Sequence record: MH221129.1
Length of the DNA: 64,000 bases
Strand: one strand, 5' to 3'
The notes under the pieces were generated by a model that ran no database searches, had not been told where the DNA came from, and saw only the letters and a list, made by a program, of their open reading frames with translations. Position numbers and translations under genes: made by a program. Each line of letters begins with the position of its first letter. Positions within the stretch are counted from its first letter, which is position 1. Of the stretch, positions 1 through 64,000 are shown piece by piece.

Positions 1-1706
1 TGTACCAGACCCTGACGGGCGTTGATGAGCGCATCTTTGGTATCCAGAGACTGGATCACTTTGTCAACTTCGTAGTCGCTTTCGTTGAACCACGGAGCAA
101 CCCAGTGACGACCCAGACCACGGATAGCCGGTTTATCCCACGGAGTGATCATGGACGCAGCTGCGTTCTTAACCGCTTCGGTGTAGGACAGAGTCTGAGT
201 GATGGCCAGCATTTCGTTACGGATGTTAACCGCAGAAACCAGGTCGTCCAGACGTTCGGTGTCATCATACTCAACACCAACCGGAGATTTGGTCATGATC
301 GGAGAACCGTACTGCAGTTTGTAGTTCTCTTGTTCCCAAATCGGGTCGAGCAGCAGGCCCTGAGTACGACGGTTCTCGTTGGTACGAGTACCATCGAAGC
401 GCCAGCCCAGCAGTTCGATTTTCAGGTTGTCGATGATAACTTTACCGGTACCGGTGGTGATATCAACAGAAGAACCAGCTGCATCGTAGATACCTTCGAT
501 ATCCAGACGCGCACCAGAGATGTCAACACGACCAGAGTTCTGACCGTTGGTGAACAGGCTCATGGAGATGTTCATGGTGTAACGAACGGTGTAATCGTTC
601 TGAGCCAGAGCGGCCAGTGCTGGGATTGCAGCACCTTTCCAGTCCAGGGACTTGGAGTTCAGAGAGAACACAGTACGACGGAACTGGAGCACCAGCTCGC
701 GGCCGTCACCTTCAGGAGGACGCTGGAAGGTAGCGAACTGCATGTCGCGTACGTTCAGTTTGATCAGCGCGCCATCTTTCGCATCTTCGGTCGGCTTACG
801 GACAGAAATCAGCAGGCTGCCCAGAGCGGCACCCGGCGCGATTTCGTCAGTTTCGTCGTAGCCTTCCTGCACGATGCCAGGGTGAGCAGACAGTTGGAAC
901 AGGTTCAGACGTTCTTCAGCGAAGGTCAGGTAGTTGGTCGGGTAAGAAGGCACACGACCCAGCTGAACCATTTCGTTTTCGATGATGTCTTCACCGATGA
1001 AGTATTTGCTGTTCTCGCCGGTTTCCATCACATACGGAACGATGCGGATTGCATCATCCTGCAGCACTTTGTGGTTGGACAGCGCGTTGTGCAGCGGCTG
1101 ACGGTTGTCAGTGACAACGTCTTTGGTCAGCAGCGCGTTCAGAATACCACGAGTTACAGTAGTAACTTTGGTACGAACGGTAATACCAACATCGTTGGTG
1201 TCAACGGTGATGGTTGGGAACAGGGTTTCGGCGAACTTGGATTGAGTTTCCAGTGCGCGCACGTTCAGAGTCCAGGTCAGACCCAGGTTTTTGTCCAGGT
1301 CTTTGTTGGTGTAGTATTCGGTTGCGACCAGCGGAGTTTTACCGTAGTCAGCAGCCAGAGTAGCTGCACCAGAAATAGCGATCGGCATGAAGCTGTCGTA
1401 TTTCGGGTTGTTGCTTTCAGTCGCAACGCGGGACATGAACTCTTCTTCGTGACCAGCAGCGCCGAGGATCATTGCCGAAGCAACCTGAGCAGCACGGCTC
1501 ATGGTTTTGCCAGGGAAGGCAGCTTCGTAGTGAGTCTGAGCGGCATCTTTCAGATTACTGAAAGCGGTGTTGTTTTTACGAACAGACTCGCCGGCAACAA
1601 CGGTTGCCCATACGTCGTTTGCGTGAGTACCAGCCTTGGTGGCGGCAACCAGCGCATTGCCCTGCTGGACCAAAGTCTCCAGGTTAGCGATTCGGGTATC
1701 TTTCAT
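1..1706 (-). CDS. Major capsid protein (phiKZ gp120 / SPN3US gp75-like), 5' part; runs off the left edge
   Basis: Missing from the ORF track because it is truncated. Hand translation from ATG 1706: MKDTRIANLETLVQQGNALVAATKAG...GKTPLVATE/YYTNKDLDKNLGLTWTLNV, open to base 1. ATE at residue 130 fits the AxE prohead-protease site. Strong codon bias, SD AAGGT, ATGA overlap with the upstream gene, and synteny with the DnaB helicase. Confidence 0.9.
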   Translation of the reverse strand, partial: MKDTRIANLETLVQQGNALVAATKAGTHANDVWATVVAGESVRKNNTAFSNLKDAAQTHYEAAFPGKTMSRAAQVASAMILGAAGHEEEFMSRVATESNNPKYDSFMPIAISGAATLAADYGKTPLVATEYYTNKDLDKNLGLTWTLNVRALETQSKFAETLFPTITVDTNDVGITVRTKVTTVTRGILNALLTKDVVTDNRQPLHNALSNHKVLQDDAIRIVPYVMETGENSKYFIGEDIIENEMVQLGRVPSYPTNYLTFAEERLNLFQLSAHPGIVQEGYDETDEIAPGAALGSLLISVRKPTEDAKDGALIKLNVRDMQFATFQRPPEGDGRELVLQFRRTVFSLNSKSLDWKGAAIPALAALAQNDYTVRYTMNISMSLFTNGQNSGRVDISGARLDIEGIYDAAGSSVDITTGTGKVIIDNLKIELLGWRFDGTRTNENRRTQGLLLDPIWEQENYKLQYGSPIMTKSPVGVEYDDTERLDDLVSAVNIRNEMLAITQTLSYTEAVKNAAASMITPWDKPAIRGLGRHWVAPWFNESDYEVDKVIQSLDTKDALINARQGLV

Positions 1707-2245
1707 TTCAAGTTTACCTTATTAAGTAAATGACATGCGTATAACTGCGTCAGCACTTCATGGGCAGCAAACTGCGTAGACGTGCTGAACGTATCATCCA
1801 CGACGCGAGTCTTGGTACGCATATATTTAAAAAGTTCTGCGCAGAACATCTTTTGTGCCGCGTGGTCCTCACTCAGGGTGAATCCCGGCTGGCCCGGTTT
1901 CGCTTCCGCGAATGATGCCACTATGACATCGCCCCGTTGCGAAAACACCCAACGTAGACGACCGTCGAATGATTCCCCATATAAATCACAGAGAGAATCC
2001 TTCGTACCACTCTCAACCAGGTTTAGCACCTGGTCATAATATTTAGCAGGAAGCACCGGCGGAGCCATAAACGCTTTGTAAACGGCAATCGGATTGCTTT
2101 CCGGCAGAATGATGGAACTAAATCCTTGTGAGCAGTCATATAACCAGTTGAAGAAGCTTGCCTGGAGTAATTCCAACTTTTTAACGCCAGCTGCTTTATC
2201 TATGTTAGATTGAACTTCCCACGGTGGACTAAAACGAATCTGCAT
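1703..2245 (-). CDS. Conserved protein upstream of the MCP (phiKZ gp119-like)
   Basis: ORF 1703..2314; ATG 2245 preferred (GGAG 9 nt upstream). Stop overlaps the MCP ATG. Assignment by synteny. Confidence 0.7.
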   Translation of the reverse strand: MQIRFSPPWEVQSNIDKAAGVKKLELLQASFFNWLYDCSQGFSSIILPESNPIAVYKAFMAPPVLPAKYYDQVLNLVESGTKDSLCDLYGESFDGRLRWVFSQRGDVIVASFAEAKPGQPGFTLSEDHAAQKMFCAELFKYMRTKTRVVDDTFSTSTQFAAHEVLTQLYACHLLNKVNLK

Positions 2246-2259
2246 TTTAAGGATGCTCC

Positions 2260-3825
2260 ATGAATAGTAAAATGATGTTGATAACAGCCTTGGCCGCTCT
2301 CTACACAGAGTCACTCATGACTGACCCTGGTAAGGATCATGAAGTCATAAGAAAAGTGCTGTTACAGATCAAGCTCCCTGAATACGCGGAAGACGGCGAG
2401 GAGCGCTTTGCCCTCATCGAAATCAAGGATATTATCACATCCATCATAGACGGCGGCATGGATTACGACCACTCAAGCGTTATGAAACGTTTGAAGCTGG
2501 CAACCACTCAGGTACGTCCTCTATACGATACGATTACCAAATTCCTTGAGGATGATATTCCTGAGGAAGAAGACAAACGTAGTGAGCATCTCAACCGACA
2601 GCTGTCCCAATACTATTTCCAGTTACGCCAATGTATTCAGAGCGTGGAACTGAAAAACAAAATGGGTCGTGCGTTCGGTGTATTGAACGGGACGGAAACG
2701 CGAGTTGACTTGAACACCGCGGTGCTCGAACTCAAAGATGCGCTTTCCACGTTCGGCGAACGCTCTCATAATAAGATTCCATCACTCGTTGGTGAACTGG
2801 TAACGGATAACCGTGCACCGTTTATCAAGGTGTTCGACTCAATTAATAAGAAAGCAGCTGGTAATGGTTTACAGACGGGCTGGAAAGCCATTAACCAAAT
2901 GCTGGGTTGTAACAAAGGGATTACCGAAGAACTGTGGTTAATGCCCGCCTTACCGTTCAACTGTAAATCGTTGTTTAGTTTGCTGCTCTCTTTGTCGATT
3001 CCTATTTTCAACACGCCTGAGAAAGTCATGGCGGACGTGAAGGGTACACTGCAACCGATTATTCTAGACTTGAGTTTGGAGAACGAACTCGACGTCAACC
3101 TGGCATACGGTTATCAAGCGTTATACGGTCACTTCGAAGGTAAGGTACCGAACATGGTACTGCCGGAGAACGCAACAGTCGAAGAGAAGATTCTTCACAC
3201 GACGTCCATGTCTGACTATCTGTGTGACAAGATTCGTGCGAACGGCTGGGAGTACATGTTCCAAAAGCACACCAACACCGATTTTAAAGTGCATTACATC
3301 AACGACCTGATTAACGACCTGCGTGTTCGCGGTTATCATGTCGTGGGTATTCGTGCCGACTATTTAGGCACCATTAGTAAAGCTGGGCACGGCAACGGGA
3401 TTGCTGGTAGTGACATCAAAGAAATTTATCGTATCGCTCGTAACATTCAAGTGGTACGTAACCACGGCTTCTTGATTGCTCCGCATCAGATTTCTCCTGA
3501 AGGGAAACGTCTGAAGGCGCTTGACCCAATCGGCTTCTGTAAGAACTTGCCGGGTCGTGGTTTGTACGACAGCTGTTCCAGCCTCGATAACGAAGCTGAC
3601 GGCGAAATGTATTTCAACAAACGTGTTGTCAATGGTCATAGCTTCTTAGAAGTTCAACGCGGCAAACACCGCACCATTATTGATACCAAAGAGTCTCATC
3701 ACTACACAGTGATACCTTTCCAGGATGTTGGCATCCTGCCTTGGGATTGTGATAAAGAAGAAACCGTAACTGCGTCGTCTATCAACTTCTTCACCGGCGG
3801 AATGGGTGATGATTTGTTTGCGTAA
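2260..3825 (+). CDS. dnaB: DnaB-like replicative helicase (phiKZ gp118-like)
   Basis: 521 aa. TGWKAINQMLG, Walker A-like ALPFNCKS, Walker B ADYLG, HQIS and arginine-finger RGKHR. SD AAGGA. Confidence 0.85.
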   Translation: MNSKMMLITALAALYTESLMTDPGKDHEVIRKVLLQIKLPEYAEDGEERFALIEIKDIITSIIDGGMDYDHSSVMKRLKLATTQVRPLYDTITKFLEDDIPEEEDKRSEHLNRQLSQYYFQLRQCIQSVELKNKMGRAFGVLNGTETRVDLNTAVLELKDALSTFGERSHNKIPSLVGELVTDNRAPFIKVFDSINKKAAGNGLQTGWKAINQMLGCNKGITEELWLMPALPFNCKSLFSLLLSLSIPIFNTPEKVMADVKGTLQPIILDLSLENELDVNLAYGYQALYGHFEGKVPNMVLPENATVEEKILHTTSMSDYLCDKIRANGWEYMFQKHTNTDFKVHYINDLINDLRVRGYHVVGIRADYLGTISKAGHGNGIAGSDIKEIYRIARNIQVVRNHGFLIAPHQISPEGKRLKALDPIGFCKNLPGRGLYDSCSSLDNEADGEMYFNKRVVNGHSFLEVQRGKHRTIIDTKESHHYTVIPFQDVGILPWDCDKEETVTASSINFFTGGMGDDLFA

Positions 3826-3956
3826 AATACGCCTGGGGAGCTAAGGCTCCCCTACGGGGAGTTTATGCGTGGTGCCGAGATCAAAAAAAATACATGGGCG
3901 CATTTATATGCATGGAAGTACCTGAGTGTTACAGCACTCAGGTACGATTATTCCTG

Positions 3957-4103
3957 TTATCTCTTGTTGAAAATGATATCACCTCCTAATCCTTTGATGC
4001 GACGAACAGTATTCTGCTTGGGGGCAGTCAACTGTTGTACACGTTGGTTGAATTGGATTCGCTTAACTTGGCTGTTAAGCAGGTGACTACGTAAGGCGTT
4101 CAT
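3957..4103 (-). CDS. Small basic hypothetical peptide (48 aa)
   Basis: ATG 4103 with GAGG upstream; MNALRSHLLNSQVKRIQFNQRVQQL... Confidence 0.4.
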   Translation of the reverse strand: MNALRSHLLNSQVKRIQFNQRVQQLTAPKQNTVRRIKGLGGDIIFNKR

Positions 4104-4130
4104 ATTGACCTCAGTGGTTAGTGTGGATAA

Positions 4131-4165
4131 GCTCTCTCCTTCGGGAGAGAGCACCTTTTTATTTT
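4131..4165 (+). terminator. Intrinsic terminator (helicase transcript)
   Basis: GCTCTCTCC-TTCG-GGAGAGAGC followed by ACCTTTTTATTTT. Confidence 0.8.
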
Positions 4166-4172
4166 CTTTGGG

Positions 4173-4211
4173 AAAATAAATAAGACTCCCTCCTACCCGA
4201 AGGTAAGAGGG
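4173..4211 (-). terminator. Intrinsic terminator of early island 1
   Basis: Minus strand CCCTCTTACC-TTCG-GGTAGGAGGG then TCTTATTTATTTT, just after the 4218 stop. Confidence 0.7.
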
Positions 4212-4217
4212 TTACTA

Positions 4218-5078
4218 TCACGGCTTATAATCAACCTTGTTGATTTTACCGCAACTGTTACAGCTAATGTTCAATTCGTAAGCATTGTTACGGAACATGC
4301 GCGGGACTTCTGATACTTGATGGTGGTCGCAGGACGAGCAAGTCCACTCAACAACTGGAGAATTTAACTTCGTTGTCTTCGGACCTTCTTCTTTCAGTAA
4401 GTCAACTATGGCGTGCAGTTTGCGGAGTTCCGCGTTAACTTGTTCTTCCCAGTCCGCATCCAGTCGCACGGTCAGCCAACGCTGAATTTTCTGACCACGG
4501 CCGTCTGGGTTCTCGTCTTCGTGAGACATTACAAACTTGAGATTAGCTCGACCCCACTGCACCACGTTCTCTATCTTAACACCGCCTACAGTGTCGCTGA
4601 TGGGCGTGTAATTAAACGTTGGGTACGTGAGGTAACATGCCTCGGCCATTGCAAAGACCGTATTGCCTTCGAACAGCGCCATCGCTTCGTCCCCGCGGGC
4701 GTCTTTCTGCGCCGCTTCTAAACGCCCACACTGGAATCCTTCAAGCGCTTGAATCTGTGTGGTCATCGCGTTGATGCCCTGGAGTATCGCAATACGCTTC
4801 TTGCTGTCGAGCACGGTTGCCATTACTTTACACAGAGCGCGCGATATCGCGCTGTACATCGAAGTGCAACGATCTTCATCGAGGAAGCGTTCTTGCTGTT
4901 CCAGATCGTAGGAAGACAGACCGTAGCTTTGTCCCTCAACCAGCACAACATACGTACGACGTTTCTCTTGGTCCATCTGGATAATAGAGGCGTCGGTAAG
5001 CTGGTCGGATGCCAATACAGAGTGACCCGTTAATAGTGGGAAGTTAACGCCTTTAATAAAGTCTTTAATGCTATACAT
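4218..5078 (-). CDS. Hypothetical protein with C-terminal zinc ribbon
   Basis: 286 aa; CSSC...CNSC at the C-terminus; SD TAAGGA. Confidence 0.75.
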   Translation of the reverse strand: MYSIKDFIKGVNFPLLTGHSVLASDQLTDASIIQMDQEKRRTYVVLVEGQSYGLSSYDLEQQERFLDEDRCTSMYSAISRALCKVMATVLDSKKRIAILQGINAMTTQIQALEGFQCGRLEAAQKDARGDEAMALFEGNTVFAMAEACYLTYPTFNYTPISDTVGGVKIENVVQWGRANLKFVMSHEDENPDGRGQKIQRWLTVRLDADWEEQVNAELRKLHAIVDLLKEEGPKTTKLNSPVVEWTCSSCDHHQVSEVPRMFRNNAYELNISCNSCGKINKVDYKP

Positions 5079-5080
5079 GA

Positions 5081-5497
5081 TTAGTCCTTAAGGGAGTTGA
5101 TAAAATCGTCCAGAGAAATATCACGGAAGGGGAAATATACACCTTCCAACGGGATGGTGATGCGCGCACTGATAGCCGCTTGCCAATCACGTACGCTGGC
5201 AGGGATATTAACAATGTCGAAATTTGGATGGTCTAACGGTGGGATAGCGTTGTATACGTAACCGTTGATGGTCTTGGACGGGAACGCGGTGCGAAACTTC
5301 GGTTCGTTGTAGAAGACTTCTTCTTTTTCCTCCTGGCCATCCCAGAAGTTATAGCCACCCTTGCCGTCAGGAATATAAACCGCTTTGTCGCGTGGCAGTG
5401 GCGTCCCTTTAGGAAGGGGTACGAATCGTGCGTACTGGTCAAGAACCATCCAGTCACTGTCGCTTTTCAGGTACTTCTGGAGCTTTTCGTTTATCAT
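5081..5497 (-). CDS. Hypothetical protein
   Basis: 138 aa, SD TAAGGA, tightly packed with neighbours. Confidence 0.7.
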   Translation of the reverse strand: MINEKLQKYLKSDSDWMVLDQYARFVPLPKGTPLPRDKAVYIPDGKGGYNFWDGQEEKEEVFYNEPKFRTAFPSKTINGYVYNAIPPLDHPNFDIVNIPASVRDWQAAISARITIPLEGVYFPFRDISLDDFINSLKD

Positions 5498-5514
5498 TGT
5501 AATAATCCTTAGGC

Positions 5515-5540
5515 AAAAAATAAAGCCACCCGAAGGTGGC
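5515..5540 (-). terminator. Intrinsic terminator within early island 1
   Basis: GCCACC-TTCG-GGTGGC-TTTATTTTTT. Confidence 0.8.
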
Positions 5541-5546
5541 GTTAAA

Positions 5547-5831
5547 TTATTTCTTCGCAGTGCGTGCGATAAGACCGCACATCACATTGCGATAGCGAGC
5601 GACTGATTTATCGGCTCGTGTTTCTTTCTTTAACGGCCAGACGTTACCGTCAAAGTCGGCGTTCATGCCTTTGATAACTTTCACAGATGAACCATCTACA
5701 AAGTCACCGCCGAGTACCAACTTACGGGGGCACAGTTCCTTCAAATCACGTTTGTTACCCAGCTCGTCAATAAAGAACCCAGTTGTACGCTCGTCTTTAT
5801 TCGGGTTCGAAAAGTGAATATCGGTTTGCAT
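5547..5831 (-). CDS. Hypothetical protein
   Basis: 94 aa, TAATG overlap with the upstream ORF. Confidence 0.65.
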   Translation of the reverse strand: MQTDIHFSNPNKDERTTGFFIDELGNKRDLKELCPRKLVLGGDFVDGSSVKVIKGMNADFDGNVWPLKKETRADKSVARYRNVMCGLIARTAKK

Positions 5832-6019
5832 TATTTTTTCCTCAGTTCACCACGGAATTTAGCCAGTTCTTCTTTCCAGTCAGGGACCGGAATAACTGAC
5901 TTCGGCCCAACGACAAGTGTACGTGCTCCGGTCTGCTTATCAATCTCAACAGATTCGTTCGCTTCTAACTCGCGAAGCACAACGCCTTTCTTGCCATCAT
6001 CACTGATAAGGATGCCCAT
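5831..6019 (-). CDS. Hypothetical protein
   Basis: 62 aa, translational-coupling overlaps on both sides. Confidence 0.6.
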   Translation of the reverse strand: MGILISDDGKKGVVLRELEANESVEIDKQTGARTLVVGPKSVIPVPDWKEELAKFRGELRKK

Positions 6020-6204
6020 TAGTAAGTCTCCTGTTGCATTGGGTAAACATTGCCCGTCGGAGAGACGAGCATCACTTGTGCGGTAACATGAATAATTTCA
6101 TCGTCGTCTTGACGATGACGTGTGCCGTTGGTCAGATTATCCCACTCGCGCTTAACACGCGGGTTGGTCAGGAATTCTGCGAAAACGTTATCAGAGAAAT
6201 CCAT
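6019..6204 (-). CDS. Hypothetical protein
   Basis: MDFSDNVFAEF..., 61 aa. ATG 6204 overlaps the TAA of the upstream small ORF. Confidence 0.6.
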   Translation of the reverse strand: MDFSDNVFAEFLTNPRVKREWDNLTNGTRHRQDDDEIIHVTAQVMLVSPTGNVYPMQQETY

Positions 6205-6347
6205 TAGCCGCGACCTGTGCACTGTGCTACGGAATTGCCGTTGTCAACGCATTTGTTGTAATCTTTGGTTACGGTGATGGACAGTACAGCGAAAGCAACA
6301 ACAGCGATGATTGCAATGATGGCGCGTTTATGATTACGAGTTAACAT
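6204..6347 (-). CDS. Small membrane protein (47 aa), absent from the ORF track
   Basis: Hand-translated MLTRNHKRAIIAIIAVVAFAVLSITVTKDYNKCVDNGNSVAQCTGRG. SD TAAGGAG, one TM helix and a Cys pair. Confidence 0.7.
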   Translation of the reverse strand: MLTRNHKRAIIAIIAVVAFAVLSITVTKDYNKCVDNGNSVAQCTGRG

Positions 6348-6386
6348 GGTAAAGCTCCTTAGGATAATGGTCGAATATGTTACAGA

Positions 6387-6821
6387 TTATTTATCAGTGT
6401 AGCGCGATTTAATAGATTTGAACTGATCGGCGATAAAATCTCGCGTCTCCTCGGAATAAAGCTTTTGAGTGTCTATACTGGACTGGAATCTTTCGATGTA
6501 TTCATCAACCATCCCATGAAGGGTAGGTGCGGTCAAAGGACGACCCGCCACTTCTTCGGAATAAAAGATTTGCATCCGCTTTTGATCTTTCTTTGCTGCC
6601 GCGAGTTGTTCTTCGGGCGTGGTCCGCGCGGACCAGTAGAACGCCCCTACACTTTCGATTTCCTCGAACGCTTTTTCACGGTACATCGCGACCGCATTTT
6701 TGAAACGTTCGATGTAGTTATCGTCTGTGAGGAACGTCGTTTCGGGTGTGTCACACAAGACCAAAATGATTTCTGGATTTTGACGAATAGATTCTTTTAC
6801 GTTGTCGGTGATAGTAATCAT
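6387..6821 (-). CDS. Hypothetical early protein
   Basis: 144 aa, SD TAAGGAG, first gene after the early promoter at 6881. Confidence 0.75.
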   Translation of the reverse strand: MITITDNVKESIRQNPEIILVLCDTPETTFLTDDNYIERFKNAVAMYREKAFEEIESVGAFYWSARTTPEEQLAAAKKDQKRMQIFYSEEVAGRPLTAPTLHGMVDEYIERFQSSIDTQKLYSEETRDFIADQFKSIKSRYTDK

Positions 6822-6871
6822 GGTAATACTCCTTAAGATAATAGTCGAATGAGTGAGAGTTGATGGTCAAC

Positions 6872-6899
6872 TCTCACCTAGGTAATATATATCTGAAAT
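6872..6899 (-). promoter_or_regulatory. Early (virion RNAP) promoter
   Basis: Minus strand ATTTCAGATATATATTACCTAGGTGAGA contains the phiKZ early consensus TATATTAC and is identical over 28 bp to 17038-17065. Confidence 0.75.
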
Positions 6900-6917
6900 A
6901 ATTTTTAATCGGGGTTT

Positions 6918-7322
6918 CTAAAAGGTTAGCAATCCGTACTTCTCGCGGTGGTATCCTAAGACTGATTGTGCGTGCGAGTAATACTCCACCAGGTCGAGAT
7001 GATTCCCCGTGGTACCGTCCCAGTCGTCGAACAGTTCATCGTGGAAGCCGATACACTTTAACGCCGGATACATCTGTTGGACTGCAGCTAACTGGTTGGC
7101 CCATTCTTGCCAAGTGTGATCACTAACCACGTTGTCGTTAAGGCGATAGTAGATGACCGAATGAATAATCATCTGGCGTCGTCTACGATGGATAAACTCC
7201 TGAATGCGTCGGGCATCAGTTACGGTACCGAGCAGAATACCCTCGTCAACTTCTGAGCTTGCGACGAAGTCGAACGGGGGGAACTTATGATTTGCCGGCT
7301 CTGCCACTTTTCTTTTCTTCAT
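6918..7322 (-). CDS. Stand-alone NAD-dependent DNA ligase domain Ia (Nlig-Ia)-like protein
   Basis: HSVIYYRLNDNVVSDHTWQEW aligns without gaps to E. coli LigA H18-L38 ([21 protein letters not shown]). No adenylation domain. Confidence 0.7.
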   Translation of the reverse strand: MKKRKVAEPANHKFPPFDFVASSEVDEGILLGTVTDARRIQEFIHRRRRQMIIHSVIYYRLNDNVVSDHTWQEWANQLAAVQQMYPALKCIGFHDELFDDWDGTTGNHLDLVEYYSHAQSVLGYHREKYGLLTF

Positions 7323-7431
7323 GCGAATAGCCTCCAGACGCTCTCAAACGCATTCTAAGCGCCTTTTGTAGTTTTACGTATCATTTATCGATTACAAGGA
7401 ATAAAACTGCTGTAAGCAGTCTAACTGCTTT

Positions 7432-7466
7432 AAAATAAAGATACCTGGCCTCACGAGGAGGCCAGG
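7432..7466 (-). terminator. Intrinsic terminator
   Basis: CCTGGCCTC-CTCGT-GAGGCCAGG then TATCTTTATTTT. Confidence 0.7.
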
Positions 7467-7472
7467 CGAGTA

Positions 7473-8270
7473 TTACATCAGATTCAGGCTTTCTGATACC
7501 GCGATTTCAGCATCACTGATACCGCTGGCAATAGACAACGTGAAACGACGGGTGCTGATAATCTCTACTGCTTCGGATGCTTTCAAAGAGAACTTATCAG
7601 CAATCGGCAGAATAGAGTTGTCGTTCAACGGGCCAAGAATCTGCGCCGGGAATGGCACGTATGAGTTAAAGGTGATGTATGGACCAACTTGCATCATCGG
7701 GAACACTTCGTTTACGTTGTTGGACATGCCTTCATCAGAAGACTGTACCGCATAACGCAGACATGCACGCATCGCGATGGTGTAGTCAGTATCGCGCGAC
7801 TCGCCGATCATAGCGAAACGGAACACGTTGAAGATGTGGTCTTCGTTTTCGAAGTGTTCAGGCAGGAAGCGCTGAACGTATTCCGGGTAAGTGGTAACAT
7901 CACCCGGTACGATATTAGCAGCGATTTTCTGTGCCAGGAAGTACGCATTCGCAAAGCCGTACTGTGCGCCAATCGCACCAGAAATCGGTGCAGTGGTCAG
8001 ACAGTGCAGGAACAGGAAGTAACCGAGGCCGCCTTTGTCTTCAATGGCAAAGTCTTTCTTGGCCTGGACACCGTCCTGAGTATAGATGACCGCCACCGTC
8101 TTATCCAGGGAGGATGCCATCACGAAGTCCAGTGACACGTTACCCGTATGCGGAAGCGTCTTCACGATACGGTCAAACAGGTTCACCGGTTTAGAGAAGT
8201 TCTCTTTTTCGTAAGCATCGATATCCAGGACAGTCTGGCCGGTCATGCGAAAGGTATGAATCGCTTTCAT
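7473..8270 (-). CDS. Hypothetical protein
   Basis: About 265 aa; ATG 8270 with AAGGA; biased codon usage. Confidence 0.75.
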   Translation of the reverse strand: MKAIHTFRMTGQTVLDIDAYEKENFSKPVNLFDRIVKTLPHTGNVSLDFVMASSLDKTVAVIYTQDGVQAKKDFAIEDKGGLGYFLFLHCLTTAPISGAIGAQYGFANAYFLAQKIAANIVPGDVTTYPEYVQRFLPEHFENEDHIFNVFRFAMIGESRDTDYTIAMRACLRYAVQSSDEGMSNNVNEVFPMMQVGPYITFNSYVPFPAQILGPLNDNSILPIADKFSLKASEAVEIISTRRFTLSIASGISDAEIAVSESLNLM

Positions 8271-8312
8271 TTGCAATAGTTCCTTAAGGTTTCTTCAGGT
8301 CATACTAGATGA

Positions 8313-9623
8313 CTATTCTGTAAATTTTTCGTCTTTCAACCACATGGTCAACTGGGACTGCGTGTTATAGCGTCCAGAAGCCATGGTCTGTCCATCAACG
8401 GCTGATTGGAATACTTCCCCAATCACTGTTCCGTAACGGGTGTAGACTCCATACTCATTCGCAAAAACGTATTTTACCGGCATACCCGGATAGATAAGTC
8501 CATGCGAAGAACGGTTCCAGGTCGTCTGCACTACTGTCCCCAACCCTTTCTCCAGTTCTGACCGTTGTGGTTTGTCGGTATCGCTGAAATGCTGATTAGG
8601 ATCGATGGGTGCGTTGACTACCCCGCCAGGATACGCCGCAGGGTTAGCCTGTGCGACGAATTTATCTGGAGTGGTCATACTGGTATCGCCTGGCGTAAAC
8701 GAGCTGCTACGACCGTCCAGGACGCGTACAGAGCCTACACGATAACCAGTACCTTTGTTCAGGGCATTCTGGTCACGGTTCTCCAAACTGTTAGTGTCGC
8801 CGCCACAAATCAAGTACAGCACGTTGCCAGCCAAATGGGCAGTACGGTCTAGGTGGGCAGCTTGTTCGCGGGGAAGGTTGTAAATAACCAACTTACGAAC
8901 GGTACTGGAGAACTTCTGTGAGTTCCACGGCTGGAACAGATACCAACGTTGCAGGTATTGGAAGATGCCTAATCCTTTGCTGTACACACCGTAGTGCTTC
9001 TGCAAATAATCGAACACCCCTAAGAAGTCCATCGAATCCGGTATCACGACATCGCGATAGGCTTGTTGTTCTTCCTCGTCGTACTCAACTCCTTTTAGTT
9101 GCCCTTCCCCTGCACTGCCTGTCGGTAACGTATCTGCCAGGATTGCCCGCGCAATAGTTAACCCGTCCGTCTCATGATAAATCCCACCAACCTGACGCAT
9201 TCGCAAGAACCACATCGATTCATCCATAAGCTCCAATGTCACCAGCGCAATCGACTTGTCGTTCGACTGGGACAGGAACATAGTGGGCGATTCGGCATCG
9301 TGGTCGCGGTTGTTTATCACGATTCCCCGGTAATTAAACACTCCTGCAATCTTTGTTCCCTGACGTAATAGCAGCTTCACTTTCAGGTCACCTTCTGCGC
9401 TTGAAGTTATCATGCGCATTTGGCTAAACGGTACTGCCAACGTTAGATGCGTAATCAGGCACATGTCCCGAACGAAATGCCCGGTGTGGATGATAGACAA
9501 CATCTTCAACACGGTAACCGGTGCATTACGCACCGTCAAGAATACACCGTAGTCGATAGCCGGTAACCCAGCCGCATTAGCGATATGGCTGTTCGCCATC
9601 TGTTGTAACCGACCGAACGACAT
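8313..9623 (-). CDS. Virion tail/baseplate protein (SPN3US gp64 / phiKZ gp101 position)
   Basis: 436 aa, last gene of a late operon; assignment by synteny. Confidence 0.6.
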   Translation of the reverse strand: MSFGRLQQMANSHIANAAGLPAIDYGVFLTVRNAPVTVLKMLSIIHTGHFVRDMCLITHLTLAVPFSQMRMITSSAEGDLKVKLLLRQGTKIAGVFNYRGIVINNRDHDAESPTMFLSQSNDKSIALVTLELMDESMWFLRMRQVGGIYHETDGLTIARAILADTLPTGSAGEGQLKGVEYDEEEQQAYRDVVIPDSMDFLGVFDYLQKHYGVYSKGLGIFQYLQRWYLFQPWNSQKFSSTVRKLVIYNLPREQAAHLDRTAHLAGNVLYLICGGDTNSLENRDQNALNKGTGYRVGSVRVLDGRSSSFTPGDTSMTTPDKFVAQANPAAYPGGVVNAPIDPNQHFSDTDKPQRSELEKGLGTVVQTTWNRSSHGLIYPGMPVKYVFANEYGVYTRYGTVIGEVFQSAVDGQTMASGRYNTQSQLTMWLKDEKFTE

Positions 9624-10159
9624 CAGCGACCCCCTCGTAACCGATAAGCGTATTCAATACGTTTCATAATCGTGTCGTTAAATCTGTGCTGCTGTGTTTC
9701 TAAGCGCACTTGACCGAATAATGACTGTAACGCCACGCCCATGGTAATCTCTGGCTTTTTGAAGTAGCCGTAACGGTTTGCAACCGGAAACAGCTTCGAA
9801 GCCAGTACGTTAAATTGGCGTAGCCCCTCAATAGGCACCTGTCGTTCAATCAGCTGCGGTGTTTCGAGATACTTCAGCCAATCAGCAAGGTGTTCCATAA
9901 TCCACCCGTAAACCTTAATCCCGTCATGCGGGTCGTTCACGTCTAAGGCACCCCCCGTCGCCAAATACTCGGCAGCATCAGAGGGGTGCAGGTAGATAGG
10001 TTTCATGTTCAACAGAAGCGCGTTCCGTTTCTTAGGATCTTCGGGCAAGAAAAGACCATACTCTTCCCGAGCGTATTGAGTGATGGTTGCATACTCCGGT
10101 ACCCGGAAGAAAACCCACCCTTTAAACAGCATAAATGCTGCACTGTGCTTCCGTGACAT
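9623..10159 (-). CDS. Conserved hypothetical protein (late operon)
   Basis: 178 aa, coupled to its neighbours. Confidence 0.7.
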   Translation of the reverse strand: MSRKHSAAFMLFKGWVFFRVPEYATITQYAREEYGLFLPEDPKKRNALLLNMKPIYLHPSDAAEYLATGGALDVNDPHDGIKVYGWIMEHLADWLKYLETPQLIERQVPIEGLRQFNVLASKLFPVANRYGYFKKPEITMGVALQSLFGQVRLETQQHRFNDTIMKRIEYAYRLRGGR

Positions 10160-10162
10160 GCA

Positions 10163-11518
10163 TTACCTCGCGTATTTCAACAGGACGTAAACGAATGGGA
10201 CGTAGTAAAACTGACTGTCTTTTGGCAGGGCCAATACTAGCTCCGCCAACTTCGCCGCAGTTTCACTCGGCACCGGTTGTTTACGCAAATAAAGCCACAG
10301 GCAGTGTTCCAATACACTTGCATAGCTGCCGCTGTAGAACGACTCGCTCAACAGATACGGCTTATACGTCAGCGGTGCAAACGCGACCATGGACTCTCCC
10401 GCATTCCCCTGATAGTTCTCTATCATCTGCGGCTCGAATGCGGTGAAGTTTGGCCATTCAGCTTCCCACTGGCTGATTTGATAAACCTGCGATGGGAAGA
10501 ACCGAGTAACAGTGAACTGAGACCAAGCAATCGTGTTGCGTGTCTGCATCGTGCGGAACGAACGTGTGTTCAGCGGTGAGTTATCTTTCTCAACGTACGG
10601 CAACAACTCTGGTTGCTGGTTAAGAATGACACCGAAGACCGTTTCGATATCCTGCACCGGTTTTGGTGGGTGCGGGTAAATACGAATGTCTTTACCAACT
10701 GTGCGTAGACCGATTGCTTTCACGAACATTGCCAGGAACACGTCGTAATAACCGCCCGCCTTTAACCCTTCCAGTTTCCAGTCACGCGGATACGCCAGTG
10801 TTTCCAGTGACGTGTCGTAGAACCGCTTCACGTACGTGTTCTCGATATCCTTGATACGGTCACCGAGTTGCAGAAACGCCCGGTACTCTTTGGGCGTCAG
10901 TAAAGTATCGCCACCTGTCCAAGCCCGTTCACGTACGTAGTACAGTTCACGTACAGTACACGTCCGAATCACCTCAGCCATCGCTGGGGTAACTTCGTAA
11001 AGCATCGTGTAACGAATCGCGTACGTCGCAACTTTGTTGTTGGACATCCTCGTCACGCTGGTGACATTGAATAAGCCAAAGCGATTATCACCGATGCTGG
11101 TAACAAAGAAGTTGCCTTCGTTTGGTGCGATGGACGACACAAGTGTCGCGACACCGGTGATTTCAAAGGTTTTGTTATCGTCAGCCTGTGTACGATCCAG
11201 CGGGGTGGTTACGCGCAGCAGCAGCCCAATGATTTTCTGGAACTGCTGCGTAGGGGCATCGATTTGGGTATCGAACATCGTTTTCGGGTCATTACGACCC
11301 AGCAACGAGTTGAAGAAATCGACCGGCCAATCGGAACCGTCGTTGTACTGGAGCAGATACTGTTTTGGGATACGGTCAAAGTCCGTCACCGTAGTCCGAC
11401 TCGGAACAGTCACCAAGTTCGTGGACTCTTTCACGCCGTCCTGCGCTTGATTCAGAACGGGTACTTCCTGTTCGATAGGTACGAACTTGGTATTACCCGA
11501 CTTCTTCGCCTGGAGCAT
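10163..11518 (-). CDS. Virion structural protein (SPN3US gp62 position)
   Basis: ORF 10163..11539; ATG 11518 preferred (AGAGGG SD). Synteny. Confidence 0.6.
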   Translation of the reverse strand: MLQAKKSGNTKFVPIEQEVPVLNQAQDGVKESTNLVTVPSRTTVTDFDRIPKQYLLQYNDGSDWPVDFFNSLLGRNDPKTMFDTQIDAPTQQFQKIIGLLLRVTTPLDRTQADDNKTFEITGVATLVSSIAPNEGNFFVTSIGDNRFGLFNVTSVTRMSNNKVATYAIRYTMLYEVTPAMAEVIRTCTVRELYYVRERAWTGGDTLLTPKEYRAFLQLGDRIKDIENTYVKRFYDTSLETLAYPRDWKLEGLKAGGYYDVFLAMFVKAIGLRTVGKDIRIYPHPPKPVQDIETVFGVILNQQPELLPYVEKDNSPLNTRSFRTMQTRNTIAWSQFTVTRFFPSQVYQISQWEAEWPNFTAFEPQMIENYQGNAGESMVAFAPLTYKPYLLSESFYSGSYASVLEHCLWLYLRKQPVPSETAAKLAELVLALPKDSQFYYVPFVYVLLKYAR

Positions 11519-13007
11519 TATCAGTCCCTCTAATAGCAATGATACTGCTGTTAAAGACAGTCAGCAGAATACGTTTATCTGGGTTCGGAATGAGCTTATC
11601 GATATCGTCAATAACGCTTGGTGGCAGTACCGGAAGATCCCACCACCAATCTGGACAAGCCCATTTCGGGAACAGCCACTCGATGAGCACTTTCGCGGCT
11701 TTCGGATACAGGTTCAGCGGGAACAAATCAAGCCCACGCCAATCCGCGATAGCTGACTCCGTTAAGAAGTACGCCTTGTTCACTTTCACATCACGGTTGC
11801 GCAGTGAAAAGACACCGTCTTCCCAATGGTAGAAGCGCGGCTCAATAATCTGGCCTTCTTCAAACAGCTCCATTCTGATGATGCCCGTTTGCCCGGTAGG
11901 GTCAATAGTGCGACAGTGTTCAATGTACGGAATCAACTCCGGGTTCCACACGTACGGCAAATCAGTGACGTTGCAGATTTCGGGATTGGACATGTTCTCT
12001 TCACCGAAACCGACATCGGTACCGAATACCGTCACCAACTTATCTTTCAGTGGTGAATGCGTACGTTCGAACTGCTCATACGGGCACAGCAAGTACGGCA
12101 AGCGGATGAAGCGGTGAGATTCGTTAATCCACCATGTCCCATCCAGATTAGCCTGCTGTTGATGGCGGGCTACGTCTTCTTCGTTACTGACCCACGGTGG
12201 GTCAATTTGCGGCCACCAAACGTCAGGTAACGGCGTCTGGTTAATGATGTACGGATACGAGACCACAATCTCTTCTGGACGTTGATACGAGAAACGTACC
12301 ACGAACGTCGCTTCGTAGTGGTTCTCGTCTTTGTCCCATGTTGGGGAAACCACATCATAAACCGTCTCCACACGAGTAGGTGAATAACGTACGGCTAAGG
12401 TGTTTTGTCCGCCGGCCACGTTTCCGGTGGTAAACACCTCTGGCGCAAAATGGGCTTTTAGATAGTCTTTGAAATCGTCGTACTTAGGAACGCGCGTTCC
12501 CGCTGCAATGTAGCACTCGTTGAGCAACTTCAGTGCAGGTTTTGGAATAAGGTAATACGCTTCCGATTCTGTCATGGTCGAATAACGACCCATGTCTACT
12601 AAAGAATCTAAGCGGTTTGTCCAACGCAACAATTCGTCGCGTGACGGCCCGACACGACGGAACGTGACGGTGACATTATACATAACGCGGACAGGAGCAG
12701 CGCGTACTTGATCGTCGGTATTGTGGAAGAATGGCAACTCGGCAGCCAAACCAACCTGACGATTGATTCGTGCCATCTCATCGCGTTCTTCTTCCACTTC
12801 AACGTAGACACGGTTCGGGGCAGCATAATCCACGGGGGTCTCATCCCCGAGCGTAGAGCCGGGTTGGTGTGCCGTGTTAAAGCTGTCCATGTACACAACA
12901 GCAGCCCGGTCAATACCAGACTCGTTCAGTACGCGTTCTACGACGCCGTCGACCACAGCCTTGCGCATGGTCTTGTCCAACGATGGAATTTCGAAATACT
13001 GTTGCAT
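11493..13007 (-). CDS. Virion structural protein (SPN3US gp61 position)
   Basis: 504 aa, SD GAGGG, TATG late-promoter candidate upstream. Confidence 0.6.
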   Translation of the reverse strand: MQQYFEIPSLDKTMRKAVVDGVVERVLNESGIDRAAVVYMDSFNTAHQPGSTLGDETPVDYAAPNRVYVEVEEERDEMARINRQVGLAAELPFFHNTDDQVRAAPVRVMYNVTVTFRRVGPSRDELLRWTNRLDSLVDMGRYSTMTESEAYYLIPKPALKLLNECYIAAGTRVPKYDDFKDYLKAHFAPEVFTTGNVAGGQNTLAVRYSPTRVETVYDVVSPTWDKDENHYEATFVVRFSYQRPEEIVVSYPYIINQTPLPDVWWPQIDPPWVSNEEDVARHQQQANLDGTWWINESHRFIRLPYLLCPYEQFERTHSPLKDKLVTVFGTDVGFGEENMSNPEICNVTDLPYVWNPELIPYIEHCRTIDPTGQTGIIRMELFEEGQIIEPRFYHWEDGVFSLRNRDVKVNKAYFLTESAIADWRGLDLFPLNLYPKAAKVLIEWLFPKWACPDWWWDLPVLPPSVIDDIDKLIPNPDKRILLTVFNSSIIAIRGTDNAPGEEVG

Positions 13008-13027
13008 TAGCTGTCCCTCGTTGTAGT

Positions 13028-13031
13028 CATA
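13028..13031 (-). promoter_or_regulatory. Candidate late promoter TATG (similar at 35335-35338 -, 38937-38940 -, 58789-58792 +)
   Basis: The phiKZ nvRNAP late consensus TATG lies 15-30 nt upstream of four structural gene starts. The motif is short, so chance occurrence is possible. Confidence 0.4.
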
Positions 13032-13048
13032 TCACTGGCCTAAAACGC

Positions 13049-13077
13049 AAAAAAAAAAGAAGGGGACCGAAGTCCCC
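13049..13077 (-). terminator. Intrinsic terminator closing early island 2
   Basis: GGGGAC-TTCG-GTCCCC then TTCTTTTTTTTTT. Confidence 0.85.
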
Positions 13078-13082
13078 ACACG

Positions 13083-13673
13083 TTAACGTGCTTTCCCTCT
13101 GAAGGAAGCACGCAGCTGGCCCATCGTGTAATAAGGGCTAGGCTTGAACGACATCATGGTGTGGCCATTAATGAGAATGACCTCATCAGGGCTGATGCCG
13201 TATTCACCAAAATACTTTTCAATCCATTCGACAACCGGGGTGTTACCTGCGGCGGGTTTACGTTGTTTAAACGGCACCACGCTCTCAGGTGGCCGGCGTA
13301 TAAACGCCAACACTTGTTCCTTTTCCAGAATCCGGTTTTCTACTTCACCGATAGGAATTGGCCGCGTACCGTCCGGACGGTATGATTCACCCAGACGAAT
13401 ATCACCCATGCGCAATTTAGAGCCATTGGCGATCAGTGTGTCGCCAGTTGTTGTTTTACCATCCGGCAACGTTAGCACGACATCTTCGGCTTTAACATCG
13501 CATGAACCCAAACGTTTCGTTAGCCAGTTTACCACTAACGTACGCGGGGGTGCGGGAATACTCCACAGATCGCTATAGGATGCTCGACCAATATCGGCCG
13601 ATAGCAATTTAATATTCACGCGTTCAATCTTCAATACCGCCGCTTCTAAGCGGGGTGCACGTTCACTAATCAT
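13083..13673 (-). CDS. Hypothetical protein with possible internal duplication
   Basis: 196 aa, SD TAAGGAG. Confidence 0.75.
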   Translation of the reverse strand: MISERAPRLEAAVLKIERVNIKLLSADIGRASYSDLWSIPAPPRTLVVNWLTKRLGSCDVKAEDVVLTLPDGKTTTGDTLIANGSKLRMGDIRLGESYRPDGTRPIPIGEVENRILEKEQVLAFIRRPPESVVPFKQRKPAAGNTPVVEWIEKYFGEYGISPDEVILINGHTMMSFKPSPYYTMGQLRASFRGKAR

Positions 13674-13701
13674 CTTAATACTCCTTAAGAAAACAACACT
13701 G

Positions 13702-14031
13702 TTAAATGTAAGCCATCCACTCCCGACGCCAGCGCGGATACTCTATCCCAGCCAGCCCGTGTTTATCACGCCAAACGGTCAGACGTTGAGCAACCCCAAC
13801 GAGGATGTCCGAAGGGTTCTTCCCACCGACAGAGGTAAGCAAAGAAGCACACTGTTCAGGGTCATCGACGAAATGGTAATGTGGTTCTTTGTGACCGAAG
13901 ATTAAATAGAAACCGTCGCCACAACCCAACACGTCCGTTAACTCCATCGGACAGCTGGTGATTTCACGGGCCACTTTACGTGCATCTTCGGTGATGTTGA
14001 AACGGTGTACAGTTTTTGCATTCTTGCTCAT
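13702..14031 (-). CDS. Hypothetical protein
   Basis: 109 aa, ATGA coupling. Confidence 0.65.
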   Translation of the reverse strand: MSKNAKTVHRFNITEDARKVAREITSCPMELTDVLGCGDGFYLIFGHKEPHYHFVDDPEQCASLLTSVGGKNPSDILVGVAQRLTVWRDKHGLAGIEYPRWRREWMAYI

Positions 14032-14582
14032 TCGTTTACACTCTTCGGAAATAAAGGTAAGTCTTCTGTCCGCAGATAATGGTCACCTAGTGCCAAAACT
14101 GCTTTCTGTAAATTAACCAAATCATTGCCCATTTCTGCGGCAAAGTTTTCTGGCTCGTAGCCGATGGCTTCTTTGATGTTGAAGTAACGTGTCGGTGACC
14201 AAGTACCCCACATCATAACTGTGGCATCTGTCGGCCAGTTGTAATCCAGGTAATGGCCAATCCCGTCCCATAAACCGTCATTCCGTCGGATGGCTCTCCA
14301 CCCACTGCCGTGAATAACACACCACTGGAACGTGAAGTCTTTCACGTTTATGCAGTATATACGTTCGATGCAATGGTCTTCTTTCAGTTGAACAAAGTAA
14401 CGATAACCCTCTTCCTCCGTCCACTTCTCGAATTGCTTCACACCGAAATCAATACCTTCACCTTCGACGTTTAATGACCAATAGGGCATGTCGCTAATGT
14501 CTTCCAGCGTTTTGAGAACGTGCTCATGTTTGGTAGCATATAGTCCGGGGGCGGGGTTCTTTACAATGAGTTCTGTAGTCAT
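14028..14582 (-). CDS. Hypothetical protein
   Basis: 184 aa, ATGA coupling to DHFR. Confidence 0.7.
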   Translation of the reverse strand: MTTELIVKNPAPGLYATKHEHVLKTLEDISDMPYWSLNVEGEGIDFGVKQFEKWTEEEGYRYFVQLKEDHCIERIYCINVKDFTFQWCVIHGSGWRAIRRNDGLWDGIGHYLDYNWPTDATVMMWGTWSPTRYFNIKEAIGYEPENFAAEMGNDLVNLQKAVLALGDHYLRTEDLPLFPKSVNE

Positions 14583-15184
14583 TCAGTTACCTCGGCTTTT
14601 ATCACTTTAGCAACGCCCCAGCGAACGCTACCAGCCAGTTCACCGTTGTTAACACGGTTCCAGATTTGATAGTGCCAGTCGTGGGTGTTCTTTTCATTGT
14701 CTTTCAAATGGCGGGTACGGTAATCCATCCGCCAGACGTCCCGGTCAATCTCCGGGAAGTATGCATCGGCATCAGCCACCATCAATTCAATGCGTGATAA
14801 ATAGATAGTATCTGCATAGTCGATAGTTTGATGGTAAATTTCCGCCCCGCCGATAATGAAGACTTCTGGAGGAAAGCCGCCAGCATCTACCAGTGTCCGC
14901 GCGGAACTAAGCGCGGTTGGCAATGATGGTGCCGCCACCACGCCGTTGTTCTCTGGAAGTTTCACCGATAATACAGCTTTGGGATCACGACTCACCACGA
15001 TACATTTACGATTCGGCAGTGGGCTGCAGCCTAGCGATTCCCAGGTCCTGCGTCCCATGATAACTATCTTCCCTGTCGTCAGCGCTTTAAAGTTGGCTAG
15101 GTCTGCTGGAAGACGCCATGGGAGTTTGTTCCCTTTGCCGATTGCGCCGTTAAGGTCACATGCCGCGATAATTGACAGTTTCAT
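14579..15184 (-). CDS. folA: Dihydrofolate reductase
   Basis: IIAAC..NGAIG.GNKLPW.LPADL..FK..T.G..VIMGRRTWES..PLPNR..IVVSR, FIIGGAEIY, DAYFP. Confidence 0.97.
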   Translation of the reverse strand: MKLSIIAACDLNGAIGKGNKLPWRLPADLANFKALTTGKIVIMGRRTWESLGCSPLPNRKCIVVSRDPKAVLSVKLPENNGVVAAPSLPTALSSARTLVDAGGFPPEVFIIGGAEIYHQTIDYADTIYLSRIELMVADADAYFPEIDRDVWRMDYRTRHLKDNEKNTHDWHYQIWNRVNNGELAGSVRWGVAKVIKAEVTE

Positions 15185-15561
15185 TTAATTCCCTTCTCTT
15201 TAATTCGTGCAATCTCTTTCATGGTTTCACGCAAGTAACGGCATAGCTTCTGCCTGTCCAGCGTAATCGTCAGTGGTTCTTCACCGATAAACATCAGTGA
15301 CACCGTTCGTGGTTCGGCTTCGAGCAGGAGTGAATCCATCCGCCAGGAAGAGATTTTGCCTTGGCCGAACACGGGTTGACGTAAACGCATGGTGATAGGA
15401 CCGAGGTACTCACGGTCACCAAGCTGCAGCAGTGCGCCCGCGATGTCTTCTTCCACCACAGCGAGCGTATGTTCAGCACCGGTGGCGGTTTTAATACGTA
15501 GAATCGGTTGCACAGAAACAGCCGCTTCCATTTTAAACTGGAACTTTAATTCTTCAGGCAT
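15181..15561 (-). CDS. Hypothetical protein
   Basis: ATG 15561 preferred (GGAGAGGG SD); about 126 aa. Confidence 0.7.
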   Translation of the reverse strand: MPEELKFQFKMEAAVSVQPILRIKTATGAEHTLAVVEEDIAGALLQLGDREYLGPITMRLRQPVFGQGKISSWRMDSLLLEAEPRTVSLMFIGEEPLTITLDRQKLCRYLRETMKEIARIKEKGIK

Positions 15562-15571
15562 AACCCTCTCC

Positions 15572-15602
15572 AAAAAATATAGGTAGCCCGGAGGCTACCT
15601 AT
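15572..15602 (-). terminator. Intrinsic terminator within early island 2
   Basis: ATAGGTAGCC-TCCG-GGCTACCTAT then ATTTTTT. Confidence 0.8.
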
Positions 15603-15607
15603 TTGTT

Positions 15608-16177
15608 TCAATTCACCATGCGCTTGCCAGGAACGCGGTCAGTCGGCATTACCCAGTTAGGTGCATTCAGATTCACCACATCGCCCGCAGGGTTGTTCTC
15701 TGCGATAAACATAAGGTCTTCACGCACTAACGTCTGACGTATCCACAAATAGGATTTCAGTTCACCAACCGCACCTGGGTCAACTACCACCTTCGATTGG
15801 AACCCTTCGATTTCCACCGGTAGGCGTTCATTCTTTCGACGGGCGAAGTGCTCCACTTTGGTATAATCGTGGCTACAAACCTTACTCATCGGTTCCAGTC
15901 CTGCATCAAGCAGATACTTCCACAACCCTTCCAACTCTGGGTGGTTGTTCTTGTTAAATTCTTCGTTGATGTAGAACTCGCAATTACCGTAGACCAGCGA
16001 CTTCTTCTTAGCCACGTGTTTGTCAGCACAAAGGACGAATACCGCCAAGCCCATCATAACCGGACGCGGCACCGCCACCATGTCGGTAGAGGTGATGAGT
16101 GTACTGATAGGTGCCCACAGCGGAGAGGATGCCTGGCACTTTACTTCTTTAACATTCAGCAGGTTGATACGTTTCAC
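15608..16177 (-). CDS. Hypothetical protein
   Basis: 189 aa, GTG start, SD TAAGGAG. Confidence 0.75.
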   Translation of the reverse strand: MKRINLLNVKEVKCQASSPLWAPISTLITSTDMVAVPRPVMMGLAVFVLCADKHVAKKKSLVYGNCEFYINEEFNKNNHPELEGLWKYLLDAGLEPMSKVCSHDYTKVEHFARRKNERLPVEIEGFQSKVVVDPGAVGELKSYLWIRQTLVREDLMFIAENNPAGDVVNLNAPNWVMPTDRVPGKRMVN

Positions 16178-16234
16178 GATAATACTCCTTAAGATTAATG
16201 GTCGACTACATACAGTTTCGGGCGAATGTAATAT

Positions 16235-16990
16235 TTACGCTGCTGGTTCTTCCGCGGGTTTCAGTTCAACGGGCTTCATCAGAGAATTCGCACACTCGAA
16301 GATGGCATCCAGGAAACCACGGTACGGTTTCATGGCTTCGCGTTGGGCGCTCTGACGTTCTTCTTCGACAGCGTCTGCTTGTGCCTGAATCTCTTCGGCA
16401 GTCAGCTCCGGATGTTCTGTCATGCTTTCTGCCAGAGTCATCACTTTCGGCTGCGCATTCAGAATCGGAATGCGACGAATAACCTTGGTGATATTCCCGA
16501 GCTTAATCCCACCCAGCATGGTTTCGAACAGCGTACCGAAATCTTGCAGTGGGTCTTCACTGACTTCCAGTACCGCTGGGGTTGCTACCAGTCCTATTGC
16601 AATGACCAGTTCAACGGCGGTGTCGGTGACATGTGCTGCGAACGGGGTACCTTCCATTTGCAGGTAGTTGTTGCCGTTGTAAGTCACTGGGGTGAATTTG
16701 ATTTCTTCCCCTTTCTTCAGGCGAAGTGTGTCGACTGCGGCTTTGTACTGAACTTCGTACAGCTCTGGCTTAACACCGTCAACGTTGTCCAGCGTAAAGA
16801 ACAGGTCACCCACCGCCATGCGGCGTGGGAGTTTGCGTTTGTTGATTTCACGCAGCCAAACCTGTAAGCCAGTGAATTGGATTGGGGACAGGATGACTTT
16901 AAAGCCGTTGGTTGCTTGCAGGATAGCACCATCGTCTTCGCTACGTTCGATAGAGCCATTAGCCAGGGTGAGCAGATTGATAGTTTTCAT
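16235..16990 (-). CDS. Hypothetical early protein
   Basis: ATG 16990 (AAGGA SD), biased codons, first gene after the early promoter at 17047. Confidence 0.8.
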   Translation of the reverse strand: MKTINLLTLANGSIERSEDDGAILQATNGFKVILSPIQFTGLQVWLREINKRKLPRRMAVGDLFFTLDNVDGVKPELYEVQYKAAVDTLRLKKGEEIKFTPVTYNGNNYLQMEGTPFAAHVTDTAVELVIAIGLVATPAVLEVSEDPLQDFGTLFETMLGGIKLGNITKVIRRIPILNAQPKVMTLAESMTEHPELTAEEIQAQADAVEEERQSAQREAMKPYRGFLDAIFECANSLMKPVELKPAEEPAA

Positions 16991-17037
16991 TTTCAATATT
17001 CCTTAAGTGATAGTCGGTTAAAAGATTACCAATGCAA

Positions 17038-17065
17038 TCTCACCTAGGTAATATATATCTGAAAT
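17038..17065 (-). promoter_or_regulatory. Early (virion RNAP) promoter
   Basis: 28-bp exact copy of 6872-6899 containing TATATTAC. Confidence 0.75.
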
Positions 17066-17082
17066 CTTTTCTAATCCGAGAC

Positions 17083-17122
17083 AAAAAAAGAAAGGGTAAA
17101 TCCCCCACCGAAGTGGGGGATT
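17083..17122 (-). terminator. Intrinsic terminator of the head-protein operon
   Basis: AATCCCCCAC-TTCG-GTGGGGGATT then TACCCTTTCTTTTTTT. Confidence 0.85.
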
Positions 17123-17133
17123 CGCCAGCCTAA

Positions 17134-18399
17134 TTACTTAGACTTTTCGTACGCACCGATACCAGCGCTGATGTAGCCGTTAACGCCAGCGATCAGGTTT
17201 TTCTGGCCAGTTGCAACGCAACGTTCGGTCCAGGAGATGTACTGGTTCGCAACAGTGATTGCACGACGTGCAACACGGACGTTGGAAGTCAGTTCAGCGT
17301 TGTCGTCGATCTTCACGCCGTCGATACGTTTCAGCAGTTTCTCAATAGCCTGCTCGTAACGCTCTTGAGCCTGGTTATTTTTGTGGTATGCTTTCACGTT
17401 CTCTTCGACTGCTTTACCCAGCTGGTTGAAGAACGCAACCAGGGAAGACAGAGTCTGAGTAGACGGAGTAGAAACAGACTGCTCTACGCTACCTTCGGCG
17501 TCGATAACAGTGAAGGAAGCTTCCAGGTCATCCCCGTTCACTTTCACTTCAGCTTTACCGATCTGGTTGCCCAGCAGCTGTACTTCGCCCGCTTTGCCTG
17601 CAGTTGCTTTGTTAACTGCTGCTGCAAAGCCAGAGCCCAGTTTGCCACCTTCAACAGCGCCAACCATGGTGGTAGCGGCTGCAACAACTGCATCCTGCTC
17701 ACCGTAGATGCTGCCGATAGAAGACAGAACGCCTTTCAGGGCATTGGTGTCATCACCGACGAATTTACCACCAGTGGTCAGGTTCTTAATGAACCCACCG
17801 CTAACGGTGTCTTTCTTCTGCTTGCCCAGGCCACGCAGAGCAGCGTCATATTTCTTAGCACGCGCCTGAATGGATTTACCCTGGTTGCTGAACTTCAGCC
17901 AACGGTCTTTAACCTTACGGCCTTGTTCTTTCAGCCAGTCGTAGATACGCTGCAGGAACGCTTTGATGTCGTCCCACAGAGATTCACGAGCAACCTGACG
18001 ACGGTTACGAGCGCCGTAGGATTCACGAGCAACGCTTACGCGGTGTTCGAAAGCCCAACGCTTACGGATAGACTCTTGCGCGACGTCCAGCTGCTCTGCA
18101 GCTTCGTCAGGCATGTCTTCTTCCGCTTCCATCGGTTCTTCGCCTTCCACCGGCTCACCTTCGCCCGCAGCAGCAGCTTCAGCTGCGTCTACAGAGTCCA
18201 GCTGTGCATCGGTTTCGTCGCCGTCTTCAGCCATTACGTCCGCTTCCGCGTCCATCTGATCGATAGGCTTGGTGTCGTGCTCGATGTCGGCCAGAGTACC
18301 TTCTACGGACTCTGCCGGCAGCTCGATACCGTCCGGCACGATAGTACCTGCGCCTTCGACTGATTCGCGAGCGATTTTACGTTGTGCAAAGTTTGCCAT
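17134..18399 (-). CDS. High-copy internal head (ejection) protein, SPN3US gp54 / phiKZ gp93 family
   Basis: ATG 18399 (MANFAQRKIARES). Acidic propeptide with AQE/ARE sites followed by SLWDDIKAFLQRIYDW. Paralog of 18477..19754. Confidence 0.8.
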   Translation of the reverse strand: MANFAQRKIARESVEGAGTIVPDGIELPAESVEGTLADIEHDTKPIDQMDAEADVMAEDGDETDAQLDSVDAAEAAAAGEGEPVEGEEPMEAEEDMPDEAAEQLDVAQESIRKRWAFEHRVSVARESYGARNRRQVARESLWDDIKAFLQRIYDWLKEQGRKVKDRWLKFSNQGKSIQARAKKYDAALRGLGKQKKDTVSGGFIKNLTTGGKFVGDDTNALKGVLSSIGSIYGEQDAVVAAATTMVGAVEGGKLGSGFAAAVNKATAGKAGEVQLLGNQIGKAEVKVNGDDLEASFTVIDAEGSVEQSVSTPSTQTLSSLVAFFNQLGKAVEENVKAYHKNNQAQERYEQAIEKLLKRIDGVKIDDNAELTSNVRVARRAITVANQYISWTERCVATGQKNLIAGVNGYISAGIGAYEKSK

Positions 18400-18415
18400 C
18401 TTTTTAGATCCTCTA

Positions 18416-18436
18416 GGCGGTACGCCGTGTACCGCC
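18416..18436. other. GC-rich stem-loop between the two head-protein paralogs
   Basis: GGCGGTAC-N5-GTACCGCC with no U-tract; abuts the SD of the 18399 gene. Confidence 0.6.
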
Positions 18437-18476
18437 ATTAATGATTTGTCAACCGACGTTTAGTGCGTAAAGCGGA

Positions 18477-19754
18477 TTAAGCTTTAGACTTTTCGTAAGC
18501 GCCAATACCAGCACCGATGTAGCCATTCAGGCCGCTGATAACGGTGTTACCAACGTAGGTTACAGCACGGTTCAGAGTCTGGTAGTTGCGGACAGCCTGG
18601 TCAGCAGCGGAACGTGCGTTACGCAGACCTTCCCACTCGCCTTCGTTGTTAGACTTGTCCAGTGCAGCTGCGGCTTTCTCTGCAGCTTGCTCCAGTTTCT
18701 CAACTTCGCTGTCGTAGCTACGGAAGTCTTGCAGGACTTTCTCGAAGCCTTTACCAACAGTGTCCAGACCGGATGCAGCAGACGCCAGCGCGGCGATTGC
18801 CGGAGTAGCGATTTCTTTCTCTTCGGAGCTGTCGCCCGTAGACAGGAACGCTACTGCAGTGAAGTCCTGGCCGCCGGCCAGAGTTTTGCTACCGGTTTGG
18901 ATGTAGGCGTTGCCCGGCAGAGCCAGAACTTTCTGACCGCCTTCGCCGTCTTCGAACTGCGGCAGGTTACGCATTTTGGAAGCAGCAGTACCGAACAGAG
19001 TAACAGCAACAGCGCCTTTGGCAGCAGTCGCGGTACCTTCTGCGGTTTTGGTGATCGCTACAGCAGAGTCAGCTGCCTGAGTAGACAGTGCACCGATAGC
19101 CGCTTTCGCTTTACCGCCGGTCAGCTCTTTCGCGATGGCGATAGAGTTAGCTACATCGAACTTGCCTTCGATAGACAGTTTGCTGATGAAGCCGCCGGAG
19201 ATGTTTTCTTTCTTCTGCTTGCCGAGCTTACGGATCGCTTCCTGGTAGGCTTTCGCACGTTTCTGTGCAGATTTACCTACGTTGAAGTATTTCAGTTTCA
19301 GCTCTTTCGCTTTCGCCAGGACCGCTTTACACAGTTCAACGAAACGTTTGTACAGATCTTTCAGGGTTTCTTTCCAGCCTTCCTGCGCAGCTTTGGTCAT
19401 ACCGCGGCCACGGCGATAGGATTCGCGCGCCAGTTTGGTGCGGTCGATACCCCAACGCTTACGGATGCTTTCCTGAGCGACTTCGGCGTGAGCGATGGCT
19501 TCTTCAGACATCTCTTCGCCGTTTTCGATTTTCTCGTCAGCAGAGTCGATCGCAGCTTCGGTACGCTCGGTGTCAGCAGCCAGGGTTTCCTGGTCGCCGT
19601 CGAGCTGATCCAGTTGGCCGTCGATAGAAGCGACTTCTGCCAGCTGAACGTCGATGTTCTCTTCTGCCGGCTCAACGTTGCTGATACCGTCGATTACATC
19701 GCCGGTTGCCTCAGCGGACTCACGAGCGATTTTACGTTGTGCAAAATTTGCCAT
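18477..19754 (-). CDS. High-copy internal head (ejection) protein, SPN3US gp53 / phiKZ gp93 family
   Basis: 425 aa; AQE at residue 125 followed by GWKETLKDLYKRF; acidic propeptide. Confidence 0.85.
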   Translation of the reverse strand: MANFAQRKIARESAEATGDVIDGISNVEPAEENIDVQLAEVASIDGQLDQLDGDQETLAADTERTEAAIDSADEKIENGEEMSEEAIAHAEVAQESIRKRWGIDRTKLARESYRRGRGMTKAAQEGWKETLKDLYKRFVELCKAVLAKAKELKLKYFNVGKSAQKRAKAYQEAIRKLGKQKKENISGGFISKLSIEGKFDVANSIAIAKELTGGKAKAAIGALSTQAADSAVAITKTAEGTATAAKGAVAVTLFGTAASKMRNLPQFEDGEGGQKVLALPGNAYIQTGSKTLAGGQDFTAVAFLSTGDSSEEKEIATPAIAALASAASGLDTVGKGFEKVLQDFRSYDSEVEKLEQAAEKAAAALDKSNNEGEWEGLRNARSAADQAVRNYQTLNRAVTYVGNTVISGLNGYIGAGIGAYEKSKA

Positions 19755-19809
19755 TTCGTTTGGTTCCTTTGGTTATAACCCAATTACACGCCCCTGGATA
19801 GGGGCCCCC

Positions 19810-20367
19810 TTAGGGACGTGCGATTTTTAAAAACACTGCTAACGACGAGATCATATCGGATAATCCGTTTGGACGCGTCATCCAACGTGCCAGCAGTTCG
19901 TGGTCTGCATAAGATAATAGACGGGTGTCCGCCTGATAAGTCTGATGCGCTTTACCCATAGAACGCACGGAACCGCTACGGCCGAATGCCGCTGCCAGTA
20001 AACGTGAGCCCAGGGAGCCGGTCTGCTCTACCTGCTTGGTAGAATGGACATCGTTCATGTACGATACCAACAGCACTGACCACTGACCGGTTGACACAGT
20101 ACGGCGCTTACCGTCCAGCAAGAAAGCCGCAGTTTCGTTATAGAACGTATTAAACGTAAAGCCGACCTGCGGATATTCGTCATATAATACCTGCTGGACA
20201 GACTCTGCGGACATCAAACGAAAGTACGGCAGTACCACTGCGGCAGCAGCCAACGTCTCATGAATCAAGTCGTCGTCGTGTACGAGCACGGGGTTTTGGG
20301 CTAATTTCGCCATGTAGTTTTTGATTAACTTCTCGGCGAGGTTGAAATTGGGGTCATTCTCAAACAT
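19810..20367 (-). CDS. Head protein (SPN3US gp52 position)
   Basis: 185 aa, SD AGGAG, synteny. Confidence 0.6.
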   Translation of the reverse strand: MFENDPNFNLAEKLIKNYMAKLAQNPVLVHDDDLIHETLAAAAVVLPYFRLMSAESVQQVLYDEYPQVGFTFNTFYNETAAFLLDGKRRTVSTGQWSVLLVSYMNDVHSTKQVEQTGSLGSRLLAAAFGRSGSVRSMGKAHQTYQADTRLLSYADHELLARWMTRPNGLSDMISSLAVFLKIARP

Positions 20368-20391
20368 GACGTTCTCCTGATTATACGGCCC

Positions 20392-21324
20392 TTAGGCCAG
20401 GCCGTATTTTTTCTCCAGACGTTCACGCTTGTACTTGAGTTCCATCAAACGCTTCTCATGCGCTTCGATGAGTTTCTCAATGTGCACGTCCCCTTCACCG
20501 GCAGCCTGTTGTTTCTTGTACAGCAGAATACGCAGCTCAGTAGCTTTCGCGGCTTCCACGCACTCGTCGTACCGATCCATTTGCCACTCAGCAATATTCA
20601 GACGTACGCGATAGATGATGGACAGCGGGAATGGAACCGAGGACATGCCTAACGGGTCAGTCGTGCTCGAACCGAACTGCTGAACCAAATCGTTATACGT
20701 GTCTTCGTCAAACACCGCTTCTGGAATCTCAGCGTAGTCTGCTTTCAGCTTGGCAATAGGCGTTGCCAGGACGCGCACCGCAATACAGAAGGACGTCTTA
20801 CGAGTTTGCAGATACTGAAGGTCTTTCGGACCGATTCCCTTCACTGCAATGTTAGAGCCCGGTATGGCGGCAATTTCTTCGGCCGTGATGTAGTTAATCA
20901 GGGTGCCAGCGTAACCGACGAAGAACTCGATCATATCCAGCATCTGCAACACGGTCTGTTTGTTGAACGTGAGAGAAGACGTCACCAGAGTTTTTCCGAT
21001 GTCGCGGTCGATACACTGTTCAAGGAACGGACGCAGCGCCTGTACGTTCTGCATAGTCGCTACGACGTACTCCAGCATAGATGGTTCACGCAGCCCCTTG
21101 ACGTCCAGTCCGGACCCACGAAGATACTTGACCATCTCAGTAGACAGCTCGGCAACCGGTTTCGCTTTGAACGGTTTGCCTTGCACGCTGCCTACCAATT
21201 CCTGGAGGTTCGTGAACTGTGGCTCTAACGCAGCAATGGAATCGCAGTTAGATGACAGTTGGTTTTTAAGATTGGTGGCTTCGAAGCTCGGAAGCAACAT
21301 CGCCAACATATTTGGAATCGGCAT
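20392..21324 (-). CDS. Head protein (SPN3US gp51 / phiKZ gp90 position)
   Basis: 310 aa, C-terminal coiled coil, synteny. Confidence 0.6.
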   Translation of the reverse strand: MPIPNMLAMLLPSFEATNLKNQLSSNCDSIAALEPQFTNLQELVGSVQGKPFKAKPVAELSTEMVKYLRGSGLDVKGLREPSMLEYVVATMQNVQALRPFLEQCIDRDIGKTLVTSSLTFNKQTVLQMLDMIEFFVGYAGTLINYITAEEIAAIPGSNIAVKGIGPKDLQYLQTRKTSFCIAVRVLATPIAKLKADYAEIPEAVFDEDTYNDLVQQFGSSTTDPLGMSSVPFPLSIIYRVRLNIAEWQMDRYDECVEAAKATELRILLYKKQQAAGEGDVHIEKLIEAHEKRLMELKYKRERLEKKYGLA

Positions 21325-21335
21325 TCTTTTACCCC

Positions 21336-22454
21336 TTACAGTACCGGTTGCGCGCCAGAGCGATAGGCTTCGATGATTTTGTTCACATCAGCGCTACCGG
21401 ACTTCGACTTGCTAAAGTCAGATTTATCGAGTTCTTGCGAGCCATTCTGACCACGGGTGTAAATGGTGACGCGGTTCCAGGTCTGGTCTACCACTACGTA
21501 GTAAACGGTCAGGGTATCTTTGAACACACGTTGACGAATGTTGAAATCGTCAAAATCACCACCCAGTTGTGCGGTCAGGCCATCAATGGTTTCCTGAGAA
21601 ACAATCATGATGGAAGAGGCGTTGTTGATGGACGGAGACAGACTCAACAGGCCAGACAGCCAGTTGCCGTTTTTCTTCTCCATCATCTTACGGTAATAGC
21701 CAGACTTGTCGCGGAAACGATTCTTACGATATTCTTCGATAAGGTCGTTACACAGCGCGATGTCTTTTGCGTAACCGAGCATCCCCACTTTCGCGCGGAG
21801 GACACGTTCCCAGAAAGTCTTGGTCTGGTCACTGAACGCAATAAGCGTTTCCATCTGTTCGGTCGGCACGGAACTTACGTCGAGCTTCAGACGCATCGGC
21901 AGCTCAACTTTGTTCCCGTCGCGTTCGAACACAACAGAGAATTGTTTACCGGTGGACAGCCCTTCTTGTTCTTGCAGGAACTTCAGGGTGTTGTTCGGCA
22001 GGACCGCATTCGCGGAGGATTCGTGTGCCACTTTATTGTCAGCTTTCTGGCGACGAGATTCCCCAACCGCGATACCGATTTTATCGTATGACGGCAAGCC
22101 AAAGCGGGAGGATTCGCCGATTGCGAACTTCGCTAAGCGTGCGCCGCTACGGGCCGCGTTATCCAGCGTGTTACGACGGGTGCTAACCTGATCGAGCGTG
22201 CCCAGGATATCAACCTCTGGTACACCCACCAGTAAAGAGATGGCGGTTAGCTGGTTACCGGCGAGCAGGACTTGGAGTTTCTCCAGAATGCCTGGCAGGT
22301 AATCAACGCCCAACAGGCTTTGTTCAACCAGCGTCGTGTGCTCGTTGTACAGCACAGAGTTGAATTCTTCCACCGATTCCGCACGCTGACGAAGCAGCAT
22401 GGGAAACTTAGAAAGAAAGGAGACGAGCGATGTCTCAAAAGTTTTTTCTGCCAT
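21336..22454 (-). CDS. Head protein (SPN3US gp50 / phiKZ gp89 position)
   Basis: 372 aa, AHE/S candidate protease site, synteny. Confidence 0.6.
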   Translation of the reverse strand: MAEKTFETSLVSFLSKFPMLLRQRAESVEEFNSVLYNEHTTLVEQSLLGVDYLPGILEKLQVLLAGNQLTAISLLVGVPEVDILGTLDQVSTRRNTLDNAARSGARLAKFAIGESSRFGLPSYDKIGIAVGESRRQKADNKVAHESSANAVLPNNTLKFLQEQEGLSTGKQFSVVFERDGNKVELPMRLKLDVSSVPTEQMETLIAFSDQTKTFWERVLRAKVGMLGYAKDIALCNDLIEEYRKNRFRDKSGYYRKMMEKKNGNWLSGLLSLSPSINNASSIMIVSQETIDGLTAQLGGDFDDFNIRQRVFKDTLTVYYVVVDQTWNRVTIYTRGQNGSQELDKSDFSKSKSGSADVNKIIEAYRSGAQPVL

Positions 22455-22463
22455 TTTTAACTA

Positions 22464-22475
22464 AACTCCGGAGTT
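22464..22475. promoter_or_regulatory. Palindrome AACTCCGGAGTT supplying the SD for both divergent genes
   Basis: Perfect 12-bp palindrome in a 22-nt gap between opposite ATGs; GGAG on both strands. Confidence 0.6.
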
Positions 22476-22476
22476 A

Positions 22477-23742
22477 ATGATGAGTAACGAGACCGATAAG
22501 AACGATCCGGGGTATGACCCGAACACCGACTACGATAATTCGTATCAGAACCCGAACAATATCGATGCCGTGCCATCAGTCGCCGACTATTACGACCGTC
22601 GTTTGTCTGACGCGAAACCCACCACGGCGTATAATGCTAATGATGAGTTAACCGGATGGAACGACCGTATCCGCCTTACGTTAGGTTTGGGTCTGGCTGC
22701 GCAGCGTGTGACCAACCCCTACATGGGGTTCAACCATATGATGGCGTCGAACCCGACGCCGGTTAACCGTGAATACGGTGGCATCACCTTAGTTACCCGT
22801 CCCGACTTCAACTTGTGTTTTGACAACATCGCCAACTCACGTAAGATGTCGAACATGGCCTCCCAGCCTAAATCCTCACTTGACTACTCTATTTTGGCGG
22901 CACTGGACCCGGACTTCGAGTTGGGGTTCTCGGACTCACCGATGTATAAAGGTCGTCGAAGAAACCGGCTGGGCACACCATTCCTGAAAGACATCATGTT
23001 TGACAATCTACAGGCTTTCATACCATTGCTCAGTACACAAATGATGAGCCTCTCTGGGATGCCTGACCAGTCCGTCGACAACTGGATGTCAAACGAAGGG
23101 TTGATGCGTGAACAGTGGGGGATGGTTGACTCAACGCACGAAATCAATAACCAGTACAGCATGAGCATGTCGCTGAACAACCCGTACGGCAACCCGATTA
23201 TGCGCATGATGGGTGTATGGTTAGAATACATGTCCGGTGTTAAAATGGGCAAGTTCAAACCCAAGATGCGAAACTCTATTCAGCGTCGCATCGATTACCA
23301 ATCACGCATGTACGGTTTCAAGTACGACGCCTTAGGCAACATCACCCGTTTCTGGACAGCCTGCGTGGCATGGCCAATGAACGATAACGCTGGTCAGATG
23401 GCGAACGTTGACAACTCGAAACCGCAGATGAGCGACGACACCACCATTAACCTGAACTGGCAATGTATCGGGGCACGTTTCGACGACCCGCTGTACATGG
23501 AGATGTTTAACCTGACGGTGGCGATGTTTAACCCGGATATGGCTCCTCAACCTGGGACGGTGTCTTCCGGTAACTTTGTACCGGTGGCTGCTGACCAATT
23601 GGTGCCGATTCCGCCGCAGTTGTTACCGCTGTTTAACTACTACGGTTATCCACACATCGACTCCTTGCGTCGTAAATTGACGTGGTACGTCTATCAGGCG
23701 GACTACCAACACATTCTGAAGAGAGCGGGCTTACTTTCATGA
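22477..23742 (+). CDS. Tail-tube-fold baseplate protein (phiKZ gp88 / SPN3US gp49 position)
   Basis: 421 aa (start may be 22480). Synteny with the wedge gene; the pattern resembles T4 gp19/gp54 (inference). Confidence 0.55.
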   Translation: MMSNETDKNDPGYDPNTDYDNSYQNPNNIDAVPSVADYYDRRLSDAKPTTAYNANDELTGWNDRIRLTLGLGLAAQRVTNPYMGFNHMMASNPTPVNREYGGITLVTRPDFNLCFDNIANSRKMSNMASQPKSSLDYSILAALDPDFELGFSDSPMYKGRRRNRLGTPFLKDIMFDNLQAFIPLLSTQMMSLSGMPDQSVDNWMSNEGLMREQWGMVDSTHEINNQYSMSMSLNNPYGNPIMRMMGVWLEYMSGVKMGKFKPKMRNSIQRRIDYQSRMYGFKYDALGNITRFWTACVAWPMNDNAGQMANVDNSKPQMSDDTTINLNWQCIGARFDDPLYMEMFNLTVAMFNPDMAPQPGTVSSGNFVPVAADQLVPIPPQLLPLFNYYGYPHIDSLRRKLTWYVYQADYQHILKRAGLLS

Positions 23743-26699
23743 CAACGAAAACTTACGATGCTTTAGCGAACGACCTGTTGCTGCTGGCGCATAACCCGTC
23801 AGCGATGCAGTCGCTGATGCTTAACCAGTTGCAGGACGTTGCTGATGCCGACGGTCAAATCCTGCTGCGCGACCCAACCGACCCCGTCGTTTACATGAAC
23901 GAAGTGGGTATCACCATGGGCCACACCATCATTCAGGGAGACCGGGAAACGATTCCAAAGATGTTTCCATCAATGGCGCAGACGTACGACGACTTGTTCC
24001 GTCACATGTCTGACGTGGATTACGTCGATGTGTTTGCACAGCCGTCAACGGCGGAGCTGCTGTTGTTAATTGACGTTGACTCGTTAATGTCCAAAGCGAT
24101 GCCTCTGAACGTTGCCGGGATTCGTAAAGTCGTCATTCCGCGTGATACTATCTTTACCGTATCAGGTTATACCTTTGCGATTCAGTATCCGATTGAGATT
24201 CGTGTGCTGCCGTATGGCACGACTGACAACCCAGCATTCCAGGTACTCTGGATTACCGAGAATCAGTCACCGGTTGCCCCGGTATCCACAAACGCGCTGG
24301 ATTGGGAACTGACCAGTGCGCCGACGACGACATCACAGCTGTTGGCTATCCGCATCCCTACGATGCAGTATGCCGTAAAAGACGAAACCGATACGCTGAT
24401 GGGTCAGAACACGTTTGTAATGACACGCGCGTTCACGAACAAGTTCTTCTACGTTCGTGTCTGGAACAAACCCACCAACTCCAGCACCTGGACGGAAATC
24501 ATTCACACGCACAGTCGTGACGTGTATGACCCGAACACCCCAACCGCGCTGATTCAGGTAGCGAACCAAACTATTCGTTGCACCATCCCGTCAATCTACA
24601 TGGCGAAGAATTTGGTGAGCGGTGAGATTCGCATGGATGTTTACACGACCCTGGGTGCTTTAAACCTTGACGTGTCGGCATTCCCATCTGACGAATACAC
24701 GTTCTCGCTGCGTGACCTTAACGGTGAGTACGACGCCAACTACGTCAACCCCATCAAATCGTTCTCGATTAAAATGTTGGTTGCTGAAGAAGGCAGTTAT
24801 GCGACAGGTGGTCGTGGGGCACTGACGTTCGATGACCTGCGTGAACGTGTAGTGAATAACGCGGTAGGTGCTCGCAAGCTCCCGGTCACCGAAAAGCAAA
24901 TGGAAGCCACGGTGAGTGACTACGGTCTGACGTTATCAAAACCTAACGATTATGTTACCGGCCGTACGTACTTCCTTACTGCACCGATGCTCGATTCGAC
25001 CATTCCTCGTGTCAGTTCACCCATCGGAACTATTACCGCCCCGCTGTATTTCAGTTGGGACGAGCTGGTTGGTCTGCCTACCGTGAAAGTAAACGGTAAT
25101 CGTCTGACGATTCAACCAGATACGCTGTATCGCTTCACAGACACCAGTCTGCAAGTTGATGCAGAGATGACGGCGTTAGCAAAAACGATGCGTAAAGAGG
25201 ACCTGGTGAACGCTGGGAATACATCACGCTATCTGTTCACGCCATTCCACTACGTAGTGGACATCAACAACAAATCATGCGACGTACGTATCTATCAGCT
25301 TGACAAGCCAACGCTGAATTCGAAACGTTTCGTCACCACTAACGTTACCACTGAGCTAAGTGTGGTCACGGCTGACTACGAGATTTTGAAAACCGCCGAA
25401 GGTTACGTTCTTCGCACGGTAACAAAATCTGAGCCACCGTATCAGGCGCTGAGCGATGACCAAGTGTTTGCACAGATATCCTTTACGCCGCGTAACTCGG
25501 ATGGGAAACTGGCTTACATCAACGGTACGTTGGTTGGGATGCAAGGTTCTGAGCGTGTCTGGGAGTTCCTGCTGGCCACCAACCTGGATGTGGACCGCAA
25601 CGATGAGCTGGTGATTAACAACACGCGTATTACCACAGACGTGGATGTTGACACACCGGTACCACTGCTGACGGACTACAACGTGTTCTACGGCTGCTCA
25701 GGCTACTACCCTGGTAACTACGAGCGGGCGGAGATGGACACAATGATTGTGCCGCCAACCCGTGACTCCATCGGTATCACTCACGAGATTTTCAAAATCG
25801 AACTGGGTAAAGCGATGACGTACTACTGGCGTACTGCACGTGCTGTGACTGACACCATCAACTACGAGTATTATCAGGAAGATGTGTTGGCGGTCTGGGA
25901 GCAGGATGTTATCAAGACAAAAGCGGATGGAATAACGCCGGAATATACGTACGATCCGAACGCCACACCACCGTTACAGATTACGTACCTGCACCGTAAA
26001 GGTGATCCGAAGATTAACGAGGAAACGGGTGAGCAAGAGATTGCCCACGAGAAAGGTTCTCAAGTCTTGGATGACTACGGTCAACCGTCCATCGCTAAAC
26101 CTCGCTCCATTAAGTTCCGTAGCGAGATGGCGGTGTTCGATGCCCGTTATAAGTTTGCGAACACGAAAGCGGTGAAAGAGTACCTGGACAGCGTGATTGC
26201 AAACATTGTCAACTACGTCACGGTGACGTTGCCAATACTGAAACCGTTGTTACTGGAACTGACCAAAGGGTATTTCGTTCCGATTACCACGATGGGGTAT
26301 ATCGATGCGCGTACCGAGGACGGTGTTGTTACGCCGTTACCGGCCGAGAACCAGTTCACTGTGAAGTATTATCTCACTGCCGCCAACCGTTCGAACTCCG
26401 ACTTGCTGACGCAGATTCGTAAGAAGACTTCACAAGTCATCAACACGTATCTGGCTGCTAACCTGACCATCTCTGCGACTGAAATCGGTAACGCCTTGCG
26501 TGAAGCGCTAAGCGATGCTGTAATTGGTGTCGAGTTGGACAACATGGGGCCGAACAAAGACCTGCGTCTGTTTACGGTAGTCTCCGAAGCATCACGCGCC
26601 ACTATTGGGAAGAAACTCGACATCGAGGCCAATGGTGAAATCGGGCTGAAAGATGACATCGTTGTGTCGTACAACCGTCACGATACAGACAAAGAATAA
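23739..26699 (+). CDS. Baseplate wedge protein, T4 gp6-like (phiKZ gp87 / SPN3US gp48)
   Basis: ATG 23739 in an ATGA overlap; about 986 aa. GGRGALTFDDLRERV resembles the gp6/baseplate-J GGxDxES..lR motif. Confidence 0.7.
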   Translation: MTTKTYDALANDLLLLAHNPSAMQSLMLNQLQDVADADGQILLRDPTDPVVYMNEVGITMGHTIIQGDRETIPKMFPSMAQTYDDLFRHMSDVDYVDVFAQPSTAELLLLIDVDSLMSKAMPLNVAGIRKVVIPRDTIFTVSGYTFAIQYPIEIRVLPYGTTDNPAFQVLWITENQSPVAPVSTNALDWELTSAPTTTSQLLAIRIPTMQYAVKDETDTLMGQNTFVMTRAFTNKFFYVRVWNKPTNSSTWTEIIHTHSRDVYDPNTPTALIQVANQTIRCTIPSIYMAKNLVSGEIRMDVYTTLGALNLDVSAFPSDEYTFSLRDLNGEYDANYVNPIKSFSIKMLVAEEGSYATGGRGALTFDDLRERVVNNAVGARKLPVTEKQMEATVSDYGLTLSKPNDYVTGRTYFLTAPMLDSTIPRVSSPIGTITAPLYFSWDELVGLPTVKVNGNRLTIQPDTLYRFTDTSLQVDAEMTALAKTMRKEDLVNAGNTSRYLFTPFHYVVDINNKSCDVRIYQLDKPTLNSKRFVTTNVTTELSVVTADYEILKTAEGYVLRTVTKSEPPYQALSDDQVFAQISFTPRNSDGKLAYINGTLVGMQGSERVWEFLLATNLDVDRNDELVINNTRITTDVDVDTPVPLLTDYNVFYGCSGYYPGNYERAEMDTMIVPPTRDSIGITHEIFKIELGKAMTYYWRTARAVTDTINYEYYQEDVLAVWEQDVIKTKADGITPEYTYDPNATPPLQITYLHRKGDPKINEETGEQEIAHEKGSQVLDDYGQPSIAKPRSIKFRSEMAVFDARYKFANTKAVKEYLDSVIANIVNYVTVTLPILKPLLLELTKGYFVPITTMGYIDARTEDGVVTPLPAENQFTVKYYLTAANRSNSDLLTQIRKKTSQVINTYLAANLTISATEIGNALREALSDAVIGVELDNMGPNKDLRLFTVVSEASRATIGKKLDIEANGEIGLKDDIVVSYNRHDTDKE

Positions 26700-26745
26700 A
26701 AAAGCACTACCCACTCCTTTTCGGGAGTGGGTAGCCTTTTATTTT
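26697..26745. terminator. Bidirectional terminator between convergent genes
   Basis: A-tract, CTACCCACTCC-TTTTCG-GGAGTGGGTAG, then T-tract. Confidence 0.85.
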
Positions 26746-28468
26746 AATCGCCGGTGCTGATGTTATTGCCTTTCACCAACGGGTTACGCTTCGCTAAGTT
26801 CAGGATAGTCTGGAGCGTTGCCGCGCCCTGACAGATGCGACGCACGATACCGAGATTCTTACGCAGGATTGCAAAGAAGTCGGCGTCATCCTGGCCTTTG
26901 TAGAAGACCATCGATAGTTCACGCCCGCCTGTTTTCAGGCCGTTGCCACGTTCCAGTTCCTTCATGATAACTTCGCTAATCAAGGTCACGTATTTCGCGT
27001 TGTCCTTGACGGTTTGTTCGAAGTCTTTCACTTTGGTGATAGTTTGCTGAACAGCTTTATCCAGGTCACTGTAGCGATTGAGTTGTGTGATTGCGGTATT
27101 GTCGATGAACCCTTGTTTACCAAGAGTAACCACCACCGCTAACAGCTCACGTTCGTCACCGATTGAAACCACGCCCGCCTGACGGAGCTGCTCTAAGCAT
27201 TCACGTCCTAAGAACGCGGATGCTTGCGCGTTAACAATCACTTTGCCCGGCATGAATTCCACACCGTCGTCGTGACCCACGAGTCCACGAGCCATACCTT
27301 CCGGCATTACCACCGACGGACAGGTGTCCGCACCAAAGCCGCGTTTCGTCACATCCGACACCATGTAGTTCATTGAGGTGTTCAGATTAGCGAGAGCCTG
27401 GCCAAAGATAGCCGCACTGTCGTGTGCCACTTTGTTTACCAGTGTGCCGTTGTGCTCAGTACGTGGCTGTCCGTTTTCATTCATGCCTGCTGCCACTTTC
27501 GGGTCAGACATTTCAGCGAACGCTTTCTGCAATGAGCCAAAGTACCCAACGAGTTCACTTGCCGCATTCGACAACTGTTTGTAGTTCAACTCGTTCGGAA
27601 TACGCACACCCGCTTCGCGGACCTTTTTCGGTAAACCTGCGTGGGCTTTCGCGGCAGTCTGCGCTGGGTAAACACCGTACGTTACGTTGTTCTGTAGCAG
27701 AGTATCGAGGATGTCGTGAATCACGTTCTGCTGCGATTGACGTTTCTTCGGATAGTTCTTAAACAGCTCAATGAACGGCGAACGTTTCAGCATGGAGCTG
27801 AGGTCGTTCAGGTATTCTTCGGCGTGCATGTTGGTCAGCACATCGTCTGCCAGCGTCACAGCAATGTTCAGGTTTTCCAGGTCACGACCTTTCAAACCCT
27901 TTGCAGCTTCCATGTACGCATCTTTAACAGCGGTCGTTTTCAGCTGGCCGAGAACGGTGTTTTCGTCGGTGCTGAAGCTTTCGACTTTCTCGTTCACTTT
28001 TTCCAGATACGCTTCACCGTCTGGCTGCGCGTTACCAGCAAAGCCGCTGCCGTTGTTGATAATCCATCCCACGATTTTCACAATCGCCGTCATGATCAGA
28101 ACAACCAGACCGACTTTACCTGCATTTGCCCAAGACTCTAACGCGACGACCGTTTCTTTCTGGTGCGTCTTTGTGTAGTTCGAGGTCAGGATACTGCGAA
28201 CGGCTTGTGGAATGGTGCCAGGACGAGAAGACTCCACCGCAACTGCCACGTCACGAGACAGGCCATCACGACGAACTTCTTCCAGAATCGCTTCCAGCTG
28301 GAGAACCAGACGGGAGCCGTAAATCAGATCGGCTTCGTTGCGCTGCATGTAGAGGTTGAGCTGGTTGACAGAATCAATACGCTCAGCCATACGAGAACGC
28401 AGGACTTCACCAATCTCCCCCAAACGCCATTTGGGGTGGGAGGCGTTACCTGTCATTTCCATGCTCAT
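26744..28468 (-). CDS. Head protein (SPN3US gp47 / phiKZ gp86 position)
   Basis: 574 aa; VALE/SW site followed by the hydrophobic helix GLVVLIMTAIVKIVGWII. Confidence 0.65.
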   Translation of the reverse strand: MSMEMTGNASHPKWRLGEIGEVLRSRMAERIDSVNQLNLYMQRNEADLIYGSRLVLQLEAILEEVRRDGLSRDVAVAVESSRPGTIPQAVRSILTSNYTKTHQKETVVALESWANAGKVGLVVLIMTAIVKIVGWIINNGSGFAGNAQPDGEAYLEKVNEKVESFSTDENTVLGQLKTTAVKDAYMEAAKGLKGRDLENLNIAVTLADDVLTNMHAEEYLNDLSSMLKRSPFIELFKNYPKKRQSQQNVIHDILDTLLQNNVTYGVYPAQTAAKAHAGLPKKVREAGVRIPNELNYKQLSNAASELVGYFGSLQKAFAEMSDPKVAAGMNENGQPRTEHNGTLVNKVAHDSAAIFGQALANLNTSMNYMVSDVTKRGFGADTCPSVVMPEGMARGLVGHDDGVEFMPGKVIVNAQASAFLGRECLEQLRQAGVVSIGDERELLAVVVTLGKQGFIDNTAITQLNRYSDLDKAVQQTITKVKDFEQTVKDNAKYVTLISEVIMKELERGNGLKTGGRELSMVFYKGQDDADFFAILRKNLGIVRRICQGAATLQTILNLAKRNPLVKGNNISTGD

Positions 28469-28908
28469 GAAATTTGCCCTTTCACTTCCGCCATGTAGAA
28501 TCCGAAGGTTTCCATAAAGCGTTCAATCCACAGACCTACTGTTTCCCAGACGTCTTCGCCCAGGGCCTGGTCAAAGATTTCACGCACGGAGAAACTCTGC
28601 ATTGCACGTGCCCCACCGTAGACGTTGCTGTAACGGTTGACGTACAGGCCCACGGTCATGTCTTCGATAACCCCGAGGTCGATACAGTACAACTCGTTCA
28701 CATCAGAAACGATGTTGCGCATAATCGGGCGCAGGAACAGCTGTGAGGCTTCGTTAGCACCACGGGCACCGTTATCAGGCAGGTTAGCGTTAAACGCCAG
28801 AGAGAAGGCCACGAGGCCGGTCAGGGCACGTTGTGCGTGAATACCCTTTCCTTCGTTGGTACGTTTGAAATCCAGTACCAGATTATTCAAGGAGACTTTG
28901 TGCGTCAT
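28465..28908 (-). CDS. Head-associated protein (SPN3US gp46 position)
   Basis: 147 aa, ATGA coupling. Confidence 0.6.
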   Translation of the reverse strand: MTHKVSLNNLVLDFKRTNEGKGIHAQRALTGLVAFSLAFNANLPDNGARGANEASQLFLRPIMRNIVSDVNELYCIDLGVIEDMTVGLYVNRYSNVYGGARAMQSFSVREIFDQALGEDVWETVGLWIERFMETFGFYMAEVKGQIS

Positions 28909-28923
28909 CTTAATTACCCTTTA

Positions 28924-29352
28924 TTAAGCAACGGTAAGACCGGCTTCTTTGATGTGGTTGTGGATCGTGTCGAAGTAGACTTCTTCGTAGTCCGTCACGC
29001 CACGGGTGTAATATTCGGGGGAACCTTCGTAAGCTTGCTGCCATGGCTCAGAACAGTTACCAGAATTAATTCGATAAAGGTGTAAACTGTCCTGCATGGA
29101 AACATTGTTCCAGTAACCGTTGGATTTCAGCAATAGCTCGTTACCGCGCTGCTGTACACGCACGGAGGCGATGGGCTGACCCGGCGCAGTCGAGCGATTA
29201 GTTCGGCAGGCGTATTCGATGCCAGCTTTAACTGCTTCCGTGCGGGTTGCATATGCCTCGAGGGTTGGTGTGTCGGTCCCAATACGGTCGCCGTATAAAT
29301 CACGGTCAACCTGACTGGCCGACAGCACCTTCCAATGATACGGTAACATCAT
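28924..29352 (-). CDS. Hypothetical protein
   Basis: 142 aa filling the gap between head genes; weak SD. Confidence 0.55.
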   Translation of the reverse strand: MMLPYHWKVLSASQVDRDLYGDRIGTDTPTLEAYATRTEAVKAGIEYACRTNRSTAPGQPIASVRVQQRGNELLLKSNGYWNNVSMQDSLHLYRINSGNCSEPWQQAYEGSPEYYTRGVTDYEEVYFDTIHNHIKEAGLTVA

Positions 29353-29390
29353 CCACAGTGTCTGTGGTGCTTCCGTCGAAGATTCCCCTG

Positions 29391-30737
29391 CTACTTTACT
29401 GAGGAGAGTTTAGCAGAGGCAACACGCAGGTCGTTAGACATGTAACGCTCCAGCGCGCGCTGATAATCAACCCCGGCACGTTCACGGCGACCTGACGGTG
29501 TCAACGTCTTCATGATAAAGCTGTACAGATTGTCTTTATCTTTGACAGTCAGCAGCAACTTATCAATAGAAGCGATACCGGCCAGAATGCGTTTGCGATG
29601 CTCGTTAGCTGCTTTGGTGTTCTGGTCTTTCAGGGTAGTGAGTTCTTCCACCAGATTACGGCGAATAGTCTCAAAACGTTCCTGCGGTGGATCGTAGATA
29701 GTGCCTTTCGGGTCATTAATAATCAGACCGAATGCAATCGAGATGCTGGTAAAGAAAATCCCGATTGGGTTGGTCGCTGCGACAATCAACAGGGACACAT
29801 CGAGCATTTCGAGCATCAGGTGTGCACCGTAGTTCATGTACGAACGGTTACGGAACAGATAGAACTGTGACGTTTCCATTTTGTACAGTGCAGAGGCCAG
29901 ATACGGAGCAGCGCCGAAACGTGCAGCAAAGTCATCAGCAGCGCGTTCCCAGGTACGGTTAGCAAAACCTTCTGAGCCCGTCACGAAAGGACGCTCCAGC
30001 AGAACCTGGGTAACCAGGTGCATATAGAGGTTTTCTTTCTTGGTCTCTTTACAGACAGTTTCCGGCTGGTTGATCTTGGTGTTCAGCATACGCTCAACAT
30101 CTTTTACTACCTTCAGGCGCAGTGCCGGATCTTCGGTTTCCATCATGCGGTTTGCAGCCGCATCAGCAATCAGGTTCGTTACCACCGTGCGCATCAGTGT
30201 GCGGAAGTAGTAATACACGTGGCCCACTTCGTGCAGGACGACAGACGCGAGTTCTAAGTCGGACATGTCTAAAGATGTCAGAAGCTTCGGTGTCAGGTAA
30301 AGTGGGGACGGCACTTTACTGAGGTCACCGGTAATCTTCGCATTCTTGTCATCGAACTCGCCGTTCAGCTCATTCTCTTTAATGAACTTGCTGTAGACGT
30401 CGAGGTCTTTGTTACCCTGATAGAAGGTGCGTTGCAAGTTAGAGACGATTGGGTTGTTGGCATCCAGTTTCGGCGGCTCAACGCCTGCAAACACCACATC
30501 CGCCACACCGAGTTCAGACCCGTTACGGAACAGGATGGTGATACCGATTGTATCCAGGACCCAGGCAGCCACACCAGAACTATCATAGCCAGCAGGAGAG
30601 AAATCACCCGCTTCGCGGAATTTACCGATGACCGCAGCTAAGGCGGCCAGTTTCTTTTTATCTTGGAATCCGATGGATTCCCTGGCCACGACTTTCGCCT
30701 CGGCCACACTACGAATGTGCTTTTGCCAGTGTCCCAT
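29391..30737 (-). CDS. Head protein with zincin-like metallopeptidase motif (SPN3US gp45 / phiKZ gp84 position)
   Basis: VLHEVGH (HExxH), ERAADDFA, a hydrophobic segment and an N-terminal ARE/S site. Confidence 0.7.
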   Translation of the reverse strand: MGHWQKHIRSVAEAKVVARESIGFQDKKKLAALAAVIGKFREAGDFSPAGYDSSGVAAWVLDTIGITILFRNGSELGVADVVFAGVEPPKLDANNPIVSNLQRTFYQGNKDLDVYSKFIKENELNGEFDDKNAKITGDLSKVPSPLYLTPKLLTSLDMSDLELASVVLHEVGHVYYYFRTLMRTVVTNLIADAAANRMMETEDPALRLKVVKDVERMLNTKINQPETVCKETKKENLYMHLVTQVLLERPFVTGSEGFANRTWERAADDFAARFGAAPYLASALYKMETSQFYLFRNRSYMNYGAHLMLEMLDVSLLIVAATNPIGIFFTSISIAFGLIINDPKGTIYDPPQERFETIRRNLVEELTTLKDQNTKAANEHRKRILAGIASIDKLLLTVKDKDNLYSFIMKTLTPSGRRERAGVDYQRALERYMSNDLRVASAKLSSVK

Positions 30738-30808
30738 TTAGACGTTCCTTTTAGAAAATTACACTACCCGCAAATCAGTATAGCAGCCACCAGATTTGAG
30801 AGTGAACC

Positions 30809-32593
30809 ATGGAAATCAATACTTATTTTGCACCTGACGATGTCATCGCAAAAGAGTGCAAGCACGTCGCTTACGCAACGGACGAAGAGAAGGAAAATGA
30901 TTTTGTCCTCATCAAAGAGGTCATCCATACTAAGGACGGCAGGCTTATTCCACGCATCATCATGCGTGAAAACTTAAAGCGTCCGGTATACGTTACCCGT
31001 CCTGAATTCCAGAACCATCAAGAGAAAAAAGAGTTCGAGGAAAAGGGTAAATGTCAGGAGTTGTTCACGACCGATGTGGCGATGGCGAAGACGTTACAAA
31101 TGGGATTGGGGGCGCGTTTCCCCGACCCGAAAAAGAATCTTCGTCGTGTCTGTACCAGCCCGTATGCGTATTGGGCTGACCTACCGATAACTTCCTGGAT
31201 TAAAGAAAAGTATCTGTCTAAGTATCCAAACTCCATCACACCAAATCGTCTTTGCGTATACGACGTTGAGACCAACGAAATGGACGGAACGAAAGAACCG
31301 TGGATCATCTCTTTTATCCTGGATGATGAGATTCATTTCTTTGGTGCCAAGAATTACATGGACAGGATCGGTAAAAATGCTGAAGAGATCATTGTCAAGA
31401 AAGCACAAGAGTTGCTCAGCAAAATTGCGTTCGATGAAAAGAACAAAAAGACTGGTGAGAAAGAGACGAAGATTAAGGACATTATCAAAGACTACAAAAT
31501 CTTCACTTATACTTGCGCTACAGCCGGTCAATGTATTGTTCGAATGTTCGAAGAAATCCATCCCCGTCTGCCTGACCTGTTAGTCGCCTGGAACCACCAC
31601 TTCGACTTGTCCAAGATGCTCGAGACTTTACAGAAGGAAGGCATTGACCCCCTGGGTGTCTTTAACCATCCTGACGTACCAGAAAAATATCGTCGTCTGT
31701 GGTTCAAAGAAGATGAAGCAAACAAAAAGACGGAGTCCAAGAAGCTTACCAAAGCACCGTCGCAACAGTGGCACGTGTTGTACTGCACAGCGTCGTTCTA
31801 TTGCGTGGATGCCATGGTGCTGTTTCGTTCGTTGCGTGTGCACGAAGGTCAGCGCCCGTCCTACAAGTTATCAGCCATTCTGTATTCTGAACTCGGGTTA
31901 CAAAAACTCGATATACCAGGACTGCCGTATGAAGATAACCTGCAATGGCACATAAAAGCACAGCGTGACTATCCAGCGGAATATGCCGTCTACAACATCA
32001 TGGATAACCTGTTAATTGTGTTGTTAGACCAGAAGACGAATGACCTCTCTTCAGCAATCTCGATTCTGGCCGGTTTCTCGATGTACGATATCTTCCCGTC
32101 GCTACCGAAACGAATCTGTGTTGCCTTTACGTATTACCTGTATGCTCAGGGTTACGTCATTGGCTGCGTTGGTTCGGCAATGCGTAACGACTACGACGAA
32201 GAGGTTATCGGCACAGATGGTTGGATTGTTACGTTAACGGCGTGTATGAACGCTGAGAACGGGCTGAGTAACATTCTGGAAGAGATAGGGGAGTTCTATT
32301 CTGCGTTCCGTGGACAAACTGCGGATGCGGACTTGACCCAGGCTTATCCGTCAGCCACGAACATGATGAACCAATCGCGTGAAACCACACTGATTGAACT
32401 GCTTTCCATCAATGGCGTGACTGAAGAGATACGTCGTCGTACTGGGGTGAACTTAACCGCTGGGCGTGTAAACGCAATGGAGATTGCAACGGACTTCTTC
32501 CGTCTGCCGGATAAAGATACGGTACTCAGCGCATTCTTAACTCGTCAGGGTGAAGCAGTTACTGACCCAATCGAATACATTAACGGTTTCTAA
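30809..32593 (+). CDS. Split family-B DNA polymerase, exonuclease/N-terminal subunit (phiKZ gp82-like)
   Basis: Exo I YDVET, Exo II AWNHHFD, Exo III YNIMD, and Pol motif A DADLTQAYPS near the C-terminus. Confidence 0.85.
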   Translation: MEINTYFAPDDVIAKECKHVAYATDEEKENDFVLIKEVIHTKDGRLIPRIIMRENLKRPVYVTRPEFQNHQEKKEFEEKGKCQELFTTDVAMAKTLQMGLGARFPDPKKNLRRVCTSPYAYWADLPITSWIKEKYLSKYPNSITPNRLCVYDVETNEMDGTKEPWIISFILDDEIHFFGAKNYMDRIGKNAEEIIVKKAQELLSKIAFDEKNKKTGEKETKIKDIIKDYKIFTYTCATAGQCIVRMFEEIHPRLPDLLVAWNHHFDLSKMLETLQKEGIDPLGVFNHPDVPEKYRRLWFKEDEANKKTESKKLTKAPSQQWHVLYCTASFYCVDAMVLFRSLRVHEGQRPSYKLSAILYSELGLQKLDIPGLPYEDNLQWHIKAQRDYPAEYAVYNIMDNLLIVLLDQKTNDLSSAISILAGFSMYDIFPSLPKRICVAFTYYLYAQGYVIGCVGSAMRNDYDEEVIGTDGWIVTLTACMNAENGLSNILEEIGEFYSAFRGQTADADLTQAYPSATNMMNQSRETTLIELLSINGVTEEIRRRTGVNLTAGRVNAMEIATDFFRLPDKDTVLSAFLTRQGEAVTDPIEYINGF

Positions 32594-32644
32594 GAAAAAA
32601 AAGAAAGTCCTCTCTACCCTAGGGTAGAGAGGTGCTTTTATTTA
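32594..32644. terminator. Bidirectional terminator
   Basis: A-tract, CCTCTCTACC-CTAG-GGTAGAGAGG, then TGCTTTTATTT. Confidence 0.8.
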
Positions 32645-33142
32645 ACCGCCAAATGCGTGCATGATAAGCGATTTCAAATCAGGGTCAGCCACACGGCTTG
32701 CCAGACGGTTTACGTCGTTGGTCTGACTGAAGTTCGCTTTGTTGGTAGAACGTGCATAACGTACCAGCATGTTAATGAAGATAACGAATGCTTCGCGTTC
32801 ATCACGATTCGGGAAGTTTTCAGACATGCGCTGATTAACTGACGGGGCGTAGAAGATACCGTTACGGTACTTCGTTGCCGCGGCAACAAACGCATAGAAA
32901 CCATCCAGGAATGCCTGGCCACGCAGTTTAAACAGCGTACGGAAAGACTGGTGCAGTTTGTTGTACGCGTCTTTCTCGGATTGTGTGCCGGATGCTTTAG
33001 ACGGGCCAGCACCGTTGCCTGCTTCGTCAAGCATGGTGGTAATCAGTTTAACCTGAAACTGATCGTCGTTGCTGTAAGCCGCATCAACACGTTGTACACC
33101 ATCGGCGCGTTGGTCGAGGGTTTCAATGTCTTTTTTGGTCAT
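32642..33142 (-). CDS. Conserved hypothetical protein
   Basis: 166 aa, SD TAAGGA. Confidence 0.7.
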   Translation of the reverse strand: MTKKDIETLDQRADGVQRVDAAYSNDDQFQVKLITTMLDEAGNGAGPSKASGTQSEKDAYNKLHQSFRTLFKLRGQAFLDGFYAFVAAATKYRNGIFYAPSVNQRMSENFPNRDEREAFVIFINMLVRYARSTNKANFSQTNDVNRLASRVADPDLKSLIMHAFGG

Positions 33143-33155
33143 GGGGAAACAATCC

Positions 33156-34457
33156 TTAGGTAATGTGGAATTTAGGGAGGAACTCTTTCACCACCGTCTC
33201 ACGGCCGTGCATCGCACCCATTGCGGTGGTCATGACGTTGGAGAAGCCGGAAGAGATATCCGCAGCGATTGCACGTGGTTCTTCTGCTTTGTGAGCTGAA
33301 GCGCAGGCCGCACAACAGTCTACGTGACCCTGCTGACATAAGATGGGTCGACGCAAGCGAACCACTTTACCGAACTGGGTCTTCAGGTAGTCGTCCGTAA
33401 GCTGTGTGACTTTCCCGTTAACCATCGCGTTCATGCCAACGTAACGTTTATAGTTGTGTTGGTTAATCACCAGGGCATGGGTCAGTTTGGTTCCGCAGTC
33501 ACCCGGTACGATTTTGTGGTTCTGGAAAATCATCTGGATGATACGTACCTGTTCGCCACCCTTCGCTGTTTCGGCACCACGCATGAAGGACCCTTCACGG
33601 GTATCGTTGAATTTCTCTACCAGGTTACGCATCCCGGTTTCGTCAACTTCCATCAAGCTGGTTGGAATCAGTGTAAAGTCGGCACCTTCTTTGAAGGCGG
33701 TCTGGATGCCGTACATCAACATCAGCTTACGACGGCGCATACGTGCTTTCGCAGAATTATAGAACTCCACGGACTGGTCACCGCTTAACCACTCTTTATC
33801 AAGGTCATCCAGAGCTTTCTCAATCATTACAATGACAGCGGGGTTATCCAGTTCGTCTTTATGCTTGAGCAGCAACGCATCGCGCACCTTATACGCATCA
33901 GGATGCGTTGTAAGGCTCCGAATGGTGCCTGTAGGTGCAATCCCCCTGGTAAGAGGTGCAAGCTCGTGTAGACCGCCTACGAAGCGTCCTATCATGCTAG
34001 GGCGAATTGCCGTTGCATTCTCAGGCTCATCTTCTTCGTAGTCCAGACAGCGGTCATACATCTCTTCACTGTACGCCATCGGGTCACGGGACTCCGCCAA
34101 ATACGGCATACGTGTCTCGAATGCGTAATAGATGACAATCCAGTTGAATATGTACCGCCCCACAGTCGTAGGGATAGGACCATTCAGTCCTGGGTACATA
34201 TCGGGTCGCAACTCGAATTGTTCTTCCGGAATGAACAACTCTTCATCTTTTTTCGCTCCGACAATCGGTTCCCATGAGCCGACGCCGTCTTTCACGGCGT
34301 AGTAGTGCGCGAGCCCGTCAATATAATTCAGATCAAATTCTTCAGGCGGCTCACCCTTCTCGTTAAAGATGGCCAAGTTGAATACCGCGATACGCCACAC
34401 CAGGCGACGCCAGGCTTCGGCCTTACACGCGGCAACAAGGTATTCAATCTTGTTCAT
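33156..34457 (-). CDS. Virion RNA polymerase beta' middle subunit (phiKZ gp80 / SPN3US gp42)
   Basis: ATG 34457 preferred. REGSFMRGAETAKGG (bridge-helix region), DCGT, RRPILC, CCAAC zinc site. Confidence 0.85.
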   Translation of the reverse strand: MNKIEYLVAACKAEAWRRLVWRIAVFNLAIFNEKGEPPEEFDLNYIDGLAHYYAVKDGVGSWEPIVGAKKDEELFIPEEQFELRPDMYPGLNGPIPTTVGRYIFNWIVIYYAFETRMPYLAESRDPMAYSEEMYDRCLDYEEDEPENATAIRPSMIGRFVGGLHELAPLTRGIAPTGTIRSLTTHPDAYKVRDALLLKHKDELDNPAVIVMIEKALDDLDKEWLSGDQSVEFYNSAKARMRRRKLMLMYGIQTAFKEGADFTLIPTSLMEVDETGMRNLVEKFNDTREGSFMRGAETAKGGEQVRIIQMIFQNHKIVPGDCGTKLTHALVINQHNYKRYVGMNAMVNGKVTQLTDDYLKTQFGKVVRLRRPILCQQGHVDCCAACASAHKAEEPRAIAADISSGFSNVMTTAMGAMHGRETVVKEFLPKFHIT

Positions 34458-35307
34458 AATCTTCCTCTTCCTGCTCATCGTCCATGCCGTAGATGGCTTT
34501 CAGAGCACCCATGGCACGACGCAGCAAATCTCCCGCAGGTAAGTTCTCTGCGTTCAACAGGGCAAAGTTCTTTGCCAAATCATCGTAAGCTTCATCGAAC
34601 GTTTCGTTAGGGATAATAGAAAGTCCTACGCTGTACATGATAAGCAAGTCTTCTTCACTGATGTCATCAGCCGCATAATCGAAGGATTGCTGCACAACCG
34701 TCAGATCAGGTTCGGGTGGTAAGTTTAAGAACACGAACGCGGACGGGTTCTCAGGGAATGCGCGAAGGTACGCGACCACACGCCCCTGACGCAAGTAATC
34801 GTTACCGGCATTCTGCGCTTCTAAAGCGGAAGCCGATAAGAAGTTCTGCATCACCGTCATCACGCGGGGACTGACCACCGTAATCAAATCTTCAAAGTGC
34901 AAGTTGTCGTCGCCGTAGACGTAACGACACATGTTTTCCAGAATGTACTCTGGCGTTTCACCAGAAAGCACGATACCGTAGAGGGTATCGGTGTCTTCGA
35001 ACTCCTCGAATTTCTCTAATAAACCGTGGAGGATTCGAACGGTCTCTTTGGGTTTCTTGAAAACTATCTGCGGGTTCAAACCAACCCCAAGGCGGTTACC
35101 TAACGCAACAGCCACTTTTACAATAATGCCTTCAAGACGAACAGTTTCCTCTGTCGGTTCAGACAGCGGATTAAAATAGACGTCAGACAATGCGACATCG
35201 TAACCGTAGTCCATACCGAGCGAGACTAAGTCAAGCATGGGCGCTGCACGGTCTTCATGACGATTGACCGTTAAGACGGCCGCATAGTCGGTATAAATGT
35301 CAATCAT
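34444..35307 (-). CDS. Virion protein (phiKZ gp79 position)
   Basis: 287 aa, acidic tail, synteny. Confidence 0.6.
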   Translation of the reverse strand: MIDIYTDYAAVLTVNRHEDRAAPMLDLVSLGMDYGYDVALSDVYFNPLSEPTEETVRLEGIIVKVAVALGNRLGVGLNPQIVFKKPKETVRILHGLLEKFEEFEDTDTLYGIVLSGETPEYILENMCRYVYGDDNLHFEDLITVVSPRVMTVMQNFLSASALEAQNAGNDYLRQGRVVAYLRAFPENPSAFVFLNLPPEPDLTVVQQSFDYAADDISEEDLLIMYSVGLSIIPNETFDEAYDDLAKNFALLNAENLPAGDLLRRAMGALKAIYGMDDEQEEEDYEQD

Positions 35308-35345
35308 GGCTCTCTTCCACTATGGAATGGGTATCATACCAAGGC

Positions 35346-35378
35346 AAAAAAAGAAGAAAGAGCAGGGCCGAAGCCCTG
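35346..35378 (-). terminator. Intrinsic terminator
   Basis: CAGGGC-TTCG-GCCCTG then CTCTTTCTTCTTTTTTT. Confidence 0.75.
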
Positions 35379-35381
35379 TCT

Positions 35382-35873
35382 TTATTTAGCGTGCTGTCCC
35401 GTCATTTCTTTCTCCAAGTTTTCCAGCGCGCGGTCACCTTGGATATCCTCTCCAGCTTTCTTGATAATCGCGTTGCGACGACGGATGTTGTCGAGCATCA
35501 TGAGTATCTGCCAGCGTGGACGATCGAGGAACTCGTCAATCGTTATTCGGTAATGCTCGCCAACCTGCTCGCGCAAGTACGTGGCATACCAGATATCGTA
35601 CAGACTACCAAAGATAGGGTTCTCAAATTCTGAGACCCCCACTTGGTTGTAACCGGTGTCCAACCCCAACGTACGGTCGTACGCCCCCATCAACTCGTCG
35701 TGAGCTTCTTGATACGTGATAGGTCGGACACTGCGCTGCTTGAACAGTGAGGTGGTATCCATCTTGAGCGTAGTAATGATTTGCTCGGACGGGACTTCTT
35801 CCTGGTCTAGCCAATATCGGCGTATTGATCCAGCAAGAATTTCTGAATCTCGGACACCACTCGAGAGAGCACG
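35382..35873 (-). CDS. Downstream (-1 frame) segment of a putative tail-assembly chaperone (gpT-like)
   Basis: The frame is open from 35957 through the end of the upstream gene. Its internal ATG 35762 has no SD. YRITIDEFLDRPRWQILMML resembles gpT/E'-type segments. Confidence 0.6.
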   Translation of the reverse strand, partial: RALSSGVRDSEILAGSIRRYWLDQEEVPSEQIITTLKMDTTSLFKQRSVRPITYQEAHDELMGAYDRTLGLDTGYNQVGVSEFENPIFGSLYDIWYATYLREQVGEHYRITIDEFLDRPRWQILMMLDNIRRRNAIIKKAGEDIQGDRALENLEKEMTGQHAK

Positions 35874-37870
35874 AAAAAAACCCTGTCCGGACTGATGGTA
35901 ACAATACCGCGATACATACCTTCTTTCTCGCCGTGTTGTTTCCCGCACTGTGGACAACGTTTACCCATGTAACCGAAGACTGCCAGGCGAGTACGTTCGA
36001 TGTATTCAGCGATGGCGTTTTCGAACTGCCCGACATACAGACGATCGGATGACAGTTCTTCGAGCATTTCGATAATCTTCTGCTCGTTAGTCTCTGTGAC
36101 CGGAATCGGCTGGGTTTCACCGTTCACGTCGCGGTACTCAACGACAGTAATCGATTTCACCATGTGGGCATAGCGGGTCAGGCGACGGGACTCTGCCGTT
36201 AAGCGCATGTGGTTCTCACGCTCACGTTCAGTGCCAAACTCCGCAAGGGCAGCAGTGGTAGAGGCGTTAACATCTTCAATCCAGCGTTCGGTGGAGTCGA
36301 AGAAACGACCCAGAGATGCACGACCGAATTCCACTTTAACCTGATTGTAATCAAAGATAGCTGCCGGGTCGATAGGATGAGACTTCACGTACTCTTCCTG
36401 CTCAGCCATGGTGATCATCGGACGTTCTGTACCACGCTGACGTGCCCACAGTTGTTTCTGCAGGTCCGTGAACAGACCCGTACCGAAACGAATACAGCGC
36501 GCGATGTTCAGTTTCACGGCTTCTTCGGAAGTACAGTCTTTCTCACCGCACAGCAACGTCCACGGAATCCCTGCCGGGAACTTGGCTTGTAATGGGCCAA
36601 GGATAATCAACCAGTAGTCAGCCAGGTCGACTTTCTCCAACAGCACAGTGCGCAGGTCATTACCTTCACAGTCAATGGTCGCTTCGGTAACGAACTGCAG
36701 CGCGAACTCAACCATGTGACGCATGTAAACGCCCGAGGATGAAGACAGCATCAGACCGTAAGTCTGCATCCCGATGGTCGCAGTTTCCAGCGTCAAACGC
36801 ATATCGAAGTCGCAAAGGTCACGTTCGTGCGGAGCGCGGAAGCCGACGTAGATACCCGTTGCTGGTAACCAGACCGAGTTAGGGATACCTGACTTACGAA
36901 CACGGCGCAGAGCAGCAATCGCACCAGTGTGCATGTTATCACGCGGTGAGATAGCGCCTGCAGGAGAACCACCGTCCCCGAGATCAACGCGCTGCTCCCA
37001 GGCAGTATCATCACGTTCCAGGGCACCTGAGAACGACGGCGTACCGTCTTGCAGACGCGGTGGCGTCATGTTCAGGGCACGGTAGATGCGCTCGTAGCGG
37101 TCTTTCTCTTCTTGAGAAGAGAATAACGGGCGACCATCTTTCGGTGAACGCTTGATGCTACGCAGAAAACTTTGCAGTTCTTCGGCAATCAGGTTCGGGT
37201 CTTGTGATAAACCCAGGAGCGTTGACGTCTGCAGCAGGATGGCGTTCGGATCGTCATTATCCAGTGCCGACGTTTCAGCCAGATGTTGCTTATCGCCGAA
37301 ATTAATCTGGCGCTCCACAGTTTGCTCTGGAACTTTCGGTGCAGCATCTTCGTGGTCGGCAGCTTTACGGGCAACAGGCTCTGGAGCGGTCGTTTGTTCC
37401 TGGCGTGGCACTTCTGCGTGAAGATGCGGATGTTCCATGCTCGGACCAGGCGAAGCAACCGTTACGTTCTCCGGGGCAGGTTGCGCGGGTGGTTGCTGCA
37501 CGACCGGTGCGGGTGAGTCATCGACCACGGTACCGCGGGTGACTTCCTCAACATGGGCATGTGCGGCGTACTCAACCTTTTCCGCGGTAGGAAGTGGTTC
37601 ATCGTCATACGTCGGACGTTGCAGTGGGACTTCCGGTTCTTCGGCGCGAAGCAGTTGTGGCGAGTAGTGTTCTGCGTACAAACTCTCCGCGCGGGCAAAA
37701 GAAATACCGGGATTGGATTTCTTAATCAACAACACCGCCGCTTCGCTATCCATTGTTTCGATTTGCGAGCGTGGTGGGATAACCAGCTCTTGCGCATCTT
37801 GCGATGGCGTCGGCTGATTTGGGTTGGGGCGTCGAGCATTGCTCGGGCGCTGATCCTGGATATCAGACAT
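35807..37870 (-). CDS. Zn-binding protein, putative tail/baseplate-hub assembly chaperone (phiKZ gp77 position; T4 gp26/gp51-like)
   Basis: 687 aa. Pro/Glu-rich disordered N-terminus, LCGEKDC and RCPQC motifs, ends ...DRVFF. Confidence 0.55.
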   Translation of the reverse strand: MSDIQDQRPSNARRPNPNQPTPSQDAQELVIPPRSQIETMDSEAAVLLIKKSNPGISFARAESLYAEHYSPQLLRAEEPEVPLQRPTYDDEPLPTAEKVEYAAHAHVEEVTRGTVVDDSPAPVVQQPPAQPAPENVTVASPGPSMEHPHLHAEVPRQEQTTAPEPVARKAADHEDAAPKVPEQTVERQINFGDKQHLAETSALDNDDPNAILLQTSTLLGLSQDPNLIAEELQSFLRSIKRSPKDGRPLFSSQEEKDRYERIYRALNMTPPRLQDGTPSFSGALERDDTAWEQRVDLGDGGSPAGAISPRDNMHTGAIAALRRVRKSGIPNSVWLPATGIYVGFRAPHERDLCDFDMRLTLETATIGMQTYGLMLSSSSGVYMRHMVEFALQFVTEATIDCEGNDLRTVLLEKVDLADYWLIILGPLQAKFPAGIPWTLLCGEKDCTSEEAVKLNIARCIRFGTGLFTDLQKQLWARQRGTERPMITMAEQEEYVKSHPIDPAAIFDYNQVKVEFGRASLGRFFDSTERWIEDVNASTTAALAEFGTERERENHMRLTAESRRLTRYAHMVKSITVVEYRDVNGETQPIPVTETNEQKIIEMLEELSSDRLYVGQFENAIAEYIERTRLAVFGYMGKRCPQCGKQHGEKEGMYRGIVTISPDRVFFVLSRVVSEIQKFLLDQYADIG
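35873..35883 (-). promoter_or_regulatory. -1 ribosomal frameshift slippery site GGG-UUUUUUU-C (U UUU UUC)
   Basis: 0-frame codons AGG GTT TTT TTC; the -1 frame continues CGT GCT CTC and stays open to 35382. Confidence 0.65.
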
Positions 37871-38480
37871 TGGCAGTTTCCTCTACTTCCAGCTTGACGT
37901 CGTTGTGGTCGATGGGTGCCGGCTGCATTTCTTTCGCTTGGTCGGCAATCGCATCAGCTAACAGAGCTTTCGCCTGTTCCATGGTCTGACCTTTATTCAA
38001 CGCCTGCTTAATGAACTTCACTTCTGCGTTATAACGCGAGAAGATTTCGATGCTGGTATAATGCACGTCCATCGCCAGGGCCAGACTGTCCTGTTCGATA
38101 GCGCCCATTGCAATCTGGTCAAGAACGACCTGATCTTTAATGTCTTTCCATGGTTTGCTGTGGTCGTCCAGCACCGCTAACACCGGGGTAGCGATTGCAT
38201 CCATATCGACAACCAGCTTATTATACTTCGGAGTGGCGTCAGCCCCCATGCCAATCAGGGCGGCTTTAGCGCGTTCTAACGACTCCAGGGAGAACTGCTT
38301 CAGTTCTTCGTGCGTGATGGATTCAACCACTTCACGCTCAGCGTCCACGCGACCGGCCAGGAAACTGCCGGACTCGACGAAGACGTCCTGACGTTTCAGC
38401 AGGTTTTTCATGGTCGCGACAACAGACTCACGAGCCAGTTTACGTGGGTTATAAGCGGGTTTCTTTTTGCGACGACTCAT
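37863..38480 (-). CDS. Conserved hypothetical protein
   Basis: 205 aa, basic N-terminus MSRRKKKP, SD AAGGA. Confidence 0.7.
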   Translation of the reverse strand: MSRRKKKPAYNPRKLARESVVATMKNLLKRQDVFVESGSFLAGRVDAEREVVESITHEELKQFSLESLERAKAALIGMGADATPKYNKLVVDMDAIATPVLAVLDDHSKPWKDIKDQVVLDQIAMGAIEQDSLALAMDVHYTSIEIFSRYNAEVKFIKQALNKGQTMEQAKALLADAIADQAKEMQPAPIDHNDVKLEVEETANV

Positions 38481-38537
38481 CGTAATATTCCTTTTGAATA
38501 GGGGTTGGGTGTATACACAATATACACCCCTGACGTA

Positions 38538-38921
38538 TTAACTTGCGTCGTGTGGGACGGTCACCCACTCGTGCCATTTCTCCGAGTACAAACGGTAGGC
38601 CATTTTCGGGTTCTGGTCGACGCTGCCTGCCGGGTTATCGTTCCACAACGTGTACGAATACAGCTCGTACGACGAAGTACCACGTATACTCGAAGTGCGG
38701 GTCACGTAATACGTGACGCCGCGTTGCAGGATGTGAAGGCCACCGTAATGTTCGGTGACCATGTAGTAGTGAAACGCCTGGTTAATCGTGGCGTCGGTGC
38801 ACAGCGCTTTAGCGACGTCTTCTACGCCGGGATATGCCTTTAGAATGTTTTCGAGAAAACTTGCTAAGGTCAGCCCGACATAGGGCGGCGTTGGCGCGGC
38901 TGGAAGCGGCGGAGTGAGCAT
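38538..38921 (-). CDS. Hypothetical (likely virion) protein
   Basis: 127 aa, SD TAAGGA with TATG upstream; the start lies inside the helicase 3' end. Confidence 0.6.
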   Translation of the reverse strand: MLTPPLPAAPTPPYVGLTLASFLENILKAYPGVEDVAKALCTDATINQAFHYYMVTEHYGGLHILQRGVTYYVTRTSSIRGTSSYELYSYTLWNDNPAGSVDQNPKMAYRLYSEKWHEWVTVPHDAS

Positions 38922-40515
38922 GTGATTTCCTTACAACATAAGGGGAAGTGGCAATCCGGAAAGACAGCACGACATCCCGTAATGATTTCTGGCGTGCATT
39001 CAGGTAGTTGCAATGCTTCGGTACGTTATACGCATGGAACAGCCATACGGTCGGGTCTATTTCACCCCAATCGTTGTGCAGAATCTTACGTGGACGACCG
39101 GCCATCTGTTCGTTCAGTTGCTGGTCTTCGACAGGGGTGCTGATGTACATGTGTACCAGCCCCGGCTTATCGACAGCAGTCCCCGCTTTCCCTGGTGTGG
39201 AGATAGAGAAGTCTGCCAAGATAAAGTCGTCATACGAATCCCCTGCATTATACTTCGCCACCATTAACGGGTGGAATTTAGGGTCGCGTGACAGTTTATC
39301 TTTCACATACTCGGTAAAGAACTCGCACATCGCCACCGTAGCAAAGAGTATCAGGCATTTCTGACCAGCCTGATAGTTCTTCAGGAACGTTTTCTCGATG
39401 ATGTCCCAAATCATATCCCCGTACGTGATGTGAAGGTTCTCTTTAATGAGTTTCCCTTCGAAGAGTTTGTGGTTGTACGGCGTCATCTTCGACGCCCACC
39501 ATGCAAACTTCTTATCATCCAGTCGGTAATACAACGCTTTGACATCCACCACCGGAATAATCGGAATACTGATACGATAGTCCGGAGGGAAACGTTCTTG
39601 ATAGCGCTCAGCAATGAATGCCTTGCTGCTGCCTGGTTTCAACGTCGCAGACATTTCGATCGATGCCGGCGGGTTTAACATAATCCCTGCCATGTACACC
39701 AGATGGAAATGTTCGTGCACTTCATCCATTGCTACCAGACCCACACCCAAGACATCATAAAAGGTGTCCAGGTCGACCGGGTTGGTTGCAGCAGTATTAA
39801 TGTACTCTTTCAGGAAACGCTGGAGTGTAACTGTAGGTAGGATAATGACTTTTATTCCTCTACGGTCTAGCTCCCCAGACTGACCCATCTCCAGTGCCTC
39901 GTAGACAGCCTGTACGCCCGTACAAACCAATACTTCGTCACGGAGGATACGTAGTCCCGTTTCATCGTCGCACACGTCAAAAATCCATTTAGGCACGTAG
40001 GATGGGCGGTGGATTAATGCTGTGCGGGTTCCGCGGCGTACCATCGACTTCATACACGACTTGGTCTTACCACGGCCGGTCTGAATAGCAAAAATGGTCT
40101 GCGGGCGGTCGGGGTCAGAAGCAGCTTCTACCACTTCGTTCTGATAAAAGAAACGTGACTCCGGATTGGTTTCCACCATCGAAAAACCGTAATTGTCAAA
40201 CGTGCACTGATACGGCTTTTGACGTTCTGGGCGATGTTCCAGAATCCGGTATTGGAAACCGTACTCGATGCCGGCACGCTGGATTATCGCGCGAACGCGA
40301 TCGGCCCACATCTTGTGGAAAATGAACGTGCGTAATGACGGGATATGTGCGTAGTACGGATCACCACGTTCCGTCGTAATGCGGCCATGCTGCTTACCCA
40401 TCTTGGGAGCGTGCATATTCTCCTCGGCCCACGCGAGGATGGCTTTTTCAGCCTGGCGGATAGGGACTTCAATCCGTACCCCCATACTCGTGTAGGTCAT
40501 GTGAATGTCTATCAT
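38809..40515 (-). CDS. SF2 (UvsW-like) helicase (phiKZ gp75-like)
   Basis: Walker A QTGRGKT, DEVH, SAT, Q..GRPR. Confidence 0.9.
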   Translation of the reverse strand: MIDIHMTYTSMGVRIEVPIRQAEKAILAWAEENMHAPKMGKQHGRITTERGDPYYAHIPSLRTFIFHKMWADRVRAIIQRAGIEYGFQYRILEHRPERQKPYQCTFDNYGFSMVETNPESRFFYQNEVVEAASDPDRPQTIFAIQTGRGKTKSCMKSMVRRGTRTALIHRPSYVPKWIFDVCDDETGLRILRDEVLVCTGVQAVYEALEMGQSGELDRRGIKVIILPTVTLQRFLKEYINTAATNPVDLDTFYDVLGVGLVAMDEVHEHFHLVYMAGIMLNPPASIEMSATLKPGSSKAFIAERYQERFPPDYRISIPIIPVVDVKALYYRLDDKKFAWWASKMTPYNHKLFEGKLIKENLHITYGDMIWDIIEKTFLKNYQAGQKCLILFATVAMCEFFTEYVKDKLSRDPKFHPLMVAKYNAGDSYDDFILADFSISTPGKAGTAVDKPGLVHMYISTPVEDQQLNEQMAGRPRKILHNDWGEIDPTVWLFHAYNVPKHCNYLNARQKSLRDVVLSFRIATSPYVVRKSHAHSAASSRANAALCRADLSKFSRKHSKGISRRRRRR

Positions 40516-40529
40516 GCTGCCCCTCTTAC

Positions 40530-40556
40530 AAAAAAAGAGGGGCGCGTGGCCCCTCT
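40530..40556 (-). terminator. Intrinsic terminator after nvRNAP beta'-C, overlapping an anti-SD
   Basis: AGAGGGGC-CACGC-GCCCCTCT then TTTTTT. Confidence 0.8.
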
Positions 40557-40559
40557 GTT

Positions 40560-42665
40560 TTATACTGTTATCTTCACTGTTGCCATTAAGTCATCGTACA
40601 ACGAAGCAGGAATCTCACGCTCGGTATAGAAGCCGACGCGATCGATATTGTTCTGCTGGCCTTCGAACAACAACATCGGTAACGCTGAACGAACACTGAT
40701 GAGTGTATTGTGGTCAACAAACCGTTTCCCGGTGGCCTTGGTAGCTTCTTCACTGTCGAAGCCAACCGCTGGGAACGGATTGGTTGGTGACTCCACACGG
40801 GAGATAGCCAACATGATTGCAATGTGCGTCATCGGGATGCCGCTCAGCTTGCGTTGGATGTATTTGAACGTATCCATCAGTGCATAAGTACACTGTTTCT
40901 CCGTCGCACCACCCATTTCTACCAACGTTACTGGTTTAATACGCCCCTGTTTCTTATTCATCTTCACAGTGGATGCCGTGTTGATGATTTCCACAATGTC
41001 TTCGTTCTTGTCTGCGGCGATGGAACGGATTTTGGTTTCCAGTCCTGCCACAAAGTCAGCCATCGACTCAGAACGGTTCGTGTAGATAAGAATCGGGTGT
41101 TTCGGATTCCACGCCTTCAATGGAATGTGTACCAGTTTCTTCACGCTGCGAATCGCATCGCGTTGCTTCAGGAAGTAATGCAGGAACGGTTTGGAGAAGT
41201 TCCCGCATACGCCCATGCGCACGTCAATACAATCTTCAGCGAGCAGTGACCCATTTGCATCGTAACGCTGGAAGGCCAAGTCGGTAATTTCCGGTAAAGC
41301 CGTTTCATCGATAGCGTCGAGATCTTCATGATACGCAATCTGGCTGAGTTCCGAATACACTTTATCGGTAACAACGAGTTCGTATTCTGGCCAAGTACCA
41401 CGTTGTGGTTTCGGTAACAAGCACAACCCTTTGAGAGAATTGTGTTTGTACTCGGTCATATACTCACGCATTCCCGGTGTCAGGATAAGGTTCAGCAGAT
41501 AACGCAGGAAGTCAAGGTGCTTCGTGGACAAAATCCCTTGAGTACCTTTCTCGGAGATAGATGTGGATGCCAGGTGACCCGGTGACGTACCTTCGGAGAG
41601 GTTATAAATCAAGTCTCCCATACAGGTCGCACAGATGGACTGGTTCGCCATCTCATTACAGGTCATTGCACTACGGAAGACGATCGGTTTCCCAACCAAA
41701 TCCGCATACCCATCTTTCTCAAAACGCAGCCATGGGCCGTTGTTGCCTTCCAGGCGATAACGCATCCCCACCATCGCCTTATACGCACGCTCGTCGAGCT
41801 TGGTATCTTTAAAGGTGTAATGGTGGGCGTGCGTAGTACCGCAGTCCTCGTACGTGAAGTACATCAACACGTTAGCAGCTAACTGCAGCTTACGTGACGC
41901 GTACTCTGCTTCGGCAATCTTATCTGTGTTATACAGATGCGAACGCGAAGTAGCACCGGACTCTTTCAGGCGACTGATGACAGAATGCATCCCAGTAAAG
42001 AAGCCTTCCCACACCTGGTTGGTGTAGACGCGGGAGTCAATCTCTGAGGTTTTCCCACGTACGAAGGCTTGCAGCACCTGGTTCATCTTAATGGTTCCGT
42101 CCAGTACGGACATGACCACCGGATTATACTTCAGTGCTGGGTCTTTAAAGATGGCTTCGATCAGCTGATATGCATCTTCAACCTTATCACGTCCTTCTTC
42201 ATCATAACCGGTCGGATATTCTTTCTCCCACTGGCGAATGATTTCAAAGTTCGGATGGTCGTAGATTTCCATCATCGTGTCATAGTCGATTGTCGTGCAG
42301 TATGCCAGCAAGTTTTTCACTGTCATGTTGAACGCATCGGCGTAGACATGTTGACTCAGGATATAGCGCGTTTCTGCCAGGTCAACCCCGGCTTTACGGG
42401 CCAGCACCGCAGCTTCGGACATAAAGTCCAGATGGAGGTCGTCTGTGGCCACCTGATTCGGACGATAAGCCATCGTGGATGGCGTCGGTACCTGTGGATA
42501 CAGACGCGAGACCCCCCAATATGGCCAACTGAGCTTGATGTGTCGCGACGACATCTCAATAGATTTGCCATCGTCAAACGTGACGTAATAACGACCACGC
42601 AGTTTCCACACCTCATCAGATGTGAGCGTGCGCAAATCGCGCACGTGGACAGAACGACCCGCCAT
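40560..42665 (-). CDS. Non-virion RNAP beta' C-terminal subunit (phiKZ gp74-like)
   Basis: EYASRKLQ, DCGT, RSAMTC..ICATC, GHLASTSISEKGTQGILSTKH (trigger loop). Confidence 0.9.
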   Translation of the reverse strand: MAGRSVHVRDLRTLTSDEVWKLRGRYYVTFDDGKSIEMSSRHIKLSWPYWGVSRLYPQVPTPSTMAYRPNQVATDDLHLDFMSEAAVLARKAGVDLAETRYILSQHVYADAFNMTVKNLLAYCTTIDYDTMMEIYDHPNFEIIRQWEKEYPTGYDEEGRDKVEDAYQLIEAIFKDPALKYNPVVMSVLDGTIKMNQVLQAFVRGKTSEIDSRVYTNQVWEGFFTGMHSVISRLKESGATSRSHLYNTDKIAEAEYASRKLQLAANVLMYFTYEDCGTTHAHHYTFKDTKLDERAYKAMVGMRYRLEGNNGPWLRFEKDGYADLVGKPIVFRSAMTCNEMANQSICATCMGDLIYNLSEGTSPGHLASTSISEKGTQGILSTKHLDFLRYLLNLILTPGMREYMTEYKHNSLKGLCLLPKPQRGTWPEYELVVTDKVYSELSQIAYHEDLDAIDETALPEITDLAFQRYDANGSLLAEDCIDVRMGVCGNFSKPFLHYFLKQRDAIRSVKKLVHIPLKAWNPKHPILIYTNRSESMADFVAGLETKIRSIAADKNEDIVEIINTASTVKMNKKQGRIKPVTLVEMGGATEKQCTYALMDTFKYIQRKLSGIPMTHIAIMLAISRVESPTNPFPAVGFDSEEATKATGKRFVDHNTLISVRSALPMLLFEGQQNNIDRVGFYTEREIPASLYDDLMATVKITV

Positions 42666-44902
42666 TATTTCTTCTCCCTAATTGGACGTACTAACTGGAA
42701 CCCTTCACAAATGTGGATGTTACGAATCATCCTGTCGATTTGTGAATCCCCCAACGGCATCTTCTTGCGATCGATTAGCACACCCGGATTGGTAGGTGTT
42801 TTGGAATTGAACATTCCAGTGACGATTGCGCGATGCACGGCTGGGTTGTTGGCACGGTCATGCGTTTCCGGGAAGTTACCCGGACCGAAACCGTCCGTCA
42901 GTCGCTGCTCTGACGGCCCGCCCCATTTCAGGGATTTGAGGTTGATAGGATAAGAGCCACGCCCTTGGTTGGATGCATCAATGGAACCCAGGAAGTTCGT
43001 ATACATGGACGAGATACTGGAGAACTCACGGCCGGTTTTATCCAGACGCAACGTTTCCACACTCCCCACGTAGAACTGGTTCTTGGTCCACTCTTTCTCA
43101 CCCTGATAGTTTGTGATCAGCAGCTTGGATTTACGCGGTGCATATTCTCCTAAACGCTGGCAGATTTCCACCTGGGTGTCGTCCAGTTCGTGCGGCAGCC
43201 AGATACGGATAGTGAAGTCGTAGATCTCTTTGAAGAGTTCTCGCTTCGCTTCTACCGTGTTGTGGCTGGCGTTCAAATAGAACGTCCACTTCGGGTTGTA
43301 CCTGTCGATATAGTCCATCAGGATGGACCACGCTTCCTCTATCTGACCTGCAGCCAAAATCGGTTGCAGACGCATCTTCAACTGTTCCGATGCCGCAGAC
43401 CAATACATGTGGAACAGTGCAGCGTAAGTGGAGCGACGAATTACAGCGTTCATGGAGCGAATAACATGCACCCGTTCACCGAATTCGTTAATCGGCATTT
43501 CGTGGTCTGGGCGAACTGCACCCACAATACCCTTTGTACCAGAGCGGTCGGTAATTTTCGAAGACACGGTGACAGGGATTGGATAGCGTACCACGATGCG
43601 AATGGTATAACTGCCAATTGGGTCCCAGAGCCCACGTTGTACCGGTTGCGCCAGTTTGTTTAACACGTTCTTATCTGCAGAACGGTTGTACTCACCTTTG
43701 CGCATGGCTTCTTCGTATTCTCGACCAATCTCTTCACGAAACTCACTATAGACTTCGTAAGTTTCTGAGGAGAACGCTTTGTCCAGGATCTCAAACGCTT
43801 TCGGTGACCAGACAATGTTCTTGTCTTTGGACATTGCGAAATAGAAACGCACCACGTCATTGTAGAAACGTTTTAGTGCATTAGCGTAGTGATCTAACTC
43901 GCGTTTGTTCTCTTCGGTACATGCAATGTTGTTGGTACCGCGATCGCATTTGGTTTCATCACGCCACACCTGAATATCTACCACACGAGAACCCGTTAAG
44001 TCCAGCTTCTCAATGTCGTTTGCCAGGTTTGCTTTGTAATGTTCCGGGTCAGCGTCCACATATTCGCAGCGATCGAAATGCGGCGAAGCGTGTTGCGTTT
44101 CCCCCACATGTGAATCGATGGCTGCCCACAACTTATCGAAACGTCGTGCCGCCAGCACCAACCCATCATCACGAACGGCTTTACCCACTCCCGGCATGTA
44201 CTGCGGACGACGGGTGCCATCAAGTTGCGTTGTCCCGTAGATATCCAGCAAATACTCATCGTCACGCAGAGTGAAGTCGATGATGCGAATACCACTGGCG
44301 TGCATGGATGCCGCTGCAGTTTCAGAGAGAGTGTAAGAATCCTCAATGATGTCCGGATGCGACATCGTAACTGTTGGCAAGCTCACACCATCCACAAACT
44401 CGCCGTCCAGCTGAGCAGGCAATGTGGTAAGCATTTCATCTTTCTCTAACTGCTGCGTCTGTCCACGAAGCAACGCCTGCAATTTACCTGTCGGAGATTT
44501 ACGCGACGAGAAGATGTTGTCATGCGAGGTGTAATAGTTAATGTCAATTACATCAATCATGACTTTGCGCTGATTGGTTAGTTCCGTGCGCTTAAAGAAA
44601 ATCACATGCTGACGCGGATCGTGGTCACCCTCACGACCATACCGCGCAAATACTGCTGCCCGAGTAACACCTTCTTTCGTCGTATAACTACATACCGTAC
44701 CGCTATCCTCAACTATGTCGTTAAAACAATAGTCATGGTAGTTCACATCCGCACCAGTAAAATGTGCGGACGGTTGTGGCTCATCAAGCGGCACCGCCGA
44801 CTTCATATGTCCACCTACCATCGAGGCACGTGCCCCAGATACTCCAGTGATGTTCGTCTCACGGTCAGCAACACTTGACATGAGTTCGACTGGTGTTTTC
44901 AT
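42665..44902 (-). CDS. Non-virion RNAP beta C-terminal subunit (phiKZ gp71/73-like)
   Basis: RASMVGGHMKSAVP, KITDRSGTKG (K..R.G.KG), LRLDK. Uninterrupted. Confidence 0.9.
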   Translation of the reverse strand: MKTPVELMSSVADRETNITGVSGARASMVGGHMKSAVPLDEPQPSAHFTGADVNYHDYCFNDIVEDSGTVCSYTTKEGVTRAAVFARYGREGDHDPRQHVIFFKRTELTNQRKVMIDVIDINYYTSHDNIFSSRKSPTGKLQALLRGQTQQLEKDEMLTTLPAQLDGEFVDGVSLPTVTMSHPDIIEDSYTLSETAAASMHASGIRIIDFTLRDDEYLLDIYGTTQLDGTRRPQYMPGVGKAVRDDGLVLAARRFDKLWAAIDSHVGETQHASPHFDRCEYVDADPEHYKANLANDIEKLDLTGSRVVDIQVWRDETKCDRGTNNIACTEENKRELDHYANALKRFYNDVVRFYFAMSKDKNIVWSPKAFEILDKAFSSETYEVYSEFREEIGREYEEAMRKGEYNRSADKNVLNKLAQPVQRGLWDPIGSYTIRIVVRYPIPVTVSSKITDRSGTKGIVGAVRPDHEMPINEFGERVHVIRSMNAVIRRSTYAALFHMYWSAASEQLKMRLQPILAAGQIEEAWSILMDYIDRYNPKWTFYLNASHNTVEAKRELFKEIYDFTIRIWLPHELDDTQVEICQRLGEYAPRKSKLLITNYQGEKEWTKNQFYVGSVETLRLDKTGREFSSISSMYTNFLGSIDASNQGRGSYPINLKSLKWGGPSEQRLTDGFGPGNFPETHDRANNPAVHRAIVTGMFNSKTPTNPGVLIDRKKMPLGDSQIDRMIRNIHICEGFQLVRPIREKK

Positions 44903-44933
44903 TCGTAAATGCTCCTTTTGGTTACCTCGGTAA

Positions 44934-44947
44934 GATAATATCTATCT
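44934..44947 (-). promoter_or_regulatory. Early promoter variant upstream of nvRNAP beta-C
   Basis: Minus strand AGATAGATATTATC. Confidence 0.6.
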
Positions 44948-44968
44948 GTTTTATTTTAAGGAGAGATC

Positions 44969-45292
44969 ATGCTCGATAGCTTCACTACCCTCGCCGAAGT
45001 AATACCTTCGCCTGATTCGACCAAGTATAAGGTGTTGCACGACTATGCAGACTTTTTGCGCAAACACCCTGAAACAACAGAAGAGGTCGTTGACCCGCGT
45101 TATGCCTGGCCAGAGACCCACAGCTTCTACGCCTATTGTCGATTAAAAGAATACGACGATATGATCATTTTCCCGATGATGCTGATGAACGGAATCATGA
45201 CCCCGCTCGACTTCACGCCAGACATCCAAACATTACTGGTGCCAAGCGTTTCAGTTGTCAGCAATATCCTGTCAACGATTGTAGATGCTTGA
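44969..45292 (+). CDS. LysM/T4 gp53-P2 gpX-like small baseplate protein
   Basis: 107 aa; MMLMNGIMTPLDFTPDIQTLLVP resembles the gpX/gp53 pattern; SD AAGGAG. Confidence 0.55.
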   Translation: MLDSFTTLAEVIPSPDSTKYKVLHDYADFLRKHPETTEEVVDPRYAWPETHSFYAYCRLKEYDDMIIFPMMLMNGIMTPLDFTPDIQTLLVPSVSVVSNILSTIVDA

Positions 45293-45293
45293 G

Positions 45294-45323
45294 AAAAAAA
45301 GAAGGGACGCCCAGTCCCTTCTT
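45294..45323 (-). terminator. Intrinsic terminator (probably bidirectional)
   Basis: AAGAAGGGAC-N5-GTCCCTTCTT then TTTTT. Confidence 0.75.
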
Positions 45324-45329
45324 CCTTCC

Positions 45330-46697
45330 TTAGAGCCGTGCAGACCCGAATGGTAAGTTGGTGAAGTTATCACCACCGCCACCGAGAACATTGCTCGACC
45401 CGCCTAACCCACCGCTACCACCTAGCAGATTGTTGCTCCCGCCCAGCTGGTTATCAGTTCCCCCGAGGATGTTACTGGAACTTCCCAGCAAACCACCACC
45501 CAGTTCGTTTTGTTTCTTCTCTACCGCATTACCACGAATCGCTTCTGCCAGAGACAGCTCATTGATGCTGTTCTTCGGCATTTGGCCATTGTTTTCACGC
45601 AGTGTACGTTGGAGCGCAGGCGGCAATGCATCAAAGTTATTCGATGCAGTTTGCTGCTGTGCTTTCTTCGCACGGAAGAAGTTTACCGGATCGTCGAGAT
45701 CGACTTCCTGCTTCGGTGCACTTTCCGATGCCAAACGTTGCGTCAACGCATTGTTGCCCGTTGGGGTACGTCCGATACGGAAGTCAGAAGCGGTGGTATC
45801 CGTTGCAGAATCGTTGCGTGGACCCGTGTTGTACGGCAGCGTTTGAATCACGTTGTCATACACCGCCATGTTATCCAGCTGACCAATCCACTCTTCTTCC
45901 AGTGGACGCAGTGGGGTATAGTCGCGTAAACCGCGCACCACCAGGTTATAGTTGGTCACGTATTGTGCCCAACCGCGTGCCAGTGAGCCAAAGTACGGAC
46001 GTGGGTCGTTAGAACCCACCACGCTCGGATACCAACCGAATACCGCTGTCAGCAGGTTAAATAGAATTACCTTATCCTGCTTACGCTGGAGTTTCGCGCC
46101 GAAGAACGTTGCAGTACCGTCGAGAGATTCTTCTTCAAACATGTGCTTGTAATTAGCCACACGGATGAACTTCGTTCCATCGATGGCCATATCGCTGGAG
46201 ATGAAGATGCTGGTAATCTTCGTCTTTCTGTCTTCCTGCAACAGACCGTACACGTAGTTCTTCACTGCGTTCCAGCTCTGCACCAATTTCTTGTCCATGG
46301 TTGGATCTTTGATATCGGCACAGACCACGTCGCTAAGGAACTTCTTGTACGCCGCCAGACGGATAGTCTTCCCTTCCGCTGCTGTTTCCAGAATGGCATC
46401 GATTAACTCGAAGCTTTTCAGGAACAGGTTAGCGTTGATAGACTTCTTGAGGAAACGAATAGTACCCGATTCCCCTGCCAGCACCGATTCACACAACGGA
46501 TGGAAAGCATGACATTCGCTGCCATCCTCGTCTTCCATCCCGTTCTTAATCATGGTGGCAGTAGGAAGCGCCAGGCGGCGCTTCACTTTATTGTAGGTGA
46601 ACATGGCCGGGACGTTTCCGTCTTGTACCAGCAAGTCACCGTCGAACCCGTAGCCCAGCGAGGTCAGGAACGAGCGATAGAACTCATTAATCTTCAT
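45330..46697 (-). CDS. Nucleus-associated core protein (phiKZ gp70-like)
   Basis: 455 aa between PicA and nvRNAP beta-C; C-terminal LGG repeats. Confidence 0.65.
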   Translation of the reverse strand: MKINEFYRSFLTSLGYGFDGDLLVQDGNVPAMFTYNKVKRRLALPTATMIKNGMEDEDGSECHAFHPLCESVLAGESGTIRFLKKSINANLFLKSFELIDAILETAAEGKTIRLAAYKKFLSDVVCADIKDPTMDKKLVQSWNAVKNYVYGLLQEDRKTKITSIFISSDMAIDGTKFIRVANYKHMFEEESLDGTATFFGAKLQRKQDKVILFNLLTAVFGWYPSVVGSNDPRPYFGSLARGWAQYVTNYNLVVRGLRDYTPLRPLEEEWIGQLDNMAVYDNVIQTLPYNTGPRNDSATDTTASDFRIGRTPTGNNALTQRLASESAPKQEVDLDDPVNFFRAKKAQQQTASNNFDALPPALQRTLRENNGQMPKNSINELSLAEAIRGNAVEKKQNELGGGLLGSSSNILGGTDNQLGGSNNLLGGSGGLGGSSNVLGGGGDNFTNLPFGSARL

Positions 46698-46709
46698 GGT
46701 TAATAATCC

Positions 46710-48437
46710 TTAATCTAATAGACCTTTGCCGAGGCTACCGCCACCGAGACCGCCTAAACCACCCATCCCGTTATCAGACGGAGTGTCCAGACCGCCCAGT
46801 AAACCACTACCCAGTCCACCTGTGCTCGTTGGCACGTTAGACAGAATACGGTTACGGCCGTTTCTTTTCTCGTAGCTATTATAGCCTTCTTCAACGGCGG
46901 TCAGCAGCGTTGCGGTGTTCTGCGCCAGCTCACCCACGTACAGGAGATCGGTGGTGTTACCGGTATGCAGACGGAACTGCATGAACGAGGCGTAGGTGTA
47001 ATATTCTAATGGCTCGTCGTCGACACGGATTTCCACACGGATAACCGTACCCAGCAGGGCTTTAACCAGCATGTGACAACGAATATGGTTGTGCTTCGTT
47101 ACCTGAATCATTGCTTCGCTTAGATTCTGATAGAAGCGGCGACCTAACGCCTGCGGTAATTGACCATGAGTCAGACTACCGATGGACTCAGGCAGAATCT
47201 GCAGCGTAGGTTCGTTCATGATATCCACATTACGGTTATCGTAAACGAAGCTCACTTCACCCAGCAGGTTACGGGACATAATCGAACCCAGCATCATCGC
47301 CAGGTCGTACGACACCAGTGAACCTTGAGTAGAGAAGCCGTTCTTACCAATCCAGTGGTCAGTTTGTGAGGTCAGGCCCATACCCAGGCCACGGCGTGCT
47401 GCCATGGACAGAGAATCGGAGATGCACTCTGTCAGACGCAGTGGGTTGGAGATTGCGTCGCGCAGATCACGAAGACGGAAAGTAGCTTTGCTGGTTGTTT
47501 TCCAGCCACCGGAAACATCCGACATGTTATTCTGCAATGCCTGGCGCATCGACGAGATCAGTTCGTGGTTGCTGAAGTTACGAATAACGCCACGCTGTTT
47601 CAGTTCGGATTCGACCCCAATGGAGTTGTTGCCCGCAAAGAAACTTTCCACGCTACCCAGCTCAGTGTCAATACCGGAGCTGGCCAGATATGCATTACTG
47701 ATTGCCGATACATAGTTTTCCGGACGGGTTAACTGCGACACCATTAGTTGTGGGGAAGAGTTAGAGGTGGCGGACAGAATTGAATCTTTCGTCGGCACGT
47801 ACTTCTCACCGGTGTTCAATTCAATACGTTTTACCATGTCAGCCGCTTTCGCGATCGAAATGATGTCCACCGCACTTTCTACCTGACCTTCAACTGACAA
47901 TGCTTTCGACAGCACGTAGTTGTCCAGCAAGCGATACGAGTTAGGGTTCAGTGTACGTCCACCAAACGCATCATGCTCGTACGTTGCCTGCATCCCGTAA
48001 ATGTCGTTAATGTACAGCACCATATCGTCCGGTAACATCCCGCTCAAGCTCTGCTCTGCCTGACTGGTGTAACCGGAGATAATGTATTGCGTTTCCTGCG
48101 TACGGGTCGTATTACCAGCCAGTGGCTTAGCAATCAATACCGCAACAAAGTTAAAGATACCGGTGTCGCGGGATTCGTACGCAAACTGAACCGGGTTCGC
48201 GTCATCGTCCGATACGTTAATGAACGGACGTTCGAACCCATTCTGGCCACCGTCGAAACCGACGATGCCTGATAATGCTTGTTGATACTGCGGTGTAGAC
48301 ACCGCTTTTTCCCCGCCCAGTTCAACCGCTGCTGCCAGGTCATCCAGAGCACCAGTCGAAGCATTGAAACCAATACGACGACGAACTTGCTCAGGAACAT
48401 CATAGACCGGGTACATTTGTAGATTTACGAGTTGCAT
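46710..48437 (-). CDS. picA: Nuclear import factor PicA/Imp1 (phiKZ gp69-like)
   Basis: 575 aa directly downstream of the gp68-like subunit in the chimallivirus core block. Assignment rests on synteny and size. Confidence 0.7.
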   Translation of the reverse strand: MQLVNLQMYPVYDVPEQVRRRIGFNASTGALDDLAAAVELGGEKAVSTPQYQQALSGIVGFDGGQNGFERPFINVSDDDANPVQFAYESRDTGIFNFVAVLIAKPLAGNTTRTQETQYIISGYTSQAEQSLSGMLPDDMVLYINDIYGMQATYEHDAFGGRTLNPNSYRLLDNYVLSKALSVEGQVESAVDIISIAKAADMVKRIELNTGEKYVPTKDSILSATSNSSPQLMVSQLTRPENYVSAISNAYLASSGIDTELGSVESFFAGNNSIGVESELKQRGVIRNFSNHELISSMRQALQNNMSDVSGGWKTTSKATFRLRDLRDAISNPLRLTECISDSLSMAARRGLGMGLTSQTDHWIGKNGFSTQGSLVSYDLAMMLGSIMSRNLLGEVSFVYDNRNVDIMNEPTLQILPESIGSLTHGQLPQALGRRFYQNLSEAMIQVTKHNHIRCHMLVKALLGTVIRVEIRVDDEPLEYYTYASFMQFRLHTGNTTDLLYVGELAQNTATLLTAVEEGYNSYEKRNGRNRILSNVPTSTGGLGSGLLGGLDTPSDNGMGGLGGLGGGSLGKGLLD

Positions 48438-48448
48438 TTAAATACTCC

Positions 48449-50083
48449 TTAAGAATTAAACCATTCAACTTCTTCTAACTTGCGACGTGCGTTGATTACC
48501 ATGAACTCAGCCAGGGTATTGTGCAGCGACAAGCGAGGGATATAGCGTGCGTCTTCCGTCTCACACTTGAGCAGCTCAGCTGCTTCCGGTGTAGCCCTGA
48601 GATGGAAGAGGTAGGGGTTAATGTGATCTTTGTGCAGAATGTTTAACGACTCCCGTGGTGTTGACTGCGGTTCTAAGTTCCGCGGGTTACGATACTCCTG
48701 AAGATAATATCTATCCAAATCTGTTTTGAGTTCAGGTCGGATAGGATCTGCTGCATACCCGCTTGACAGCTCAGACCACTGCATATCGCAACTCAGCAGT
48801 TGCGCAATGTCATGCATCCCGTAGTTGAGATAGGTTGCCTGCGCCAACGCCATGCCGTGCAGGAATGCTTCCGGACCACATTCCGTGTACGTCTTATAAT
48901 GCGCGCTGCGGTGTAACGCCAGCGCCACTAACCATTCGTGCAGTACGTTGATTGGCCCTTGGTGTGTTGTCAACATTGAATCGATGAGAATCTTCACGTC
49001 GGCCGGAGCAGCGTTTGGTAAGTTCATCGTCTTCAGGAAACGGCGATAGTCCAGGAACGACACTTCGGTACGCACAAACTCTTTCATTGGTGCAGAGCTG
49101 CGAGCCTGTACCAAGTCCATGGAGTTAATCTTACCCTTCTCACCGTTAAACACCACGCTTTCAGGATGGAGTTTCAACAACACCGGCTGGTTGGAGATCT
49201 TGTTGGCAAAGCCTGTTTCAATCTCCTGTTTGACCAGGAAATACATCCCCGTCACCACGTTGTTGTTGGACATCGCTTCTTTCGGTAATTCACCGCCGAC
49301 GTCACGCACCGCCAATAAACGGATGATGGTATACGCTTTGATATACTCTTCCATCATGTCCGTGCCGTAACCACGCATGGCTGCCAGTACCGACAAGCTG
49401 GTATTGTTCATTCCTTTATTAGACTGCTCTTTGTCCACCTTCTCCATCACGCTCTGCAAGAACCCTTCCAGTTTCAGGATACCCGGTAAAGACATGACTT
49501 CGGTTTCATGGAGCAGCTCCAGGCAATAGGTGAGATCGTCAACCATTTTGCGCTGGGTTTCAATGGGCAGATTCTTACCGATAGGGAATACACCCATGGT
49601 CAAGAACACGGGAATATATGGCTTCACAGCCAACGCCAGTATCAATAGCTCGTAATAGTCCGGGCGAATATAAGTCATCGCTTCCGGATAATTGCTGTTC
49701 ATGTCGTCATGTGTGTCTTCCATGTTCTGGGGAATCCACAGCTTATCGATAGGATACAGCTTACGATAGACATCCGCTTTATGGAATTTAGCGATAGTCT
49801 TAACGATTTTCGGCATGTGCTCACGCTGCGTCTCTTTCGATTCGTTTGCCAGCTCGTCAAGCATCAGGTAGGCCATGAACAGCTCATCTTGTTCGTCAGG
49901 TGTCATGTAATCCCACACCCGCTGAAGTTCCATGAACAAGATACCATCGCGTGGACAACGTTTACCGTTTACTTCAATAAACTCGGGCACGTTATTGTCT
50001 TTACGATAACGCAGGCCAATAAAAGCGACTTCCTGACCGTGATGTTCAATTACCATCCGATCCTTTAGTTTGGTGATTTTCAT
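48449..50083 (-). CDS. Non-virion RNAP fifth (sigma-like) subunit (phiKZ gp68-like)
   Basis: ATG 50083 preferred (GGAG SD), about 544 aa. Synteny between ChmC and PicA. Confidence 0.75.
   Translation of the reverse strand: MKITKLKDRMVIEHHGQEVAFIGLRYRKDNNVPEFIEVNGKRCPRDGILFMELQRVWDYMTPDEQDELFMAYLMLDELANESKETQREHMPKIVKTIAKFHKADVYRKLYPIDKLWIPQNMEDTHDDMNSNYPEAMTYIRPDYYELLILALAVKPYIPVFLTMGVFPIGKNLPIETQRKMVDDLTYCLELLHETEVMSLPGILKLEGFLQSVMEKVDKEQSNKGMNNTSLSVLAAMRGYGTDMMEEYIKAYTIIRLLAVRDVGGELPKEAMSNNNVVTGMYFLVKQEIETGFANKISNQPVLLKLHPESVVFNGEKGKINSMDLVQARSSAPMKEFVRTEVSFLDYRRFLKTMNLPNAAPADVKILIDSMLTTHQGPINVLHEWLVALALHRSAHYKTYTECGPEAFLHGMALAQATYLNYGMHDIAQLLSCDMQWSELSSGYAADPIRPELKTDLDRYYLQEYRNPRNLEPQSTPRESLNILHKDHINPYLFHLRATPEAAELLKCETEDARYIPRLSLHNTLAEFMVINARRKLEEVEWFNS
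48703..48716 (-). promoter_or_regulatory. Intragenic early-promoter copy upstream of picA
   Basis: GGATAGATATTATC, identical to 50119-50132, about 265 nt upstream of picA. Confidence 0.5.
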
Positions 50084-50118
50084 TATATTTGAACTCCGCG
50101 AATAGTCGATTGCCCTAT

Positions 50119-50132
50119 GATAATATCTATCC
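50119..50132 (-). promoter_or_regulatory. Early promoter variant upstream of the gp68-like gene
   Basis: Minus strand GGATAGATATTATC. Confidence 0.6.
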
Positions 50133-50177
50133 AAGATAGCTTACAGTGCAAGTTGCCCCACAACGCATAACCGTTTA

Positions 50178-50211
50178 ACGCCCAAGGTCTCCCTTGGGCG
50201 TATTTTTATTT
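50178..50211 (+). terminator. Terminator-like hairpin with its T-tract on the + strand
   Basis: ACGCCCAAGG-TCTC-CCTTGGGCGT then ATTTTTATTT. Confidence 0.55.
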
Positions 50212-50217
50212 GTCTTT

Positions 50218-50871
50218 TTAGATGAAGCTATCAAAGTCGTCGTTGGTAGATGGTGGTGCCGATTGCTGCTGACCGCCCTGGTAACCGTTACCGCCGCTGC
50301 GGTTACCGCCGCCATAACCACCTTTGCCGTAATTGCCGCCGCCAGTGTTGTTGAATTCACGCGCTTTATACTTCTCTTCGAGGTTCTTCAGGAACAGCTC
50401 AAAGTTATTGATAAAGGCACGAGCACAACGTTCAGACAGTTCGAGGTCAGAAACTTGCTGACCATCACGGAAGATACGGAAGCCTTTCGGGTAAGAGAAG
50501 TAGAACTTCTTCTGGCGTGCGCCAACGCCTTGAATTTCACCTGCAATTGCCATGAAAGGAACAAGGTTGTCTTCACGACCAACAATCACACTCACCGGCG
50601 GCTTGTTGCCGTTTTCGTTGCTGAACTTCACCATGCTCTTTTCATTTTTGCGCAGGCAGTCTTGCAGCGCTTCAATGATAGTGCGGCACACAGTGATCGG
50701 TGCGGAGAAATACAGACCTTCGCCTTTGCCGAAAGAGTAGCTAAACTTCATGGACTCAACATCACCGTTAAAGTCATTCGGTTCAATATTGAGTTTACGA
50801 GTGCGGTTTTGCTGATCCGGTTCGGTTTGCGGATAAAGCCATTTGTCTTTGAAAATTTCTTGGTTAATCAT
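50218..50871 (-). CDS. chmC: Nucleus-associated nucleic-acid-binding protein ChmC (phiKZ gp67-like)
   Basis: 217 aa; folded N-terminal domain, G/N/Q-rich tail and acidic-aromatic tip; lies immediately upstream of the gp68-like gene. Confidence 0.7.
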   Translation of the reverse strand: MINQEIFKDKWLYPQTEPDQQNRTRKLNIEPNDFNGDVESMKFSYSFGKGEGLYFSAPITVCRTIIEALQDCLRKNEKSMVKFSNENGNKPPVSVIVGREDNLVPFMAIAGEIQGVGARQKKFYFSYPKGFRIFRDGQQVSDLELSERCARAFINNFELFLKNLEEKYKAREFNNTGGGNYGKGGYGGGNRSGGNGYQGGQQQSAPPSTNDDFDSFI

Positions 50872-50938
50872 TGTTTAGTCCTTTTCGGAAAAGCAGTCTA
50901 GTGGTTCACACATGATGTTCCACTAACGTAAATTTTAG

Positions 50939-51775
50939 CTATTTGATAAGCCGACGGAGCAGGTCAATAACAAAAGGCTCATTCACCAGTCGCAGACAGT
51001 TGTAGATACGGTCCATGGTGGTATCCTGACGCCAGTTGTATTTCTCTGCAGTTTTCAAAACCACACCTCTGACCTTGCGATCTAATGGGGAGAACATAAT
51101 CCCATCACCGAACAAGGTTAAGAATGCTTTGTTAAACGGAATCTGTTTCGGTTTACCATTCAGCTTGGTGTACCACTCAAGATGAGTTTTCACCTTACCG
51201 GTATGGGACTCTAACAGGCCCAGTAGCGGGAACTCTTTGCGTGCTAACAAGTCAGCAGGCATGTGGGTCAATAACAGTGTCTCGCGGTTGCCTTCCGGGA
51301 AGACGTCGAATTTCCGATAGCCCTCGGGATGCTTCTCATCGAACATTTTCAACGTGTCGTGTTCCAGAGCATTGTAATGCAACTGGTTCGGCGTCATGTT
51401 TTCCTGCCCGCCTGCGATGTTTTTGAAGGATGCTTCCGGGAACACTTTATTTGCACTTTTGTAAGTACAAATGTACGGAACGCATAACACCGAAGGGGCT
51501 ACCGCTCTCGCGGTAGCCGTAAGATTATTTATATCTTCTTCAATCGATGTCAGCATTACGTCTGGTGTTAACCGTTCTCTATTCTCTTCAAACGCATAGA
51601 AGGCGTTACGGAACAACGTCCGGAGATTCAGGAAGATTTCCTGATAGGCATGGATGGGGAGTTCCCCTTTCCAATCGGCGTATTCGCCGGTATGCAACAA
51701 CCCTTCGAACGCCAGCGAACTGGCGATAGACACTGAATAGAACCCGTATGTGCGATCAACACTAATTGGATTCAT
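50939..51775 (-). CDS. Conserved core protein (phiKZ gp66-like), possibly PIN/5'-nuclease fold
   Basis: 278 aa; FLNLRTLFRN and LLTHMPADLL; ATGA coupling to SbcD. Confidence 0.55.
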   Translation of the reverse strand: MNPISVDRTYGFYSVSIASSLAFEGLLHTGEYADWKGELPIHAYQEIFLNLRTLFRNAFYAFEENRERLTPDVMLTSIEEDINNLTATARAVAPSVLCVPYICTYKSANKVFPEASFKNIAGGQENMTPNQLHYNALEHDTLKMFDEKHPEGYRKFDVFPEGNRETLLLTHMPADLLARKEFPLLGLLESHTGKVKTHLEWYTKLNGKPKQIPFNKAFLTLFGDGIMFSPLDRKVRGVVLKTAEKYNWRQDTTMDRIYNCLRLVNEPFVIDLLRRLIK

Positions 51776-52923
51776 GCAACGTTCCTAAGTATTGTAGTGA
51801 CAACATCAGGGTCGTACTTAACTGATGTCAATTCTTCAAGAATTAGACGCTCGATATTCTCAGGCGTCGGCATTTCGAACACTGGGGCATCGTCCGAAAA
51901 ACTCTTCACTAACAACTCTTCCTCTTCCGAGGAGCGAACACGTTCACCGGAAATGTGAAACGTGTACTCTTTCTTCCACCGATTGACATGTTCTGCCAAA
52001 GGGGAGCCTGCGTAATACTCGACTTCAAACCGTCCAATACTGGACGAGACATGTTCGTCGATGTATTTCAGTGCGGACAGACATGCAGCTAACTGCGCAT
52101 CGTAGTCCTCTTGTGCCTTCACCTTACGCTGAGGGCACGCACGTTGGTTAACCAAGAAGTAGTCTCGGCAAACCGTATCGGTGAAATCGACAATGGCTAC
52201 ACCTTTGTCTTCCTCTTCACCTTGTGACAGTCGTTCAGGACTGCCAACAACTCTTATCTTGTCGTATTCTTTCTTGCGGTGATCGTGACCTATGCAAATA
52301 AGGTGCTTGACCCTCGGCAACCAGAAACTCTCGTTAAAGGAACGAGGTGACTCGATTGGGAGTTGAAAATGGAAACAGCCGTGCATGAAGATGAAGTCCA
52401 GTTGCTCCAATCCACGCGTTGCCATTAACTCTGCCATTTCTGCTTCGGTAGCAACGGCATTAATTTCATTTCCGCCACCGGCTTTATACTCGTCCTGCAC
52501 CCACCCAACAGTCGCATCAAGGGCTTGATCGTAAAAGATCCCAATCCCTGGCAAGTACAAGCAGTCAGCACCAACGCTAAGGTTTAGTGACTCGACCGTT
52601 TTCGACTGACCGTGGTCATGGGAAGGTGTCCCTTCAACGATGCGAACTGGGGTATTTGTGTCTTTCGACCAATGGAGCAGCCAAGTCAGGAAGCCAACAG
52701 CCTCCTGTGAATCGTCTTGGCGGAGATGTCGGGAATCGTCAAATAAATCCCCTGCTATATAAAAGGCATCGAGCGTATTTTCGCAGCTAATCAGAATTTC
52801 TTTCAGTACATCCACGATGTGCCATGTCGGCACACGCTTGTGGAGCAGGTGAATGTCATTCGTGACCAAGATACGTTTTACGCCCGCTGGCTTTCGTGGC
52901 GGCTTAGTAATCTTCTCCATCAC
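51772..52923 (-). CDS. sbcD: SbcD/Mre11-like metallophosphoesterase nuclease
   Basis: NDIH, AGDLFD, GTPSHD, MHG, GHDH. Confidence 0.9.
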   Translation of the reverse strand: MMEKITKPPRKPAGVKRILVTNDIHLLHKRVPTWHIVDVLKEILISCENTLDAFYIAGDLFDDSRHLRQDDSQEAVGFLTWLLHWSKDTNTPVRIVEGTPSHDHGQSKTVESLNLSVGADCLYLPGIGIFYDQALDATVGWVQDEYKAGGGNEINAVATEAEMAELMATRGLEQLDFIFMHGCFHFQLPIESPRSFNESFWLPRVKHLICIGHDHRKKEYDKIRVVGSPERLSQGEEEDKGVAIVDFTDTVCRDYFLVNQRACPQRKVKAQEDYDAQLAACLSALKYIDEHVSSSIGRFEVEYYAGSPLAEHVNRWKKEYTFHISGERVRSSEEEELLVKSFSDDAPVFEMPTPENIERLILEELTSVKYDPDVVTTILRNVA

Positions 52924-53578
52924 CGATCCCTACGGTAGGTTGTGGGGTAGGGTTCTGTTGGACTTCTGCTTTCTTTGCATTGCCCGATGCTTTCCCGCCG
53001 GTGATACGATCAACGTATTCTACCAGACCCTCTGGGTATTCCAGCTGGCCACCCACTTTGTAACGACGGAAAATCCAGTTCAGGAGATCGATAATGTACT
53101 TAGCACGAACCGAGTTTTCCGCGAGACTCATGTTCTCGATCCCGGTCAGTGTGTAGTCAATCATCTGGTACATCTGCTTCTCGCCGACAGTAGGGATGAT
53201 CTCGGCTTGCAAACGGATGTTTTCGGTTTCATCGCTTAACGACGGTTCGTTGGGTACCGTCACTAACGAGCGGCCGGTATTCAGTAGCGCTGGGATAGTG
53301 AACAGTAACGTGGTGTTGTCCATATCGTCCACAATTTGCAGTGGTACGAAAGCACTACCCACGTAATCAGTCCAGGCTTCATCGTTAAATGTGTCATCCA
53401 GCATACCGGTCAGCAACGGCAGACCTTGTCGACGGAACTGGGCTTCGGTAAATGTAGAGCAAACAAACTGCCCTTCAACCAAATCCTGCTCGATGGCTGT
53501 GAGCTTTTCGTACTCAAAGCGCATCTTATCATCCATTTGACTTAACGGAACGCCGTTAAACGTTTTTTCCTGGGTCAT
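52904..53578 (-). CDS. Conserved hypothetical protein (phiKZ gp64 position)
   Basis: 224 aa, TAATG coupling. Confidence 0.65.
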   Translation of the reverse strand: MTQEKTFNGVPLSQMDDKMRFEYEKLTAIEQDLVEGQFVCSTFTEAQFRRQGLPLLTGMLDDTFNDEAWTDYVGSAFVPLQIVDDMDNTTLLFTIPALLNTGRSLVTVPNEPSLSDETENIRLQAEIIPTVGEKQMYQMIDYTLTGIENMSLAENSVRAKYIIDLLNWIFRRYKVGGQLEYPEGLVEYVDRITGGKASGNAKKAEVQQNPTPQPTVGIGDGEDY

Positions 53579-53964
53579 TACTCATCCTCAATTACAGACG
53601 ATTCAGTATCCACATATCGTTCCGCATCGTACCATTCTCCGTCCACAACATCCTGAACACGAACAGATATATAGATGCGGTAACGCACATCCGAATCCGG
53701 TAAGTATTGCCAGCTGGTTTCAACTTCCACCGCAACTGGGAACACATTACCGTACAGTTTCTCTAAATCAGTTTTGATTTGAGCTACCATTCCATCCGGG
53801 TCTTGTGCGTACACGGCCTGGGTATACGCCAGAGATTTAATGTTGCCCTGATAGACAACCGACTGGCTATAGCCCGCTTCGGTATAATGGTTCATCAGTT
53901 CACGCACTTTCTCTGGTGGTGTACGCGCCCAACCGCGTGTTGATAACGTGCCTACAGCAATCAT
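53578..53964 (-). CDS. T4 gp25-like baseplate/sheath-initiator protein (phiKZ gp62 position)
   Basis: 128 aa; IKTDLEKLYGNVFP..VEV..YRIYISV pattern; synteny. Confidence 0.55.
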   Translation of the reverse strand: MIAVGTLSTRGWARTPPEKVRELMNHYTEAGYSQSVVYQGNIKSLAYTQAVYAQDPDGMVAQIKTDLEKLYGNVFPVAVEVETSWQYLPDSDVRYRIYISVRVQDVVDGEWYDAERYVDTESSVIEDE

Positions 53965-53966
53965 GT

Positions 53967-54392
53967 TTATCCCCTATCAAATTCAATGACGGAAATGTAA
54001 TATTTACCGGGTTTATAGTCGGCGTATTTCACCGTTGCCACCTGATGGTAAACCTTTACACCCGCGTAAGTAAGCCAATGATATTTGATATTCAGACCAC
54101 GTCTGGCGAGATACTCCTCGTCAAAACGCCACGCTTGTTCAGCTGGTACGCTTAATTGTACCAGTAGCTCGCTCTCGTCGATTTCGAGATACGCGCCATA
54201 GTCACCAATCACCACACGATTCCACCGCTCACAAAGCAGCACACCGTTGATAGTGGCCTGTCTAGGGCGATCGAAACCATTGAGTGCCTGGCGATAAACT
54301 GATAAAGCTTCTTCACGGACCTTTTTCGGTAGCGGTCTATACTTGTAACGCTCTGCCAATCGGTCAATATACGTCAGAACGGAACTGTCCAT
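53967..54392 (-). CDS. Conserved phage hypothetical protein
   Basis: 141 aa; RVVIGDYGAYLE...KVYHQVATVKYADYKPGKYYIS; SD AGGAG. Confidence 0.7.
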   Translation of the reverse strand: MDSSVLTYIDRLAERYKYRPLPKKVREEALSVYRQALNGFDRPRQATINGVLLCERWNRVVIGDYGAYLEIDESELLVQLSVPAEQAWRFDEEYLARRGLNIKYHWLTYAGVKVYHQVATVKYADYKPGKYYISVIEFDRG

Positions 54393-54409
54393 TTCCTGCT
54401 CCTGTGAAG

Positions 54410-54442
54410 AAAAAAAGATGGGGCCGAAGCCCCAGTCTTTTT
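54410..54442 (-). terminator. Intrinsic terminator
   Basis: TGGGGC-TTCG-GCCCCA then TCTTTTTTT. Confidence 0.8.
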
Positions 54443-55034
54443 AGCACGTAGCGCCGAGTTCTGAACAGGGATCACCATCTTCCCAGTCGAACGCGGACAT
54501 ACGTGCCCAGTTCAATTGAATATCTACTTTGTCAATACGACTCAGTCTGACAGCACGATCTTCATTGGTAGCCCATTGCCAAATCTTATCTTCGTCATAC
54601 TTGGTCGAAATGCCAGAGGTCGCTTCGCGGAAGTTATCATCGGTACGCATGTACGCATTACCTTTGAAGATATCCAGCTGCGAGAAACCATTCTCATAAC
54701 CACTTGCCATACCTTCGTTATACAGCTTACGATATTCCGGCATTGCAACGAGGAACGGTTGTAAAGCTGGGTTCGCGAATTGGAACTCACCCAGGTCTTC
54801 AATCTGTCGCACCATCTCAACCGCATCGTTATAACGCAGTTTACGAGCAGTGCTAAAGGTTTCGCGGAAACGCTCCAGTGACAGTAGTTCTTGACAATGT
54901 TCTTTAACACGCCCGACGAGATCGGGTGCCAGCGCGTCTAACGAAAAGTTATCTTTAAACAATTCGAATACGCCGCTACCTTCACCTTGTCTCGTCCAGA
55001 CCGTGCTGCCCTGTGACCACATGCCATCGATCAT
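54441..55034 (-). CDS. Chimallivirus core protein (phiKZ gp59-like)
   Basis: 197 aa, SD AGGAG, C-terminal GDPCS, follows beta'-N. Confidence 0.6.
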   Translation of the reverse strand: MIDGMWSQGSTVWTRQGEGSGVFELFKDNFSLDALAPDLVGRVKEHCQELLSLERFRETFSTARKLRYNDAVEMVRQIEDLGEFQFANPALQPFLVAMPEYRKLYNEGMASGYENGFSQLDIFKGNAYMRTDDNFREATSGISTKYDEDKIWQWATNEDRAVRLSRIDKVDIQLNWARMSAFDWEDGDPCSELGATC

Positions 55035-55043
55035 CTATTACTC

Positions 55044-56663
55044 CTATACCCTAACTGGCGTTCTCACCGAGTCTAACGGGATGCCCTCTTCTTCATCTTC
55101 GCTGGTTTCTTCTCCAGCTTCAATCAGGAACTGGTTCTGCATACTGATTAGCTCATTATGTAAAACCATGCCGTGTTCTACACGGTCAACATCGGTGGAT
55201 GACATAAAGCCATTATCCGGACGATATTGGAGGGCCAAATCCATCTCGGTTTGGTCAATTGGTCGACGTACCTGGAATTGGTCGCCGTCGAAGTCACCGT
55301 TTGCCATCTTGATAACACGGTCGGAGATACGCAGTGAGCATTGGTTCACATCGGTAACAACTTCATCGATGTACAACGTCTGCACCGACAGCTGTACCAG
55401 CGTCGGGTTACGTAACGGTTCAACCATGATACCTAGGCCGCCAGGTGTCTCGGCGATCAGTTCCTTAAAGAGTTCATCTACCAGCGGGTCATACTGCATT
55501 GCTGCTTTCGCCACAATACGTTCACACTGACGTGCGGAATAACCACGGTCAAGCAGTTTACTCTCGAGGTCTACGGACATCAAACCAACCATCCAACGCC
55601 ACGGCGCTTTGAGTTTCCAAGCATCGTGCGGTTCAGAGATTGGGGAGATGGTTGCACGACCACCGAACGGGATGTGGGTAGAACCCACTTTCGCACGATA
55701 GTCACCCGGTTTACCTTCCATGGATTCGCGACGGAAGTCCACGTAGAAGTACGCCAGTTGACGGTTCGCCTTAATTGCACGACTTGTCAGGAATCTGGCT
55801 TCTACCGGTTTACGCCGCGTATACAGCAGCGCAATGTTTTTCACCGCATCGATTGCCCCGGTGAATACCGGGTCGACCATCACACCACGACGCCCTTCTT
55901 CAGTCACAATCAACTTCGAAGAAATCAATGGAAGATGTTTCGGGAAGAACGCACGACTTTGTGTTTCGAACAAACGCTTCCACTGCAACCGCAGACGCTC
56001 GCCCTCATCGGCGTTATGGCGATTCGGTGCATATATCTCTTTCCATGCTTCTGGCGATGTCAGAATTTGGAAGATTGTTTTGTGGTGATCTACCAGATTG
56101 CGAATCCCGCGCACATACTGGTGTTCTTCCAGAATGCGTTTTACCGCGTGGGCACGTTTACCATCCGGCTCATCACAACGATAGTACGGGTCAATCATCC
56201 ACATCATTAAATCTGGACCACGTTCTATCGTGACTTTGTTGCGATCGAATTTCTTCAGTTTACCGTTGAAGAAAGCATTGAACAGTGCCCAGAATCGCGG
56301 GTTAACAAAATTACCCATTTCATCCGGTGCACGCAACCAAACATCCGATTCGATACGATGCTCAGTTACCACATATCCACACGTAGGACACTTGCGACCT
56401 AGGTTGTAGCGATGTGCGATCGGTGCCTTACAGTCCAGACTACACACTGGTGCGGAGTTAAGCTCCTCATCAATGATGCGGTTCTGTACCATACGGTCAA
56501 TCAGTTCTGCAGTTTCGATTGCATCCCCGTTCTTGGCGACGTCGTTAATAATGGTTGGCGGCTGTATCCCTTTGGCTGCTGCCTCTATTTGTAAATCCGC
56601 CAGGTACAAGTCCTGGTTTGCCAACTGGCCGGATACGCCGTAATATAAAGGTACCTTTTTCAC
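55044..56663 (-). CDS. Non-virion RNAP beta' N-terminal (catalytic) subunit (phiKZ gp55/56.1-like)
   Basis: Zinc finger CSLDC..CPTC, RNPTL, catalytic NGDFDGD; GTG start. Confidence 0.92.
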   Translation of the reverse strand: MKKVPLYYGVSGQLANQDLYLADLQIEAAAKGIQPPTIINDVAKNGDAIETAELIDRMVQNRIIDEELNSAPVCSLDCKAPIAHRYNLGRKCPTCGYVVTEHRIESDVWLRAPDEMGNFVNPRFWALFNAFFNGKLKKFDRNKVTIERGPDLMMWMIDPYYRCDEPDGKRAHAVKRILEEHQYVRGIRNLVDHHKTIFQILTSPEAWKEIYAPNRHNADEGERLRLQWKRLFETQSRAFFPKHLPLISSKLIVTEEGRRGVMVDPVFTGAIDAVKNIALLYTRRKPVEARFLTSRAIKANRQLAYFYVDFRRESMEGKPGDYRAKVGSTHIPFGGRATISPISEPHDAWKLKAPWRWMVGLMSVDLESKLLDRGYSARQCERIVAKAAMQYDPLVDELFKELIAETPGGLGIMVEPLRNPTLVQLSVQTLYIDEVVTDVNQCSLRISDRVIKMANGDFDGDQFQVRRPIDQTEMDLALQYRPDNGFMSSTDVDRVEHGMVLHNELISMQNQFLIEAGEETSEDEEEGIPLDSVRTPVRV

Positions 56664-56678
56664 TCTGTCAACCTCAAC

Positions 56679-56718
56679 AAAAAAAGAGGGAAGGACAGAG
56701 GCGTTAGCCCCTGTCCTT
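56679..56718 (-). terminator. Intrinsic terminator after chimallin
   Basis: AAGGACAGGGGC-TAAC-GCCTCTGTCCTT then CCCTCTTTTTTT. Confidence 0.75.
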
Positions 56719-56744
56719 AACCTAATTACTTAACTGCAAACCTG

Positions 56745-58607
56745 TTACAGTTTGAAGCTGCCCAGAGTAACGCCCAGATCGTAGTCGCTACCGCTCGCAG
56801 ACAGGCCAGTACCAGACAGAGTGAAGTCTTCCCCACCGTTGTTGAAGAACAGGGAAGTCGCCATCGTGTTGTAGGCGTTCACACCGGTCATAGACCAGGT
56901 GCAGTGCTTACGTACGAAGTCCAGCAGGCATTTCGCGAACACCGGGTTAATCGCCATATCCAGAGATTCACCAGTAGTGGTAGGACCTTTGGAAGCGAAC
57001 AGAGAGGCGGCCAGCTTCAGCATGTAGATACGCTGAGCACGGTTGCCAAACTCACGGTGAGAGTAGGACTGTGCGTTCAGGTAGGTGTACACATCGTTCG
57101 CGTTGTCGCCGAGTTTGGTTACAACGGAGATGAGGTCCATATCCTGGAAGCTACGTTTCTGTGCAGTACCGGTGTAAACACCAGACACAGTTGGTACCGC
57201 AGCTTTAACGACGTGACGGCACTGGATAGTACCATTGTAATCGTTACCCAGCGCTTGTTTCAGCGCGGCAGCGAATTCCGCCGTGAAGCTGGTCTCTGCA
57301 ACAACTTCGCCCTGGCCGTTACGCGGGGACATACCGTTCAGGATTGCGAGCAGCTGTTTCAGAGAGTTGTCGTTACCGACTGCGATTTCAGACAGCATAG
57401 TAGACAGACCACCCAGGCCGTTACCGGCGCGATGGCTAACCACCAGTGCTGCTTCACGCGGTGCGAACATATCCAGGCAACCTTCGATAGCTTCTTTGCT
57501 ACCGTCGATTTTGGACACGTCAGGACGCGCATCAGCACCCCAGGACAGGTATTCTGCCACACGGGAGAACTTACGGTCAGACTTGTTCAGACGTTTCATG
57601 AACAGGTCACGCCAGCCGCCGATAGCCGCGATTTCCGCGAAGGAAGCCAGCATCATCAGCTGACGTTCGAACGGTGCCAGAGAACCTTCCGCCTGAGAGT
57701 CGACCAGGCTTACCACGATTTCAGCCTGCAGCTGTTTCAGGTCGTAGACGCCGTTGTTAACTGGCTTCTGACCGGTAAAGCGCATGTTGATGAAACCGGT
57801 ACCGTGAACACGCGGGTACAGTTGAATCTGGCTGTTATCCAGCAGAGTCGGAGTAGCCGCATCGGCGTTGGTCGGAGTGTGTTCCAGGGTGATAGCAAAG
57901 TCAGCACGTTGTGCGTGACCGTTACCGTCGATTACAGCACCTTCTTCCAGCGGCATCACAGATGCATTGAAGCGATCGGATTTACGCAGACGCATTTCGC
58001 CCAGGTAACCAGAGATACGGCCGAAGATGCCGAGCATCATCTGACCCATCAGCTGACGTGCCCAGGTTTCGTTCAGCTCTTTGCCCAGATCCGGCACAGA
58101 GTTGATGGACATGTAGTTTGCGTTCGGCAGGTTGTGAGTTGCCATGATGTTAGCCTGAATCACTTTCAGGGTTTCATCGTTGAACAGCTCAGTGATGGTG
58201 TAGTAATCTTCCTGCGCGCCGTTAGACACTTCTTTCAGGCGCAGAGACTGGCCACGTTCGAAGAAGATGATACCGTACAGCCAATGGCCTTTGTATTCAC
58301 CAGCAACGTATGCCGCAGAACCCATCTCGCCACCTACGCCGGTAGCGGTGCCCCAACGGAAACGGTTGAGGTATTCGTTGTTCTTACGCATTTCGTCCAG
58401 CAGACTGACGAAGTGAGTTGCGTAAGAGTTAATGTTACGCCAGCCGAAAGAGCTGTCGAAGGAACCTACGTTGGTAACACCGGCGACGTTTTGAGCAGGT
58501 GCAACAGTTTCGTTACCCAGTCCGCCCAGACCAGCTGCAGGCTGCTGAGTAGTAGTAGTAGTCTGCTGAGAAGCGCCGTTGTTGTTATCGTTCACAACTT
58601 TAACCAT
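56745..58607 (-). CDS. chmA: Chimallin, major phage nuclear shell protein (phiKZ gp54-like)
   Basis: 620 aa with low-complexity N-terminal arm and extreme codon bias; directly upstream of beta'-N; two early promoters upstream and a terminator downstream. Confidence 0.85.
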   Translation of the reverse strand: MVKVVNDNNNGASQQTTTTTQQPAAGLGGLGNETVAPAQNVAGVTNVGSFDSSFGWRNINSYATHFVSLLDEMRKNNEYLNRFRWGTATGVGGEMGSAAYVAGEYKGHWLYGIIFFERGQSLRLKEVSNGAQEDYYTITELFNDETLKVIQANIMATHNLPNANYMSINSVPDLGKELNETWARQLMGQMMLGIFGRISGYLGEMRLRKSDRFNASVMPLEEGAVIDGNGHAQRADFAITLEHTPTNADAATPTLLDNSQIQLYPRVHGTGFINMRFTGQKPVNNGVYDLKQLQAEIVVSLVDSQAEGSLAPFERQLMMLASFAEIAAIGGWRDLFMKRLNKSDRKFSRVAEYLSWGADARPDVSKIDGSKEAIEGCLDMFAPREAALVVSHRAGNGLGGLSTMLSEIAVGNDNSLKQLLAILNGMSPRNGQGEVVAETSFTAEFAAALKQALGNDYNGTIQCRHVVKAAVPTVSGVYTGTAQKRSFQDMDLISVVTKLGDNANDVYTYLNAQSYSHREFGNRAQRIYMLKLAASLFASKGPTTTGESLDMAINPVFAKCLLDFVRKHCTWSMTGVNAYNTMATSLFFNNGGEDFTLSGTGLSASGSDYDLGVTLGSFKL

Positions 58608-58655
58608 GGTTAATAATCCTTAATAGTGAATACAATCGTAGTAGAAGTTCACGGT

Positions 58656-58760
58656 GATAATATCTAACTGAGAATTTATGGAATGCAGGTAAGCCGTCGC
58701 TCACAGCACAGACATAATCCAGAGAGATAACCGGAACCGTCACATAGATAATATCAATCT
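58656..58760 (-). promoter_or_regulatory. Tandem early promoters for chmA (58656-58669 and 58747-58760)
   Basis: Minus strand AGTTAGATATTATC and AGATTGATATTATC. Confidence 0.6.
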
Positions 58761-58812
58761 GTAAATTTTTTGACTGTGACTGACTTCCTATGTGGAATCT
58801 AAGGAGTCTGCC

Positions 58813-59877
58813 ATGTTCAGCCAAGCCGAGTTAAACCAAGTGGCCATAAAGGGTCACAACACGGACCCTTCCGCTATAACATTAGCGGCTCACGTAAAAA
58901 ACAACAGCCAGCGTATACGCAACTACTTCGAACAGCTAAATCGCAGTGCTGGTAATGGCCATTTGTTGCAACAGGTGCTGTCTGCCACCGGCTATGCCGC
59001 TGACCCGGATTACAGCGATATCGAATGGGCTTGCCGTCGCAAGCTTGTCCAAATCGGTAACGCTCTACGCCTGACGTCTGTTGGTGAGTACGGTCAAATC
59101 TTTAATGGTAAGTTTATCCAGGGCCAAGATGAAGTAATATCACTTGTTGCCCGCCCAGTAAATCCAGACCTGTCGTTCCGCGACTACACCCCCGCCCGTT
59201 ACCTCTACCACGAGTATACTAACCTCAACTGGAAGATGGGTGATGGACGGCCCCGAGGTGTGTCGGTGATCGAAATCAACCTGGTCGCCTTGCTTTGGCA
59301 ATACGTCAAAGGTCAGCAACACTATAGTCGCGGAAATGAACCTATTGCCACGCCCGTGTATCTGCAGCGACATGTGATTTCTCGTATGTTGCCCAGTTAC
59401 ATGGATATCGCCTTTCTGAACATTCATAGGGCGATTGCGTTTGGTAAAGAAGTAGAGCCGGACGAGTCCTTGCGGGTTATACCGACGCCCCCCCTTCAAG
59501 AACTGGCCTTGAAGAACGCGCGGGCTATCAACAAGAAACTGTTGGCAGCAAACCCAATACCTGGACAAGTCCTGAACAACGTTCCGCTGTTCTTCCAATA
59601 TCCCAACGAAGAAGGCCATACGGCCATTGAACTGATTCTTTTCAGAGAACCAGGTCAGACCCTTCAAAACACCTGGCACCAGAACATGGTGAACTGGTAC
59701 TGGGCGTTGTACTGTTTCCAGTACGACGGAGGACACATGGAGAAATACAAGAAAACCCTGCTCGTTGACTTAGCGCGCTATGAGGACTCTAAGGTACTCA
59801 CCCGGCTTTCTAAGTCGTTCTACAACTACGTGCAGCGCGATCTGATTAAACCCATGTACGAAGCGTTGGAAATTTGA
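58813..59877 (+). CDS. Conserved virion protein (phiKZ gp52 / SPN3US gp21 position)
   Basis: ATG 58813 with AAGGAG; about 354 aa; divergent from chmA. Confidence 0.65.
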   Translation: MFSQAELNQVAIKGHNTDPSAITLAAHVKNNSQRIRNYFEQLNRSAGNGHLLQQVLSATGYAADPDYSDIEWACRRKLVQIGNALRLTSVGEYGQIFNGKFIQGQDEVISLVARPVNPDLSFRDYTPARYLYHEYTNLNWKMGDGRPRGVSVIEINLVALLWQYVKGQQHYSRGNEPIATPVYLQRHVISRMLPSYMDIAFLNIHRAIAFGKEVEPDESLRVIPTPPLQELALKNARAINKKLLAANPIPGQVLNNVPLFFQYPNEEGHTAIELILFREPGQTLQNTWHQNMVNWYWALYCFQYDGGHMEKYKKTLLVDLARYEDSKVLTRLSKSFYNYVQRDLIKPMYEALEI

Positions 59878-59926
59878 GAATTACTCTCTCCTGTCGAACA
59901 CCCTTTCGAGTATTCATACTATATAC

Positions 59927-59968
59927 AAAAACTACACACTTCGGTGTGTAGTTCTTTTTTTATTTTTT
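59927..59968. terminator. Bidirectional terminator
   Basis: AACTACACAC-TTCG-GTGTGTAGTT with a long T-tract on + and an A-tract before it. Confidence 0.85.
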
Positions 59969-60631
59969 GTCTGGGTGGTTGTTAAGGTATTGCAACGCGC
60001 ACGCCACTGCAGCAGGATCGGTTGTCTGGATGGCTGTAAACTCAATCTCCAGCCCCACACCCAACGACTTCTTTTTCTTGCCGCACTGGTAATAGGCAAT
60101 GCCTAATTGCTTGCACACAGAGGCAACATTCGTCTCAGTAAAACGAACCACGTGTGTATTGCTACCCGGATCGATAATCACAAAGTCTACGTCAATCGTT
60201 GCGTTCGGTGACCAGACCTCTGGACCACGATGGCCATCACGGACAACTGCTGCATCACCAACCCATGGTAGCTTTCGCAGATATTCGACCAATGCCACTT
60301 CACGAGACTTGTGTGACATGGCCCATTCGATATTCTCCGACTGAACCTCTTCAACGCACTTATAGTGCCAGTTCATTTCAGTAAGTAGCTGTTTGGCCAG
60401 AGGTGAGGTCGGGTGAACAGCGACTAATAATTGAGTGCCTTTACCATTCGGTTGTGTGACCGATTGTGCCAGTGGTGTGCGGAAGTTGCGAATAGCTTCG
60501 CCATAACCACTTTGAGCAAAGGCTTTCTCTACACGTTTGCTTACCTGCTCAGCGAGTTCGCCACGGCTGGCGGTAAGGTAAATCAATTCGGCTGTTGACA
60601 TCGACAGCTTCAAATCATGTTCATCACTCAT
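59960..60631 (-). CDS. Hypothetical protein
   Basis: 223 aa, ATGA coupling. Confidence 0.7.
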   Translation of the reverse strand: MSDEHDLKLSMSTAELIYLTASRGELAEQVSKRVEKAFAQSGYGEAIRNFRTPLAQSVTQPNGKGTQLLVAVHPTSPLAKQLLTEMNWHYKCVEEVQSENIEWAMSHKSREVALVEYLRKLPWVGDAAVVRDGHRGPEVWSPNATIDVDFVIIDPGSNTHVVRFTETNVASVCKQLGIAYYQCGKKKKSLGVGLEIEFTAIQTTDPAAVACALQYLNNHPDKK

Positions 60632-60825
60632 TTTCGTGTTTCCGTGAAATCACTCATGTACGGCTTGCCCCAAACATCCACTTTACGCTTCCGTTTAGGG
60701 TCGTGAGCCGTCACGTGAATTGTTTCACCGGCGCTATGCAGTGTAATATCCACACAGCCCCGGTCTTCGAGATCGCGGCGAATGTCTGCAAGCATTTCAG
60801 TAGACTTTGCGCTATTGCGATACAT
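60628..60825 (-). CDS. Small hypothetical protein
   Basis: 65 aa, SD GAAGGG. Confidence 0.6.
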   Translation of the reverse strand: MYRNSAKSTEMLADIRRDLEDRGCVDITLHSAGETIHVTAHDPKRKRKVDVWGKPYMSDFTETRK

Positions 60826-61084
60826 ACCCTTCCACCCAGACGTTCATGGAGCCTACCGCAGCAACCCATCCGTCAATGACGTTATCGTGCACTTTATTAA
60901 TCGACACGACAGGCTTCATTGTTTTCCAGCGTTCATCACGTGGCGATACTGAGCCTTCTGTCGACGCTATTGTTTGAAACTGCGTTGGCAACGACAGCAC
61001 ATGTTGTCGTACCAGATTAGGCTGACTGCGCAACCAGAGTTTCCGCCAACCCCAACTATTTACTTTACGCTTTCGTATCGACAT
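60812..61084 (-). CDS. Small basic hypothetical protein
   Basis: 90 aa, SD AAGGA. Confidence 0.55.
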   Translation of the reverse strand: MSIRKRKVNSWGWRKLWLRSQPNLVRQHVLSLPTQFQTIASTEGSVSPRDERWKTMKPVVSINKVHDNVIDGWVAAVGSMNVWVEGYVSQ

Positions 61085-61206
61085 GATGATCTTCCTTTAA
61101 ATAAGATAACCAGAAATTGAGTATCCTTCGTGGCAGAAACGGAACGTTCTTAATCTCAAAAGTGATTGAGGGTAGCGCTTTCTGCTCCAACGGGCAAACG
61201 CGTTTC

Positions 61207-63492
61207 TTAATCCTCCGCTTCTTCCCCATCTTCATCTTCCTCTTCTGCGTCACGATCGGCTTTCTTGATGTAAGTACCGTCACCGATTTCTTTGGCCACA
61301 TCTTCTAAACCTTCACCGTAGTAGTCAGACAGCAAACGTGTTCTGTTTTTGTCCATCATAAACACACCCAGGCATTCCAGGATGTGATAGTACGGTTCTA
61401 CAGTAGAAAATGCACTACGACGTACGTCGGCTGCATCAATCAATTCAGGTGGAATACCAAAGTTCTCAACCAAGAACTCGGGGAGAATCAAGGTACGATA
61501 GCAACGATAGTTGTGTTCTTCGAACCACTTGGTTGCAGTATTTTTAATCATTGGGTCTTTAATGGACTCCAACCATTCTTTTACTGCGGTTTTGTTTTCC
61601 AGGTTAACTGGAAGTTTTACCGCATCGTACGGTGGCTCATCCAGGTACCCGTATTTCGGTCCAAAGATGCTGTTGTACATGCGATGGTAATGATAACTCT
61701 TTTCATCATCGTCCGCGTATGCACTGCGGTCTTTGATGTTGGTGGTTTTCAGATAACCTGCTTTACCGCCACGGATAGAATCCACCACGGTGTGCTCAAT
61801 GGCTGCGACTTTCTCCAGTAACGGCAGAATCTGAATTTTATCACCGCGTGCCACAATCTCACAGAGTTCTTTAATGGTGCGTTTGAACTCTTTCATGATT
61901 ACCGGCGGGATATTCGATGTACGCAGAGATACCCCTTTTACTTCCAGTTCTGGGTCAGACTTAAGTTGTCCCTCCTGGCCGGTGATGATGGAGAAGTAGT
62001 GTTTCGCTTTGGTCGTCAGCGCAAACGAGTCAAACTTAAACTCGTTCTTCATGGCATACAGGAACAGACGTTCTTTCGCTACGCCGATGTTAGCCGACAT
62101 ACTGGCCATCAAATGACGCAGGTGCTGCGTTGCAATATAAATCATCGCATCGGAAACACGCGTCGCTTCCACACCGTAGTGCTGGCCGGTGTACCACTGT
62201 GCCCACCATTGTGCCGTCATCATCGTGGAGTCTGTATCGGACACCACACCCACACGACGCACCACATCAGGCATACGCGCAATGTTAATTGGCAAGTTCT
62301 TGGTGGTTAAGATGTTACGAATCAGGCACGAATACTTACCAATGGTTTTCTGCAGATAGACCGCAGAGCGAATCAGCTCTTTGTATTTGTCTTGCAGTTC
62401 CCACGGTTCAGCTTTGTTGGTTTTCTCGTCTTTGAGTTTGACATCAGAGAAAGATTTTCCGAGGGGGACGATATCAGTACGGAACTGTGAAATGATGATT
62501 TGCATATCGCCATCGATAGTGCGCTCAGCTGAGTCCCAATCGGTGATTTCATCTTCCATCTCCTCAGCAATCAATGCACGAACGAATTCGCGCATAAACG
62601 CATCGTTGTATTTCGCCAGATGGTAGAAGTCGCCCATGTACACGAATGCTGCGCGTACCAGGTCACTACAGTTGCCCACGTAATGGCGAACAAAGTTCAG
62701 ACCCTCTTCATTACGGAAGTAGAAGTCTGCAGAGTATTCGATAACTTCCATTACTTCGTCGACTGTTGGATAATGCAGGTTATACATTTCCATGCAACGT
62801 TTGAATTCGTGGAAGTCAGTAAGTGTACCAATCGACAAGAGATGATCGATAACACGTGATGGGGTATCGTAATGACGATTACCACCCAACAGACGTTCGT
62901 TACCTGCGTTACCGAACGACGTAGCCGTACGACAGGTAGACGTCAGTACGGAGTGTGAAGACTGGTTAAAGATTACGGTGTATGGGGAAGAGAAGGCCCC
63001 AGACATACCGTTGTTCAAAGTCTTAACGGCGTTCTGTTCGTTCTTTTTGTTAATACGTAAGACTTCATTCCCTGCCGCACCGGCGGCATACATTTCTTTC
63101 TTAACCACAGCACGCTTTCGCACGTTCTCTGCAGTGAATTCTGCAAGCTTAGAACGCTTAACGTGTTCTGGTAAATAGAAGGTCAGCGATGGCGCGGAGA
63201 TGATCTGCTTATCAATCACCGTACGGAACAGTTTATCCACGGTGGTGTACTTCTCTTCGCGATCGCCGGTCTTCTGGTTGCGCACCCACATCTTACACAC
63301 GGGGAAATCGTGTGTTAACTCGCCACCCGGAGCAAACATTTCTTCGACTTGTTGTCGACAGAACTCCAAAGAATATTTTTGAGCGGTAACGGTATGAATG
63401 TAGAGTGCCAGTTGTTCGTAGTATCCATCAATGATGTCAATATCGCGATGGTACTCGTCTTGATCCAGACGAAATGGTGAGTTGTAATCCAC
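61207..63492 (-). CDS. Split family-B DNA polymerase, polymerase subunit (phiKZ gp50 / SPN3US gp18-like)
   Basis: GTG 63492 (AAGGGG SD; the ORF-track start 63612 lies inside the upstream gene, beyond its terminator). Motif B QNAVKTLNNGMSG, motif C SDTDS, acidic tail. Confidence 0.9.
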   Translation of the reverse strand: MDYNSPFRLDQDEYHRDIDIIDGYYEQLALYIHTVTAQKYSLEFCRQQVEEMFAPGGELTHDFPVCKMWVRNQKTGDREEKYTTVDKLFRTVIDKQIISAPSLTFYLPEHVKRSKLAEFTAENVRKRAVVKKEMYAAGAAGNEVLRINKKNEQNAVKTLNNGMSGAFSSPYTVIFNQSSHSVLTSTCRTATSFGNAGNERLLGGNRHYDTPSRVIDHLLSIGTLTDFHEFKRCMEMYNLHYPTVDEVMEVIEYSADFYFRNEEGLNFVRHYVGNCSDLVRAAFVYMGDFYHLAKYNDAFMREFVRALIAEEMEDEITDWDSAERTIDGDMQIIISQFRTDIVPLGKSFSDVKLKDEKTNKAEPWELQDKYKELIRSAVYLQKTIGKYSCLIRNILTTKNLPINIARMPDVVRRVGVVSDTDSTMMTAQWWAQWYTGQHYGVEATRVSDAMIYIATQHLRHLMASMSANIGVAKERLFLYAMKNEFKFDSFALTTKAKHYFSIITGQEGQLKSDPELEVKGVSLRTSNIPPVIMKEFKRTIKELCEIVARGDKIQILPLLEKVAAIEHTVVDSIRGGKAGYLKTTNIKDRSAYADDDEKSYHYHRMYNSIFGPKYGYLDEPPYDAVKLPVNLENKTAVKEWLESIKDPMIKNTATKWFEEHNYRCYRTLILPEFLVENFGIPPELIDAADVRRSAFSTVEPYYHILECLGVFMMDKNRTRLLSDYYGEGLEDVAKEIGDGTYIKKADRDAEEEDEDGEEAED

Positions 63493-63540
63493 GACTGGCC
63501 CCTTGGTTAGTCCTCTGCTATAAGACTTCCCGGAAACGTG

Positions 63541-63568
63541 AAAAAAGAAACCCACTCCGAAGAGTGGG
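63541..63568 (-). terminator. Intrinsic terminator
   Basis: CCCACTC-TTCG-GAGTGGG then TTTCTTTTTT. Confidence 0.8.
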
Positions 63569-63574
63569 GATTTC

Positions 63575-63985
63575 TTAACCGGCCACGTTGTCGATGATTT
63601 CAAAATCGACATCGTTAAAGCCCTTGGAGGCCAGTGCCAGTTTCAATTCATCGATTTCTTGCTTGTTATCGAGTGTAACTGTGAATCTAACAGAGACGCT
63701 CTCGATAATCTGCACGTTACGAATCCACGCATCTGCAGCAACCTTCGGCTTGCCGTCGGTACCTTTGAAGATGAGGTACGTGTATTTGTTCACGTTGTCT
63801 TCAGGTTGTGACACAAGCGAAGAGTAAATGTTCTTCTGCTCGGCCATGATGTCCTGATAACTTTTGGCCATCTCGTAGCCAGCGCCTGTGGCTAACACGA
63901 TAACACGCGTTTCTTGTCCTTTCAGCGGGGTGTCGTAAACGATGTTTACTTTCTGTCCCGCAACCAGGGTACGTACATCAAACAT
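63575..63985 (-). CDS. Conserved protein (phiKZ gp49 position)
   Basis: 136 aa, SD GGAGGAGG. Confidence 0.7.
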   Translation of the reverse strand: MFDVRTLVAGQKVNIVYDTPLKGQETRVIVLATGAGYEMAKSYQDIMAEQKNIYSSLVSQPEDNVNKYTYLIFKGTDGKPKVAADAWIRNVQIIESVSVRFTVTLDNKQEIDELKLALASKGFNDVDFEIIDNVAG

Positions 63986-64000
63986 TATTCCTCCTCCGGA

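What the first reader, a model, noticed from the sequence alone, without database searches (positions are those of the whole stretch)
45330..48437. GLFG-nucleoporin-like LGG/GLLG repeats on phage-nucleus import proteins
Seen: the gp70-like C-terminus ELGGGLLGSSSNILGGTDNQLGGSNNLLGGSGGLGGSSNVLGGGG has 6 LGG units about 6-7 aa apart. The PicA C-terminus is TGGLGSGLLGGLD...MGGLGGLGGGSLGKGLLD, and the chimallin N-arm has AAGLGGLG. Knowledge: eukaryotic nuclear-pore selectivity comes from hydrophobic FG/GLFG stickers in G/S/N-rich spacers, and PicA mediates selective import into the phage nucleus. Inference: these tails could form a convergent low-complexity selective barrier or docking mesh at import sites.
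Basis: inference. Interest (0 to 1): 0.7.

Follow-up and report, generated by a model that had tools for sequence, protein, structure and literature searches.

The report
Co-evolving sticky tails on phage-nucleus proteins
Two neighbouring proteins of a nucleus-forming Salmonella phage end in floppy, repetitive tails whose chemistry changes from phage lineage to lineage in step with each other and with the flexible arms of the shell protein, which points to a shared docking code at the phage nucleus rather than to a proven nuclear-pore-like barrier.

Summary
The window is Salmonella phage SPAsTU/STsAS, an SPN3US-like chimallivirus. ORF 45330-46697 (-) is the phiKZ gp70 / PhiPA3 gp64 homologue. 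ORF 46710-48437 (-) is PicA/Imp1, and ORF 56745-58607 (-) is chimallin.

The gp70-like tail carries six LGG units, more than any of 20,000 shuffles of the tail. The PicA tail is 40% Gly and 22% Leu, but its order is not beyond chance. AlphaFold2 predicts both tails to be disordered.

Across 21 lineages, every gp70 orthologue has a low-complexity tail of 73-219 residues, and 16 of 21 PicA orthologues have a tail. The chemistry is lineage-specific: L/G, true FG repeats, NPF, M/Q/P or R/D. It switches together in PicA, in gp70 and in chimallin's N-tail and C-end. The body of the proteins and the neighbouring ChmC tail do not follow, and I found no DNA-level gene conversion.

Best reading (confidence 0.45): these are co-evolving multivalent tethers that tie PicA and gp70 to the chimallin lattice. 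The FG-nucleoporin-like barrier idea is only partly supported. gp70 is not a shown import factor. The hydrophobic chemistry is not conserved. PicA selectivity maps to its folded surface. I found no published description of this co-variation.

The parts
45330..46697 (-). Gene for the phiKZ gp70 / PhiPA3 gp64 family protein (455 aa); folded domain is residues 1-287
   Evidence: phrog_3520 at E=9e-130. tblastn hits PHIKZ070 and PhiPA3 064. Conserved synteny. AF2 pLDDT is 80-97 for residues 1-287. No PDB fold match.
45333..45836 (-). Predicted disordered C-terminal region of the gp70-like protein (residues 288-455)
   Evidence: pLDDT mostly below 50 from residue 288. The equivalent region is 73-219 aa long (median 162) in all 21 lineages. 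Its four commonest residues make up 42-72% of it.
45333..45515 (-). LGG array (six units) plus short C-terminal end motif (residues 395-455)
   Evidence: Six LGG against a mean of 1.04 in shuffles, 0 of 20,000 reaching 6. No DNA tandem repeat.
46710..48437 (-). PicA/Imp1 homologue (575 aa); folded part is residues 1-535
   Evidence: phrog_3141. hhalign against phiKZ gp69: 98.9%, E=3.5e-17. phmmer reaches a phiKZ-like relative, P0063. Synteny. AF2 mean pLDDT 81.9.
46713..46832 (-). Gly/Leu-rich disordered C-terminal tail of PicA (residues 536-575)
   Evidence: pLDDT below 50 for residues 536-575. 40% Gly and 22% Leu. A tail of at least 20 aa is present in 16 of 21 lineages.
56745..58607 (-). 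Chimallin (ChmA) major nuclear-shell protein homologue (620 aa)
   Evidence: Profile-profile match to phiKZ gp54-type shell proteins: 98.3%, E=1.4e-14, residues 49-568. Synteny with records annotated 'nuclear shell protein'. phrog_8316.
58467..58607 (-). Chimallin N-tail (residues 1-47), not alignable between clades; the Leu/Gly motif lies at nt 58515-58538
   Evidence: Motif at residues 24-31. The alignable core starts near residue 47-49. N-tail composition tracks the gp70 tail.
56748..56867 (-). Chimallin C-terminal 40 residues (581-620), the region of the CTS arms
   Evidence: Lies beyond the alignable core. Its composition tracks the gp70 and PicA tails across 13 lineages. CTS1 and CTS2 are defined for 201phi2-1 in PMC9365700.
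50218..50871 (-). ChmC/Imp6 (phiKZ gp67) homologue, 217 aa; its G/N/Y/R-rich tail (nt 50221-50379) serves as the contrast case
   Evidence: Synteny and family HMM. Its tail composition stays constant across lineages and does not track the gp70 tail.
48449..50134 (-). phiKZ gp68-like non-virion RNA polymerase subunit (operon context)
   Evidence: phrog_3209. Position and homology.
42665..44902 (-). Non-virion RNA polymerase beta subunit (operon context)
   Evidence: phrog_3295 at E=3e-259. Pfam RNA_pol_Rpb2_6, weak and below its gathering cut-off (E=1.2e-4; 21.8 vs 23.4 bits).

Best explanation
The C-terminal tails of PicA and of the gp70-family protein are intrinsically disordered sticker-and-spacer arms. 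They belong to one co-evolving interaction system together with chimallin's own flexible N-tail and C-terminal arms.

In this phage the sticker is Leu in a Gly/Ser/Asn spacer. In other lineages it is Phe, Met/Gln or Arg/Asp. The most likely role is a multivalent, weak, like-with-like tether. It would hold the folded domains of PicA (the cargo selector) and gp70 (function unknown) at the chimallin lattice, by contacting chimallin's arms or the grooves those arms use, and by contacting each other.

Shown here: the tails exist, are predicted to be disordered, are retained, and co-vary. Inferred: that they contact chimallin, and that this localises the proteins.
For: - Disorder: pLDDT is below 50 for gp70-like residues 288-455 and PicA residues 536-575.
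- Retention: a gp70 tail is present in 21 of 21 lineages and a PicA tail in 16 of 21.
- Co-variation of PicA and gp70 tails: same-genome composition similarity is 0.622 against 0.499 between lineages, permutation P=5e-5. Composition changes agree in 9 of 10 independent sister pairs, mean r 0.28, p=0.02.
- Independent switches: two separate L-to-F switches inside the enterobacterial clade are matched in both proteins.
- Motif sharing beyond composition: 72 shared 3-mers against 52 expected, P=0.002.
- Chimallin termini match both tails across 13 lineages: 0.618 against 0.514, P=6e-5. This includes R/D-rich arms in pVa-21, Xoo-sp14 and FBKp24, a Q-rich N-tail in Deimos-Minion, and FGG in the F lineage.
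- Controls: the ChmC tail shows no association (P=0.91 and 0.92). Body composition is flat and GC content is not the driver. There is no DNA-level conversion between the tails.
- Literature: PhiPA3 gp63 and gp64 localise to the shell and co-purify with ChmB. Chimallin arms mediate lattice contacts, and its N-tail is dispensable for assembly. The ChmC tail drives condensates.
Against: - No direct evidence of any contact was obtained here.
- phiKZ Imp1 and gp70 did not co-purify when co-expressed in E. coli.
- The similarity between chimallin arms and the tails is compositional only. Motif-level sharing with the chimallin C-end is not significant (P=0.14 and 0.59).
- The folded-body controls are not null: PicA body vs gp70 tail (0.573 vs 0.551, P=5e-5), ChmA body vs gp70 tail (P=1.4e-4) and vs PicA tail (P=2.4e-3); effects are 4-6 times smaller than for the tails. 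PicA body composition also gives a weaker positive contrast (mean r 0.19, p=0.06), so part of the signal may be general drift.
- Four lineages lack a PicA tail.
- The chimallin N-tail Leu/Gly motif is absent in Huxley, Wellington and CR5.
- The permutation tests are not phylogeny-corrected, and deep branches of the tree are unresolved.
Confidence: 0.45

Rival explanations
1. FG-nucleoporin-like barrier. The tails, possibly together with chimallin arms, form a cohesive low-complexity phase that fills or lines the import site and contributes to selective permeability.
For: - The tail has hydrophobic stickers every 6-12 residues in nearly uncharged G/S/N spacers.
- A sister lineage carries 9 FG dipeptides in the gp70 tail and serial S-F-G units in the PicA tail.
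- PicA sits in one or a few puncta where import is thought to occur (PMC12908238).
- Lattice pores are too narrow for folded proteins (PMC9365700).
- The ChmC tail in the same operon forms condensates in vitro.
Against: - The array is short: six stickers in about 50 residues.
- Many lineages have R/D-rich or M/Q/P-rich tails instead of hydrophobic ones.
- PicA tails are missing in four lineages.
- Selectivity mutations map to the PicA fold, and cargo is recognised by its surface.
- No transport-receptor analogue is known.
- gp70 is not an established import factor.
- There are no Pfam or PDB hits to nucleoporins.
Confidence: 0.12
2. Shared third partner or mutual binding only. The tails carry short linear motifs that bind each other, or a common partner other than chimallin such as ChmB. 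The resemblance to chimallin's arms would then be incidental.
For: - PicA and gp70 tails share motifs beyond composition in some lineages. Examples are the same Asn-Ser-Leu-Leu type unit in both, and matching C-terminal ends in PhiPA3 and in L033.
- gp63 and gp64 co-purify with ChmB.
- Motif sharing with the chimallin C-end is not significant.
Against: - No co-purification of phiKZ Imp1 with gp70.
- Chimallin arm composition tracks both tails across very different chemistries. This would be hard to explain as incidental, given that the ChmC tail does not track them.
Confidence: 0.18
3. No specific interaction. The tails are generic flexible spacers or solubility bristles, and their composition drifts with lineage-wide mutational or translational bias.
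For: - The sequences are poorly conserved and not alignable between clades.
- The order of the PicA tail is not beyond its composition.
- The body controls are weak but not null: a sister-pair contrast of mean r 0.19 and significant, 4-6 times smaller, permutation effects for PicA and ChmA bodies.
- phiKZ 070 is not among the listed antisense-screen hits (PMC12571901). I did not check whether it was targeted.
Against: - The ChmC tail in the same operon keeps one composition in all lineages.
- Body Leu, Phe and charged fractions are flat while the tails swing from 0 to 65% charged.
- GC content does not explain the pattern.
- The LGG order is far beyond chance.
- The tail is retained in 21 of 21 gp70 lineages.
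Confidence: 0.15
4. Homogenisation by gene conversion between the two adjacent genes.
For: The tail-coding regions lie about 1.4 kb apart and are both Gly-codon rich. Short 13-19 nt matches exist between them.
Against: - The longest shared DNA strings fall within the null from synonymous-codon shuffles in 19 of 21 lineages, and the other two are marginal.
- Chimallin, 10 kb away, shows the same switches.
Confidence: 0.03

Closest known systems
GLFG/FG-repeat domains of eukaryotic nucleoporins
   Same: Disordered, nearly uncharged Gly/Ser/Asn-rich spacers punctuated by hydrophobic stickers. They sit on proteins of a compartment boundary with selective import. One related phage lineage has true FG repeats.
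   Different: There is no homology. The sticker here is Leu, not Phe. The array is tens of residues long, not hundreds. No channel, transport receptor or cohesive phase has been shown. Other lineages use charged or Met/Gln-rich tails.
ChmC (PhiPA3 gp61 / phiKZ gp67, Imp6) Asn/Gly-rich C-terminal tail
   Same: Encoded in the same operon and shell-associated, with a disordered low-complexity C-terminal tail. That tail was shown to drive condensates with RNA in vitro (PMC11077065).
   Different: The ChmC tail keeps one chemistry (G/N/Y/R plus an acidic end) across lineages. It does not co-vary with chimallin arms, PicA or gp70.
Chimallin NTS/CTS arms (201phi2-1 gp105, Goslar gp189)
   Same: Flexible terminal extensions that dock on neighbouring protomers and build the lattice. 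The PicA and gp70 tails share their lineage-specific composition.
   Different: The arms are part of the lattice protein itself, and their docking segments have been seen in cryo-EM maps. Docking of the PicA or gp70 tails has not been observed, and motif-level similarity is weak.

Membership tests
FG-nucleoporin-type repeat domain | Intrinsically disordered region | tested here: met
   pLDDT below 50 over gp70-like residues 288-455 and PicA residues 536-575.
FG-nucleoporin-type repeat domain | Many Phe-Gly motifs (GLFG, FxFG, SxFG) | tested here: not met
   The window's tails have LGG units and a single FG. Only a related metagenomic lineage has 6-9 FG.
FG-nucleoporin-type repeat domain | Long array (hundreds of residues, dozens of repeats) with polar uncharged spacers | tested here: not met
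   Spacers are G/S/N-rich and nearly uncharged. However, there are only six units in about 50 residues of a 168-residue disordered region.
FG-nucleoporin-type repeat domain | Lines a transport channel, is cohesive, and is bound by transport receptors | not testable with these tools
   No assay or in situ structure is available here.
FG-nucleoporin-type repeat domain | Sequence or fold relationship to nucleoporins | tested here: not met
   No Pfam family. No PDB sequence hit. No significant fold match for the gp70-like model.
PicA / Imp1 (phiKZ gp69) | Homology to phiKZ gp69 | tested here: met
   hhalign of alignment A3 against gp69: 98.9%, E=3.5e-17, 393 columns. phmmer from the window protein finds P0063, which is 26% identical to gp69 at E=2e-47. 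Direct BLASTP fails.
PicA / Imp1 (phiKZ gp69) | Conserved position between the gp68-like RNA polymerase subunit and gp70 | tested here: met
   The order gp66-gp67-gp68-gp69-gp70 is found in all 40 genomes with a complete locus.
PicA / Imp1 (phiKZ gp69) | Role in selective protein import | not testable with these tools
   Known only from the literature on phiKZ, PhiPA3 and Goslar.
phiKZ gp70 / PhiPA3 gp64 family | Homology of the N-terminal domain | tested here: met
   tblastn hits PHIKZ070 (E=1e-4) and PhiPA3 064 (E=2e-12). The family HMM recovers the syntenic ORF in all loci.
phiKZ gp70 / PhiPA3 gp64 family | Association with the nuclear shell | not testable with these tools
   Reported for PhiPA3 gp64. 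phiKZ gp70 is listed among nuclear proteins.
Chimallin (ChmA) | Homology to phiKZ gp54-type shell proteins | tested here: met
   Profile-profile comparison: 98.3%, E=1.4e-14, 499 columns. Sequence searches of the PDB found nothing.
Chimallin (ChmA) | Variable N-tail and C-terminal arms flanking a conserved core | tested here: met
   The alignable core spans residues 49-568 and the ends are not alignable. This matches the layout described for 201phi2-1.
ChmC / Imp6 (phiKZ gp67) | Syntenic homologue with an Asn/Gly-rich disordered tail and an acidic end | tested here: met
   Family HMM and position. Tail composition. Matches the description in PMC11077065.

The most novel reading that the evidence does not exclude
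Chimallin's arms, the PicA tail and the gp70 tail together form a lineage-specific cohesive low-complexity layer at the import site. This layer would be functionally convergent with the FG-nucleoporin barrier. Its sticker chemistry (Leu, Phe, Met/Gln or Arg/Asp) would act as a compatibility code. Such a code could also help explain why components of different nucleus-forming phages do not mix.
Probability: 0.12. Interest if true: 0.9.

Novelty: new variant of a known kind. Interest (0 to 1): 0.62.

Why it matters
How PicA is held at the chimallin shell, and how folded proteins cross that shell, are open questions for nucleus-forming phages. A tail chemistry that switches in step in chimallin, PicA and gp70 names concrete candidate contact elements and gives gp70, a core gene of unknown function, a place in the system. 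It also supplies natural 'swap' lineages (Leu, Phe, charged) that can be compared descriptively. Finally, it shows that the nuclear-pore analogy should be stated carefully. The conserved feature is matched low-complexity tails, not hydrophobic FG-like repeats.

Tried and rejected
- Single-sequence PDB searches for all four proteins found nothing useful. An enterobacterial chimallin profile against the PDB also found nothing. Homology was settled by profile-profile comparison instead.
- Pfam gave no family for PicA, gp70, ChmC or chimallin.
- The fold search of the gp70-like model against the PDB gave no significant match.
- Direct BLASTP of the window's PicA and chimallin against the phiKZ proteins fails.
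- A DNA tandem repeat under the LGG array was ruled out.
- Gene conversion between the tails was ruled out.
- GC content or proteome-wide composition as the main driver was ruled out, although the folded-body controls leave a small residual effect.
- The idea that PicA's extreme C-terminus mimics chimallin's last residues holds by eye in the Wellington, CR5 and L017 lineages. It is not general, and 3-mer sharing is not significant, so I dropped it as a main claim.
- The chimallin N-tail Leu/Gly motif is limited to the SPN3US/phiEaH2 group.
I resent it without those rows. Those two sequences were afterwards used only in the alignment and comparison tools and in local scripts.
- The follow-up of a third LGG-bearing protein outside the window led nowhere.
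- Literature searches found no paper combining 'phage nucleus' with FG repeats, or Imp1 with disorder. The library is incomplete.
Full report
**What the window is.** The region is 100% identical to Salmonella phages SPAsTU and STsAS and about 77% identical to SPN3US, genus Seoulvirus. On the minus strand lies a conserved operon. In order it holds:
- a gp66-like gene;
- a 217-aa ChmC/Imp6 homologue (50218-50871);
- a gp68-like RNA polymerase subunit (48449-50134);
- a 575-aa PicA/Imp1 homologue (46710-48437);
- a 455-aa gp70-family gene (45330-46697);
- the polymerase beta subunit (42665-44902).

The same gene order is annotated in phiKZ (PHIKZ066 to 071) and PhiPA3 (060 to 065). I recovered it in all 40 genomes examined that hold the complete locus.

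**Gene identities.**
- PicA: profile comparison with phiKZ gp69 gives 98.9%, E=3.5e-17.
- gp70: tblastn hits PHIKZ070 and PhiPA3 064.
- Chimallin (56745-58607): profile-profile comparison with phiKZ gp54-type shell proteins gives 98.3%, E=1.4e-14.

**Observation.** The gp70-like protein has LGG at residues 399, 411, 418, 425, 431 and 438. Shuffles of the tail give 1.04 on average, and none of 20,000 reached six. The PicA tail (residues 536-575) is 40% Gly and 22% Leu, but its order is not beyond its composition. Chimallin carries the quoted motif at residues 24-31. No DNA tandem repeat underlies the array. Such tails are rare. Three ORFs in the window have a comparably Gly-rich stretch. In the whole SPAsTU genome only three ORFs have a dense run of hydrophobic-Gly-Gly units, and two of them are PicA and gp70.

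**Structure.**
- gp70-like protein: AlphaFold2 with family alignments gives a confident fold for residues 1-287 and low confidence from 288 to the end, about 168 residues.
- PicA: it gives a confident fold for residues 1-535 and low confidence for 536-575.
- The gp70 fold has no significant match in the PDB.

**Conservation.** I compared 40 genomes falling into 21 lineages, defined at 70% identity of the gp68-like protein.
- gp70: every orthologue has a low-complexity C-terminal region of 73-219 residues, median 162.
- PicA: a tail of at least 20 residues is present in 16 lineages, and it is essentially absent in four.

The chemistry, however, is lineage-specific:
- Leu/Gly in SPN3US-like and most Erwinia phages;
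- genuine FG and FGG repeats in a metagenomic sister lineage;
- Asn-Pro-Phe repeats in the CR5 group;
- Met/Gln/Pro-rich in phiKZ, PhiPA3, the 201phi2-1-like group and Deimos-Minion;
- Arg/Asp-rich in pVa-21, Xoo-sp14, FBKp24 and several metagenomic lineages.

**Co-variation of the PicA and gp70 tails.**
- Within a genome the two tails share a chemistry. Composition similarity is 0.622 for same-genome pairs against 0.499 for pairs from different lineages, permutation P=5e-5.
- Gly fraction correlates at rho 0.91 and charged fraction at rho 0.84.
- With phylogenetic control by ten disjoint sister pairs, composition changes agree in nine. Mean r is 0.28, p=0.02.
- A tree built from the folded parts shows two independent Leu-to-Phe switches inside the enterobacterial clade, both matched in the two proteins.
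- Shared 3-mers exceed the expectation from composition: 72 against 52, P=0.002.

**Chimallin follows too.** Across 13 lineages, chimallin's first 45 and last 45 residues resemble the gp70 tail of the same genome (0.618 against 0.514, P=6e-5) and also the PicA tail (P=5e-4). Examples:
- FGG units replace the Leu/Gly motif in the F lineage.
- Both chimallin ends are Arg/Asp-rich in pVa-21 and Xoo-sp14.
- The N-tail is Gln-rich in Deimos-Minion.

This resemblance is compositional. Motif sharing with the chimallin C-end is not significant. The exact N-tail motif is absent in Huxley, Wellington and CR5.

**Controls.**
- The ChmC tail, encoded in the same operon, stays G/N/Y/R-rich everywhere and shows no association (P=0.91 and 0.92).
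- Folded-body fractions of Leu, Phe, Met, Gly and charged residues are flat, and GC content does not track the classes.
- The longest DNA strings shared by the two tail-coding regions fall within the synonymous-shuffle expectation in 19 of 21 lineages.
- The folded-body controls are not null. PicA body against the gp70 tail gives 0.573 vs 0.551, P=5e-5. ChmA body gives P=1.4e-4 against the gp70 tail and P=2.4e-3 against the PicA tail. The PicA-body sister-pair contrast is weakly positive (r 0.19, p=0.06). These effects are 4-6 times smaller than the tail effects. I read them as a minor contribution from general drift.

**Literature.**
- PhiPA3 gp61, gp63 and gp64 localise to the nuclear shell, are expressed early, and gp63 and gp64 co-purify with ChmB.
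- PicA/Imp1 selects cargo through several surfaces of its folded body and forms puncta on the shell.
- phiKZ Imp1 binds gp67 but did not pull down gp70.
- Chimallin's NTS and CTS arms dock on neighbouring protomers, and its N-tail (residues 1-47 in 201phi2-1) is dispensable for assembly.
- The ChmC tail drives condensates with RNA in vitro.
- I found no paper describing the PicA or gp70 tails or their co-variation.

**Interpretation.** The conserved feature is a set of matched low-complexity arms on chimallin, PicA and gp70. It is not a hydrophobic FG-like repeat. I therefore favour co-evolving, multivalent, like-with-like tethers that hold PicA and gp70 at the lattice (confidence 0.45). The alternatives are:
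- a common non-chimallin partner, or purely mutual binding (0.18);
- functionless drift (0.15);
- a true nucleoporin-like barrier (0.12);
- gene conversion (0.03).

The barrier idea is weakened by four things: the charged and Met/Gln tails, the short arrays, the tail-less PicA lineages, and selectivity residing in the PicA fold. The FG-repeat lineage and the puncta keep it alive.

**Limits.** No contact was tested. The permutation tests ignore phylogeny. The sister-pair test is small. Deep branches of the tree are unresolved. Chimallin was sampled in only 13 lineages. Tail boundaries were set by fixed windows or alignment anchors.

Noticed in passing
window 50218-50871 (-), tail nt 50221-50379: The ChmC/Imp6 homologue ends in a G/N/Y/R-rich tail with an acidic-aromatic tip. 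The tip recalls the C-terminal tip of bacterial SSB (own knowledge). Unlike the PicA and gp70 tails, its composition is constant across 21 lineages.
   Followed up: partly
outside the window: MH221129.1 55007-56671 (-), read as L059:6008-7672: This is the third protein of the genome with a dense Leu/Gly-Gly stretch (554 aa, residues 105-139). It belongs to phrog_8185, function unknown. By tblastn it is found only in the enterobacterial clade, and its N-terminal 225 residues are poorly conserved.
   Followed up: partly
window 44969-45292 (+): A small 107-aa gene (phrog_3455) lies on the opposite strand between the gp70-like gene and the polymerase beta gene. An opposite-strand gene sits at the same place in every annotated enterobacterial, Vibrio, Xanthomonas and Klebsiella relative inspected; phiKZ shows only a small same-strand gene there and PhiPA3 none. 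A few records call it a baseplate wedge protein, which seems doubtful.
   Followed up: no
L057 (Viktualia) 7378-8703; L049 (CR5) 13632-14900: Two annotation oddities in relatives. The Viktualia gp70 homologue is annotated on the wrong strand. CR5_033 starts later than the homologous ORF.
   Followed up: no
Salmonella phage SPFM records, near 213 kb: Several SPFM genomes give only short, scrappy matches to PicA and gp70 (proteins P0040-P0044). This looks like assembly or annotation damage rather than biology.
   Followed up: no
outside the window: MH221129.1 235081-235473 (+): An unannotated 130-aa ORF rich in Cys, Ser and Gly lies in an annotation gap of the SPAsTU record. It may be spurious.
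   Followed up: no
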